DNA of 64,000 nucleotides, from assembly GCA_035221665.1 (NCBI GenBank), contig CM069142.1, forward strand, positions 27,404,001 through 27,468,000, read 5' to 3'. This document shows, one piece after another, positions 1 through 64,000 of this stretch. This DNA comes from Okamejei kenojei. Taxonomy: Eukaryota. Positions within the stretch are counted from its first letter, which is position 1, and every line of letters begins with the position of its first letter. The notes below the pieces were generated by a model. The model had not been told where the DNA came from. It did no database searches and saw only the letters and a list, made by a program, of their open reading frames with translations. The translations under genes and the position numbers were made by a program.

Positions 1-286
1 CTTCAGACGTCTGAAGAAAGGTTTCGACCTGAAACGTTGCCTATTTCCTTCGCTCCGTAGATGCTGCCTCACGCGCTGAGTTTCTCCAGCATTTATGTCT
101 ACTTTCGCTTTTCCAGCATCTGCAGTTCCTTCTTAAACATCTAGATATTCAAGTTGCTCTGTGTACTGAATGCGTTAATGGACATTTTTCTTCCAATACC
201 CAATTACTGGGGAAATACGTTGAGAACATATCAAATGAACTGTGTACTGAGTACCCCAGTGAGAGTTGTGTGCATTCAGCATCACC

Positions 287-592
287 TTTAGACTACAGAG
301 ATGCAGCACGGATACAGGACCTCTGCCCATCATGTCCGCGCTGACCAGCGAACACCCGTTCATAGCACTATCCTACACACTAGGGACAATTTTCAATTTT
401 TTTTTACCAAAGCCAACTAACCTACAAACCTGTACCGTCTTTGGAGTGCGGGAGGAAACCGGAACACCCAGAGAAAACCCACGTGGTCACAGATAGAACG
501 TACAAACTCCATATAGACAGCAACCTTAGTCAGAATCGAACCCGGTCTCTGGCGCTGTAAGGCAGCAACTCTACTGCTGCACCCCTGTGCTG
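287..592 (-). mobile_element. HE1-type tRNA-derived V-SINE (other minus copies near 5137-5425, 12133-12606, 16100-16360, 20757-21025, 32336-32586, 45592-45898, 51196-51478)
   Basis: It has a tRNA-like head with a B-box (GGTTCGATTC), the V-domain GGGTTTTCTCTGGGTGTTCCGGTTTCCTCCC, and a CR1-like 3' tail ending TCTAAA. Confidence 0.88.
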
Positions 593-817
593 CGATCCAA
601 GTGCTTTGAGATTGGATGGGAGATGATGATACTGCAGAAAGCACAATCTCCTCTTTTGCTTCTACTTTTCTTTACTGCTTTCCCATGACCTGCATGAAAA
701 TGTCAAACCAGCAGGTTTAAATCCATTTCCTTATTCTTGTGCACGCTCTCTGGTTAACTAAGTCTAGCAAGTTAGAAAGTCGTCTTTGACACTATTTTTG
801 AAGTTTGCATGTTCCAT

Positions 818-3292
818 TTAACCATATAACAATTACAGCACGGAGACAGGCCCTCTCGGCCCTTCCAGTCCGTGCTGACCATTTGTTTTCCCTTAGTCCC
901 ATCTACCTGCACTCAGACCATAGACCTCCATTCCCTTCACGTCCATATACCTATCCACTTTACTTTTAAATGTTAAAATCGATCCTGCCTCCACCACCTC
1001 TGCTGGAAGCTCATTCCACACAGCCACCACCCTCTGAGTAAAGAAGTTCCCCCTCACATTACCCCTAAACTTCTGTCCCTTAATTCTCATGTCATGCCCT
1101 CTTGTTTGAATTTTCCCTACCCTCAATGGGAAAAGCTTATCCACGTCAACTCTGTCTATCCCTTTCATCATTTTAAAGACCTCAATCAAGTCCCCCCTTA
1201 ACCTTCTGCGCTCCAAAGAATAAAGACCTAACTTGTTCAACATTTCTCTGTAACATAGTTGCTGGAACCCTGGCAACATTCTAGTAAATCTCCTCTGTAC
1301 TCTCTCTATTTTGTTGACATCCTTCCTATAACTAGGCGACCAAAATTGTACACCATACTCCAGAATTGGTCTTACCAATGCCTTGTACAATTTTAACATT
1401 ACTTCCCTACTCCTATATTCAATGCTCTGATTTATAAAGGCCAGCACACCAAAGGCTTTCTTTACCACCCTATCTACATGCGATTCCACCTTCAGGGAAC
1501 TATGCACAGTTATTCCTAGATCCCTCTGTTCCACAGCATTCCTCAATGCCCTACCATTTACCATGTACGTCCTATTTTGATTTGTCCTGCCAAGATGTAG
1601 CACTTCACACTTATCAGCATTAAACTCCATCTGCCATCTTTCAGCCCACTTTTCCAAATGGCCCAAATCTCTCTCTAGACTTTGTGAATCTACTTCATTA
1701 TCCACAATACCACCTATCTTAGTATCATCTGCATACTTACTTATCCAATTTTCCACCCCATCATCCAGATCATTGATGTACATGACAAACAACAGTGGAC
1801 CCAACACAGATCCCTGAGGCACCCCACTGGTCACCGGCTTCCAACCTGACAAACAGCCATCCACCATTACTCTCTGACATCTCCCATTCAGCCACTGTTG
1901 AATCCATCTTGCTACTCCGCCATTAACACCCAAAGATTGAACCTTCTGAACCAACCTTCCATGGGGAACCTTGTCAAAGGCCTTACTGAAATCCATATAG
2001 ACAACATCCACTGCTTTTACCCTCATCAATTTCCCTAGTTACCGCTTCAAAAAATTCAAGAAGGTTTGTCAAACATGACCTTCCAGGCACAAATCCATGT
2101 TGACTGTTCCTGATCAGACCCTGTTTATCCAGATGCTTATATATATTATCTCTAAGTATCCTTTCCATTAATTTGCCCACCACTGACGTCAAACTAATAG
2201 GTCTATAATTGCTAGGTTTATTCTTTGAACCCTTTTTAAACAATGGAACAACATGCGCAGTACGCCAATCCTCCGGCACTATTCCCGTTTCTAATGACAT
2301 TTGAAATATTTCTGTCATAGCTCCTGCTATTTCTACACTAACTTCCCGCAATGTCCTAGGGAATATCCTGTCAGGACCTGGAGACTTATCCACCTTTATA
2401 TTCTTCAAAAGTGTCAGTACTTCCTCCTCTTTGAATCTCATAGTTTCCATAGCTACTCTACTTTTTTCCCTTACCTCACAGAGTTCAATATCCTTCTCCT
2501 TGGTGAATACCGAAGAAAAGAAATTGTTCAATATCTCCCCCATCTCTTTTGGCTCTGCAGATAGCTGTCCATTCTGGTTCTCTAATGGTCCAATTGTATC
2601 CCCCGTTATCCTTTTGCTATTAATATAGCTGTAGAAACCCTTTGGATTTACTTTCACCTTTCTTGCCAAAGCAACCTCATATCTTCTTTTAGCCTTCCTA
2701 ATTTCTTTCTTAAGATTCTTTTTACATTCTTTATACTCCTCTAGCACCTCATTTACTCCATGCCTCCTATAATTATTGTAGATATCTCTCTTTTTTCGAA
2801 ACAAGTGTCTAATTTCCCTTGAAAACCATGGCTCTTTCCAATTTTTACTATTTCCTTTCAACCTAACAGGGACATAAAGATTCTGTACTCTTACAATTTC
2901 CCCTTTAAATGTCCTCCATTTCTCTTCTACATCCTTCCCATGAAACAAAGTGTCCCAATTCACTCCTTTAAAATCCTCACGCATTCCCTCCAATCAAAAA
3001 TCTCCACTCTAGGTCCTGTTCTGACTCGCTCCATAATTATATTGAAGCTAATGGTATTGTGATCACTGGTCCCGAAGTGCTCACCAACGCATACCTCCGT
3101 CACCTGTCCTGCCTCATTTCCTAACAGGAGGTCCAGCACTGCCCCTTCTCTGGTCGGTACCTCTATGTACTGCTGCAGAAAACTATCCTGCACACATTTT
3201 ACAAACTCCAAACCATCCAGCCCATTTACAGAATGTGTTTCCCAGAAATTGAAATCTCCCACAATCACTACATTTTGTCTATCCTGTTGCAT
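818..3292 (-). mobile_element. CR1 LINE, 5'-truncated (partial endonuclease, RT, 3' UTR)
   Basis: ORF pieces 2960-3292 (GDFN, LDLLL, SDHN), 1983-2993 and 893-2029 (DFSKAFD, GVPQGSVLGP, YADD) are joined by frameshifts. A PLE-derived piece lies beyond the 5' end. Confidence 0.95.
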
Positions 3293-4249
3293 TAATTATT
3301 CTATATATGCTTCACTTTGCCCTTAATTGTTATCAATAGTTACTAAGCGAAAAGTATGTTATGTTGATTGAGACACAAGGAGCTGCAAATGCAGGTTTAC
3401 AAAAAAATGCAAAGTGCTGGAATAACTCAGGCAGGTCTGGCAGCATGTTCAGAGATGCGTGCATTTTCTCTGGGTGCTCCGGTTTCTTCCCACATTCCAA
3501 AGACACAGGTTTGTATGTCTCGACCCGAAACTTCACCCATTCCTTCTCTCCAGAGATACTGCCTGTCTGGCTGAGTTACTCCAGCATTTTGTGTCTACCT
3601 TCGATTTAAATCAGCTTCTGCTGTTCTTTCCTACACAGGTTTGTAGGTTAATTGGCTTCTGTAAATTGTAAATTGTCCCTAGTGTGTGGGATAGTGCTAG
3701 TGTACGTTGTGATCGCTGGCCTCGGTGGGCCGAAGGGCCACGCTGCGTCTATCACCTCAAGAAGGCAGCTAATATCACCCACGACACACACAGAGAGGGT
3801 ACTGCTACTGTCGGAAGTCAGTGTATGTGCCTGAGAATCATTACAGGTTCTCCCCAATATCTGTTAGATTCTTGAACCACATTAAACAATCCTTACCACA
3901 ACCCTATTGTGGGCTTTGACTTGTCTATGTACAATGTGTCTTTTCACAAACATAATCTAGTTTACTCAGAATAACTGATAATTTACTGCATACTTATTTT
4001 TGTTGTTGTTACTGTGCCTAATATGCCCTTGAAGCTGCAGCAAGTAAACATTTCATTGTTCCAGTTCATATCTTTTGCTCCGCTTTCCTGTGCCGCCTAT
4101 CTACAAAAGCAGCCCTGTTTCCTGGCGAGCGCTGCGCAGCCATGCTGGAGTTACCCGGCCTCTGCCGTGGATCCAACCTGGACCCGGCTCAGTCGCCGGC
4201 GCAGAGTCAACCCGGACTTGGCCTGGATGGTGTCCGAGGAAGAGGGCCG

Positions 4250-4535
4250 TCGGCGAGAGAGAGGGACATCAGAGAGGAGAGGGATGTCAGAGAGCAAGGG
4301 AGGTTGGCGAGAGGGTGTTGGAGTGAGGAAATTAATGTCAGAGAGAGAGAGGGATGTTGGTGAGAGGAGAGGGATGTCAGAGAGCAAGGGAGGTTGGCGA
4401 GAGGGTGTTGGAGTGAGGAAAGGGATGTCAGAGAGAGAGAGAGAGGGATGTTGGCGAGGGGAGAGGGACGTTGGAGTGGGGAGAGGGAGGTTGACGAGGG
4501 GAGGCGTCGTTGACGAGGGGAGGGATGTCAGAGCG
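4250..4535. repeat. GA-rich low-complexity tandem repeat
   Basis: GAGAGGAGAGGGATGTCAGAGAGCAAGGGAGGTTGGCGAGAGGGTGTTGGAGTGAGGAAA is duplicated, with shorter GGGATGT units. Confidence 0.85.
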
Positions 4536-5467
4536 CTGTTGTCCACGTGATTTCTGACACTCAACTGAGGAGGTGAACAAGGAGGAGCTCAGCAACTCAG
4601 CGTGGGAGAGGGGTGGGGGGGGTGGGCACCGAGAACAAAGAGGGACTGGGGGAGTGGGGGTGGGGTAAGGAAAGGGGACTATATTGAATACTCTGTCAGC
4701 GCCCTTTTTGTGCGTCTCTTTGCACTCTTGCCTACTGTATGCAAAGCAAGGAATTTCACTGTACCTGTACATGTGACAGAAGTATCACTCATTCAATCTA
4801 TCAATCTATCTATCTATCTATTCCACCCCACTCTTTCCTAGTAGCATTTTCAATGACTATTCATCAAGAACTTGTCCACTTCCCATTTGCAAACCATATT
4901 TCGTGCTGCCTCCAGCAGCCTGTTGGGCAGTAAGTTCCAGATGCTAACCACCCGCTATGTAACAATATCTTCTTCCTCCTGAAAGTTCTCATTCCATTGT
5001 CAATCATTTAGACCTGGATCTTATGGTACTTCCAATAAAAAACATTTCACTCCTACCTTTCTGACTGGACTCATGACACTGAACACCTCTATTACATCCC
5101 CCTCTCCTCTTAGCTTAGACAGCCCAAGAACAACCTTAGACTTTAGAGATATGGCGCAGAAACACTGCGGGCCCGCTGGGTCCGTGCTGACCAGCAAACA
5201 CCCGTACAATAGTGCTATCCTATGACAATTTGCAATGTTACCAACCCAATCAACTTACAAACTTATAGTTCTTTAGAATGTGGGAGGAAACCGGAGCTCC
5301 TGGGGGAAACCCATGTGGACACATGGAGAACGTACAAACGGCGTACAGACATCACCCGTTGTCGAACCCGGGTCTCGGTCGCTGTAAGGCAGCAACTCTA
5401 CCGCTGTGCCACCGTGCTGCCCTGCCATCAATCATAGTTTCTCCAGGCTATCCATGTGACATACTAA

Positions 5468-5746
5468 TGCCCCTGTCCCACTTAGGAAACCCGAACGGAA
5501 ACCTCTGGAGACTTTGCGCCCCACCCAAGGTTTCCGTGCGGTTCCCGGAGGCTTTTGTCCTCCGGCAACCACCTTCAACTAGCATCACAACCGGCTTCGA
5601 CTAAAAAATTACAGATTTTTTAAACGGAAACCACTTTCGACCATTAGGGAGACTGACAAAAACCTCCGGGAACCGCACAGAAACCTTGGGTGTGGCGCAT
5701 AGTCTCCAGAGGTTCCCGTTCGGGTTTCCTAAGTGAGACAGGGGCA
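5468..5746. mobile_element. PIF/Harbinger-type MITE
   Basis: It has long TIRs starting TGCCCCTGTCCCACTTAGGAAACC and a TAA target duplication (5465-5467, 5747-5749). Confidence 0.85.
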
Positions 5747-7225
5747 TAAGAGCAGTTTACAGAAGCCAATTAGCCCACAAATCTGCACATCTTTGGAATG
5801 TGGGAGGAAAACCAGAGCACCAGGTGAAAACCCATGTGATCACAGGGCGAATGTACTAATCTGTACAGACAGCAAGCATAGTGAGGATCGAATTGGGGTC
5901 TCTGGTGCTGAGAAGTAGCAATGCTACTGCCGCCCCAATGAATGGATGCTAAACCTGATATTGAACCATGGTCGCTTTACCGTTCCTTATGAATGTGAAT
6001 ATATATACTACATCTCCCAGCCTTACGGAATCTGCATCTTTTAGAATGTCCCTGCGCATCTAAATTAGTAATAAATGTCACATAAAAGGATGATATCATT
6101 GATGTCCATTTTTATCACACCCCTTTCATTCTATGGATTTGAATTGTGGTATAAATTCCATTCAGTGGTAATTTATCAAATTCTCTGGAAATCCTTATAC
6201 CCCACATTGCTCTCATCAACCCTCAAATGACTATATGCACCCAGTTATCATTTTTATAATCAATCCAGTATTGATCAGAAGAAAATCAAGTTGCATTTAA
6301 AATAATAATTGATTTTTTTTCCTCGCCCCAGTGTGACCTCAATCTCCCCCTGTGCAGTAATATAAAATTAAATTATATCCCTCCTGATTTGTTGTCTGTG
6401 TATATCATTTAGCAGTCTTCACTTGGTCTGAAGAGCAATCTTTGGTTTCACCAGCTCACATATTTACTGTGTGGGAAGGAACTGCAGATGCTGGTTTGTA
6501 GCGAAGATAGACACAAAATGCTGGAGTAACTCAGCGGATCAGACAATATCTCCAGAGAAAAAGTAAAGGTAATGTTTCAGGTTGAACCCTTCTTCAGACC
6601 AAAGAAGTCTGCAGAGGGGTTCCAACCACAAACATCACCAATTATTTTCTCTGGAGATGCTGCCTGATCCATTGAGTTACCCGAGCATTTTGTGCCGATC
6701 GCAGATATACCTTCAGGGGTTAAACATGGGATCAGAAGCCTGATCTATTTGAATCTCTGCTGATAAACCCCAAAAATCTATTGCCAATGACAAAGGCTGT
6801 TAGGTCACATACGAAATCAAGGCTGTTATGGAGCCCACTCAAGAAACATCCTGCATGGATTGCAAACCTCCAACAAAAAAAATCCTAATTATTTCCATAA
6901 GCAGAATTAGGCCATTAGGGCCATCGGGTCTGCTCCGCCATTCGATCATGACTGATCTATTTTTCCCTCTCAATGCCACTTTCCTGCCTTCTCACTGGAA
7001 CCATTGATGCCGTTCCTAATCAAGAACCTATCAATCTCCGCTTTAAAAATACCCAATGACTTGACCCCCACAGCCGTCTGTGGCAATGAATTCCACAGAT
7101 TCACCACCTTTTATCATGTATCTGTACACTGTGGATGACTCAATTGTAATCACGTATGTCTTTCCGCTGACTGGTTAACACGCACCAAGAGCGTTTCACT
7201 GTACCTCGGTACACGTGACAACCAA

Positions 7226-7265
7226 CCTAACCTAACCTAACCTAACCTAACCTAACCTAACCTAA
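7226..7265. repeat. (CCTAA)n microsatellite
   Basis: There are about 8 perfect units at the tail of a LINE-derived 3' end. Confidence 0.9.
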
Positions 7266-7319
7266 ACAAAACAAATTCCTCCTCATTTAATTTCATTTAA
7301 TTTTTAGGAAACCACCTCC

Positions 7320-7483
7320 CTAAACATGGAGTCCAGCCAGAGCAGTGTACTGTAGATTGACTTGAATTAGTATACCAGAACAGAGTTTGAATGAAAGTGA
7401 AGAATAACGTTTTTGGCATAATCGCACATGAAAATGTGACAACAGCTTACCAAAATTCTTCATCGTTCTTAATTGTAAATTTG
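7320..7483 (-). CDS. Candidate terminal exon(s) with ITIM-like LQYTAL
   Basis: A phase-1 acceptor TTCCTCTCTGATGCTGTAG| lies at 7483, and the frame is open to TAG at 7320. A possible in-frame 90-bp intron runs 7361-7450 (donor TTG|GTAAGC). A competing acceptor exists near 9155. Confidence 0.3.
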
Positions 7484-8577
7484 CTACAGCATCAGAGAGG
7501 AACACAGCAGAGTACGCTGTAACTGCACAGACACCTTTAACTCTCCTCCATTTGGTTGTGCCACATAACTAGCTGGCAAGGTGACCTGTGTCAGCTATTA
7601 ATTCAAGTACCAAGTATCATGTTCTGCACTGACAACAGTTTTCTTAGAGCTGCAAGCATAGAAACTCATCTAAATTTGCCATTTTAAGTTATTTTTAAGC
7701 GTCATTAATTTTAGATATGGCAACGATTATGAGAAAATCAATGGCGCTAATTTATGCAATGAGATAAATTGTTTAATATCCCTGTTAAAATAGCAGGAAG
7801 ATATGTTTGAGACCTTCATTAAGAATTCTTCTACTAATATCCTATGATGTAATTTCAGTCTATTTGTCCTTTCTCTTTCCACAGACAGGACTAAATGTCA
7901 TATGCATGAGTAGCATAATTCAATAACAAGCGTATTAATGTCCAGGGTGATGTCAAACTTAGTCATGCAATACTGAAAGGAGGCCTGAGATCATCTTTAA
8001 ATTAGAGAGCTACTACATTGGTTCTTCAGCTTATTTATAACAAAAACACAAATGCAAAACTGATAAGGTTGGAAATGCTGAACAGATCCTTGAAACAAGC
8101 AGAGAGCCCATATTATGTATGTTTGGTAATGAGACAGATTTAGCTGATAATATATGTTTAATAACAATCATATTATGCTGTGAAAGAAAAACACAAAGTG
8201 CTGGAGTAACTGAGTGGGTCAAGCCGCATCACTGGAGAACATGAATAGATGACATTTTGGATTCAGACCATTCTTCGGACTGAATCTGAATTTGAGTCTG
8301 AAGAAGGATCCCGACCTGAAACATTACCTATCTATATTCTTCGGGATTCTGCCTGACCCACTGAGTTACTCCAGTACTTTGCGTCTTTTTTTTTAAACTA
8401 ACGTCTGTGGTTCCTTGTTTCTATATTATACTGAGGTCTGATTTCACATTTGAAATGGGAAAGCACACACAGACTCTCGATTGCTGTAAGGCTGACTTCT
8501 GTGTGGCTACCACAGGTGCTAAGGTAAAGGAGCCGTATCTGATAATGGGCAAATATCTTTGGGAAAGATTGATCATC

Positions 8578-8882
8578 GGGTGGCGCAGTGGCCTAGTTGC
8601 TGCCTTACAGTGCCAGAGACCCAGGTTCGATCCTGCCTGTATGGAGTTTGTCCATTCTCCCTGTGGCCGCGTGACTTTTCTCCAGATGCTCCGGTTTCCT
8701 CCCACCTTTCCTCCCAAAAGACGTACAGGTTTGTAAGTTAATTGGCTTCGGTAAAATTGTAAGTTGTCCCTGGTATGTAGGATAGTGCTAGTGTACGGGG
8801 TGATCATTGGTTGGTGCGGACCCAGTGGGCCGTAAGGCCTGTTTGCATGCTCTATCTCTAAAATTTAAAGTCTAAAGTTTAA
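8578..8882 (+). mobile_element. HE1-type V-SINE (other plus copies near 15322-15615, 26320-26477, 31650-31898, 34402-34672, 47500-48060, 59101-59508, 62950-63130)
   Basis: It has an A-box (TGGCGCAGTGG), a B-box (GGTTCGATCC), the V-domain and a (CTAAA)/(TCTAAAG) tail. Confidence 0.88.
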
Positions 8883-9187
8883 GTACTCATGTCATGATGT
8901 GCTAAAGCTACCTGAATTAGCAATAGATTCACATGTGTAGAAGAACTGGGATTTGTGTGTGTGTGCAGCCTAAAGCAAAGGTTACACTGACCATAATCTA
9001 TCTCATGTATTTTAAGTAAAACATGCATGAATGAGATTATTTTAATGAAGCATCACCATTTAATCAGATGGGATCTGTTTTCTGAAGTTGTGTTTAGCTG
9101 CCCCTATAGAACTGTTAGGATCATACTAATGGCCTCATTAAAGCGTGGAGGTATACTGTAAATATGAAATAATTTTTACTTTAGATG

Positions 9188-10195
9188 GGGGGTAATGTTG
9201 GGCACTATAGCACACATGTGATTGAGGTAATGTGCCCAATAAGAGAAATAGGAGACAAGTGATAGGAATAAAGTTGCCCACTGTAGCACACAAGTCGTGG
9301 GAATAATGTCCACCCTGGCACATACATGATAGACAATAGGTGCAGGAGTAGGCCATTCGGCCCTTCGAGCCAGCACCGCATGCCCATGATGGGAATAATG
9401 TTGTGCCCTAAAGCACACAAGTAGTGGGAGCAATGTGCTCTATAGCTCACTCGAGGGAGGGAGTGTTGTTCACTGTAATACACAACTGGTGGGAGTAATG
9501 CACATAGAAACATAGAAACATAGAAATTAGGTGCAGGAGTAGGCCATTCAGCCCTTCGAGCCTGCACCGCCATTCAATATGATCATGGCTGATCATCCAA
9601 CTCAGTATCCCGTACCTGCCTTCTCTCCATACCCTCTGATCCCCTTAGCCACAAGGGCCACATCCAACTCACTCTTAAATATAGCCAATGAACTGGCCTC
9701 AACTACCCTCTGTGGCAGAGAGTTCCAGAGACTCACCACTCTCTGTGTGAAAAAAGTCTTTCTCATCTCGGTCTTAAAGGATTTCCCCCTTATCCTTAAG
9801 CTGTGACCCCTTGTCCTGGACTTCCCCAACATCGGGAACAATCTTCCTGCATCTAGCCTGTCCAACCCCTTAAGAATTTTGTAAGTTTCTATAAGATCCC
9901 CTCTCAATCTCCTAAATTCCAGAGAGTATAAACCGAGTATATCCAGTCTTTCTTCATAAGACAGTCCTGACATCCCAGGAATCAGTCTGGTGAACCTTCT
10001 CTGCACTCCCTCTATGGCATAAGTGATTGGAGAAATGTTACACACTATAACACAAGTGCTGGGAGGAATGCTGAGTACTATAACACACATGTGATGTGCA
10101 CTATAACACATACATGATGGAAGTAATGTTGTGCACTATGGCATATGTATTGGGAGTAATGTTCACTATAACAGAAGTGGTGGGAATGATACACT
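9188..10195. repeat. Degenerate 35-40 bp minisatellite, interrupted by CR1 pieces
   Basis: GGGA(A/G)TAATGTTGTGCACTATA(A/G)CACACA(A/T)GTG recurs at 9188-9500 and 10020-10195. Confidence 0.8.
9502..10019 (-). mobile_element. Young CR1 3' fragment with (TTTCTATG)n tail
   Basis: It encodes the ORF2 C-terminus (VQRRFTRLIPG...FFTQRVV...GEKAGTGY*) and has the tail CATAGAAACATAGAAACATAGAAA on +. Confidence 0.93.
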
Positions 10196-11193
10196 CCTCT
10201 AATTGAATCAGATGATAGTGATTGAAAGATGCCCCACTTTTGTCTGTCCCACCTGCCCATGCTTGGCCCCTATGCCTCTAAACCTTGCCTTTCCATGTAC
10301 CTGTCGAGATATCTTTTAACTCTACGACAAGAGAATGTCACTTCGCAACCATGATCCTTTCAGTGCTGTGTACACTGAATGTTTTACCCAAGTCCTCTAT
10401 AGTTCTTTCTCAGGTTGATTGTTTTTTTAAATCTATTTGTTTTTGGTAACAATACTTTTGTTTTGAAAAGGGGTTTTCCACATTCACCTTCAAAATCTTT
10501 CAGAATTTTGAACATTCCAAATCAAATCTTTTAGTTCCAATCATTTGTTGCTCCGAACAATTCCAGTTTCTCAAATTTATTCCCATCACTGCAGTAAGAT
10601 AGCCCCGGTCTCACCCTTGTAAGGCCTTGATCCCATTCTAAGGCCTCTGAATCTTTCCACAATAAGTATCCGGAGTAGGCCACAGTCCCATAGCTGTTGC
10701 TTAATCAACATTTTACCAAGGTTGAGTGTCAGTTCCTTGCATTAATACTCTTCTGCATCTACTTACAAAGCTAAAATGTATCTTTGTATCTCCTCAACCT
10801 TTATTATTATATCAATCAGTTTACACTGACACTGCCCATTCTTCCTAACAAATTGAATTAATTCATCCCCAATTGGCTTTAATTTGATCTGCCACGTAGT
10901 TATTCATTTCATCGGTTATTATCCTATTGACGTCTTACTAAATTTCCATGTTTTGTTCCATCTCCAAATTTCACTATGAAACCCTGTTTACATAGGTCTG
11001 GGTCATTAATGTAAATCAAAAGCACAGTTGGTCTTAATGCCAAACCCTGAGGAACACCATTGTGTCCCTTCTAGTATGAGAAAAAAATCTTTCACCACCA
11101 CACCATATTGTTTATCTCGTAGTCAGTCGAGCATTTGAGTAGCCTTTAGGACTTTTACTTTGCCAGAAAATTATTGGTACTTATTGAACTTAC

Positions 11194-11247
11194 TGTTATC
11201 CACATTTTCATATATCGGAGTTTTTTTGGATGCGTTTTGACCGTGCT
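11194..11247 (-). CDS. Cytoplasmic exon with tyrosine motif (EHGQNASKKTPIYENVDN)
   Basis: The acceptor is TATCTCTCAACAG| and the donor ACA|GTAAGT, giving 54 bp, phase 1-1. It encodes IYENV (YxN). Confidence 0.7.
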
Positions 11248-12341
11248 CTGTTGAGAGATAATCATAATATATAAAGAGTCTATTGGTAAAATATAGAATT
11301 AAGAAAAATAAGAAATTAAATCTCAATCCAGATGAAAGATCTTGTCCTAAAATGTCAACAGTACATTTCCCTTCACAAATGCTGCCTGAACTGCTGAGTT
11401 CCTCCAGTGGTTCATTGTTTGCTGTTGATTCCAACATCTGCAGTTTATTGTATCTTCAGACAAAAATAATAACCAACTGTTGGTGGTCTTATGAATGTAC
11501 TGCTTCAACCTAACTAATGATTCCACTTACATGGTTATGGCAGATAACATATCAACTGCTTTTAGTGTGTCTCCTCAATATTTTATCGTGCACCAGTTCA
11601 GCAACATTTCAAACTGGAATGAGGTATGGTTAAGCTTCATCAGGCCACAGCACTGACAATGACATCCCAATCATTCACAAGTGAGAAATGACCTATGCAG
11701 TTTACATGGAATTGCAATAACATGGACAAGCAAAGCCAAATAAAATGCACTCCATCCTGTTGAATGAAGCTATTAGATTAAATCCAGCTGTATCCATTGT
11801 AAATTGTGATATACGGTGCTTGGTGTGCTATCCTCAATTTCATACAGGGATATATGACTTTTGATTTATTTCTGTGGAAATAAAAGGCAAAATACTGATG
11901 GTGGCAAACTACTGATGAAAGAAGACTTCATCCACAATGTGAAAAACTGCTATATTCTCACAGGAGAAATTCCAAAACCCAATTATGGTTCCTGGGTGCT
12001 ACTCTTTAAAGAAGCCACCAACGGACATCAAAAACTAAATGTGCAGCAGCGTGTAATTCTTAGGAATTCTCATATAATTCAGAGCAGGAGTATATCTGCT
12101 GAAGTCATTTTAATGAAATCTGTCGCTTTACTTTAGACTTTTAGAATTTAGAGATGTAGCACAGAAACAAGCCCACCGAGCACATGCTGATCAGCGATCA
12201 CCCCGTACACTAACCTATACAAACACTAGGGACAATTTTACAACTTAGCGAAGTCAATTAACCTACAAACCTGTATGTCTTTGCAATGTTGGAGGAAACC
12301 AGAGCACGCAGAGAAAACCCACATGGTCACAGGGAGAACAT

Positions 12342-12517
12342 ATTAAAGAGTGAGTTGGATGTGGCCCTTGTGGCTAAGGGGATCAGAGGGTATGGAGAGA
12401 AGGCAGGTACGGGATACTGAGTTGGATGATCAGCCATGATCATATTGAATGGCGGTGCAGGCTCGAAGGGCTGAATGGCCTACTCCTGCACCTAATTTCT
12501 ATGTTTCTATGTTTCTA
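12342..12517 (+). mobile_element. CR1 3' end nested inside an HE1-type SINE
   Basis: It is near-identical to the reverse complement of 9505-9680. SINE sequence resumes on both sides (GGGAGAACA ... AAACTCCATATAGAC). Confidence 0.9.
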
Positions 12518-13433
12518 AACTCCATATAGACAGCACCCCTAGTCAGGACCGAACCCGGGTCTCTGGTACCGTAAGTTAGCAACTCTACCGCTGCGCCACT
12601 GTGGCATCCCTAAGCAGACATTAAACTGCCTATACTGTCAGTCTTGTAGAATTTATCCTATGTAGATTATTGGGGTGAATTCCAGTTATTGACAATACAT
12701 AAATAGCTGCACATGTGTAAATTTGTGCAGTCACAGTCATTCATGAATGGTAAATCATAACCTCATGGGTGGCAATAGACTTTTCTCAATTGCCAATGAA
12801 GCCTTTGCAATTAAGTATAATAAATAAGATTTGTAGGTTATTGTGTAGCATTATTCAATAAATTATGCATCCACTATGTTATCCCACTTTCACATCCACT
12901 CCTTACAAACTAGGAACAATTTACAGAGGTCCATTAACCTACAAACTTGCATGTCTTTGGGATGTGGGAGAAACCCGGAGCACCCGGAAGAAACCCAAGA
13001 CCTGGTTAATGGGAGAATGTGCAAGCCCCACAACCCAGGTCTCTGGTGATGCAAGGCAGGCGCTCTACCAGCTGATCTCTGTGCCGCCTGTAGTTGTTTT
13101 CAGAGTTATTTAAAATTGCTTGGCTCTATCTCCCTTGGATGTTGTTTATATACTTTCTACTACACAGATTGGAAGACTAGGTATAATATAATGAACTAAC
13201 TAAGAATAGGGCTAAATTCATTTTTCAATACTTTTTCCGGAAAGTTGAAAGTATACAGAGCAAATTGACTGGTAGTGTGTGAAGATTTGCTGCCTGCTCT
13301 GAGGATAGTGTCAGACCAGTTCTTCATTGCCAAGGAGATAATAATTCTGATCTTCCATGGCTCCGTAATTAACCAAACATAAAACAAACTGGGGAAATCC
13401 ATGATATTTCAATCCCAAACGATAGGCTTCAGT

Positions 13434-13915
13434 AGTTAGTTTGTTAGTTTAGTTTATTGGCACGTTTACTGAGGTACAGTGTGTTGCGTGCTATCTAGTC
13501 AGTGGGAAGACTATACATGATTACCATCGAGCTGTACACAATGTACAGATACAGGATTAAGGGAATAACATTTAGTGCAAGATAAAGTCGAGTAGAGTCC
13601 GATTAAAGATAATATGTAGACCTCCAATGATATAGATGGCTGCTCAGGACCATTCCCTAGACGTGATAGGATGGTTCAGTTGCTTGATAACAGCTACGAA
13701 GAAACTGTCCCTGAATCTGGAGGTGTGCGTTTTCACACTTCTACACCTCTTGCCTGATATGAGAGGGATGAAGAGGGAGTTACTTGGGTGCAACTGGTCC
13801 TTGATTATGTGTGCGGCCTTGCTGAGTTAGTGTGAGGTGTAGATGGAGTCAATGGAAGTGAGGTTGCTTTGTGTGATGTTCTGGACTGTGTCCACAATTC
13901 TCTGTAATTTCATGA
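13434..13915 (-). mobile_element. Rex/Babar-type LINE 3' fragment (related pieces at 3755-4062 +, 60525-60765 -)
   Basis: It shows similarity to the 30980-31300 C-terminus (CTGAATCTGGAGGTGTGCGTTTTCACACTTCTACACCTCTTGCCTGAT) and has a (CTAAA)n-type tail. Confidence 0.7.
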
Positions 13916-14528
13916 CGTCTCTTGAAGGTTCTCACTAGAAATCCCTTTAAAATAAATATTTATCTCAGAGACACAAGGACCTGCAAATGCTGGAATCTTG
14001 AGTACAAACAAAGTGTTGGAGAAACTCAGAGGGACAGATACTCTATTAACCTGTGACCCGTTGAGTTACTCTGATATTAATCCCAATTTGACATCACAAT
14101 GAGATTGCAGCTTCTGAATGTATGAAATATATTCCCATATATGTATTGTAAATTCTCCTACTATCTATCACACAAGGAACAAACAAGAAAATCCAATAAT
14201 TCCAGGCATGTCTGCCCTTCTTCAGCATCTGCTTTGAAGAACTGATCTTTATTTCATCTTTAGTTCTGTCCTTAAAACTCTCCTTTTAACAAGAGCAGCC
14301 AAGTAATTTTCCAATTTTCAATGCACATTGGGGTGAATTAGATATAAGGAGAAACAAATCGGTTTTGATCAGTTGACTGCCTGCTCTTTTGTTTTCAAAC
14401 TACAAAGTAATTTTGACAGTGGGAATCTTTATTGACAGACAGTGCAAAGCCAAGTGTGAAAATCCAAACACACTTTCTGCAAAATGAAAGAGGCAGCAAT
14501 CAAGGCATCAGCAGGTTTCACGCATTAC

Positions 14529-14552
14529 CATGTCTCACAGAGCCCGACCCAT
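14529..14552 (-). CDS. Candidate 24-bp cytoplasmic micro-exon (DGSGSVRH)
   Basis: The acceptor is TCTTTTGTCTTTTTTTAAAAACCAG| and the donor ATG|GTAATG. It is phase 1-1, in frame, and lies in non-repetitive sequence. Confidence 0.5.
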
Positions 14553-17009
14553 CTGGTTTTTAAAAAAAGACAAAAGATAGCTCTTTGCATTTCATTGTAA
14601 ACGAGGCAGTGTTACCAGGCTGTTTATATTCAGCAGAACAAACTACTTTTATTTTCTATAGACAATAGCGGCAACTGGTGCTCCGACATCTCCTTTAATC
14701 TGGGCAAAATTACGAGAGCACACTTGAAATCCTCCCCTCCCCCCCGGAAACCCCTCCGAAAATGTAGTGCCTTGGCCGGGTAAGGCGGCCGATATCGACC
14801 TCATCGGGACTTCTGTGACCGATTGGTGGGTTGAATGTGCCCCTACGGCCGAGGTTCTGAAGATCCTGGCTCGGCCGGAGCCAGCAGATCCGTTCCCTTA
14901 GCCAACCTCTGAGGCTGACTTTGTAGGCCGGTATTTTGGCTCCCTGGCACCATAGGTGGACAGTCCCGGCACCATTTCATTCCTCTGTTTGGTCCGGCTA
15001 ATCCAGAAAGACTCTGGAACCAATAGTGCCGGACCTATAGTTCAAGGAAGACGTTGAAGAAGGAGAGGTGTTGTTTTCCGCACTTCCTAAATGTTGTTAT
15101 ACCCATTGTGAGGACACAAGGAAATGCAGATGCCCGAAATCTTGAGCAAACCACTGTTCTTAATGTTTATAATTTACTTATTTAGTTAGAACGATGTAAA
15201 GGTAATTTTTGGAAGCACATTAATGCCAAACTGATTTTTCTTCAAATGCGGCATCTTGAAGTTTCTTCCTAGCTGTTATAAGGCAACTGAACCATCCCAA
15301 CAACTGAGATATTGTTTTGGGTTGCTGCCTGACAGCCTTACAGCGCCAGGGACCCGGGTTCGATCTTGACTAGGGATACTGTCATTATAGAGTTTGTACG
15401 TTCTGCCCATGACCTGCGTGGGTTTTCTCCATGTGCTCTAGCTTCCTCCCACACTCCAAAGACGTAGAGGTTTGTAGGCGAATTGGCTTGGTAAAATTGC
15501 AAATTGTCCCTAATGTGTGTAGGATACTGTTAGTGCGCAGGGATCATAGGTCAGCGTGGACATAGTGGGCCGAAGAGCCTGTTTCTGTACTGCATCGCTA
15601 AACTAAACTAAACTACACTGAACCATCCTATCAACAACTAGAAAGTGTTCCTGAGATGCTATCTACATTATTTGAAACCCTCGGACTATCTTTAATCGGA
15701 ATTTACTGGACTTTCTCTTGCACTTCATGAGTAAGAAGGAACTGCAGATGCTGGTTTACATCGCAGATAGACACAAATTGCTGGAGTAAATCAACAGAAC
15801 AGACAGCATCTCTGGAGAGAAGGAATGGGTGATGTTTCTACATGTTTCGAGATCCTTCTTCAAACATCAGACTTCTTCCCTTTATCATGTACCTGTATAC
15901 TGTGGATGGCTCAATTGTAATAATGTCTAGTCTTTCTGCAGATGGTTAGCATGCAACAAAAGCTTTTTACTGTACCATGGTACACGTGACGATAAACTAA
16001 ACTAACAAACTAACTAAATTGAATTACCAGGAGGATTGCTGAGGAAAAAGCAGTAGACATTGTCTATGTGGATTTTAGCAGAGCCTACCAGAGATTTTAG
16101 CTGACCAATGATCAACCATACACGAGTTCTATCCTACACCATAGGGACAATGTACAGAAGCCAATTAACCTAACCTGTATGTCTGTGGGATGTGGGAGGA
16201 AACCAGAACGCCCATAGAAAACCCAAGTGGTCCCAGGAAGTACGTACAAATTCCGTACAGACAGCAACCGTGTCAGGATCGAACCCAGGTCTCTGGCGCT
16301 GTAAGGCTGCTACTCTACTGCTGCACTACTGTGCCACCCTTGTGCCACTGTGCCACCCTTTGGTTGGGTATTTTTTCCCTTGGAACATAGAAGGCTGAGG
16401 GGTGATCTTACAGAGGTTTTCAAAATCATGAGGGGCATTGATAAGGTCATTGTCTTTTACCCAGAGTAGAGGAATCAAAAACTAGATGAGAAAGGAAAGA
16501 TTTAAGGGGACCTGGGGGGGCGGGGGGGGGGGGGGGTGCAACTGTTTCACACAAAGGGCGATGGGTATTTGGTACAAGCTGCTGGAGGAAGTGGTAACGG
16601 TGGGAACAATTACCTCATTTAAAAGACAGTTGGACATGTATACAGATAGAATGGTTTTGGAGGGATACTGGACAAACGCAGACAGATGCGACAAACTCTG
16701 GTGCACGGTTTAGTTGGCATTGACCACGTTGGGCCAATGAGCTTGTTTCCATGCTGTTTAACTGACCATACAATGCTCTACATTTACCAAACATCTGAAT
16801 TTATATTTGTATTAATGAAGCATGATATGCATTGATTCAAGGTTTATCATCTGAAATGTAACTGGGATTAAAATATTAGTCAATAAGGAATAGTGGGGGC
16901 TTGCAAATGCAATTCACAGCAAACTAGCACTAGAGGCCTTGACACAGCTGGAAGCACACAGCCAAATGTTATATTGTACCACAAAGAGATGAGATTCACT
17001 TTGAAGAGT

Positions 17010-17970
17010 GCAGCACAGGGACAGGTTATTTGGCTCACGATACCTGTGCTGAACATTACGCCAAATTAAACTAATCCCTTCTGCCTGCACATGATCCATA
17101 TCCCTCCTCCCCTTCATATTCATGTGCCTACCTAAAAATGTCTTAAATGCCTATTATTCTGCTTCCACCACCAATTTTGGCAACACATTCCCGGCATTAC
17201 CACTTGCTGTGGGCCGCACTGCAATCTTGGCTCTATTAATTTAATCTGCCATTTCTCCACCCATGTCTGCAACTGATCTAGATTCAGTTGTATCCTTTGA
17301 CAGCCTTCTTCACTGTCTATTTTTGAATCACCTGCAGATTTGCTAAACAGCCCATCTACATTTTTGTCCAAGTCTCACACACACACACACAAGCATACAC
17401 TTAGACAGATAGACAGACAGACAGATAGCACAAACAACAGAGGTCCCAAAGTCCCAGCACTGATCCCTGCAGAACACATAGGTCACACAGTCAGAATAAT
17501 ACTCTTCCAATTCTAATCTCTGTCATTTATGAGTAAGCCAGTTCTGAAAACAAACTACCAAGTCATTGTGCACCATGCATCTTAATCGTCAAGATCAACC
17601 TTCCAAGAGGGACCTTGTCAAATGGAGATAACATGCACAGCCCTACCCTCAACAATCACCTACTTCAACCCTACAAAAAACTCAATCAAACATGCAAGAC
17701 ATGTCCTGTCTTACACACAGGCATGCTGCATGTCCCTAATTTGCCCATTCTCTTCTAAATGCATGTTAATCCTATCCCTAAGAATCTTCTCCAATAACTT
17801 CCCTTCCATTGTTGTGAGACTCTCCTATAATTTTCTGCATTATCTCAATTTCCCTCTCAAACAAAATGACACTTTGTTTTTTTTCTCCAGCCCTCCATAA
17901 CCTTGCTTGGCTAGAGAAGATACAAAGACCTTCACCAAGGCCCTAACAATCTACACTCTTGCCATCTTGC
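17010..17970 (-). mobile_element. Old, degraded CR1 fragments
   Basis: There are RT-like remnants (QRIQLNLDQLQTWVEKWQ) and a CR1-like 3' UTR. A CA/GACA microsatellite lies at 17375-17428. Confidence 0.7.
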
Positions 17971-17974
17971 CAAA

Positions 17975-18375
17975 AGACAATAGACAATAGGTGCAGGAGT
18001 AGGCCATTCGGCCCTTCATGGCTGATCATCCATAATCAGTATCCCGTTCCTGCCTTCTCCCCATATCCCCTGACTCCGCTATCTTCAAGAGCCCTATCTA
18101 GCTCTCTCTTGAAAGCATCCAGAGAACCTGCCTCCACCGCCCTCTGAGGCAGAGAATTCCACAGACTCACAACTCACTGTGTGAAAAAGTGTTTCCTCAT
18201 CTTCGTTCAAAATGCCTCACCCCTTATTCTTAAACTGTGGCCCCTAGTTCTGGACTCCCCCAACATCAGGAACATGTTTCCTGCCTCTAGCGTGTCCAAA
18301 CCATTAATAATCTTATGTGTTTCAATAAGATCCCCTCTCATCCTAAATTCCAGAGGATACAAGCCCAGCTGCTGC
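17975..18375 (-). mobile_element. CR1 3' fragment
   Basis: It starts AGACAATAGACAATAGGTGCAGGAGTAGGCC and contains a GDLIETHKI...RTRGHSLRI remnant. Confidence 0.9.
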
Positions 18376-18840
18376 CTTGGGGATTTATCCATCTTTTTGC
18401 ATTTTAAGAGACCTAACACCATCTACAACTTGATCTTCAAATTCCCTAACATATTGGTATATCCCACACTGATCTCAGTATCCTCCATGTCCTTTTCCTT
18501 GAGGAAATGTAATTTTCCAATTTAAGGGGTAGATAAAAGCTATGCATAATGCCATATGGCAATTTCCCTACTTTTTAGACCAGTCTGAAGAAGGGTCTCG
18601 ACCCGAAACGTCGCCTATCTCCTTCGCTCCTTAGATGCTGCTGCACCCGCTGAGTTTCTCCAGCATTTTGTGTAACCCTCGATTCTCCAGCATCTGCAGT
18701 TTCTTCGTTAACAAGCAAGTCTCCTTGTTTGTTACATGTTATTGGAGTTGTTTGCATTGTGAAATAATAATGTCCGTTCGGAAATTAAATTTAGAGGAAG
18801 TTAAGCAGAAAGGAAATGTTTGCAGTCACGTAGGACTCAC

Positions 18841-18909
18841 CTGAAGACTTTCTCTTCAACTTCCATATAATCAACACAGCAACAATAATTGCTATGGCAC
18901 CAATTGAAA
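18841..18909 (-). CDS. Transmembrane exon of the IgV receptor (VSIGAIAIIVAVLIIWKLKRKSS)
   Basis: The acceptor is CTTCTTATTATTTCAACAG| and the donor CAG|GTGAGT, giving 69 bp, phase 1-1. Joined to the previous exon it gives a 22-aa hydrophobic helix, ILMYLAVSIGAIAIIVAVLIIW, followed by the basic stop-transfer sequence KLKRK. Confidence 0.85.
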
Positions 18910-19467
18910 CTGTTGAAATAATAAGAAGCACCAATTGCTGTAAAATTATGCTGCAGTTCCCTATTTACACAGCCCTTGTGTGCTTTCATTTGCACTGTTG
19001 CAATGTGATACATTTTGTTATTGACAATCCTACCGCGAGTCCAATTGCTGTTGAGCTTCCAGTTTTATATCAACATTAAGAGCATTAAAGGCACCGCAAA
19101 TTAGCTGCTCAAATTATTTGGGTTAAAAGCCACAGCCGCCCAAAAGTAGTTGATAATGCATTCATGATATTTCAAGTGAAATCAAATTGATTGTACAGAA
19201 GTCATTGAAGCATAAAAGCTTAAAGGGCAAGATAAATTAATAGTGTATAACCATTAGGACAACATAATAGAAATAAATAACATAAGTTTAGTATAACTGG
19301 ATTTGAAAAGCTATGTAGTAACTTGTTTTTGCATAACTAGCATAACCTGTACAAGTTTTACAGATTCTTTGTAATATTCTACCAACATTAAATTAATAGT
19401 AATTCAAGATTATAAATTAATACTGAAATTGTGAGGATAGTGGACAGAGTTTTGTTTTCATTCTCAC

Positions 19468-19524
19468 CTGCAAGGTACATTAAGATATTTCTCTTAAGAC
19501 GGTGCTTTGTAGTAATGTCATAGC
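19468..19524 (-). CDS. Stalk exon of the IgV receptor (GYDITTKHRLKRNILMYLA)
   Basis: The acceptor is TTTTTTGTTATTAACAG| and the donor CAG|GTGAGA. The exon is 57 bp, phase 1-1, open, and supplies the start of the TM helix. Confidence 0.8.
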
Positions 19525-20375
19525 CTGTTAATAACAAAAAAGGTTTACAAATGCATGTTCAAATTATTCACTGAATTATATTATTATTGATCAACTTCTA
19601 ATATCTGATCCAATGAATTAATCACCTCAAAAACATGTTGTGGAACAAGAAATGGAATGGACCTTGGGGCTGCTGAGGCCTATTCTTTCACCCATCAAGG
19701 TCATGGCTGAAGATAGACACAAAATGCTGGTGTATTTCAGCAGGTGAGGCAGCTTTTGTGGAGTAAGAAACAATTAACATTTCATCAGTTTTACCTAAGG
19801 GCCATCAACATGAAACATTAAGTCAGAAAGTTTTTCAGTCTGAAACATTAATATTGTTCCTCCATCCACAGATGCTGCTTAACTTGTTGAGAATTTCAAG
19901 CACTTTTTGTTTATATTTCAGATTTCCAGCCATACCAACGTGCTCCACCTACACTAGTCCCACCTGCCTGCAATGTGCATTTGGCCCACATCCTTCAAAA
20001 CCTCTCCTATCTATGTACCTGTCCGAATGTGTTTTACATGTTGTGATAGTACACAACAACCTCCTCAACTGTCTACTCTGGCAGCTAGTTCCATATAACT
20101 TCCAACTTTTGTATAAAAAAGGTATGGAACTTTTATAAACACTCTTAACGTGATCCATATTAATTGGCAGATGAGAGTATTTAAGAAAAATCTTTCAGCA
20201 AATTGGGATTTCTAATCATTATAAAAATGTATCAATTTGAGATTTATCTGAGCTTTCTGGAATAGCCCTTCATAAATGTATCCATTCACCATTTTGAAAA
20301 CCTCCATTTAAATATTGCTTAATTTTACATCATTCAAAGCAGTTTATAAATTTGGCATATTTTGTAAAACATTAC

Positions 20376-20705
20376 CATTTACATCCAAGTGTACTTTGCC
20401 CTCTATTTTGCCGTCTGGAAAGGTATGAAATATGCAGGTGTACTCGCCGCTGTCTGCTGGCTGAACTCCTGTGATTGTGATCATGGATCGATGTCCATTA
20501 ACTTCCAGTTTTATTCGTTCATTGTGGAGAGTTGTTGCGTTTGTGGCCACGTGGAACACTACGAGTCTTGTTCTGTTTTCAGTCTTCTCCCATTCAACTA
20601 ATACCAGTTTGAGATCTTTGTTTGAAGAGGCACAATGTAATGCTGCTGAACTGCCTTTCACAGCAGTTACAGACTCACTACTTTCAAGCTCTTTTGTTTG
20701 AATAC
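20376..20705 (-). CDS. IgV-domain exon of a TIGIT/CD226/nectin(PVR)-family receptor
   Basis: The acceptor is TTTCTTTACTCCCCCAG| and the donor AATG|GTAAT, giving a 330-bp phase 1-1 exon. It translates to (G)IQTKELESSESVTAVKGSSAALHCASSNKDLKLVLVEWEK...GVQPADSGEYTCIFHTFPDGKIEGKVHLDVN. B-strand Cys, C-strand Trp, the DxGxYxC motif and the T(F/Y)PxG motif are present. Confidence 0.93.
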
Positions 20706-21497
20706 CTGGGGGAGTAAAGAAAAATGTGTCATTAAACTTTTTAGTTTTGTTTCATTCTGAGATACAGCGTGGAAACAGTATTTTCAGCTCACCGAGTCCA
20801 CGCCAACCATGATCACCTGTTAGTTCTATCCTATGCACTAGGGATAATTAACCAAAGCCAATTAACCTACAAACCTGTACGCCTTTGGAATGTGGGAGGA
20901 AACCGGAACACCCGGAGAGTCACAGGGAGAATGTACAAACTCTGTATAGATAGCACCCATAATCAGGATTGAACCAGGTTCACTGGCATTGTAAGGCAGC
21001 AACTCTACTGCTGCACCACTATGCAATCCCTTATTCTGTGGATAACAGTCGGGTCCGGTTGAAAATCTACTTAACTAGGAACCCAGCAATATTGGACTCA
21101 TTTCAGAGCCAAGTACCGGTGAAGGAATTAAACTTTTTGTCGTTTTGGTATGGTTTTCAATTGGCCCAATCATTTTTTTAAATGGTATAACACTCCCCAA
21201 GATACCATCAACTGGTGCAATGCCTGCAATCCTCTGCATGTTGTTTTCAGCCTCACTAGCCTGAAAGATAATAGTAAGATTAAACGAGAACTTACCAGTT
21301 CGAAGTTTGATCGTTATTTTATGAGGAGTAACAATGAGGGATTACGTGAAGAAGCCCCGCCTGGCACTAGAACGGCATACTTCAAAGCAGCGGCATGAAA
21401 AACACAGAACACAATAGCCGGAGTAAGATAGTAAGGCTCATCATAGATTTAGAACTACAAGATGATCATTTATTTTATGAGGGTGGGGAGTGGAGGG

Positions 21498-21610
21498 CAC
21501 GTAATCCCTCATCGTTACTCCTCATAAAATAACAATCAAATTTCGAACTGGTAAGTTCTCGTTTAATCTTACTATTTTACTTCGGAGTCACGTGAGTGAC
21601 TACGTGAAGA
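21498..21610. repeat. DIRS internal complementary region (ICR)
   Basis: 21498-21576 is the reverse complement of terminus 21270-21348, and 21571-21610 is the reverse complement of terminus 26180-26219. The two halves overlap at ACTATT. Confidence 0.95.
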
Positions 21611-21855
21611 TTTTGAAGCTTCTGTGTTTTTCATGTCGTAGAGTCATTCCATACGACAGTCCGGCTAGGTCAACACATACATGAGTAAATAAACTTTTAC
21701 CAGATCAGTTTTAGTTCTTTTCATAAATCTTTTAATGATAAAAGAACATATAATAACCCCCTTTTTTACATTTTGGGAAACCATTACAAAGTGATAAAAG
21801 ATATGAGTGATAACATAATCGATAATATCAATCAATAGTGAAACAAAGCAGGTGA

Positions 21856-22827
21856 TTATAGTGAACCCAACACCGCGTGTCCAAAGCCTGTCATTGTGTG
21901 AACAGGTTTATTGTAGAACTTTGAAAAAGTTTCTTCTTTACACCACCCTGCGGTTTCTAAAATGTGTTCGAGTGGTACGTCCTGTAACTTCGCCGCGGGC
22001 GTAGCTGCTGCCCTGGTGGAGTGAGATTTGAACACATCAGTGTCTACTCCTGCTAAAAGTAACACCTGTTTTAACCACCTTGAAATTGTTTGTACCGAAG
22101 CTTTTGTGTGTGGTTTCTTATGCGTAATCATTAATGCTTTTTCATCACCACAAAGAGTTTTGGTAACTTTTATATATTGATTCAAATGTATAACTACACA
22201 CAACGTTGGATCAATAGGGTAAGCTTGAAACATTACCTTTGCTCCAGTTCTCCCTGGTCTGCTTTGTTTGATCAGATTGTAAACATAAAACACAATGTTA
22301 TCTACAGCCACATGCATACAGTCTAAACGTAGCATTTGTAATGTTTGCACCCTTTGTGCTGAAACCAATGCCATTAACATTACTAATTTAAATGTTAACT
22401 TTTCCAATGATAAAACTTCGATTGGAGTCCATTGCCTAAGTAAAGTAAGTACAATGCTGACATCCCAAATTTCTGTATATCTTGGTTTGGGTGGATTTTT
22501 GTTAAAGATTCCTTTCATAAATTTGGATATTAATGGATGTGATCCAATTGATTTTTGGTCAGAAATTTGTCCTAAATAGGATGATAAAGCACTAAGTGCA
22601 CTATTAATGGCACTATAATTTAAGTGCTGTTCAAAATGTAACTCGGCAAGGAACTCCAATATGTTTGAAATGTTCACAGTATGATAATATATATATGATT
22701 GTCTACAAAAAATTTCCCATTTCTTTATATGTGTCATATATTGTCTCTGAGTGCTATCTCGCCATGATGCGACTATAACATCCATAGTTCTATCCGACAA
22801 TCCAAGCTCTTGTAGTGGTCTGGTCAA
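21856..22827 (-). CDS. DIRS tyrosine recombinase (uninterrupted, 323 aa)
   Basis: The N-terminal binding region is followed by catalytic motifs AQRVQTL (R), KQSRPG (K), KSHSTR (HxxR), AGW and FSKFY (Y). Confidence 0.93.
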   Translation of the reverse strand: MTRPLQELGLSDRTMDVIVASWRDSTQRQYMTHIKKWEIFCRQSYIYYHTVNISNILEFLAELHFEQHLNYSAINSALSALSSYLGQISDQKSIGSHPLISKFMKGIFNKNPPKPRYTEIWDVSIVLTLLRQWTPIEVLSLEKLTFKLVMLMALVSAQRVQTLQMLRLDCMHVAVDNIVFYVYNLIKQSRPGRTGAKVMFQAYPIDPTLCVVIHLNQYIKVTKTLCGDEKALMITHKKPHTKASVQTISRWLKQVLLLAGVDTDVFKSHSTRAAATPAAKLQDVPLEHILETAGWCKEETFSKFYNKPVHTMTGFGHAVLGSL

Positions 22828-23609
22828 AACCTGCAGATTAACAAATTCATATAAGCATGTAACGGATAAATTTCTTTGGTTACCGGTTTTATTAACAAAT
22901 CTCTGCTGCTAGGAATTGACATATATGGCTCTTTAATCATGTTTAACATCAATGGGAACCATGATTGTGTCGGCCAATTTGGAATCACCAATAATCCTGT
23001 GGCAGAATCTTGTTCTATTTTCTTCAGACATTGCTGAACCAGAGCAAATGGCGGGAAAGCATAAAATAACATATTCCCCCAATGTAGTGAAAAAGCATCT
23101 ACTGCTACTGCATCTGGATCTGGTTCCCAAGACACATACTTAGGCAATTGATGATTTAATCTTGATGCAAACAGATCAATGTCTGGTAACCCATATTGAA
23201 TCACAATTTTACTGAAAATTACTGGGTTCAACATCCATTCTGTGTTGTCTTTAAACACCCTTGATCTATTGTCTGCCACCACATTGTCTTTACCTGGGAT
23301 ATAATTTGCCGAAATCCAAATTTGGTGCTTAATACACCACTGCCATATCTGATTGACCAGACAATCACATGATACCGATCTGACTCCACCCATGTGATTA
23401 ATATATGCAACAGCTGTTTTATTGTCTAATTGTATCAGTACATGCAGATTCTTTTTTGTAGAACAATAGGCTTTTAATCCATAAAACACCCCCAATGACT
23501 CTAAATAGTTAATACCATATGTTTGGAGAAACATTTCTTCTTGGACAGTCCATCTGCCCCCACAACTGGTAAATGTATCTGTCGCCCCCCCATCCGAGAG
23601 CACTAGCAT
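22824..23609 (-). pseudogene. DIRS pol C-terminal part: RNase H plus N6-adenine methyltransferase-like domain
   Basis: RNase H motifs are INYLE, DNKTAVAYINHMGG and IPGKDNVVADNRSR. MT-like motifs are DIDLFAS, YAFPPF and IPNWPTQSWF. This part is frameshifted from RT at the C7 run 23585-23591. Confidence 0.9.
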
Positions 23610-24760
23610 CTGTTTGTAAAAATACTTCAGGCTGTTGTATTAAAATGTTTTTAGCAGCTTGTGGGACATTTTCAATCCACCATTGCAATTCCAATAAAGC
23701 TTCTTTTGTTAATTGCATAGGCCTATCAAAATGGCCTGCTCGCTTTTTTAGAGCTCTTATTTTGTCCCTTTGAAGGTTTTGGTAATGTAATGGACCAAAT
23801 TCTACTGCAGGAAATGCTGCTACTAGTTTACCAATAACCTTTGCTACTTCCCGGATGGAGGGATAAAGTTTGTGAATGAGACCCCTACAGACCATTAAAA
23901 TATCATCAATCTTATCTGTTGGCAAAGTTACTAACATAGTAACTGAGTTAATCACAAACCCCAAATAGTTAATTGACTGTGCTGGCTGCAGCTGGGACTT
24001 AATTGGATGAATCAAGAAACCTAACTTCTCAAATAAAGTCTTAGTTGCTGAAACTGATTTTCCAGCTGATTCCTGATTACTACTGATAATTAAAATGTCA
24101 TCCAGATAAGCCATAATGATGTGCTTTTGTGCTCTTAATTGTGCTTAAGCTGGTTTCAACAGCTTTGTGAAGAGCCTGGGAGCTGAACTTAACCCATTTG
24201 GTAAAGCTTTAAATTGCCACAGCTGTCCCAGCCAATTAAATTTTAAATACCTTAGAAAAAAATGATGTATTGGTACTGAATAGTACACATCTTTTAAATC
24301 AATTGTAGCCATATAACAACCTGCTAATATCAAATGTCTTGTAGTGTTGAACGTTTCCATCTTAAAATGTTTATACTCGACAAATGTATTAAAGATTGTA
24401 AGGTCCAGAATAATTCTGCAACCACCATCTTTTTTACTTCTTGGAAAGATATTTGACACAAATTGATGTTTATGTTCAATAGTTTTTTCAATAACACCTT
24501 TTTTAAACAATTTGTCAATTTCCACATTAATTTCTGCTTCTACAATAGCAGAAAACATGAAACCATAAGCAGGTTTATTTTGTACCGGAGAATTAACACC
24601 TTCTTTAAATGTTATAGTAGCTCCTGAAACTGTTTGTAAAATAAACCGATCAGATGTGATGGCAAGCCATTCATCATAAAACATTTGTAATCTCCCTCCA
24701 ACTGGAGATTTGTCCACAGTTTCTTTAAGAATAGAATATTTTTTTTGTACCTCTCCATAT
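23509..24760 (-). pseudogene. DIRS reverse transcriptase with one in-frame stop
   Basis: Motifs are PVGGRL, KKDGGCRIILDL, IDLKDVYYSVP, ALPNGLSSAPRLFTK, YLDD and YLGF. A TAA at 24145-24147 interrupts an otherwise continuous frame. Confidence 0.92.
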
Positions 24761-25951
24761 GAACGTGGTGATCTCCTTCTCCCCGTATACGGGTGAACAT
24801 TAGGCTGTGTCGGATGGTAATATTTTCTTATTATATTCATGCCTCTGTTTCCAAAATCAAATCCCCTCCTTGACGAAAAATACCTTTTTTGTCCAAAAAC
24901 GAAAGGTCTCATGTGGCTAATAGATTTAGCCTCTTCATCCATTTCTCTTATTTGTTTAGGCAGGTTCTCTCCAAATAGATAACCAGGAGCTTGAACACCA
25001 CTTGATCGACACAGACCTGCAAACCTTGGATGCAATATGGGCCGAATCGCAATTTTCCTCATACAATTAATTTCATAAAAGGAATTGCACAATAAGCCCA
25101 AAGTATCTTTTTGGATTTTAACCATTTCCAACCCTTCCATTTGCCTTCCAAAAGCAGTAATGGCAGCTAAAATCAGTTTGAGGATTCTTTGAAATCTTAT
25201 TTCTTGCCCTCTCATGCCTGGAGTCATAGGTGTCCATATAGACGGATTAACCGTAGGTACCTTCAATGAGGTGCAATTTTCCGGTGTTTTATATAATTCT
25301 GCTGTTTCAACCATCACAGATTCTTGAAGTTGGTGAGATACCATATAATTAATACTGGCAGCTAGGTTTTCTTCCATAGCCTCACCACTTCCTTCAGGTA
25401 TAGCAAAATCTTTTGCCATATCAGGCACATATGGCCTCTTCTTTTTTATTTGTGGTGTGCACTCATAATCCACATCACCACTTGCAGGGTCTGACTTTTG
25501 CAGCCCTGATACACCTGGAATTATATCCAATGAGACTTCCTCCACCCTTGTTCCTGGGTCTGGAGTTTCAAATTCCCAATTTGGCACATAGCCATATTCT
25601 GGATATTCAAACCCCTCAGGGTCATTTTGGGTACTTTGACCCTTGTCTCATAATATTTTGGAGCACTTTCTCCATATGTTCCATTTTAAGCCATATAGCT
25701 TTATTATCCGGAGGACTTTCATTATCAGAGTCATCATCAGAAACCACGGGCCTCACGGATTTCTTTTTACTTTTTCTAGGAACATTTTCCTCCGTGGTTT
25801 GTATTTCTGGAGAAATTATAGTCTCAATAACGGGTGAATCAGCGGCCACCGGTATCGGAACCGGATCCGCACTAATCTCTTGTCCCGACTCTTTAGCTTC
25901 TCCCCGGGACGATCTTTTTACCCGCGAAATTTTCCTTTGAGACTTCTCCAT
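24760..25951 (-). CDS. DIRS gag-like region (two frames: 25622-25951 and the 5' part of the 24145-25587 ORF)
   Basis: It lies upstream of RT inside the element. It carries DIRS gag-like segments PENCTSLKVPTVNPSIW and YLFGENL. Confidence 0.7.
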
Positions 25952-26548
25952 TTTTCATTTTTATTATCTGGCTAAATCAGCACGCCAGCGTGACTCTGAT
26001 TTTGAATTTTTACTTTCACTTTTGCTGGTTCTACCAGCATAACGTCTTTTTAAGAACGTCCCCTATTTTCCTTGCACTTAACTGCGGGTCCGTTCCGGCC
26101 GCTGCGAGGAGCTACACTCTGCAGCTCTTGCTTCTGCCGTCAGCATCGACGTAATGCCGTTCTAGCGCCAGGCGGGGCTTCTTCACGTAGTCACTCACGT
26201 GACTCCGAAGTAAAATAGTTCCTATCTGCTCAATGAACAATTAGCGTTATTAATGCTAAAATGTGCTATTTGAGGGACCAACTCAAAGTGCATGGTTTTC
26301 TGAAGGAGACCCTTCTGACATGCAGGTTTGTAGGTTTATTGTCTTTGGTAAAAATTTTGTAAATTGCCTGTAGTGTGTAGGATAGTGCTACTGTACAGGG
26401 TGATCACTGGTCGTCATGGACTCGGTAGGTCAAAGACCCTACTTCCGCACTGTATTTCTAAAGTCTAAAGTCTAAATCATGCAATGGAACTTTTGAGTTT
26501 TTCTTTTTTCTTTCATTATTTAAAAGACCTCAGTCTTCCTTTTCCTAA

Positions 26549-27335
26549 TGGGCCTGTCCCACTTAGGCAATTTATTAGGTGACTGCAGGAGACTATGCAG
26601 TCGCCACATGGTCGCCACATGTTCGCGGGAAGTTGCCGTGGAGTCGCCTTCACGGTCGTGAGGAGTTCCCGCATTCTGGGAACTAGTCGTGGCCTGATTA
26701 TGGTTGCCACGAGTTTTTCAACATGTTGAAATATTAGCGGCGACTAGAATGAAGGCGCCATGGAGAGTAGTGAGAATTCTCGAGCCGTAGGTGGGTCGCC
26801 AGGAGGTCCTAGTGGGTGGCTAGGAGATCGAATGTTCTCGGAGGTTCTCACAGGTTGTAGCTGGTGCTGACCGGTGAATTTCATTGGCTCATCGGGAAAA
26901 AAAAGGTGAGCAGTAGTTTTCAGAACCAAGGATAACCGACCGGTAATGTTAAATGTCCGCCGAGCTTCACAGCCGTGTATCTCTGGCTCATTAAAAGTTA
27001 TCTCCACTCCTTTTCCCCCCTTCTCACCCACTTCTCTCCCCCATCTTTTAAAGGACTTACCGTACACTGTGCTAGCCATCTTAACTACAGCGCCAACCTT
27101 CCTATTCATCGCGGTGTGTGCCTGCATCACCTTGTGAATTCTTTCGACACCGCTCCCCCCGCTTGCCCTGTCCCCCGCCTGCATAACGGGCTGGTGAAGA
27201 AAGTGATATGTGTGTGTGTATGTGTGTGTTCCATTCTGACAGTCGCCATTCCAGTTGCCAGTTTTTCAGGCGACTGCCGGCAACTTGACAGTCGCCAGCA
27301 GTCCGCTGAAAAATCGCATAAGTGGGACAGGCCCA
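26549..27335. mobile_element. Non-autonomous PIF/Harbinger-type element, 787 bp
   Basis: The TIR is TGGGCCTGTCCCACTTA, with a TAA duplication and repeated GTCGCC subterminal motifs. Confidence 0.85.
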
Positions 27336-28100
27336 TAAAGCTAGATTCCTGGCTGTTCCATCTGTCTTGGTGGCTGTGCTTTCTAGTTCTGGTATATGCC
27401 CTGTAAATATTTCTGGCACATTCTTCAGTGACTCTTTGCCCTTTATATAATATAATGAGCCAGACAGTGAATTGCATTCGGTGTGTGGCCTAATCACACA
27501 TCCACATAATTATAACGTCTTCACTTCTTATGTCTGTCGCTGTAGAAATGATCTCCCCTGCTCTGTTCACAGGCTTATTGGCATGTTAAGCTGCATTGCT
27601 AATTTTATTCATTTCTCAATCTGTAATTCTAGATCTGTTTTTTTTTAATTAAAAAGTCAAGATTCAAGATTGTTTTATTGCCATATGTTTTGAAACAGAA
27701 CAATGAAATTCTTACTGGATAGATACAAAATGCTGGTGTAACGCTGCTGATCAGGCAGCATCTCTGGAGAAAAGGAATAGGTGATATTTTCAGTCGGAAG
27801 CCTTTAAACTGAAAGATGGAGGTGGGGGCAGGGGGAACTTGTGGCGAGAAAAGGCTGGAACAAATGAGGGCCTTTTCTCGTTCTCGTTGAGAGAGAGAAA
27901 GAGGTTGTAATAGATTTGAATAGACTTTAATTCCAGGACTCACTTGCTTTACTCAATCCATTATCCATGCTGTAATTAGCTGATGGTGGCAGTGGAATGT
28001 TGTGTGGTTTCCGAACTCTGTCAATCATAAACGATCAACCTCCTTCTCTGATGCTTTAAATGTGTTGAAGGGACCCCCCTCCACGATACGTGAAATCAAA

Positions 28101-28912
28101 AAGTTCAAGTTCAAGTTCACATTTATTGTCACATACACCAATTAAGGTACAGTGATATTTGAGTTACCATACAGCCATACAAATAAAAATAACACAATAC
28201 ACGATAGAGATTAACGTAAACATCCATCACAGTGGAATCAACATTCCTCACTGTGATGGAAGGCGATAAAGTTCAGTCAATCTTCCTTCTTTCATCACCC
28301 GTGGTCGGGGCCTTGAACCCTCCGCAGTCGCTGCTATGGACAGCCTGATGTACAAGCCCTCTCGTTGGGATGATCGAAACTATGACGTTGAGACGGAAAT
28401 GAACACACTCCGCGGTTTGGAGTTTCCGAATCGGACGCTTCTTACCGGAGACCGCGGCTTCACGATGTTAAAGACCATGGGCCAGCATTCGGAGTACTTC
28501 TCCTGGCAAGGGATCCGAGGCTCCGCGATGGTAAGTCCGCCCTGCGCCCGCGGCTAGAAGCTCCGAAGAACTCTGCAGTCAGCAGGCGCCCGCGGTCGGA
28601 TCTCCAACACTGGCGACCCTCGGCAAAGGTTCCCAGGCTCCTCGATGGTATGTCCGCACCACGCCGGCCGCTGAAGCTCTGGGCTGGTCTCCGGTCTGAT
28701 AAGGCCACACCAAGCCAGTTGTTAGGCCGGGAGGGGGGCATGGAGAGAAGTCACATCTCTGTCAATGTAAGTGACTGTGAACGCTTTCCCCCTATTCCCC
28801 CCCACCACCCCCCACATAAGAAATACAGAAAAACATTAAATCATACATTTAGATGCACTAAAAATACCAAAAAAAGTTGAAAGCACAGACGGGCTGCTGG
28901 CGAGGCGGTGAC
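28101..28912 (-). mobile_element. Probable GC-rich LINE 3' UTR fragment
   Basis: It starts with an (AAGTTC)n tail followed by TTTATTGTCACA, as in other LINE ends here. The body is CpG-rich with no credible ORF. Confidence 0.5.
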
Positions 28913-30825
28913 GTTAAGGGAAGATTTTCCACTCTTCCTCCCTTTTTCAACATTCCAGCATAGAATTATACAACACAGAAACAGCTCTGGCCCAACTTGC
29001 CCATGCCGGCCAAGCTAACCCATTCATACTAGTCCCACCTGCCCACATTTTGCCCATATCCCTCCAAACCTTTCCTGTCCATGTACTTGTCCAAATGCCT
29101 TTTAAATGTTGTTGTACTACCTACCTCAACTATCCCCTATGGCAGCTCATTGCATACACCCACCTCCCTCTGTGTGAGCAGTTTACTATTTCTGGATAAT
29201 ATTCTTTACTTTGTTGCTTAGTTGCACATGGTGTGTAGAAAAACACCGCACTGTGGTCAGGATCGAACCCGGGTCTCTGGTGCTGTAAGCTACAACTCTA
29301 CTGCTGCATCAAGTGTTCCTCTTTGTCCATTTTCTGCCTTCATTCTGCTATCCATGAACAATCTTAAGCTTCTAAGTCTACGTATATTCAATTTTGTATC
29401 ACTCTCTGCATGAAGTATTGTTTCTTGCCATTTATTCTGAACGGAATTTTTACTATTTTGACCGACTATTTGGTATTTTGCCTCTTAATATCACTTGAAG
29501 ACATCGTCTGAAATTGTTGCTCAGTCTACTGGGTTCCCACAGCTAATGTTGTTGCTCGAGGTTCCAGCTTCTGCAGTCTCTTGCGGTCTGCATATGCCTT
29601 GTTTATCGTTCAAATTATCTGACATGTCTTTTTTAAGATCACCATTTCTACATGTTTAGTTTAGACTGAAAAACCCCAAACTAAATGGTTATTTTTTGTA
29701 GATTTGTGCTTGTGGTCAGCAAGAATAGACCCATTAACATGCAATACTTAAATTGGACATTTATATGTAAAAGATCACATTACAGTTTGGCCAGGCTCTT
29801 TCTTTACCCTTTTAGCTATCTAATTTATTATTAACTTAATGTTTAATCTTAAATTAGTTCTGTCCATTTACCTCTTTTTCTTTTTTTTTTCCTCTATCTC
29901 ATCTATCGTTACATAGAACATAGAACAGTACCAAAGATAGACACAAAATGCTGGAGTAACTCGGTGGGACAGGCAGCATCTCTGGAGAGAAGGAATGGGT
30001 GATGTTACTCAATCCTTCTCTCCAGAGATGCTGCCTGTCCCACTGTGTTACTCCAGCACTTTGTGTCTATCTGGTCTAAACCAGCACCTGCAGTTCCTTC
30101 CTACACATAGAGCAACACCACACATGAAGCCTCTTCAGCCCACAATGTCCATGCTGACTATGATGCCAAGATAAACTAACCCCCCCCCCCCCCCGCCACC
30201 TAAACATGACACATATTCCTCCATTCCCTGCATACACATGTGCCTATCTAAAAGTCTCTTAAATGCCTCTACTTTGCATGCGGTTACGCTTTTGTTTTGT
30301 TCAGGCCTGAGGACATTTTACTACATTAAAAGTTGAAGCTAAGCATAGATTGATATTGTAATGGTCACTGCTGACTGGGCCTGTTTCTGTACTATATCTC
30401 TAAAGTCTAAAGTCTACCCTATCAATCTATGTTTTAAATAAACCCAATGACTTGGTTTCCACAGCCGTCTGTGGCAATCAATTCCACAGATTCACCACCC
30501 TCTGACTATAGAAATTATGGAAACTATGGACATCCTCATCTCCATTCTAAATTTACATCCTTTTATTTTGAGGATGTGCCCTCTGGTTCTAGACTCTCCC
30601 ACTACTGGGAACATCCTTTCCACACCCATTCTATCTAGGTTTTTCGTCATGCAGTAGGTTTCAATAAGATCCTCTCTCACTCTTCTATTCTCAAAATAAT
30701 CCTCACAACATTTCTCAGTTTAATCCTCCGGAGCTGCAGAGTTCATGGAAAACAGAACTTCCTCAGTAGCTGAGCATTGCCTCTAGTGCTCAACTTTATT
30801 TCCTCTCAACCATTGAAAGATATCT

Positions 30826-31425
30826 AAGTCAAGTCAAAAGAGTCAAAGAGTTTATTGTCATGTGTCCAATGCATAGCACAACAGAACATAGTAGGCATTG
30901 ACTACAATTATATACTTAAATACACACATTAATTAATAAATTAATAAAGTGCAAATAACAGATGGAGGGGTATTAATGTTCAGAGTTTTGTCCGAGCCAG
31001 GTTTAATAGCCTGATGGCTGTGGGGAAGTAGCTATTCCTGAACCGGGTCGTTGCAGTTCTCAGGCTCCTGTACCTTCTACCCGAAGGTAGCAGGGAGATG
31101 AGTGTGTGGCTAGGATGGTGTGGGTCCTTGATGATGCTGCCAGCCTTTTTGAGGCAGCGACTGTGGTAGATCCCCTCGATGGAAGGAAGGTCAGAGCCGA
31201 TGATGGACTGGGCAGTGTTTACTACTTTTTGTAGTCTTTTCCTCTCCAGGACACTCAAGTTGCCAAACCAAGCCGCGATGCAACCGGTCAGCAAGCTCTC
31301 TACTGTGCACCTGTAGAAGTTAGAGAGAGTCCTCCTTGACGGACAAACTCTCCGTAATCTTCTCGGGAAGTAGAGGCGCTGATGAGCTTTCTTAATAATT
31401 GCATCTGTGTTCTCGGACCAGGAAA
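30826..31425 (-). mobile_element. Rex/Babar (L2-group) LINE 3' fragment
   Basis: It encodes KKAHQRLYF...FYRCTVESLLTGCIAAWFGN...DPHHPSH...LPSGRRYRS...SYFPTAIRLLN (DUF1891-type C-terminus). A GACTT-repeat tail is present. Confidence 0.88.
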
Positions 31426-32045
31426 AATCCGAGAAAGATATGAGGCCAAACTTGGTGGATAAGATAGGCATAGACACATTACTGAATGGCAGAAAAAGCT
31501 TGAGATGCTGGTCTTAATCCTCTTCTTCTTCAAGTATTTATTTCTTCTGAGTTTATCATAAAAGGATCACTATTAAATCATCAATTCTGGTGGTGTTCTT
31601 TTGTAAAACAGCTCGATAAAAAGAGAAATGAAATAAAAGGGTGGTAAAGAGATCCTAGCTATGGGTGCTGTCTGCACAGAGTTTATATGTTCTCCCCGTG
31701 ACCTACGTGTTTTATCTCCAGGTGCTCCGTTTTTTCCTCCAACACTTCAAAGACGCACAGGTTTGTGGACTAATTGGGTTTGTTAAATTGTCCCCAGTGT
31801 GTGTAGAATAGTGTTAGTATGCAGGGATCATAGGTCAGCGTGGACTCAGCGGGCCTGAGTCCTGTTTCCACTCGTATCTCTAAACTAAACTAAACTAATA
31901 TAAAATATAATAATGGGGTTATTACTACAGATGATGAACTAAAGGGAATGAAAGATATAAAAATCACCGATGAAAAGCATAATTGAATTTAATGCTGTTT
32001 GCCACATTGCCAAAGAAATGACCGGATATAAGTGTTTATTGTTTA

Positions 32046-32333
32046 TGCCCCAGTCCCACTTAGGAAACCTGAACGGAAACCTCTGGAGACTTTGCGCCCC
32101 ACCCAAGGTTTCCGTGCGGTTCCCGGAAGTTCCAGGAGGTTTTTGTCAGGTTGCCGGAGGTTTTATCAAATTTTGAAATAATCGCCGGAACATAGAAGAA
32201 GCAGAAATCACTTTCGACCATTAGGGAGACTGACAAAAACCTCCGGGAACCTCCGGGAACCGCACGGAAACCTTGGGTGGGACGCAAAATCTGCAGAGGT
32301 TTCTGTTCAGGTTTCCTAAGTGGGACAGGGGCA
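32046..32333. mobile_element. PIF/Harbinger-type MITE (same family as 5468-5746)
   Basis: It has the same TIRs and a TTA duplication. Confidence 0.85.
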
Positions 32334-35300
32334 TTAGACTTTACTTTCGACTTTAGAAATACAGCATGAAAACAGGCCCTTCAGCCCACCAAGTCCACAC
32401 CGACCAGCGATCGCCTGCACCCTAGAACTATCCAACACACTAGGGATAATTTACTGAAGCCGATTAACTTATAAACCTGCACGTCTTTGGAAATGTGGGA
32501 GGAAACCCGAACACACGGAGAAAATCCACGCTGTCACTTGGAGAACGCTGTCAGGCAGCAACTCTACTGCTGCGCCACTGTGCCATCCTTGATAGGATGC
32601 AGGTGTCACTGGTGAAGTTGGTGTCTAATTTTCCCCTGAACTCAATAGCTTTCTAAACCATTTAGAAGTGCTGATCGTATTATGGGCCAAGAGTCACACA
32701 TATTCCGGGCCAGTTAAATCAGGCAGATTACCATCCTTCAGAATATCAGTAGACGACTTATTTAAATAACATTTACATTTAAACTTTCCTGACAAGATTT
32801 TAATTCCAGAAATAGTAGTAAATTCTGTAATCACATTTCCTAAATATGTGCATGACGACCTCAATCTATGGCAACAATCACGCATAAACATGATTTTTTT
32901 CTCCCTGCTGAACAATTAATAGTTAAATTGTTTAATCTACCATTACATTACCACATTAACTTTGTTCGAAATGAGGCCATAAAGTAAATGCCTTCGCATA
33001 AACTACTTACAGTTGTAAAATAATTAAAAAGATGCCAGTAAAATAATTTTGTACTGCGTTCGTAGAAACAAAGAACTGCAGATGCTGGTTAATACACAAA
33101 AGCCCACAAAGTGCTGGACTAACTCAGCAGGTCAGGCAGCATCTCTGGAGAACATGAACAGGTGACTTTTCAGGTCTGAAGAAGGGTCCCGACCAGAAAC
33201 TTCACTTGTCAATATTCTCCAGCAATGCTGCCAAACCTGCTGAATTGCTCCAGTACTTTGTGTCATTTGTAGTGCATTTGTTACTTATTCACAATATTGC
33301 TGTAATATAAATCATCTGTTTTAATGTAGGATTGTACTTACAAGGCACATATATGATGTAAATGGCAGAAGCTTTCATTATCTTCATCAATGTCAACCAA
33401 AACATTTTGTTCAAAATTAATTTTGTGTCTGCTTCTGTAGGAAATAGAACAAATGGTGAAACAGGAAATTCCTGCAGTGTACCTTGAGGTCAGACCAAAT
33501 CATCTGCCCGGAAACTATGTACAAAATGAATTATTGCGCAAAGGTTTATTCCGGTAAAGCTGTAAATATATCAACATTATATTTAAACATCTTTGAGGGA
33601 CGAGCTTTTGAAGTTGTTCATTCAGGCACAAAGTGACCAAATAAGACCATTTTCCATAAGTTCACCAGATAGAAGGTGGATACTTATAGGTGACCAGCGT
33701 GTAAAGTTCCAGAAACACTCAAAAATTATTTGTTTTAAATGCATATACTGGAAGTGTGAAATAAAAATAGAAAGTACTGGAAATACTCTGTCAGGCAGCA
33801 GCAATGGACTGAGAAATTGAGCACAGAATAAAATTGTAAATTGTCCCTTGTGTGTGGAGAATAGTGTCAATGTATGGGGATTACTGGTCGGCACAGACTT
33901 GGTGGGCTGAAGGGCCTGTTTCTGCGCTGTATCTCTAAACTAAACTAAACTTCAAAAATAAAATTAGGAGGAATTTCTTCAGTCAGAGAGTGGTGAATCT
34001 GTGGGATGGTGTCAAAGGTTATGGAGAGAAGGTAGGAAAAGGGGTTGAGAGGGAAAGATAGATCAGCCATCAGTAAATGGTGGAGTAGACTTTATGGGCC
34101 AAATGGCCCAATTCTACTCCTATGGCTTACCGACATAATATCTCAGGACAATGGCTTTTCATCAGAATTAGGCTGTTAGGAAATGTATGTTTTAAGTTGG
34201 AGGGAAGGGAGAGGCGTCGAAGAGTAATAGAGTGGAGTCCAAGAGAGATAGTGATGCTGCGGTTGAAAAAGGGTAATGAAGGTTTGTTAATCACAGATGA
34301 TCTATCGGGTGGAGATATAAATTGATGTACTGTAGATGAATAAAGACAGAGGGAGTGGGGTGTTGGGGGAAACTATTCTGAAACAATAACACACATCCTT
34401 GGGGCAGCACAGTGGCACAATGGTAGAGTTGCTGCCTTTCAACGCCAGACACCCTGGTTCATTCCTGACTATGGGTGCTGCCTGAATGGAGATTGCATGT
34501 TTTCCCCGTGATAGTGTGAGTTTTCTCTGGGTGCTCCGGTTTCCTCCTACACTCCAAAGACGTTCAGGTTCGTTGTTTAATTGGCTTTGGTAAAGATTGT
34601 AAATTGTCCCTAGTGTGTAGGATAGTGTTAGTGTACGGGGTGATCGATGGTCGGCGAGGTCACAGTGGGCTGACGAGGTCGCAGGGAAAATGTACATGCT
34701 CCGTACAGACGTCACCTGCAGTAAGGATCGCACCAGGTCGCTGGTGCTGTAAGGCAGCGACTCCACCACCATGCTGTCCTAATAAGGATAGAAGAGGTAC
34801 GAATTGTGAATCCACATGAAGGGATAGAGGTGGAAGGGAACGGGAGAGCAGGATGGGGAGAAACTGATGCAAATCCAGCTGGGTTTGAAAGCCAATTGTA
34901 AGGGAGTCATATTAGTCACCCAGAAGAGGTCCATAAAATTAAATTCAGCATGTGTAAAGACTGGTGGATGTCCTTAATAGTTATTTCTAGTGTAATTAAA
35001 CATAATACAAAATAAGAGCTTAGTAAACACATGTACAGCTGGAAATAACTGTGGCCAGTTTTATCAGCTGAGCCAAACTATAAATGTCACTTTACATTCG
35101 AACAGTTATATCCAAATGAATGCTGGGACATTGGGTCATTTTTTCCCCTCCTCCATTGGCCTATTAAGAGATTCCTTTAACTAAGTTAATGCTTCTTCGT
35201 TGAAGGAGCCTCGTTTATTGACCCCATCAGATGGCGATTCAACCTGTTCAGCAGAAATACCAAAGGGCGAACTCCTGCCCCGAAAAAATATTTAGAATGC

Positions 35301-35676
35301 GCCAGCACTTTTGTAAAATCCCAACATAATGCAATCCCTCTGCCATCTGTTGTGAGATCTCTGGCTTGGATGGAATTTGAAGATTGAGTATTTTGGAGCC
35401 AGATTTTCCATGTTCGTATTCAGCTGCTAGAATGATGCAGTGTGATCTGCATAGCCGTATGTTTACAATTCCATTCCTACAACAATATCCAAATTCTGTT
35501 CCATATTTCATATCGAGGGTGCTCCTAATAGACAATTTGGGAGCTTGCTAAATCAGAATGTAATATGTAGACTCCAACCGCCAATTTACATGGTTTTGGC
35601 ATCTGGTTAAGGATATTTTACAGGCAAGCATTTCTATGGTCTATTGGTGGAAATTGGCAAGACCATTGGAATGTTC

Positions 35677-36056
35677 ATAAGTTATAGAAACATAGAAACA
35701 TAAATAGGTGCAGGAGGTTTGGCCCTTCGAACCAGCACCGCCATTCTTGTGATCATGGCTGATCGTCCCCAATCAATAACCCGTGCCTGCCTTCTCCCCA
35801 TATCCCTTGATTCCATTAGCCCCTAGAGCTCTATCTAACTCTCTCTTAAATCCATCCAGTGATTTGGCCTCCACTGCCCTCTGTGGCAGGGAATTCCACA
35901 ATTTCACAGCTTTCTGGGTGAAAAAGTTTTTACTCACCTCAGGCTTAAATGGCCTCCCCTTTATTCTAAGACTGTGGCCCCCTGGTTCTGGACTTGCCCA
36001 ACATTGGTAACATTCTTCCTGCATCTAGCTTATCCAGTTCTTTTATAATTTTATAT
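35677..36056 (-). mobile_element. 3' end of a CR1 split by the second DIRS
   Basis: It has the CR1 ORF2 C-terminus (NFFTQKAVKLWNSLP...GEKAGTGY) and tail. The element continues at about 40677. Confidence 0.88.
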
Positions 36057-39000
36057 CAAAGTCACATGAGTGACTACATGAAGAGCCCGCATACGTGTCA
36101 ATATGTCAACGCATGGCTCGGGATTCGGAGCAGTTCTAAACTGCTCCGGCAGGTAGGACAATTTTGTTTCAGTAACAGGCCGCTGCTCCAAAAATAGGTG
36201 CAGCCCGGAGAAGCTGATGGGTGCAGCCTGTGCAGCCACCGCCGTTGGAGCTCTGAATGGAAGCAGGCGGCTGGACCCGGATGGGAGCAGGTGGCTGGTC
36301 TTCGTAAAACTGTCGGGCGAGGCCCATACAGCTACCGCCTTGAGGCTCCGGATGGGAGCAGGCGGCCGGATTTAGAAACGCTAACGGGCGTAACCCGTGC
36401 AGCCACCATCTTGAGACTCCGGATGGGAGCAGGCAGCTAGAACGTGACCCGTGCAGCTACCAATGTGATAGACTCTGGAAGAGAGTAGGCCGCGGAGAAA
36501 TTGACGGGCGTGAACCATTCAGCCACTTCCGTGGAGGCTCCAGAAGGGAGTAGACAGCAGTACGCGGAGAAGCTGAAGGGCGCAACCTCGGTTGAAGCTC
36601 CGGAAAGGAGCAGTTAGGAGTCACTAGTTGGTCCCGCAAAAACAGCCTGTTGATCCAGGCTTGCAATACTGGCAGGCGTGACCTGTCCAGTGAGCCCCGC
36701 TGAGGCTCCGAATGAGTAGCTGGCCAAAGGAGCAGCCTGGCGATCCAGGCTGGGAGAAACTGGCAATGCGATCTGCACAGTCAGCTCCAGCAAGGTTCCA
36801 AAAAGGCAAAAGGCCACAGGAGCAGCCTATAGAATCAGGCTTGGAGTAGTGGCAGGTGCCACCTGGTCAATGAGCTCTGATAGGCTCCAAAGGAGCAGAA
36901 GGGGCCGAAGGAGCGCCCTGTCTAACCAGGGCTGGATGTAACTGGTAGCGTGCCCTGCACAGTAAGCTCCAGCAAGGCTCCAAAGAGACTGTCGGCCAAA
37001 GGAGCAGTCTGTCCCATTGGGCTCAGAAATGCTGGCAGGCGTTGTCTTGGACAGCAATGTCGCTTTTGAGCTCTGGAAGGGAGCTGTTGGGCAAGTGAAG
37101 ATGTGGTCAGGCTTGGTCTGAAATGGAACTTTGTTGAAGCTCCAATAAGGAGGTCGACCTGGGCTCAGAGACGCTGGCAGGTAAGGGATTTTGTTTCAGG
37201 AACGGAACGTTGCTCTGAAAATAGGTGCAGCGGGCCCGGATAAGCTGGCACAGCCTGTGCAGCTATCGCCATGGAGGCTCTGAAAAGGAGCAGGCGGCTG
37301 GAATCAGTAGGCTGACGGCTCAGCCGGCGCAGCTACCACCGTGGAGGCTCCGAGTGGCAGCAGCTGGCCTGATTCAGGAAGCTGACAGCACGGCCGATGC
37401 AGCTACCGCCATTGAGGCTCACCGCCGTTTCGGGGCTCCAAGGGAGCAGGCGACTGGTCGCGGAGAGCTGACGGATGCAGCCCAAACAGACACCTCCGTT
37501 GAGGCTCAGAAAGGGAGCCAGCCAGATGCCTGTAGGAAGCAACACCTGGCTCAGGGTTGCGTTATAGTCCTCCCCTCTTGACTCCGTTGAGGCTCCAGAA
37601 GGGAGCAAGCCCAGACTCGGAGTCATTAGAAGGCACGACCTGTCCAGTGAGTATATAATAGAATTGTGCTCCTGGCTCAGGATACGCTTACATGCTGATC
37701 CAGTCAGACGGCTGTGGTAGCAACACCTGGCTCAGGGTTGCGTTATATATCTCCTTTTCAGAAGAATGGAAGCAATACCTGGCTCAGGGTACGTTACAAT
37801 GTCTCCCGCTCAGAAGAGGGGAAGCAACACCTGGTTCAGGGTTGCGTTATTTTATCTTCCGCTTGGTAGAGGGGAGTACTGGAGATTATTATACAAGTAA
37901 CTCTGACTATGGGGATATCAACAAGGAATTTGAATCTCCTGAACTTATGGGGGATAAGCTGCAGTTTAATCATATGAAGGAGTTCTGTCTCTTGTCGTAT
38001 AATTTGCCATCCCTTTGGGGACAGGAAATCCACTGGAGGAGACCTGGCTAAGAGCATCAGTGATTTAACTTCTCATCAGCCAAGGAGGGGTGCATGCTGG
38101 ATACGGCTGGGAAAAATGCCAGTCCAGGTGAACTGCCTGACTTTGGATGTTCCAAATGTCAATCTCACAATTTGGGACATCTCAGTGGTGATACGTGGGC
38201 AAAGAATTAAAATTTCAGTGTACCCAAAGACTGTTCACTGATGTCATTTCGGCCTTTGCAAGGGCTGTAGATGGGTTCAGCTTTCGGTAGTGCAGAAGAT
38301 GCATCAGCACTTCTATGTAATACGCTGTTGGAGCTAAATTGCTTTCGCAAAATGCTATAAGGCCTGAGGTAATTCCTAAAAATGTGCTCACTTATGCAGG
38401 GCCATTAACATGCAGCCTGAAAAGTATCTCTTCGGATAGGACTTATATTAGCAAGTTTTAGACTTGCAGGAAGAATTTTAGGTGGCTGCGGGGGTGGTAG
38501 AACCATCCTATGTGGGTAGGGCTTCAGTATTTCGGGGCATACCACCTCTATATATAACTAACGGCAGGAATCATTACTCTGAGGCTGGTTGGAACACCAG
38601 GCCTACTCAATTCATCTAGCCAGAGGCTTTTAGGCCCAGGGCCATCGCGCTCACCTTGGTGAAGAGAATGTGTTGCGCACACTGGCGAATGAGATACGTC
38701 ATTCCAGGCAGAGGACTGCGGCGGCAACTCTCGGTTCACGATTGCATTATGATATTTTCCACTCTGACAGTGACTCTGACTGTGAGGAGTTGACAGGGAA
38801 CTCATATTCCCACACCAAGTGGATGCTACGCTTTAATTCTAGTCGCATAAGGATCTGGTGTATGTTCTGATTCTGTCAGACATTGGAGGTTTTGTAGGTT
38901 AATGCCATCAGTTGAGGCAAAATCAAAGTCGAAAGACTTTAACCCAGAAAGTTTTGAGAATTCTCAGGAGAAGGAAAATATAGCATGCCAAATCAGGTTA

Positions 39001-40680
39001 GGATTTGGCTAGTCTAATGATGTGTTTGGTTAACCAGTTTAAGATGGATAATTGTCATTCAGCAATTTAGCTGATTCAGAGGATTTAGCGCCTCAATCGA
39101 TCTTGAAGATACATACTTTTCCATATCTATACACGAAAGGCACAGATATTTCTGGTGTCTTTTGATGCCAAAGCCAGTGGTGAAAATTTTAGGCTCTACC
39201 TAGGGTTTCTGGCCTAGCCTATTTACAAAGGTTCTAAAGTTAATGCTGCCCTACTCAGATCAAAAGGGCATTGTGTCACGGAGTTTATAGGCAACATGCT
39301 TTGTAGCTGATAAGACTCGGGGGTTTTATCAGTAGATGCCTCTTACGATATTAAAGATGAGGCGGCGTGAATTTTAATAGTGCCAATTTGGCCTACTCAT
39401 TCAGGGCGTCCATTGTAAAAGACGGCTGAAAGAAGCTCCTACTTACTCAAAGTTCAGCCTACTTCCCGTGCAACTACCTCTGCACGGTTGTATGGGAAGT
39501 TTGTGAAGAGACACATGTGAGCTACTTTTTAAACAGAAGTAGCAGTTGACACTGCTCATGCTGCTTTGTCATTCTCTATAGTACTATGTGGGACGATAAA
39601 TGATTGGTTATTCACCCACTGTTGACTAACGTTATGAAAGGTGTTTTTTATATGAACACTCTAAAGCCTAATAGTGTGGAATGTGTATCAGTTAAAATTA
39701 GTATGCAGATATTCATCTACTGTATTCCTAAAGTGGAACAGTATATTTTAAGTTAATTATGTTGTTAACAACTGATTTCAGCACAAAGAACACAGACTTT
39801 ACTCAATCTCCGGCTGCATCTCTGGGTCATATATGACATGAGTGTAGCATGTTATGGGAATGATCTCATAAAGCTAAACAGTCACGGCTGGGTACAATTT
39901 TGGAGTTGACAGCATACCTACCAGATCGGAGGTTGGGGGTGTTTATTATGTATACAGGTACTCTGAGCTTCCTAGTATCTATGAGATGAAGGATAGTTTT
40001 CTTCATTGTTATTCAATAGTTTTGACAAGAAATTGCGGGTGCAGACTATCTCAATATGAATAGTGTGTAAGCAGCTAATAGCGGGAGTGAATTCAAATAA
40101 TTTCAAGTCTCACTCTACCAGGGGGGGCTGGTTCATTAGCAGCCACTAGAATGGATATTCCCCTTTGATCATCTTCTTGCTACAGCAGGAGGCTCTCATA
40201 GTGCACTTTCAGAAGTTATAAATTGCGTTAAACATGTCTGGATGGTTGCAGATAGAATTCTGAACAGTGTTGCATGAGTTATTGTCTAACTCAAAGCCAA
40301 TTGGGACTGTGGTCCGATTAACGGCAATGGACATGTATGTAAGTTAGCATCATGGTGTTAATAGCCCATGTCTTCGCTACCATTTATGGTTTATCTGTTT
40401 AAGTGTTTCACACACAGATTGGTTTACTGCATGAAACCACAGAATTTGGAAGGCTTCACGTAGTCACTCACGTGACTTCGATATAAAATAGAAAGATTAA
40501 ACGATAACTTTCCGTTTGAAGTTTGATCTTTATTTTATGAGAAGTTGAAGTGAGGGACTAGGTGCCCTCCACTCCCAACCCTGATTCTCATAAAGATAAT
40601 TCGGTAAGTCAAGGGTTATTAATCTTTCTATAGTTTAAGTTCGTGCAAGTGGTCTGTGGTTTCATACAGTTTCATACATC
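36048..40680 (+). mobile_element. Degenerate DIRS1-like element (second family), right ITR missing
   Basis: The left end ATTTTATATCAAAGTCACATGAGTGACTACATGAAG is complementary to an ICR at 40454-40565, which resembles the first element's ICR. An RT remnant ASIDLEDTYFS lies at 39090-39122 and a YR remnant KSHSTR at 40105-40122. There are many stops. Confidence 0.85.
36150..37850 (+). repeat. GC-rich degenerate tandem array inside the second DIRS
   Basis: GAGGCTCC(A/G)GA(A/T)GGGAGCAG recurs about every 60-70 bp. It is followed by AGCAACACCTGGCTCAGGGTTGCGTTA copies at 37538, 37719, 37771 and 37823. Confidence 0.8.
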
Positions 40681-43360
40681 CTTCTAAACTTGTGAATACA
40701 AGCCTAGGCTTTTCAATCTTTCCTCATATGACAGTCCCGCCATCCCAGGGTTCAATCTCGTGAACCTATGCAGCACTACCTCAATCACAAGGATGTCCTT
40801 CCTCAAATTAGGAGACCAAAACTGTACACAATACTCCAGATGTGGTCTTACCAGAGCCAGATACAACTCCAGAAGAACCTCTTTACTCCTATACTGAAAT
40901 CCTCTTGTTATGAAGGCCAACATTCCATTAGCTTTCTTCACTGCCTGCTGTACCTGCATGCCAACTTTCAGTGACTGGTGTACAAGGACACACAGGTCTC
41001 GCTGTACATCCTCCTTACCTAACCTAACCCCATTAAGATAATAATCTGCTCCCTTGTATTTGCCGCCAAAGTGGATAACCTCACATTTATCTATATCCAC
41101 AAAATTGCTGGTGTTCTTCCTAATTCCCTCTTCCAAATCATTAATATATGTTGTGGCCCCAACACCGAGCCTTGTGGCACACCACTCGCCACTGCTTGCC
41201 ATTCTGAAAAGGACCCTGTTCACTCATCCTCTTTGCTTCCTGTCTGCCAACCAATTTTCTATCCATGTCAACACCCTACCCCCAATACCATGTGCTCTAA
41301 TTTTGGTCACCAGTCTCATGTGCAGGACCTTATCAAAGGCCTTCTGAAAGTCTAGATACACTACATCCACTGGCTCCTCTTCATCCATTTTGCTTGTCAC
41401 ATCCCTCAAAAAATTCCAGAATATTAGTCACACATGATTTCCCTTTCATAAATCCACGCTGACTTGGACTAATCCTTTTACTGCTATCCAAATGCTCCAT
41501 TATTACCTCTTTAATAATTGACTCCAGCATCTTTCCCACCACCAAAGTCAGGTTAACTGGTCTGTAATTTCCCATTTTCTCTTCTGCTCCTTTCTTGAAA
41601 AGTGGTATAACATTAGCTATCCTCCAATCCACAGGAACTGATCCTGAATCTATTGAACATCGGAAAATGATCACCAATGCATCCACTATTTCTAGGGCCA
41701 CCTCCCATGAGGACCCTGGGATGCAGACCATCAGGCCCTGGGGATTTATCATCCTTCAGTCCCATTAGCCTACCCAATATTATTTCTCGCCTAATGAAAA
41801 ATTATTTCAGTTCCTCTACCTCCTTAAGTCATCTGTCCTCCAGTACTTCTGGAAGATTGTTTGTGTCCTCCTTAGTGAAGACAGATCTGAAGTACCTGTT
41901 CAACCCTTCTGCCATTTCCTTGTTCCCCATAATAATTTCACCCGCGTCTGCCTTCAAGGGACCCACATTTGACTTTGCTATTCTTTTCCCTTAACATATC
42001 TAAAGAAGCTTTTACTGTCCTTCTTTATATTCCTGGCAGCTTCCCCTCGTACTTCATCTTTTCAGCCCATATTCGCCGTTTTGTTTCCTTCTGTTGTCCT
42101 ATGAAAGTTTCCCAATCCTCTGGCTTCCGGTTACTCTTTGCTGAGTTATACATCTTTTCTTTTAGTTTTATTCTATCCTTAACTTCTCTTGTCAGCCACG
42201 GTTGCCTCCTACTCCTCTTAGAATCTTTCTTCTGAAATGATCCTGCGTCTTCCGGATTATGCCCAGAAATTCCTGCCATTGCTGTTCCACCATCATTCCT
42301 GCTAGGATCCTTTCTCATTGTAATTCATCGAGCCTGCATCATCTGCTGACCCTCTGATGACTACCCTCTGTGGCAGAGAGTTCCAGAGACTCACCATGAA
42401 AAAAAGTCTTTCTCATCTCGGTCAGGATTTCCCCTTATCCTTAAGCTGTGACCCCTGTCCTGGACTTCCCCAACATCGGGAACAATCTTCCTGCATCTAG
42501 CCTGTCCAACCCCTTAAGAATTTTGTACGTTTCTATAAGATCCCCTCTCAATCTCCTAAATTCCAGAGAGTATAAACCGAGTCTATCCAGTCTTTCTTCA
42601 TTCCTGACATCCCAGGAATCAGTCTGGTGAATCTGCCTGTCGACCTTGGCCAGCTCCCCTCTCATGCCTTCATAGTCCCCTTTGTTCAACTGCATCACAG
42701 GCACTTTCGATTTAACCTTCTCCTTCTCAAATTGCAGATTAAAACTAATCATATTATGATCACTGCCTCCAAGCGGTTCCTTTACCTCGAGTTCTCGTAT
42801 CATATCTGGTTCATTGGACAACACTAAATCCAGAATTGCCTTTTCTCTGGTCGGCTCCATTACAAGCTGCTCTAAGAATCCATCTCGGAGGCACTCCACA
42901 AACTCTCTTTCTCGGGTCCCTGAACCAACCTGATTTCCCCGGTCTACCTGCATATTGAAATCTCCCATCACCACAGTGGCATTGCCTTTGTTACATGCCA
43001 GTTTTAACTCCTGCTGCAACTTACACCCTACATCCGGGCTACTATTTGGCAGTCTGTAGATAACACCAATTAATGTCTTCTTGCCTTTGCATTTCCTCAA
43101 CTCAATCCACAGTGACTCTACCTCGTCAGTCCCTATGTCTTCCCTCGCAAGGGACTGAATTCCATCCCTCACCAGCAGAGCTACCCCCCCCCCCCCCCAT
43201 CCTCTGCCCACCTGCCTGTCCTTTCTATAGGATGTATAACCCTGAATATTAAGTTCCCAGGCTCTATCCTCCTGCAGCCACGTCTCAGTAATCCCCACCA
43301 TGTCATATCTACCAACCTCTAACTGAGCCTCAAGCTCATCTACTTTACTTCTTATACTTC
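40677..43360 (-). mobile_element. Body of a degenerate CR1 (endonuclease and RT), with a nested younger CR1 piece at about 42360-42630
   Basis: ORF remnants include GITETWL, GDFN, SDHN, DFQKAFD and RPHLEYCVQFWSP. 42360-42630 matches the young CR1 3' region seen at 9700-9995. Confidence 0.92.
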
Positions 43361-44158
43361 ACCACCCTCTGACTAAAGAAATTTCTTCTCATCTCCTTTC
43401 TACAGGTGTGTCCTTTTATTTTGAGGCTATGGCCTATGGTCCTAGGCTCTCCCACTAGTGGAAACATCCTCTTCACATCCACTCTATCGAGGCCTTTCAC
43501 TGTTCGGTAAGTTTCAAAGAGATTCCCCCCCCTCTCTTCCTTCTAAACTTCTGCGAGTACAGCTCCATTAAACACTCATGATATGTTAACCCAATTATTC
43601 CTAGGATCATTCTCATTGGTGTGCTTTCTTGTGTCAATGTGGTTAAACCAGGATAAATTGTTGGTAATATTTACAATTTCGCTCTTCACCATCTCCACCT
43701 GATACAGACCAATTGACAGACACTCCACATTACACTCCACATCATTTACTGAGTCCATGCCAACCCAGCGAACAACCTTATAGTAGTTCTATTCTACACA
43801 CTAGGGATAATTTATAAAAGCCAATTATGTAAGTAAGTAAATAAGTAAGTAAGTATGTTTATTGGCCAAGTATTCACATACAAGGAATTTGCCTTGGTGC
43901 TCCGCCCACAAGTAACAACATGACATACAGTGACAGTTACAAACGACTCAGAAAACACTAAACATTAATAATAATAAAACATTGATGAAACTTAATTAAA
44001 TTTCATTATTTATTAAATTAAAAAAAAAAAATTAAACTACACACCTGCACATTTTTGGAGTGAAGGGGGAAACCCCATGTAGGTGTCAGGGAGAACGTGC
44101 AAACTCCATACAGACAACACCCACAGGCAGGAATGAACCTGGATCTCTAGCACTCTAA

Positions 44159-44470
44159 TGAGCCTGTCCCACTTGGTGATTTTTTAGGCAACTGCCGGTG
44201 ACTGTCATTGTTGTAGCAGGTCGCCGAAAAACCGGCGATAGCCTACGTCATCCTGGCGAGAATCTATGACAGCACCTACGTCATGAGAAGTCAAGCTACA
44301 CTCATTGGCGTCAAACCCACTGTCGCCAAAAAATTTTCAACATGTCCAGAAAGACGCTACGACTTTTTGCGCGACTGAGGAGACTACTCCCAGTGATCAC
44401 CAGCAAACATGTGGCGACAAACTATTCGCCTGTAGTTGCCTAAAAAAATCGCCTAAGTGGGACAGGCCCA
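44159..44470. mobile_element. PIF/Harbinger-type MITE inserted in an HE1-type SINE
   Basis: The TIRs are TGAGCCTGTCCCACTT and AAGTGGGACAGGCCCA. The TAA duplication falls at the SINE's TAAGGCAGC site. Confidence 0.85.
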
Positions 44471-47400
44471 TAAGGCAGCAACTCTACCACTGTACCTCTG
44501 TGCCGTTCTGCACATTACACAGTGTCTCTCATGGATATTGAAGAAAGTTGTGATATTTCTTGGTGTGGACAAGCATAAAAAAGATCTTCACATTTTAAGA
44601 TGGAGAGGAGAGGGTGGATTCCAAAACCTTGGGGCTTTACGACTAAAGGCCTGGTTGCCAGGAAAGGCAATGAGATTGAGAAAACACATTGGTAACCAAA
44701 TCCTGAGAAAAAAAAGTGTGGGAATATATGGGAATAGGGAATATTGTAGGATTGGATAAAGTTAAAGAAAGCTTATTGCCTTTGCAATCCTATTGTAGGA
44801 TTGCAAGATTTAAAAAAATCAACAGTGTTTTTAGGTAACAGAGTAAGGGAAGAAACGGTAGCAGATATTAATGTGAGTAAGTATTTCACAGAACTCCATT
44901 GCTTCATCTTGTAGAATTGGCAGATGCGCGATGGTAACGGAATATAAATTGATGATTTTGATCACCTGGATATTAACCGGATACTCATTTTCCCAATGGT
45001 TTACATTGCTACTTTTAGTCATGTTGACATTGGATGGCTGCCTGGGAACAAATTTTGAGCCTGTCACAATTTTGAGCAAAGATAGACACAAAATGCTGGG
45101 GTAATTCAGCGGGACAGTCATCATCTCTGGAGAGAAGGAATGGGCCATTGTCGAGGTGTGATACCTCTGAGACTGCAGTTTTAAAGGTGAAAGATGCAAC
45201 ACTAAGAGTGAACTGTATGTGTGCTAAAAGCAACATCTTTAATTATTAAGAATGTTGTAATGACATTTGACCCGAGAGGATTGAGTTCGTATTTCTGGAG
45301 CTTGAGATTTTTAAGTATTTTCCCATGTATTTATCTGAAGAACTGTGCTGAATTCCTATATTTTCCAGGCTAACATAAATTCACCTTTAACATGGATGTT
45401 GTGATCACTAATGAATAGCTTTTAATTATACATGCAGTCATGGGCAACTGGTGGACAGTTTGACAGATATCAGGTGTCTTAAATTCCTTCCATGGGGGAT
45501 CTATATGGACAGTTTAAACAGCAGGGTATTCATTTGTTCAATCAGATTGAAGGCTATTAGAGAGATAGAAAATGAATTAAAGATGGGGAAGTTAGAGATG
45601 CAGCATGGAAACAGGCCAATTCTAGTCCACACCAACATCAATCAGCCATGCACACTAGCTCTATGTTATTCCACTTTCGCATCCACTCTGCTCCACATGA
45701 GGGGCAATTTTCAGAGGCCAATTAACCTACAAACCTGCATGTCTTTGGCATGTGGCCAGAAATGAGAGCACCCGGGAGGAAACCCAGGTATTCACAGGAA
45801 GAACATGCAAACTCCACATAGACAGCTCCTGAAGTCCGGAGTGAAACCGGGTCTCTGGTGCCGCGAGGCAGCAGCTCCACCAGATGCGCCACTGTGCTGC
45901 AGTGAAATAAGATGAAAGATGAAATAAAAGTAGATTAAAATGGTCCATGAGAATTTTTTTATTGTGTAAGTCTCCACCAATAATCAATTTGTACAAGACA
46001 TACAGTAGCTGGCTGAGTTTATCCTCTTTCTCTGCATTTTGCAACTCTCACATCCTTACGTTCAGCTTCTTTTGTCTATGATCTCACCCTTGGCATGGTC
46101 ATGGGTCTGCTCTTGTGCTGGACTGTTCAGTGTTCCACGTTTGCATAGCTGCTCACATTCATTCACGCACTGATCATAAGACAAAGGAGCAGAAGTAGAC
46201 CATTCAGCTGATTTTGTCTACTCCACCATTCAATCATGGCTGATCTATTTTCCCCCCTCTGCACTATTCTCCTACCTTCTCCCTGTGACACCCTTCCTAT
46301 AAATCTCAATTTTAAAAAATATTCAATGTATTGGTCTCCACAGCCGTCTGTGGCAATTAATTCCACAGATTCACCACCCTCTGGCTGAATAAAGTCCTCC
46401 TCAACTCCATTCTGAAGGTACGTCCTTCTAACCAGAAAAACGTGTCTACAACTCATTCCTGTGCTCACCCAGTTTTACCCTATAAGAGATATTCCCCTCC
46501 ATCTCATCCTACCCTCCCCCCCCCCCCACCTCCTAACTCTCCCACATCTTTAAAGACTTATTGTATTTTATTTTAAGCTGGCAATTCTACAGTTGGCACA
46601 TAAATCTTTTTCTCCAAATAGTTTTGTGATTTGGAAGCACATAAAGAGATTTGAAACTACAATGTTAGATATGTTATTATGCTATAACATACATCAATTA
46701 TGCATAATGCAATCTTTGAAATTTGACAAAAGGTTATCTTTGAAAATGCATAATATAATCTTTGAGGTTTGCTAGTAGATCTTTAAGCATATACAAAACA
46801 CCTGTTAGATGTGCTTCACAGTCACAGCTGTAAACAGGCAGAAAACAAAGAGGTGGTACCAAGAAGATCATGGCAAGCTGCTCTTCTTTCTCGAAGCATC
46901 TTTTAATATATACATGCAATGACATTTTTAAGGTTCATGCACACTTGGCTGCCCAATGATTGTATAGATAATTAGCAATCTGCCAACCAGCTACCATACG
47001 GACCCTGGGAGGAGGGAACTTAAATGGTAATTATAACTTATACATGAAATGGTTGATCATGTGACGTTTATTATGTGCAAAACATGAGTATAATTCTATG
47101 AGATACTTATGCATGAATACAATTTGTACACATCGTGTTTACAATGATAGGTTGCTGAAGAAATGCCATCCCCACAAAAATTGTTTGTTAAGCCCTATTT
47201 ATGGTTCATGAGGATGAAAACCAAGGAGAGCTGTTGTTTGTTGCTATCATGATTTGTTGCAACAAAAGGTTTCAATATGAATTCTGTCTTCACAACCATT
47301 TAATTGTAGTCAAAATGTTATATGATGAGATCAGTGACAATCATGGCAGTAATGGTGCAAACATTGCATTAAGTAAATTATTTTTTTAAATTCCTCATAT

Positions 47401-47602
47401 TTAAGATATTTGCTGTGGAGGTTATGAGTTACAAACACACTTCTTGTACAGGTAATGAGCCGTACTATGGTGTAAAGTTGTTTTTCACAAGAGCTGATTA
47501 CACGGTGGCGCAGTGGTAGAGTTGCTGCCTTACAGCGCTTGCAGCGCCAGAGACCCAGGTACGATCCCGACCATGGATGCAGTTTATATGGAGTTTGTAC
47601 AT

Positions 47603-47941
47603 TAGTAGGTAGGTCGTAGGTAGGTTGTGATGGTAGTCGTAGGTAGTCTTAGGTAGTCGTAGGTCGGTAATTGGCCCGAAAAAAAAAGCAAACATTATAT
47701 CATTTTATCATGTGATCATTTTCCACTCGTAGCTAGTCGTAGTTGGTCTTAGGTGTGGAAGACTGAGGTCAAGGGGGGTTGTAGGGGGTCATAGACATAG
47801 CCGTAGGAGGTCGTAGACATAGTCATAGGAGGTCATAGGAGGTCTTTTACTTTGGCAAGTCGACACGACCTTGACATTTTTTTCAACTCGTCTAAGGTCT
47901 TCTAAACTTGTGGATTAGGTTGTCCAAGTGGGACAGGCCCT
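47603..47941. mobile_element. One-ended Harbinger-type MITE inside a SINE
   Basis: It ends AAGTGGGACAGGCCCT-TTA and has a GGTCGTA-rich body. The left TIR is lost. Confidence 0.65.
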
Positions 47942-49366
47942 TTAATTGGCTTGGTTTAAGTATAAATTGTTCCTAGTGTGTATGTGTGGGGTTCGCTGAT
48001 CAGTGCAAACTCGGCAGGTTGAAGGGCCTGTTTCTGCACAGTATCTCAAAACTAAACTAAAAGGTTATACAGAGGCTAGCTTTTGATATCGGATATTGTG
48101 AAGGGGGAGAGTCTGGAAACTGAACACTTTTCCTGGAGTCAGATGAGGAACAATTTGTAGAAAGGCACATGCTGGGAGCCAATTATATAATACGCTTCAT
48201 TTCTAGCATAAATGAGGATGATTTTCTATATGGCAAATTCCTGTTAAATCGCTGGAGAAGTGAAGTTGGTAAGAAGAAGATAGAGAAATATGTCATAGTC
48301 ATACAGCACAGAAACAGGCTCGCTGGCCCAACTCATCCATGCGGACCAAGATGCCCCATCTAAGCTAGTCCCATTTGTCTGTGTTTGGCCCCTATCCCCC
48401 TAAACTTTTCATATCCATGTACCTGTCCAAGTGCCTTCTAAATGCTGTTATACTTTCTGATTCAACCACCTCATTTGAAGATTGTCGACCAAAAACATCA
48501 CCCATCCATGTTCTCCAGAAATGCTGCCTGACCTGCTGAGCTACTCTGGCACTTTGGGTCCATTTGTGTATTAACCGGCACCTGCAGGTCCTTGTTTCTA
48601 CCTCCTCTGGCAGCGTGTTCCATATATCTAGTACCGTCTGAGTGAAAACGTTGCCCCTTAGGTTTGTATTAAATCTTGCTCCTCTCACCTTAAACAAATA
48701 TCCTCTTATTTTCGACCCCCCTACCCTTGGTAAAAGACTCTGTGCATTCACCCTCTCCAATCACCCTTTGTTTTTATACAATTTTGAGGTTAATCTTAAA
48801 GTAGTGTTTTATAACTGCTAAGTTATTGGTTACGGAGGGAAACCAGAATCCTAACATTAATAATAAAAATGGAAAATGTTAGTGAAATATAACCAAATTA
48901 AAAAACACACCAGTTAAATTGTTTATTCAAGGATTTAGATGTGCCAGACGCAGACACCTAGCTGTCTGATATTCATGTATTTGTCAAAGCAGATCGCAGT
49001 ATGAGCTCATTCTAGCATGGGGTGAATGATTTGTTGCTTTGGCAACAGACTCTGCCAATTCCTCATCAATCAACAGGAGGCAAATATCAATTGAGCTTAC
49101 ATGATAAGGATGCCTGTGATCTCCTACACAGGGTGCTGTTGTCGGCCTAATCCCTGCCAAACACAGTACGACTGTCATGGACAACAGCAGATTCTACCAG
49201 CGACACACCGTCTCGATCTGTATCTATGCGTCATGGGAGGGGGGGAGTTATCCTGATATTTAATACAGATTAAATAATTACAGATTACTACAAATGAATA
49301 CAGATTCATACCGATACGAAATCCTGATATTTTACATAGATGAATGTATAAATTATTTACTTTCAC

Positions 49367-49522
49367 TAACTGAGCGGGACAGGCAGCATCTCTGGAGAGA
49401 AGGAATGGGCGACGTTTCGGGTCGAGACCCTTCTTCAGACTCTTGAGTCTCGACCCGAAACGTCACCCATTCCTTCTCTCCAGAGATGCTGCCTGTCCCG
49501 CTCAGTTCCTCCAGCATTTTGA
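49367..49522. repeat. Near-perfect Penelope-derived palindrome (representative copy; others near 1-135, 3372-3633, 6470-6695, 8185-8425, 18577-18705, 29933-30105, 33063-33265, 51730-51858, 53835-54035, 61935-62160)
   Basis: CTGAGCGGGACAGGCAGCATCTCTGGAGAGAAGGAATGGGCGACGTTTCGGGTCGAGAC is followed by its reverse complement. This is the same sequence as the PLE terminus at 56970-57060. Confidence 0.88.
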
Positions 49523-49589
49523 GCCCCTCTTTGTTCTTGGTGGCGTGGCATAACCCACTTTCCACAGCCCTTCCTCGGCCTGACCTCCT

Positions 49590-50210
49590 CTCTTTAGTGT
49601 CATCTGCAAATTTACCGATCACGCTTTCCACATTCTCATCCAAATCATTGATATAAACCACAAACAGCAATGGGCCCAGCACCAATCCCCAAGGCACATC
49701 ACTAGTCACAGGCCTCCAGTCTGAAAAACAACTTCCACCAACACCCTCTGCTTCCTTCCATGAAGCCAATTTTCTACCCAGTCGGATAGCTCCTCTCACA
49801 GGATACCATGCAACCAAACCTTCCAGTGCAGCCTACAATGCGGACCCTTATCAAATGCCTTGCTGAAGTCCATATAAACAACGTCTGTGGCTTTGTTATG
49901 GTTATTTCTTCAAAAAAACACAGATATGTAAGGTACAATTTCCCATGTATAAAGCCATGCTGTTTATCCCTAATCATCCCCTGTCGTTTCAAAGTCTTAT
50001 CCCTCAGAATCTTCACCAGTAACTTGCCTACCACAGATGTTAGACTCACTGATGTATAGTTCCCAAGCTTTTCCTTACAGCCCTTCATAAATAGTGGCAC
50101 CACTTTTGCCACCCTCCAGTTTTCTGGCACCTTACCCATATTTATGACGACTCGTAAATCTCAGCGAGGGCACTTGCAATTTCTTCTCTGGCTTTGCACA
50201 GTATCCTTGG
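49590..50210 (-). mobile_element. CR1 RT fragment
   Basis: Motifs [29 protein letters not shown] and KFADD are present. Confidence 0.85.
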
Positions 50211-53200
50211 GTATATGTGATATATTTGACATATCGGATATATCAATTGTCAGGCTTGGTCCTACCCCCACATCTCTTCCAGCTATTCCCCAAGCCCCCC
50301 CCCCCCCCCCATGCCGCTCCCCTCCCCATCAGTCTGAATAAGGGTCCTGATGCAAAACCACCTATCAATTTTCTCCAGAGATGCTACTTGACCCACTGAG
50401 TTACTCCAGTGCTTTGTGTCTACATTAATTATTTACTGCTTTTAAAGGACAAGTTCAAATTTCTCTCATTAATTCATCTAGGAGAATATGAAGTAAAGAG
50501 CATAATACAAACGAGCCAAATTGTGACTTCAAATTAGGTTGGTGGGCACAAAATTCCAGGAGCTAGGTTTAGATTTAGGTTTATTATAGTCACGTGAACC
50601 GAGGTGCATTGAAAAGCTTTGCTTTGCATGCTATGCAAATAGATCAGACACACCATACATAGGTACAAATCAGTTCAAACTCAAGTACACCAATTATTAT
50701 TATATTGTGATTTTCCATTCGATATAAACTATTCCAATTTTAAATCCATTTTGCATGCTTTATCTTTCCCTCTAAATAATGGAGCACTATGAAGAGGTTT
50801 GCCAAATATAACTGTGTTGAAATTAAGCCTCATCCTGAAATTGAATAAAGCAGTGAAATTATCATGAATAGTTCATCTCAGTTCTGACCCAAGGGGGATA
50901 TGATAACTGGAGCGGAAAGTCCCAGGAACATAGTGCAGGAGTGTGAGCACAAACTCTATCATATACACATGCCACACACAACTTGTGATGGCAAATGACG
51001 GCAGAGAGATTGTTGATGTGCACACTAATAATTTCCTATAAAATGGAAGTAATATGCCAGGATTTACTGGAAAAGCGAAAGAAAAAAACACCAGCTATTC
51101 ATGAGACAAGCCGTTGTCTGTATAAATTACATGAACGTTATGTTTATCAAGTTGCAGAACATGGTAGGTGAAGTGACACAATTGACAATATTTTTTTAGA
51201 GATACAGCGTGGCCACGGGCCCTTCGGCCTACCAGGTCTATGCCGGCCAGCGATTACCCATACACCAGTTCTATCCTACAAACTAGAGACGATTTACAGA
51301 AGCCAATTAACCTACAAATCTGCACATCTCTGGGATGTGGGAGGAAACAGGAGCACCAGGAGAAAACCCATGCGATCACAGGAAGAACGTGTAAACTCCA
51401 CACAGACAGCACCCATTGTCAGGATCGAACCCGGGTCCCCGGCAATGCACGGCAGCTACTGCTGCGCCACTGTGCCGTCCCCATCAACAATGTGTTCCTC
51501 ATTTCCCTTTAATCCCCTCCCCCCCATTGCCATCCACCAATATCCTTTTCCCTGGCTTTACATTCTAACTCCCCTTCTCTCCCCATCTGATAACTTTTTG
51601 TCTTGTTTTCCACTCTGGCTTTGTCCACCCAACTGCCCATGAAACCCTCTCACTTGTATCCACCTATCACTAGGCATGATTTGTCCCACCCCATCTCTCT
51701 TTTACAGCTTTTTTCCGCTTATATAATCAGTCTGAAGAAGGGTCCCGATCCGAAACGTTGCCTGCCCATTCCTTCCACAGATGCTGCCTCAGCATCTAAG
51801 TTCCTCGAGCACCATACGTTTTGCTTGAAATTCCAGCACCTGCAGTTCCTTGTGCCTCCTTGTCAGGCCTTCTTGGAGTCAGGTGAAAAGGGTAAACCCT
51901 TAATCAATCAGAGAGAGAGCAATTGTTAAAGCATGATTTTGAGCTTGAACCAAAATATTAGTCAGAAAAGTGAATTAAATGTTGAAATGTTGGTGGAAAA
52001 CAACATAAAATGAAGAGACACAAGCAACTGCAGATGCTGATTTACAAAAGTGCTGAAGTCACTCAGCAGGTCAGGCAGCATCTCTGGAGAACATGGATCG
52101 GCAACGTTCTGGGTTAGGATCCTTCTTCAAAATGAGTACAAGAGGATTAGATGGAAAAAAAGAAAAGTAAAAGGAAATTTAGTGTATATTTTAAAATGTG
52201 TTACGATAAAAAATGGAAGGAATCCAGTAGTTAAAGTTATTTTTTAGTGTTGGAGTTGATTGGTAATAAATAACATTTGTCACATACTTAATTATAAATG
52301 TTACATTTAAATGGGTGAGTCCTAGTTTATGGGATTGTGGACAGTGTATTTTACTGGATTAATAATTCAGAAACTTGGCCTGATGATGTTCAAATAATTT
52401 ACTTCAGTTTTAAGAGGTTTATAAATGACCCTCCAATCCAAAGACATGCAAAAGCTGTGCAGATTCTCAACAACTATTTCTGGTTCCCAGTTTAATTCTT
52501 AGAGCTGATGAATTTATATTCTTCCAGTTGAGTGTCACTAAAAACATATTGACCAGAGGGGTGAGGCCATTTATTTAATAACAATCATGGCTGCATCCGA
52601 TTCCTAGTGTATAAAATAAGCCATTGCATTCACCTTGCATCATTGGTGAGTTGCATGGTGAAGTGCCACAATTGGGTAGTGTTAGAGCCATATGGCATGG
52701 AAGCAGACCCTTCAGACCAACTTGCCCACACCACCAAACAAGCCCCACCTACACTAGTCCCACCTGCCCATGTTTGGCCCGGATCCTCCTAAACATTTCC
52801 TAGCCATTTACCTGTCCAAATGTTGCAATCGTACCTGCCTCAACTAGCTCCTCTGACAACTCATTCCACAGTCCCACCATCCTTTGTATTAAAAAAAATG
52901 CCTCCCAGGTTCCTGTTAAATCTTTCCCCCCTTAAAATATACCTATGTGTTCTGGTTCTTGATTCTCCTACTCTGGGAAAAAAAACTTTGCGCATTTACC
53001 CCATCTATTCCTCTAATGAACTTCTACAGCTCCATAAGATCACCCTTATCCTCCTGCGCTCCAAGGAATAAAGTCCTAGACTGCTCAACCTCTCCCTATA
53101 ACTCAGGCCCTCGAGTCATGGCAACATCCTCATAAATCCACTTTGCACCCTTTTCAGACAGCAACACCCAAGTTTTGCACAGACCTGCACATTTACCCTT

Positions 53201-54215
53201 ATTTTTAACTTACACCAAAATAACACCAAAACCAATAAAAAGGAACAGCAAATGCTGGGTTATACCAAAGATAGATAGATACCAAGCGCTGGAGTAACTC
53301 TGGGTTTGGCAGCATCTCTGGACAAAAAGGATGGGTGACGTTTTGGGTTTGAACCCTTCTTCAAAATTAATGCTGCTTGGCACTGGCCTCATTATTCTGT
53401 TGACAGTAAATTCTCACTTTATGTTGATGACATTTCTCTGCACATCTGAAGTTCAGGTTAAATGTTCTCAGGACAAATGCAATACACATTTGAAGTTTGC
53501 ATATTCTAAAAGAACATAATTCAAAGTAGATCTCAGTTCAGCTGGTGCAATGGCTGGTTTGGACATCAGGGCCTTGGGTGACTCCTTCACCTCATAGACG
53601 TTTCAGGCAGGGATCTGTGTTATGCCTCAATTCCATAATTGTAGACCACTGTGTTCATATTAGTCCTTCAAAATTATCCAAATATGGATATTACTTGGGA
53701 GAAAGCCTTGGGCATTGATCAATATAACGTAGGAAAGCTGGAGATAAATATAACTTGACCCTTCTTCAGACCTCTTGGAGGACTGCTCAGTTACTGAATA
53801 TGGGACATCAGAACCCAACACGCTGGCTATGATTTGTTGTGGCCTTTTCTTATCTCCAGTCAACCCCCCCCCCCCCACCCCCCACCCCGCCCCTCTACTT
53901 TCAGTCTAAAGAAGAGTTCTGACCTAAAATATTACCTGTTACTTTTTTCCAGAGATGTTGCCTGACCTGCTAAGTTGCTCCAAGCCTTTGTGTCTATGTT
54001 CAGTATAATCTAGCATCTGCAGTTCCTTCCTACACATCAATGAAGTATGTCCTGCTGGAGTTTAAAACTCTGACTAGCTCTCTCACTCTCGTGTTAAAAA
54101 ACACTTTTCCAATCCAGAATATATCTCAGAATATGGCCAACAATCATCTCCCTTTTGCCTCTGCATAACCATCTAAATTACCAAGAGTAAATAAATGAGT
54201 ATAAAATTGTGACTT

Positions 54216-55798
54216 ACATAGAAAAACATAGAAAATAGGTGGAGGAGTAGGCCATTCGGTCCTTCAAGTCAGCACTGCCATTCAATATGATCATGGCTGA
54301 TAATCCAAAATAAGTACCCTGTTATGTCATTTTCCCCATATCCCTTGATTCCCTTAGCCCTAAGAGCTAAATCTAACTTTCTCAATTCATCCAGTGAGTT
54401 GGCCTTCTGTGGCATGGAATTCCACAGATTTTCAACTATCCGGGTGAAAGAGTTTTTCCTCATCTCAGTCCTAAATGGCCTACCCCTTATTCTTAAACTG
54501 TGACCCCAGGTTCTGGACTCCCCCAACACCAGGAACATTTCCCCTGCATCTACCCTGTCCAATCCTCAAAGAATTTTATATGTTTCTATAAGATATACTC
54601 TCATCCTTCTAAATTCCAGCAAATATAGCCCATTCTTTCATCATACATCAGTCCCGCCATCCCGGGAATTAACCTGGTGAACCTACGCTGCACTCCCATA
54701 ATGGCAATAATGTCCTTCCTCAAATTAGGAGACCAAAATTGCACACAATACTCCAGGTGTGGTCTCACCAGGGCCCTGTAGAACTGCAGTAGGTCCTCCT
54801 TGGTCCTAAACTCAAATTTTCTCACAATGAAGGTCAACATGCCATTGTCTTTCTTCACTACCTGCTGTACCTGTTTGCTTACTTTCAGTGACTGATGTAT
54901 AAATTGCACCTCCCCTTCTCCTAATCTGACACCATTCAGATAATAATCTGCCTTCCTGTTCTTGCCACCAAAGCAAATAACCTCACATTTATCCACATTT
55001 TACTGCATCTTCCTTGCTACTGCCCACTCACCCAACCTATCCAAGTCACCCTTAGTGAAGACAGAACCAAAGTACTTGTTCTTGTTTTCTTCCTTGTTTC
55101 CTAAAATTATATTTCCTTGTTTCCTAATATAAATTTGATTGTCTCTGACTGTAAGGGACCTACACTCGTCTTCACTAATCATTTCACTTTTTCATACCTA
55201 AAGAAACTTTTACAGTCAGTTTTTATATTCCCCGCAAGCTTTGTCTCATGCTCTTTTTTGTCTCCCTCTTAATTAACCCCCTTGTACTCTTCTGTTGAGT
55301 TCTAAATTTCTCCCAGTCCTCTGGTTTGCTGCTTCTTCTGGTCAATTTATATGCCTCTTCTTGGCTTTAACACTATTCTTGACTTCCCTCATCAGCCACT
55401 GTTGAGCCGCCTTCCCAGTTTTATTTTTTCGCCAGACAGGGATGAACAATTTTTGGAGTTCATCCATGGGGTCTATAAATCTTTGCCAATGCATCTCTAC
55501 TGTTAACCCTTTAAGTATAATTTTCCAGTCTATCCTAGCCAATTCCCTTCTCATATCTTCAAAGTCTCCTTTATTCGTTCAGGACCCTAGTCGCTGAATT
55601 AACCGTGTCACTCTCCATCCAAATGCAGAATTCCACCACATTATGGTCACTGTTGCCCAAGGGGCCTTGCATGACAAGATCGCTAACTAATCCTTCCTCA
55701 TTACACAATACCCAGTCTAAGATGTCCTGCCCTCAACTCAGTTCTTCTAAATATTGGTTTAAAAACCCATCATGTATACATTCCTGGAAATCCTCCTC
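54216..55798 (-). mobile_element. Degenerate CR1 with internal deletion
   Basis: It has a 3' tail and UTR, RPHLEYCVQFWSP, and an upstream linker and endonuclease remnant. The central RT is missing near 55050. Confidence 0.88.
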
Positions 55799-57065
55799 CT
55801 CAGCGGGACAAGGCAGCATCTCTGGTGAGAAGGAATGGGTGATGCTTTGGGCCGAAACCCTTCTTCAGACTGGTTGGGGGCAAGGGAAACGAGAATTATA
55901 GACGGTGATGTGGAGAGATAAAGACCAATGAATGAAAGATATGTAAACAAGTTACGATGATAAAGGAAACATGCCATTGTAAGCTGTTTGTCGGTTGAAA
56001 ATAAGAAGCTAGTGCAACTTGGGTGAGGGAGGGATAGAGAGAGAGGGAATGCCGGGGCTACCTGAAGTCAGAGAAATCAAATTCATACCACTGGGCTGTA
56101 AGCTGCCCAAGCGAAATATGAGATGGAATGCCGGGGCTACCTGTTCCTCCAATTTGCGTTTAGCCTCACTCTGACAATGGAGGAGACCGAGGACAGAAAG
56201 GTCTGTGTAGGAATGTGCAGGAGAATTAAAGTGTCCAGCAACTGGGAGATCAGGTTGATTAACGTGGTCTGAGCGAAGGTGTTCTGCGAAACGATCGGCC
56301 AGTCTGCGTTTGGTCTTATCGATGTATAAGAGTCCACGTCTTGAACAACGGATACAGTAGATGAGGTTGGAGGAGGTGCAAGTGAACCTCTGCCTAACCT
56401 GAAAAAGGTTCAGGTTCAAGAACTCCACCATGTTGTATGCGACAGCTGATGGGGTGGAAGGTAAGGACTCATGGACTTCATCTACTTCACAGAGGTTTCG
56501 TCTCTCTTGCAACTAGGGGGAGGGGGAACGAGGGCGGAGCTGCGGGGTATCGAGGAGACATGAGTGAGGGCCTTATTTATGATGGGAGAAGGGATAGTGT
56601 CTTTGTAGGAAGCAGGGTGGGAAGAATTGTAGTTGAGATAGTTGTTGGAGTCAGTGGGTTTGTAATGGACATCAGTCAATAGTCTATTTCTTGTGATGGA
56701 GACTGTGAGATCAAGAAAGGGGAGGGAGGTGTTGGAAATTTGAATGCTGGATGAAAATTGGTGGAGAAGTTAATAAAGTCCCTGAGTTCTGCACGGGTGC
56801 AGGAGGTATCCCTCTCCAACCCAAGTCGCACTGACTTCTCATTTTCACTCTACAAACAGCTTACAATGGCCTGTTTCCTTCATCATCGTTACTTTTTTTG
56901 CATACCTTTCCTTCTTTGTGCTTTATCACTACACACCACCGTCTATATCTCTCGTTTCCCTGATCTTTAACCAGTCTGAAGAAGGGTCTCGACCTGAAAT
57001 GTCACCCATTCCTTCTCTCCAGAGATGCTGCCTGTCCCGCTGAGTTACTCCAGCTTTTTGTGTGT
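55799..57065 (-). mobile_element. Penelope-like element (GIY-YIG), 5'-truncated, with an inverted copy of its 3' terminus
   Basis: ORF 56009-56512 encodes FTCTSSNLIYCIRC...LYIDKTKRRLADRFAEH...HFNSPAH...LGSLQPSGMN, and the RT tail YKPTDSNNYLNYNSSHP is present. 56808-57050 is an inverted copy of about 55799-56040. Confidence 0.93.
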
Positions 57066-57317
57066 ATATACATGGTCTAGGATATGTTTAAAGGGATATG
57101 GATCAAACGCAGGCAGATGGGATGTGTGTAGATGGGGCATGTTGGTTGGCATGGGCTGTTTCCATGGGCAATTTATGCTGAAGGGGCTGTTTCCATGCTG
57201 TGTGACTCCATTTTTAAAATTATTCCAAAGTCCAGTTAGGCATCCACCAGTTAAACAGATAATAAGACAAGGAAGACAAAAGGGCATTTCCTTCCCCAAC
57301 AATGCAGGAATTCACCT

Positions 57318-57945
57318 TATAGACAATAGACAAAGGCGCAGGAGTAGGCCATTTGGCCCTTCGAGCCAGCACCACCATTCAATGTGATCATGGCTGATCA
57401 TACACAATCAGTACTCCGTTCCTGCCTTCTCCCCATATCCCCTGACTCCACTATCTTTAAGAACCCTATCAAGCTCTCTCTTGAAAGTGTCCAGAGAACC
57501 GGCCTCTATCACCCTCTGAGGCAGAGAATTCCACAGACTCACAACTCTCTGTGTGAAGAAGTGTTTCCTCATCTCCGTTTTAAATGCCTTACCCCTTATT
57601 CTTAAACTGTGGTCCCTGGTTCTGGACTCTCCCAACATCGGGAACATGTTTCCTGCCTCTAGCGTGTCCAAACCCTTAATAACCTTATGTTTCAATAAGA
57701 TCCCCTTTCATCCTTCTAAACTCCAGAGTATACAAGCCCAGCCACTCCATTCTCTCAGCATGTGGCAGTGCCATCATACCGGGTATTAACCTTGTGAACC
57801 TACGCTGCACTCCCTCAATAGCAAGAATGTCCTTCCTCAAATTAGGGGACGAAAACTGCACATAATACTCTAGTTGTGGTCTCACTAGGGCCCTGTACAA
57901 CTGCAGAAGGACCTCTTTGCTCCAGTACTCAACTCCTCTTGTTAT
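57318..57945 (-). mobile_element. CR1 3' fragment
   Basis: ORF2 C-terminal remnants lie at 57408-57695 and 57685-57945. Confidence 0.9.
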
Positions 57946-58366
57946 AAAGATATTATAGGTGCAAAAGAAGAGGCTGAAGAAATTGTAACAAGCTTCAGCC
58001 AGAAATCCTGCAGGGTTCCTGAAAGGATATAATGTCATAGCTTACTCCTGAAGACTACAGGACGTACTCTGAGACCTCACGGTGCAGATATCTTGTTGAA
58101 GACCAGCATTCCTGACCAGTGTCACTGGCTGAAGTTAAGTTACAACAGTGACATCTGCAGGTATAAATTATAAGTGTAAAACAGGACAGTTCCATGCCAG
58201 CTAATTACCCATTGTGGTTGATGGAGCACGAACCAGCATCTCTGCTCTCTCCCATAATTCTACACTCACCTTCTCCACCGCCCAGAGGGACCAGGGATGG
58301 TGTTCTCTTCATCCTTTCCCTTTACCTTAAAAGTTAAGTTAATCGGCATTGATGGGAAAACGCTCT

Positions 58367-58852
58367 CATAGAAACATAGAAAATAGGTGCAGGAGTAGGC
58401 CATTCGGCCCTTCGAGCCTGCACCGCCATTCAATATGATCATGGCTGATCATCCAACTCAGTATCCCGTACCTGCCTTCTCTCCATACCCCATGATCCCC
58501 TTAGCCACAAGGGCCACATCTAACTCCCTCTTAAATATAGCCAATGAACTGGCCTCAACTACCTTCTGTGGCAGAGGATTCCAGAGATTCACCACTCTCT
58601 GTGTGAAAAATGTTTTTCTCATCTCGGTCTTAAAAGACTTCCCCCTTATCCTTAAACTGTGACCCCTTGTTCTGGACCTCCCCAACATCGGGAACAATCT
58701 TCCTGCATCTAGCCTGTCCAACCCCTTAAGAATTTTGTAACTTTCTATAAGATCCCCCCTCAATCTTCTAAATTCTAGCGAGTACAAGCCGAGTCTATCC
58801 AGTCTTTCTTCATATGAAAGTCCTGACATCCCAGGAATCAGTCTGGTGAACT
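58367..58852 (-). mobile_element. Young CR1 3' fragment
   Basis: It is near-identical to 9505-9995. Confidence 0.92.
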
Positions 58853-60371
58853 TATCTGTGCTCATAGTTATAGACCCACGTTGCACGAAGAAAAATGGTG
58901 GTTGGTGACGAAGATCAATAATTTTACTCTATTAGCTCAGGACTGTTAGTCCTGAAACACTGTAAGTGAATTCCAGATCATGGGGGCTGATACCAAGGCT
59001 GTCAGTGGTGAGATGGTCGGCAGCTGTAGTTTGGGCTGGAGGTGCTATAAAGTTGGGGAATGTAAGGCCATATGGGAATCTAAACATGCAGCTGAGAATG
59101 GGGTGGCACGGTGGTGCAGTGGTGGAGTTGCTGCTTTACAGCGCCAGAGACCCGGAATTGATCCTGACTACGGGTGTTGTCTGTATGGAGTTTGTACATT
59201 CACCCGTGACCTGCGTGGGTTGTTTCAGCGTGCGCCTCCCGCAATCTAAAGACGTTCAGGTTTGTAGGCTAATTGACTTGGTAAAATTGTAAATTGTCCC
59301 TAGTGTTCTTAGGGTAGTGTCAGTGCGCGAGAATCGCTGGTCGGCATGAACCCGGCGGGCTGCAGGGCCTGCTTCTGCACTGTATCTCTAAACTAAACTA
59401 ACTGAACTGTAGAGTAGTGCGAGTGTACGGCTGATCGCTGGTCTGTAAGGACTCAGTGGGCCTGATGGCCTGCTTCCACGTTGTATCTCTAAAGTTTTAA
59501 AGTCTAAAGAAAAATATCATTGTTCCATATCGATAATAAAACACTCTTGGCCTGATTGGTGATTCTTGCGTTTAGCTGTTAAATCAGGAAGTGATGATGG
59601 AGTGATATCACACATCACAATGCACTTCATAGGAGACAGCAGCTCCTCAACAAGGCAGTATTGATTTCTGTTTGCAAAGTAATAATGACCATAGTTTATT
59701 ATTCTTTCCCTTCATCCTGCTGTATCATTTATTGCAGCACAGCAGCCACTATAATACATTTATAGCATTGATTAAGTTAAACTCAACCCATTTTCCTTCT
59801 CCACCCACTGCATCCAATCCTAACGTGTGCACACTCCCATTGAATGAAACCTGAGTGATACTGAGGTTGAAGCCCGAGAGGATTAAAAGCAAAGCAAAAT
59901 TGGTTGTCTGTCAGAAGAGAAGCAGGTTTGTCAAGGACAGCTTCTCCTGAAGATCATCAATCAGTTCCTGAGGCGCTCCGTAAACATTTCATCAATCCCC
60001 TGTATCAAGAAAGGGTCCAATTAATCTTTGTCATTGTCACCTCATAGTAACATACTGTCACAGCCATTCTGTTCTCTATTGGAAATGTCCTTGTGGTCAG
60101 GTTTTCAAGATATGTATGAGCAGATAAAGGTGGTAGTGTGACTATCAGGAGCAGGGTAGGATATAAAGCAAACATTGTATCTTGAAGCAAGGATCTGCCA
60201 AGGATCTCTTGCAACCAATATGATATGCTCCATGGCAAATATGGTAAGATGTGAATGGAATGGATAACATGGTATCAGAGTCTTGTGAAAAGATTTGAGT
60301 GAGTTCTCATACCCAACTTTACCTAAGCCATTGTATGTTATCCTGTACTCTGCTCTAATATGTAAGATGTT

Positions 60372-60509
60372 AAAGAAGGAACTGCAGATGCTGGAGAATC
60401 GAGGGTACACAAGAGTCTGAAGAAGGGTCTCGACCCGAAACGTCGCCTATCTCCTTCGCTCCTTAGATGCTGCTGCACCCGCTGAGTTTCTCCAGCCTTT
60501 TGTGTAACC
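60372..60509. mobile_element. Short Penelope-derived insertion with a 17-bp target-site duplication
   Basis: CTAATATGTAAGATGTT occurs at 60355-60371 and 60510-60526. The insert contains CTGAAGAAGGGTCTCGACCCGAAACGTC. Confidence 0.88.
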
Positions 60510-63500
60510 CTAATATGTAAGATGTTTAGTTTAGTTTATCATTGTCACAGGTACTGAGGTACTGTGAAAAGCATTTGTTTGCGTGCTATCCAGTTGGAGA
60601 AAAGACATGAATACAATCATGCCATCCATAGTACACAGATACAGGATAAAGGGTACAGCATTTAGTGCAAAGATGTAGCATTGAAATCCGATTAAAGATA
60701 GGCCAAAGGTCTCCAATGAGATTAATGGGAAGTCAGGACTGCACTCTAGCTGATGAGAGGAGCCACTGTCTGACACTTACCTATCACTAATGTCCAGGCA
60801 GCACGTCTGGAAGGTGTAGCTAGGTGACATTTCAGTTCAGGACTCTTCTCTTGGGTTGATTCCATTCTTTGAGTCTGAAAATGGCTTTTGACCTGAAACG
60901 TCAGCTACCCGTGTTCCCCAGAGATGCCGCCGTACCGGCTCAGTTACTCCAGCACTGGGTGATAGCTAAGAATGCGACAAAACAGCTTTTCACTGTAGCT
61001 GTGACAATAAACCAAACTGAACTAAACTAAACACTTTATGTTCTGTGCAAGATTCCACCATCTGCACTTCCTTGTGTCTCCATCTTGCGATCAGTGTTTA
61101 CTGGTGGACCAAAAAGCTCCCTCTCTTGTCATCACGAATGTGCAATTTTATAGTTCACTTGAGAAATGTGTTCTTCCTCTCTGAAGCATTATGCTAACAT
61201 TCTAGCTTTAGTCAAGAGTCCTGTCTGTTTAAGTTACCGCAAAAGTTAAAATCCTGTAGCATAGTGGTACTTCCTTCTCTGCCTACAGAAAAGAACATTA
61301 AGACGGCTGAAATCCGCCGTGATATATTTCAATGTACTGATGAAATTCTGTATTTCAATTCTGAGAAATACAGTGAATAGAAATTGGTTAACAGTTTTAC
61401 TCCAAGCTCTGAGCCAGGAAAGTGAGACCAAATCTAATTTCATGAAATTCTCTGCTCTTCTATTTAGTGAAAGCATTAACCTATTTAATTTGAACCAGTT
61501 AATGCCTTCATTAAAGAGTAGCTGTGGATTTTCCAACATTAATACTAATGGACTGTGTGACTTTGGCACCTCATTTCACGTTTACTAACGTTTATTTCAT
61601 AAAGTGAGTAAAGCAATCCAAACCATTAAATTGATAATGTACTTTGTTTTCTTTTATTGTTTTGACATTAATAATGGGGCTGGTTTGGTGTGAGCAAGTT
61701 GGGCTGAAAGACCTGTTTCCACGCTGTATGACTATGACTTCTGTCAATGTGATATGTAAACCTTGGACGAAAAGTTATTCCCTTATCATGTATCTGTACA
61801 CTGTGAATGGCTCAATTGTAATCATGTATTGTCTTTCCATGGCTGGTTGGCACGTTTTGCACTGTACAGGCAAAGGTTTTCACTGTACCTTGATACATGT
61901 GACAATAAACTAAACTGAAATAAAAAAAAACAACAAAATTGCTGGAGTAACTCAGTAGGTCAGGAAGCATCTCTGGAGAACACGGATAGGAGACCCTTCT
62001 TCCGAATAATCTTCAATCAGTTGCTCGTGGACAAATCCCTTGTCCTCCATTTACTTATCTGCCTGCTGCTTATCAATCTGAAGAAGGGTCATGACCGCTG
62101 AGCTACTCCAGCAATGAGTGTCTCTTTTTGTAAATTGGCATCAGCAGTTCCTTGTTTCTACTCTGATGTGTGAAGAGCTTTAACAATCATGTTTCTCAAC
62201 TCAAAAGCTCGGTAAAGAAATAATGGGGCATTTCCGTTCAATTGGACTACAGCTTTGAGCTTTTGGCAATGTTTATATCGCAAATGATGAGGACAGTTTA
62301 ACAGGATGGTCTAATAATTCCATGTGAACTGGTGCTCGTTTGAGGTTTCATCCAGCATTAGCTCTTTAGTGATAAACACACCTTTTACCTGACCAAAGAA
62401 AATGTTTCAGAACAACATATTGACTATGTTCAATGGTTCTTCATTGTCATGTTTGCACAACACAGTGAAATTATTTCGCACAACCCAAAAATGCACAGTC
62501 GCCATATGTTGGCACCATTTACAAAGAAAAATAAAAATAAAACAAGTCCAGAGTCCGGTCCACATGGTGGAAGTGCAGGAGCGCCCCCGATCCAGGTAAG
62601 CTCAGGTAAGCTCCGGGCTGCTGAACGCCCACGCTCCGACGTCCCTTTTCTCGCCAGACAGCCTCGGAGAGCGCCTCCTGCAGCCGATCTTGAAGACGCT
62701 GGAGGCAATCCCAGGTCCCTCTTCTAGCGGCCTACTCCTCATGTGAGTGTGCAAAACATGTGGTGCTCAGAATGAACACTGAGAAAGATTAAAGCTATAA
62801 GAATGATATTGCTCTAACCCCATATATAAAAACAATTCAGCGACAAAACTGAAATAGATCATAGATAATAAATGCACCTTGCAGATATGTTGCACGTACA
62901 CCACAAGATTTGCATGAAGTTCAGCATGAATTATTCTTTGTTGAGATGAGGGTGGCCCAGTGATGCATTCGTTAGAACTGCTGCCTCACAGTGCAAGAGA
63001 CCTGGATTCAATCCTGACCTCAGATGCTGTCTGTGAAGTGCTAGTGTCCAGGGATTGTTCGTCGGTGTGGACTCGGTGGGCCTCAGGGCCCGTTTCCACA
63101 CTGTATCTCTAAACTAAACTAAACTAAACTGTTTGTTCTACATTGTACAGCAGTGATTTTGAAAAATTAGCGACACATATCAGAGTGAAGTGATGTAAAA
63201 CCCAAAAGAATTAGAAAGGTTGTTTCAATTAACGTGGGGAGGGAAATGGTGTTATGGTTTTCCTTTGTTTACTGGTTTACTGGTTGTAGCTTTTTACACA
63301 CTGCCCATACTTGGAAATACAACGTTGCTCCTTCATTATTACTACAACAAGATCCTGGAACTCTCTCCCCAGCAATTCTGGATGTACCTTCAAACAATTT
63401 GGTTTCAGAGGACTATTTACCACACCTTTTCAAGGGCAGTAAGGGACGGCCAGTATTAAGACACTACACACCTACCCAGCCTTCACATCTAAGGCTTTGT

Positions 63501-63803
63501 GAAAAAGTGGTAAAACAACCATAAGGAGTGGAAAGAGTAATCTTAGTTAACTTGTGGGTGGCCTTAAGAGAACAGATCTATGCCACATTCACGGACTGTG
63601 TGAAAATAAGTGGTGTTACTTCTGTCACTGAATGTGCCATTGCCCTGCAGCCCTGCAATCCCATTAAAAACATACACAAGTTCTGGCCTTCAAACACCCC
63701 TTGAGTATGAAGGGATTGATTTTTTCCTCAATGTTTTTCCTCAATGTTCACATAACATTCATGCCACGCTGTCACAAAGTCTTTGTCTCTACCATGTGGG
63801 AGG

Positions 63804-64000
63804 AAACATAGGTACAGGAGTAGGCCCTTCAGCCCTTCGAGCCAGCACCACATTCAATATGATTATGGCTGATCATCCGAAATCAGTACCCCGATCCTGC
63901 TTTCTCCCCATAGCCATTGATTCAATTAGCCCTAAGAGCTATATCTAACTCTCTCTTGAAAACATCCAGTGAATTGGCCTTCACTGCCTTCTGTGGCAGA
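63804..64000 (-). mobile_element. CR1 3' end (runs off the window)
   Basis: It has the same 3' UTR as the other copies. Confidence 0.85.

What the first reader, a model, noticed from the sequence alone, without database searches (positions are those of the whole stretch)
11194..20705. TIGIT-like single-IgV immune receptor in an apparent cartilaginous fish
Five minus-strand exons with canonical splice sites, all phase 1-1, join into IgV, stalk, TM and a Tyr-containing tail (seen in sequence). The F-G strands DSGEYTCIFHTFPDGKIEGKVHLDV closely parallel my recollection of human TIGIT (DTGEYFCIYHTYPDGTYTGRIFLEV), and VTAVKGSSAALHC parallels ISAEKGGSIILQC. If it is an orthologue, a TIGIT/CD226-type checkpoint receptor dates to the base of jawed vertebrates (inference). 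The ORF track shows only the IgV piece.
Basis: partly seen in the sequence, partly recalled or inferred. Interest (0 to 1): 0.8.

Follow-up and report, generated by a model that had tools for sequence, protein, structure and literature searches.

The report
Skate TIGIT-family receptor, paralogue B
This is a real, intact gene in a skate for a single-domain immune receptor of the TIGIT/nectin-binding family, but it is the sister copy ("B") of the true TIGIT-like gene. It shares that gene's ligand-binding domain and carries a different signalling tail, and relatives in sharks are already auto-annotated as "TIGIT-like".

Summary
**Observation.** The exons are real. The IgV (20705-20376), stalk (19524-19468), membrane (18909-18841) and tyrosine (11247-11194) exons all lie on the minus strand. 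All are phase 1-1 with AG/GT sites. I found a leader exon at 33405-33342.

**Family.** The IgV matches human TIGIT best in the PDB (E 4e-10; profile E 1e-14), ahead of CD226 and nectin-1. In a tree it falls on the TIGIT side, not the CD200/nectin/CD96-like side (97/94).

**Two genes.** Sharks have two genes per species:
- A has a TIGIT-type tail (…DYFNV).
- B has a different leader, stalk, membrane span and a YENV tail.

Their IgV domains are 95-97% identical within a species, which indicates concerted evolution. The window is B: every non-IgV exon matches shark B proteins, while its IgV is 88% identical to the little skate's A protein.

**Novelty.** NCBI already names these genes "TIGIT-like" in about 12 cartilaginous fishes and "TIGIT" in bowfin, gar and frogs. 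A 2026 paper still dates TIGIT to amniotes. No B protein of a skate or ray was in the databases.

**Limits.** Expression was not shown and synteny was not testable. Function (nectin-type ligand, Grb2 docking at YENV) is inferred.

The parts
33342..33405 (-). Exon 1 (coding part): ATG at 33405-33403, 21 codons (MFWLTLMKIMKASAIYIIYVP) plus one base (T). A GTAAGT donor follows at 33341-33336, phase 1. The start of the 5' UTR is unknown.
   Evidence: - An HMM of shark and chimaera type-B leaders gives this as the best hit in all six frames of the window (score 10.4, E 0.095).
- The sequence was read.
- Three of 30 shuffled windows reach that score.
- The hit also starts at an ATG, lies on the gene's strand upstream of the IgV exon, and ends at a consensus phase-1 donor where the homologues' leader ends.
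- It was not found by my ab initio scans, which required G|GT. The split codon here is T|GT (Cys), not G|GT (Gly).
20376..20705 (-). Exon 2: IgV domain, 330 nt, phase 1-1. It has two N-glycosylation sequons (NRT, NAT), the Cys pair, and the F-G loop HTFPDG.
   Evidence: sequence; V-set, E 4.8e-13; TIGIT is the best PDB match; 88% identical to Leucoraja XP_055500539; model pLDDT 88.9; TIGIT and nectin D1 at TM 0.80-0.88.
19468..19524 (-). Exon 3: stalk, 57 nt, phase 1-1. It encodes (G)YDITTKHRLKRNILMYLA(V). Acceptor ttattaacAG, donor GTGAGA.
   Evidence: It is the only strong phase 1-1 candidate between the IgV and membrane exons (sequence). It aligns with the type-B stalks of Carcharodon (MKHRLRNLSTYIS) and Heterodontus.
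18841..18909 (-). Exon 4: membrane span plus basic stop-transfer, 69 nt, phase 1-1. It encodes SIGAIAIIVAVLIIWKLKRKSS. There is no charged residue in the span. Donor GTGAGT.
   Evidence: sequence; tblastn with P0008 and P0015; type-B tail HMM, E 7.9e-05; alignment. The exon edge agrees with Carcharodon isoform X3, which skips exactly this exon.
11194..11247 (-). Exon 5: cytoplasmic tyrosine exon, 54 nt, phase 1-1. It encodes (E)HGQNASKKTPIYENVDN. A GTAAGT donor lies at 11193-11188. If that donor is not used, the frame runs on through SKFNKYQ to a stop at 11173-11171.
   Evidence: sequence; tblastn; HMM, E 0.08; aligns with the first YENV exon of shark type-B proteins. It holds the only Y-x-N-(V/I/L/M/C) site on this strand between 6000 and 20376.
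20706..33341 (-). Intron 1 (12.6 kb). The element is not part of the receptor.
   Evidence: The intron follows from exons 1 and 2. Element ORFs: reverse transcriptase (E 3.1e-07) and a tyrosine recombinase of the phage-integrase family (E 1.7e-05, just under Pfam's cut-off).

Best explanation
**What it is.** The window holds the 'type B' member of a pair of TIGIT-family genes found in cartilaginous fishes. It encodes a type I membrane protein of about 195-200 residues made of:
- a signal peptide
- one IgV domain of the nectin/PVR-binding kind, closest to TIGIT
- a short stalk
- an uncharged membrane span
- a short basic tail with one tyrosine in the sequence IYENVDN

**Shown here.**
- The exon structure.
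- Exon-by-exon homology to shark type-B proteins.
- Placement of the IgV in the TIGIT family.
- A separate type-A gene in sharks and rays with a TIGIT-type tail.
- IgV domains of A and B that stay nearly identical within a species while every other exon differs (concerted evolution, most likely gene conversion confined to the IgV exon).

**Inferred.**
- The IgV binds a nectin/PVR-like ligand, and the same ligand as type A.
- After phosphorylation the Y-E-N-V site docks Grb2-type SH2 adaptors, as the Y-x-N 'ITT-like' sites of TIGIT and CD226 do.
- B and A therefore compete for one ligand and feed it into different signalling. This is the logic of mammalian TIGIT versus CD226, built here as a paired receptor.
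For: **Family.**
- TIGIT is first in the PDB with the single exon (E 4e-10, against nectin-1 at 6e-07 and CD226 at 1e-05).
- TIGIT is also first with a profile built only from cartilaginous-fish sequences (TIGIT 1e-14, CD226 2.6e-12, nectin-1 1.6e-11, CD96 4e-08, PVR 1.6e-06).
- The fold model matches TIGIT, nectin and CD96 D1.
- In the tree, the cartilaginous-fish sequences and the bony-vertebrate TIGITs fall on one side of a 97/94 split, and CD200-, nectin- and CD96-like domains on the other.

**Type B identity.**
- Leader, stalk, membrane and YENV exons align with Heterodontus XP_067895990, Carcharodon, Chiloscyllium and Callorhinchus proteins.
- The three split junction codons give G, V and E, the same residues as in Heterodontus.
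- No type-A membrane or tail exon was found anywhere in the window.

**Two genes with a homogenised IgV.**
- The IgV exon regions of Heterodontus A and B differ at only a few residues (about 95% identical by my count). Those of Carcharodon A and B differ at three (about 97%).
- Leaders, membrane spans and tails differ completely.
- Both genes of a species lie on the same chromosome-size contig.
- In the IgV tree, A and B pair by species.
- Holding all B IgVs together as one clade is rejected (AU p 2e-47).

**Type A is the TIGIT-tail form.** The alignment with bowfin, gar and frog TIGIT has an invariant tail tyrosine in (D/E/N)Y(F/M/L)(N/S/T)(V/I).

**A second IgV copy in the same organism.**
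- Contigs in three runs are about 97% identical across the exon.
- They become unlike within 1-5 bases of both exon edges.
- Two of their five amino-acid changes (S61, T74) are the residues of skate type A.

**Motif role.** The roles of the ITT-like motif and Grb2 are taken from PMC8981293.
Against: - No RNA evidence. No listed run is on record as RNA, and no contig was laid on the stalk or on the upstream 40 bases of the membrane exon. The tool warns that such holes prove nothing.
- No type-B protein of any skate or ray appeared in the protein searches. Only type A was found in Leucoraja, Rhinoraja, Pristis, Mobula and Hemitrygon. B may be weakly expressed, or decaying, in batoids.
- Two of the three PVR-family submotifs are not kept: (V/I)(S/T)Q reads LVL, and AX6G is absent. 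Ligand binding is therefore less certain than the overall similarity suggests.
- The window has one YENV exon where sharks have two.
- The 3' end is open.
- The leader's statistical support from sequence alone is modest (E 0.095).
Confidence: 0.7

Rival explanations
1. The window gene is the one and only TIGIT orthologue of this skate. On this view the YENV tail is simply what the TIGIT tail looks like in cartilaginous fishes.
For: The IgV is 88% identical to a Leucoraja protein named TIGIT-like. TIGIT is the best PDB match. Y-x-N is also the core of TIGIT's ITT-like motif.
Against: - That Leucoraja protein, and those of four other batoids, have a different leader, membrane span and tail, and these align with bony-vertebrate TIGIT.
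- The window's non-IgV exons instead match the second gene type of sharks.
- Two shark species have both genes.
Confidence: 0.07
2. There is one gene with one IgV exon and two alternative 3' exon sets. The B set lies proximally in the window, and the A set lies beyond the window's edge.
For: - The IgV is closest to type-A proteins of other skates.
- Only 20 kb downstream of the IgV exon is visible.
- Contigs carrying a near-identical IgV continue into sequence that is not the window's stalk or membrane exon.
Against: - In Heterodontus and Carcharodon, A and B proteins differ in the leader and at several IgV residues, so they come from separate IgV exons and promoters.
- The window has a type-B leader.
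- The contigs with other flanks also differ at 9 of 335 bases inside the exon.
Confidence: 0.06
3. The gene is type B by descent but is silent or decaying in skates. It would be a relic whose IgV exon is kept looking intact only by gene conversion from the working type-A gene.
For: - No batoid type-B protein is in the databases.
- Only one YENV exon is present, against two in sharks.
- The last leader codon gives Cys where all homologues have Gly.
- A 5-kb retrotransposon sits in intron 1.
- There is no RNA evidence.
- Five of the six listed differences from the second copy change an amino acid.
Against: - All five exons are open.
- All eight splice sites that were checked are canonical, three of them consensus GT(A/G)AGT.
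- The junction codons are conserved.
- The membrane span, basic anchor and tyrosine site are intact, and none of these could be maintained by conversion from A.
Confidence: 0.15
4. Type B is the cartilaginous-fish counterpart, or even the orthologue, of CD226, the activating partner of TIGIT.
For: - NCBI names some of these shark models 'CD226 antigen-like'.
- CD226 D1 is the second-best family in the profile search.
- From my own knowledge, not tested here: CD226 signals through a tail tyrosine followed two residues later by Asn.
Against: - B has one Ig domain, while solved CD226 ectodomains have two (entries 6isa and 6o3o).
- The same NCBI name is also given to a type-A model, so the name is not diagnostic.
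- The B IgV groups with the A IgV of the same species, not apart from it.
Confidence: 0.05

Closest known systems
Shark and chimaera type-B gene models: Heterodontus francisci XP_067895990.1 ('TIGIT-like isoform X1'), Carcharodon carcharias TIGIT-like X1 / 'CD226 antigen-like X3', Chiloscyllium plagiosum XP_043557455.1, Callorhinchus milii LOC103184848
   Same: - The exon plan is the same: leader, IgV, stalk, membrane, YENV.
- The leader starts MFWL…MK.M…AIY.
- The stalk has KHRL.RN.
- The anchor is IWK.KRK.
- The tail has P(I/L/F)YENV(D/H)N.
- The split-codon residues are G, V and E.
   Different: - The IgV is only 35-50% identical to them.
- Sharks have two YENV exons and the window has one.
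- The last leader codon gives Cys, not Gly.
- No such model exists for any skate or ray in the databases searched.
Batoid type-A gene models: Leucoraja erinacea XP_055500539.1 / XP_055500538.1 ('TIGIT-like'), Rhinoraja longicauda ('nectin-1-like'), Pristis, Mobula, Hemitrygon
   Same: The IgV is 88%, 83% and 63-67% identical, the nearest sequences known.
   Different: Leader (MIRAAFVCLLIVSG), membrane span, juxtamembrane R(K/R)RIHxPNQINV and the C-terminal DYF(S/N/T)V tail are unrelated to the window's exons and are absent from the window.
TIGIT of bony vertebrates (human PDB 3UDW, 3Q0H, 5V52; RefSeq models of bat, frogs, bowfin, gar)
   Same: - A single IgV.
- The best sequence match.
- The F-G loop HT(F/Y)PDG.
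- Type I topology.
- A tail tyrosine followed by Asn at +2.
- The structure model superposes at about 1.8-2.2 Å.
   Different: - About 26-33% identity.
- (V/I)(S/T)Q is LVL, and there is no AX6G.
- There is no ITIM.
- The tail is not alignable with TIGIT's; it is the paralogue A that aligns.
Paired immune receptors with homogenised ectodomains (for example SIRP alpha/beta, KIR, PILR, CD200R and its activating relatives; general knowledge)
   Same: Two linked genes have near-identical ligand-binding domains within a species and divergent membrane and tail parts.
   Different: B has no charged membrane residue for a DAP12- or FcR-gamma-type adaptor, and neither member has a canonical ITIM. Both carry Y-x-N-type tyrosines, so which member activates and which inhibits is unknown.

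Membership tests
TIGIT (orthologue in the strict sense) | A single extracellular IgV domain on a type I membrane protein | tested here: met
   There is one V-set exon and no other Ig exon in 64 kb. Leader, stalk and membrane exons are present.
TIGIT (orthologue in the strict sense) | The IgV is closest to TIGIT among related families | tested here: met
   TIGIT is first in the PDB with the exon alone and with a profile. The exon falls on the TIGIT side of a 97/94 split against CD200-, nectin- and CD96-like domains. Real CD226 D1, PVRIG and CRTAM were compared only through the PDB ranking, not in the tree.
TIGIT (orthologue in the strict sense) | A cytoplasmic tail homologous to TIGIT's: the juxtamembrane R-R-I-x-x-P-x-x-(I/V) stretch and the C-terminal acidic run followed by (D/E)YFN(V/I) | tested here: not met
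   These features are in type-A proteins and absent from the window. The window's tail is KLKRKSS-E-HGQNASKKTPIYENVDN.
TIGIT (orthologue in the strict sense) | An ITIM, (I/V/L/S)xYxx(L/V/I) | tested here: not met
   The only tyrosine has Pro at -2 (TPIYENV). The ITIM tyrosine is also missing in type A and in the bowfin, gar and frog TIGIT aligned here, so it may be a later addition.
TIGIT (orthologue in the strict sense) | Conserved synteny with the TIGIT neighbourhood | not testable with these tools
PVR/nectin-family IgV (TIGIT, CD226, CD96, PVRIG, PVR, nectins) | The submotif T(F/Y)P in the F-G loop | tested here: met
   HTFPDG aligns with HTYPDG of human TIGIT. The motif definition is from PMC8981293.
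PVR/nectin-family IgV (TIGIT, CD226, CD96, PVRIG, PVR, nectins) | The submotifs (V/I)(S/T)Q and AX6G | tested here: not met
   The window reads KLVLVEW where TIGITs read K(I/V)TQ(V/F)(N/E)W. It reads RLVVFHVAT where human TIGIT reads LAICNADLG. The other cartilaginous-fish sequences (chimaera aside) read (L/M/I)V(L/M)(V/I)(E/Q)W here.
PVR/nectin-family IgV (TIGIT, CD226, CD96, PVRIG, PVR, nectins) | The fold of the family's membrane-distal V domain | tested here: met
   AlphaFold model pLDDT 88.9. The top Foldseek matches are nectin-1 D1, TIGIT, CD96, nectin-3/-4, PVRIG and CD226 complexes, at TM 0.70-0.88. The fold does not separate the family's members.
PVR/nectin-family IgV (TIGIT, CD226, CD96, PVRIG, PVR, nectins) | Binds a nectin or PVR-like ligand | not testable with these tools
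   This needs a binding assay.
Cartilaginous-fish TIGIT-like type B (defined here) | A type-B leader, a KHRL-type stalk, an IWKxKRK anchor, E at the membrane|tail junction, and P-x-YENV-x-N | tested here: met
Cartilaginous-fish TIGIT-like type B (defined here) | Transcribed and spliced as modelled | tested here: inconclusive
   No run on record as RNA holds the exon, and the runs that were laid are contigs and probably DNA.

The most novel reading that the evidence does not exclude
Cartilaginous fishes run the TIGIT axis as a true paired-receptor system.

- It has two linked genes. One has the ancestral TIGIT tail, and one has a Grb2-type YENV tail.
- Gene conversion has kept their ligand-binding IgV exons nearly identical within each lineage since before sharks and rays split.
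- Both therefore always see the same nectin-like ligand while signalling differently.

This would be an early, differently built version of the TIGIT-versus-CD226 competition. It would put that checkpoint logic at the base of jawed vertebrates.
Probability: 0.3. Interest if true: 0.7.

Novelty: new member of a known kind. Interest (0 to 1): 0.5.

Why it matters
**Age of the family.** TIGIT is a major checkpoint target, and its age is unsettled in print. A 2026 survey of human IgSF families places CD96, CD226 and TIGIT at the amniote level (PMC13262535). The sequences gathered here show a TIGIT-type IgV and tail in sharks, rays, bowfin, gar and frogs. The family therefore goes back to the common ancestor of jawed vertebrates. 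This parallels the recent database-based redating of PD-1 to sharks (PMC12151841).

**The A/B pair.** The less expected result is that cartilaginous fishes have two genes with a shared, homogenised IgV and unrelated tails. That offers a natural experiment on how one ligand-binding domain is coupled to different signalling.

**For this genome.** The practical result is a five-exon model of an unannotated type-B gene, with a leader 12.6 kb upstream across a retrotransposon-bearing intron.

Tried and rejected
- **Word-index protein search with the IgV exon alone:** nothing. The tool only sees proteins of 60-190 residues for this query, so the blank says little.
- **The look-up of encoding contigs for the Leucoraja gene:** No homologous locus, intron structure or synteny could be read.
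- **Ab initio leader search** (ATG, hydrophobic core, G|GT donor):
  - It gave only unconvincing candidates, for example 57287-57248, which lies in a LINE tail.
  - It missed the real leader because the split codon there is T|GT.
  - The homologue HMM found the real leader.
- **Search for a second YENV exon, type-A membrane and tail exons, or any further Ig exon in the window:** none.
- **RNA support:**
  - The only sequencing-run search returned no run on record as RNA.
  - The single read-laying run showed contigs that are probably DNA.
  - I first read the exon-edge truncation of those contigs as splicing.
  - I dropped that reading because the alignments run 1-5 bases into the splice sites, and a paralogue's genomic copy fits equally well.
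- **AU test holding only the four elasmobranch B IgVs together:** log-likelihood loss of 235 but p 0.168. The two numbers do not fit each other and I do not rely on this test. The test with all five B rows rejects clearly.
- **The frog protein named 'CD226 antigen-like' (P0067):** by its motifs (VSWKK, DEGCYTC) it is CD200-like, so it could not stand in for CD226 D1.
- **Joined spliced protein:** not built and not sent to any search or fold. Each exon was searched by reference on its own.

Full report
**1. What is in the sequence**

On the minus strand an open frame at 20703-20377 sits in an exon bounded by an AG acceptor and a GTAATG donor. The exon begins at 20705 and ends at 20376, with phase 1 at both ends.
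- It scores as a V-set immunoglobulin domain (Pfam E 4.8e-13).
- The printed alignment covers the whole domain, including the F-G strands.

**2. Relatives and names**

The word-index search with this 109-residue piece was blank. Its length window excludes full-length receptors, so I used the exhaustive HMMER search.
- The best hit, P0001, is 88% identical. It is Leucoraja erinacea XP_055500539.1, 'T-cell immunoreceptor with Ig and ITIM domains-like'.
- Further hits at 46-51% identity carry the same name in Heterodontus, Mustelus and Chiloscyllium.
- At 33-36% come a Callorhinchus protein and proteins named TIGIT in bowfin and gar. Frog and bat TIGITs follow.
- Two word searches with full-length hits added Carcharodon, Heptranchias, two Scyliorhinus species, Pristis, Hemitrygon, Mobula and Rhinoraja.

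Automatic annotation therefore already calls this family TIGIT-like in about a dozen cartilaginous fishes. Identity to the window falls from skates (88%, 83%) to other rays (63-67%) to sharks (at most 51%). The window therefore comes from a skate. Notes by other agents on this genome say the same.

**3. Two tail types**

Reading the proteins shows two kinds.
- **Type A** has a leader MI(R/K)T..V.LLIV(S/T)G, a long membrane span, a juxtamembrane HQRKSR(V/I)N(I/L)PNQINIILKN, and a C-terminal acidic run ending in (D/N)Y(F/M/L)(N/S/T)V. Aligned with TIGIT of bowfin, gar, a characin and three frogs, the tail tyrosine is invariant and the juxtamembrane stretch lines up.
- **Type B** has a leader MFWLLAVMKML…, a stalk with HL/RL-(H/R)MRN, an anchor IWKMKRK, and one or two copies of P(L/F/I)YENV(D/H)N.

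Heterodontus and Carcharodon each have both types, on the same chromosome-size contig. Within each species the IgV parts are almost identical. The Heterodontus IgV exon regions differ at only a few residues (about 95% identical by my count), and the Carcharodon ones differ at three. Similarity collapses at the end of the IgV exon.

**4. The window is type B**

tblastn of the homologues onto the window finds the single IgV exon, a type-B membrane exon and a type-B YENV exon. It finds nothing of type A. HMMs of the A and B tails against all six frames agree: B membrane exon E 7.9e-05, B YENV exon E 0.08, no credible A hit.

A scan for phase 1-1 exons gives one strong candidate between the IgV and membrane exons, 19524-19468. 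It encodes YDITTKHRLKRNILMYLA, which matches the Carcharodon stalk MKHRLRNLSTYIS.

The exon edges read from the sequence are:
- 20705-20376 (IgV)
- 19524-19468 (stalk)
- 18909-18841 (membrane)
- 11247-11194 (YENV)

The split codons give Gly, Val and Glu, the residues found at the same places in Heterodontus type B. Carcharodon isoform X3 skips exactly the membrane exon and joins the stalk to ELGRK…YENV. This confirms the exon limits and shows that no exon lies between the membrane and YENV exons.

Other ab initio candidates are weak and have no homologue support.

**5. Leader and 3' end**

My first scans required the Gly split codon G|GT and found nothing convincing. An HMM of type-B leaders gave one clear top hit on the right strand at 33405.

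The sequence reads acaaaATG, then 21 codons MFWLTLMKIMKASAIYIIYVP, then T|GTAAGT. The first four residues equal those of Heterodontus, and AIY matches Carcharodon.

The score alone is reached in 3 of 30 shuffled windows. Four further features are not part of that score: the ATG, the strand, the upstream position, and a consensus phase-1 donor where the homologues' leader ends. The split codon is TGT (Cys) instead of GGT (Gly). It would sit at the end of the signal peptide.

Intron 1 is then 12.6 kb. It contains a DIRS-like retrotransposon, with reverse transcriptase and tyrosine recombinase ORFs.

The 3' end is open. Exon 5 ends at a GTAAGT donor in phase 1, as the first YENV exon of sharks does, but the window has no second YENV site. 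Without splicing the frame ends seven codons later, at 11173-11171.

**6. Family placement**

A profile built only from the cartilaginous-fish sequences ranks PDB families as follows:

| Family | E-value |
|---|---|
| TIGIT | 1e-14 |
| CD226 | 2.6e-12 |
| nectin-1 | 1.6e-11 |
| CD96 | 4e-08 |
| nectin-4 | 8e-08 |
| PVR | 1.6e-06 |

CD200, PVRIG and CRTAM are not among the best 60.

An IgV tree of 54 domains from the HMMER hits gives these results:
- The cartilaginous-fish sequences form one clade (95/93).
- They fall on the same side of a 97/94 split as TIGIT of tetrapods and holosteans. CD200-like, nectin-like, CD96/nectin-3-like and butyrophilin-like domains are on the other side.
- Relations among the TIGIT-side groups are not resolved.

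An AlphaFold model (pLDDT 88.9) matches nectin-1 D1, TIGIT, CD96, nectin-3/-4, PVRIG and CD226 complexes about equally. This supports the family but not a particular member.

Of the three PVR-family submotifs named in PMC8981293, only T(F/Y)P is kept. (V/I)(S/T)Q is LVL, and AX6G is absent.

**7. Concerted evolution**

In a 22-row tree rooted on bony-vertebrate TIGIT, A and B IgVs pair by species: Heterodontus 89/81 and Carcharodon 99/97. The window's B IgV sits with skate A IgVs (92/99). Forcing all B IgVs into one clade costs 245 log-likelihood units (AU p 2e-47).

I named the groups by tail type, which is independent of the IgV columns, but I did so after seeing the first tree. A second test with only the four elasmobranch B rows gave an inconsistent p value, and I set it aside.

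The B-type leader, stalk, anchor and tail are shared by a chimaera, sharks and this skate. The A-type parts are shared by sharks and rays. Both genes are therefore old, and the IgV exon must have been repeatedly homogenised.

**8. Reads**

The run search found no holder on record as RNA. The laid runs are Logan contigs and are probably DNA.
- One run of the same coded organism carries the exon without any difference.
- Three others carry a copy with 9 differences in 335 bases. Its alignment stops 1-5 bases beyond both exon edges, and one contig runs on for 229 unlike letters.
- Five of the six listed differences change an amino acid. Two of them (N61S, M74T) give the residues of skate type A.
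- The simplest reading is the type-A paralogue of this skate. A very divergent allele is not excluded.
- No contig lay on the stalk or on the upstream 40 bases of the membrane exon, but the tool states that such holes prove nothing.

Expression and splicing of the window's gene remain untested.

**9. Mechanism**

Shown here: a signal peptide, one glycosylated IgV of the TIGIT kind, a stalk, an uncharged membrane span with a KLKRK anchor, and a short tail whose only tyrosine lies in IYENV.

Inferred:
- It binds a nectin/PVR-like ligand, shared with type A because the IgVs are kept alike.
- After phosphorylation the site docks Grb2-family SH2 domains. Y-x-N is their consensus (general knowledge), and it is the core of the ITT-like motifs of TIGIT and, as I recall, CD226.
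- There is no ITIM and no charged membrane residue. The direction of signalling cannot be read from the sequence.

**10. Novelty**

I found no paper on TIGIT in cartilaginous fishes. A 2026 survey places CD96, CD226 and TIGIT at the amniote level.

The gene family is nevertheless already in RefSeq under TIGIT-like names. This window therefore adds a new member, the first batoid type-B gene, to a known kind. The A/B pairing with a homogenised IgV is, as far as I could find, undescribed.

**11. Limits**

- True CD226 D1, PVRIG and CRTAM were compared only through the PDB ranking.
All searches used single exons by reference.

Noticed in passing
window 21856-25587 (minus strand), within about 21270-26219: A DIRS-like retrotransposon sits in the receptor's first intron, in the same orientation. 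Its long open ORFs include a reverse-transcriptase piece (Pfam RVT_1, E 3.1e-07) and a 323-residue tyrosine recombinase (Phage_integrase, E 1.7e-05, just below Pfam's cut-off).
   Followed up: partly
Proteins P0008/P0160 (Heterodontus) and P0157/P0161 (Carcharodon); not in the window: Each shark has two TIGIT-like genes on one chromosome. Their IgV domains are 95-97% identical within the species, while the leaders, membrane spans and tails are unrelated. NCBI names them inconsistently: 'TIGIT-like', 'CD226 antigen-like', 'nectin-1-like', 'uncharacterized'.
   Followed up: yes
window 20372-20710, contigs of runs X1-X3: A second copy of the IgV exon exists in the same coded organism, with 9 differences in 335 bases and unlike flanks. 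Five of the six listed differences change an amino acid (K16E, S27P, N61S, E67G, M74T).
   Followed up: partly
Alignment A2 (type A and bony-vertebrate TIGIT tails): The ITIM tyrosine of mammalian TIGIT (LSYRSL) has no counterpart in sharks, rays, bowfin, gar or the frogs aligned. Only the ITT-like tyrosine is invariant. The 'ITIM' in TIGIT's name may be a late addition.
   Followed up: partly
window 893-3292, 40684-43301, 49353-50139, 54601-54996, 57685-58886 and others: The rest of the window is largely LINE debris: reverse transcriptase (E 3.6e-23) and endonuclease (E 1.3e-09) ORFs, with many copies of the …GYGEKAGTGY ORF2 tail. No other cellular gene was found in the 64 kb. Two database models of type-B homologues, Callorhinchus LOC103184848 and Chiloscyllium XP_043557455, run into such LINE sequence at their C-termini and are probably mispredicted there.
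   Followed up: partly
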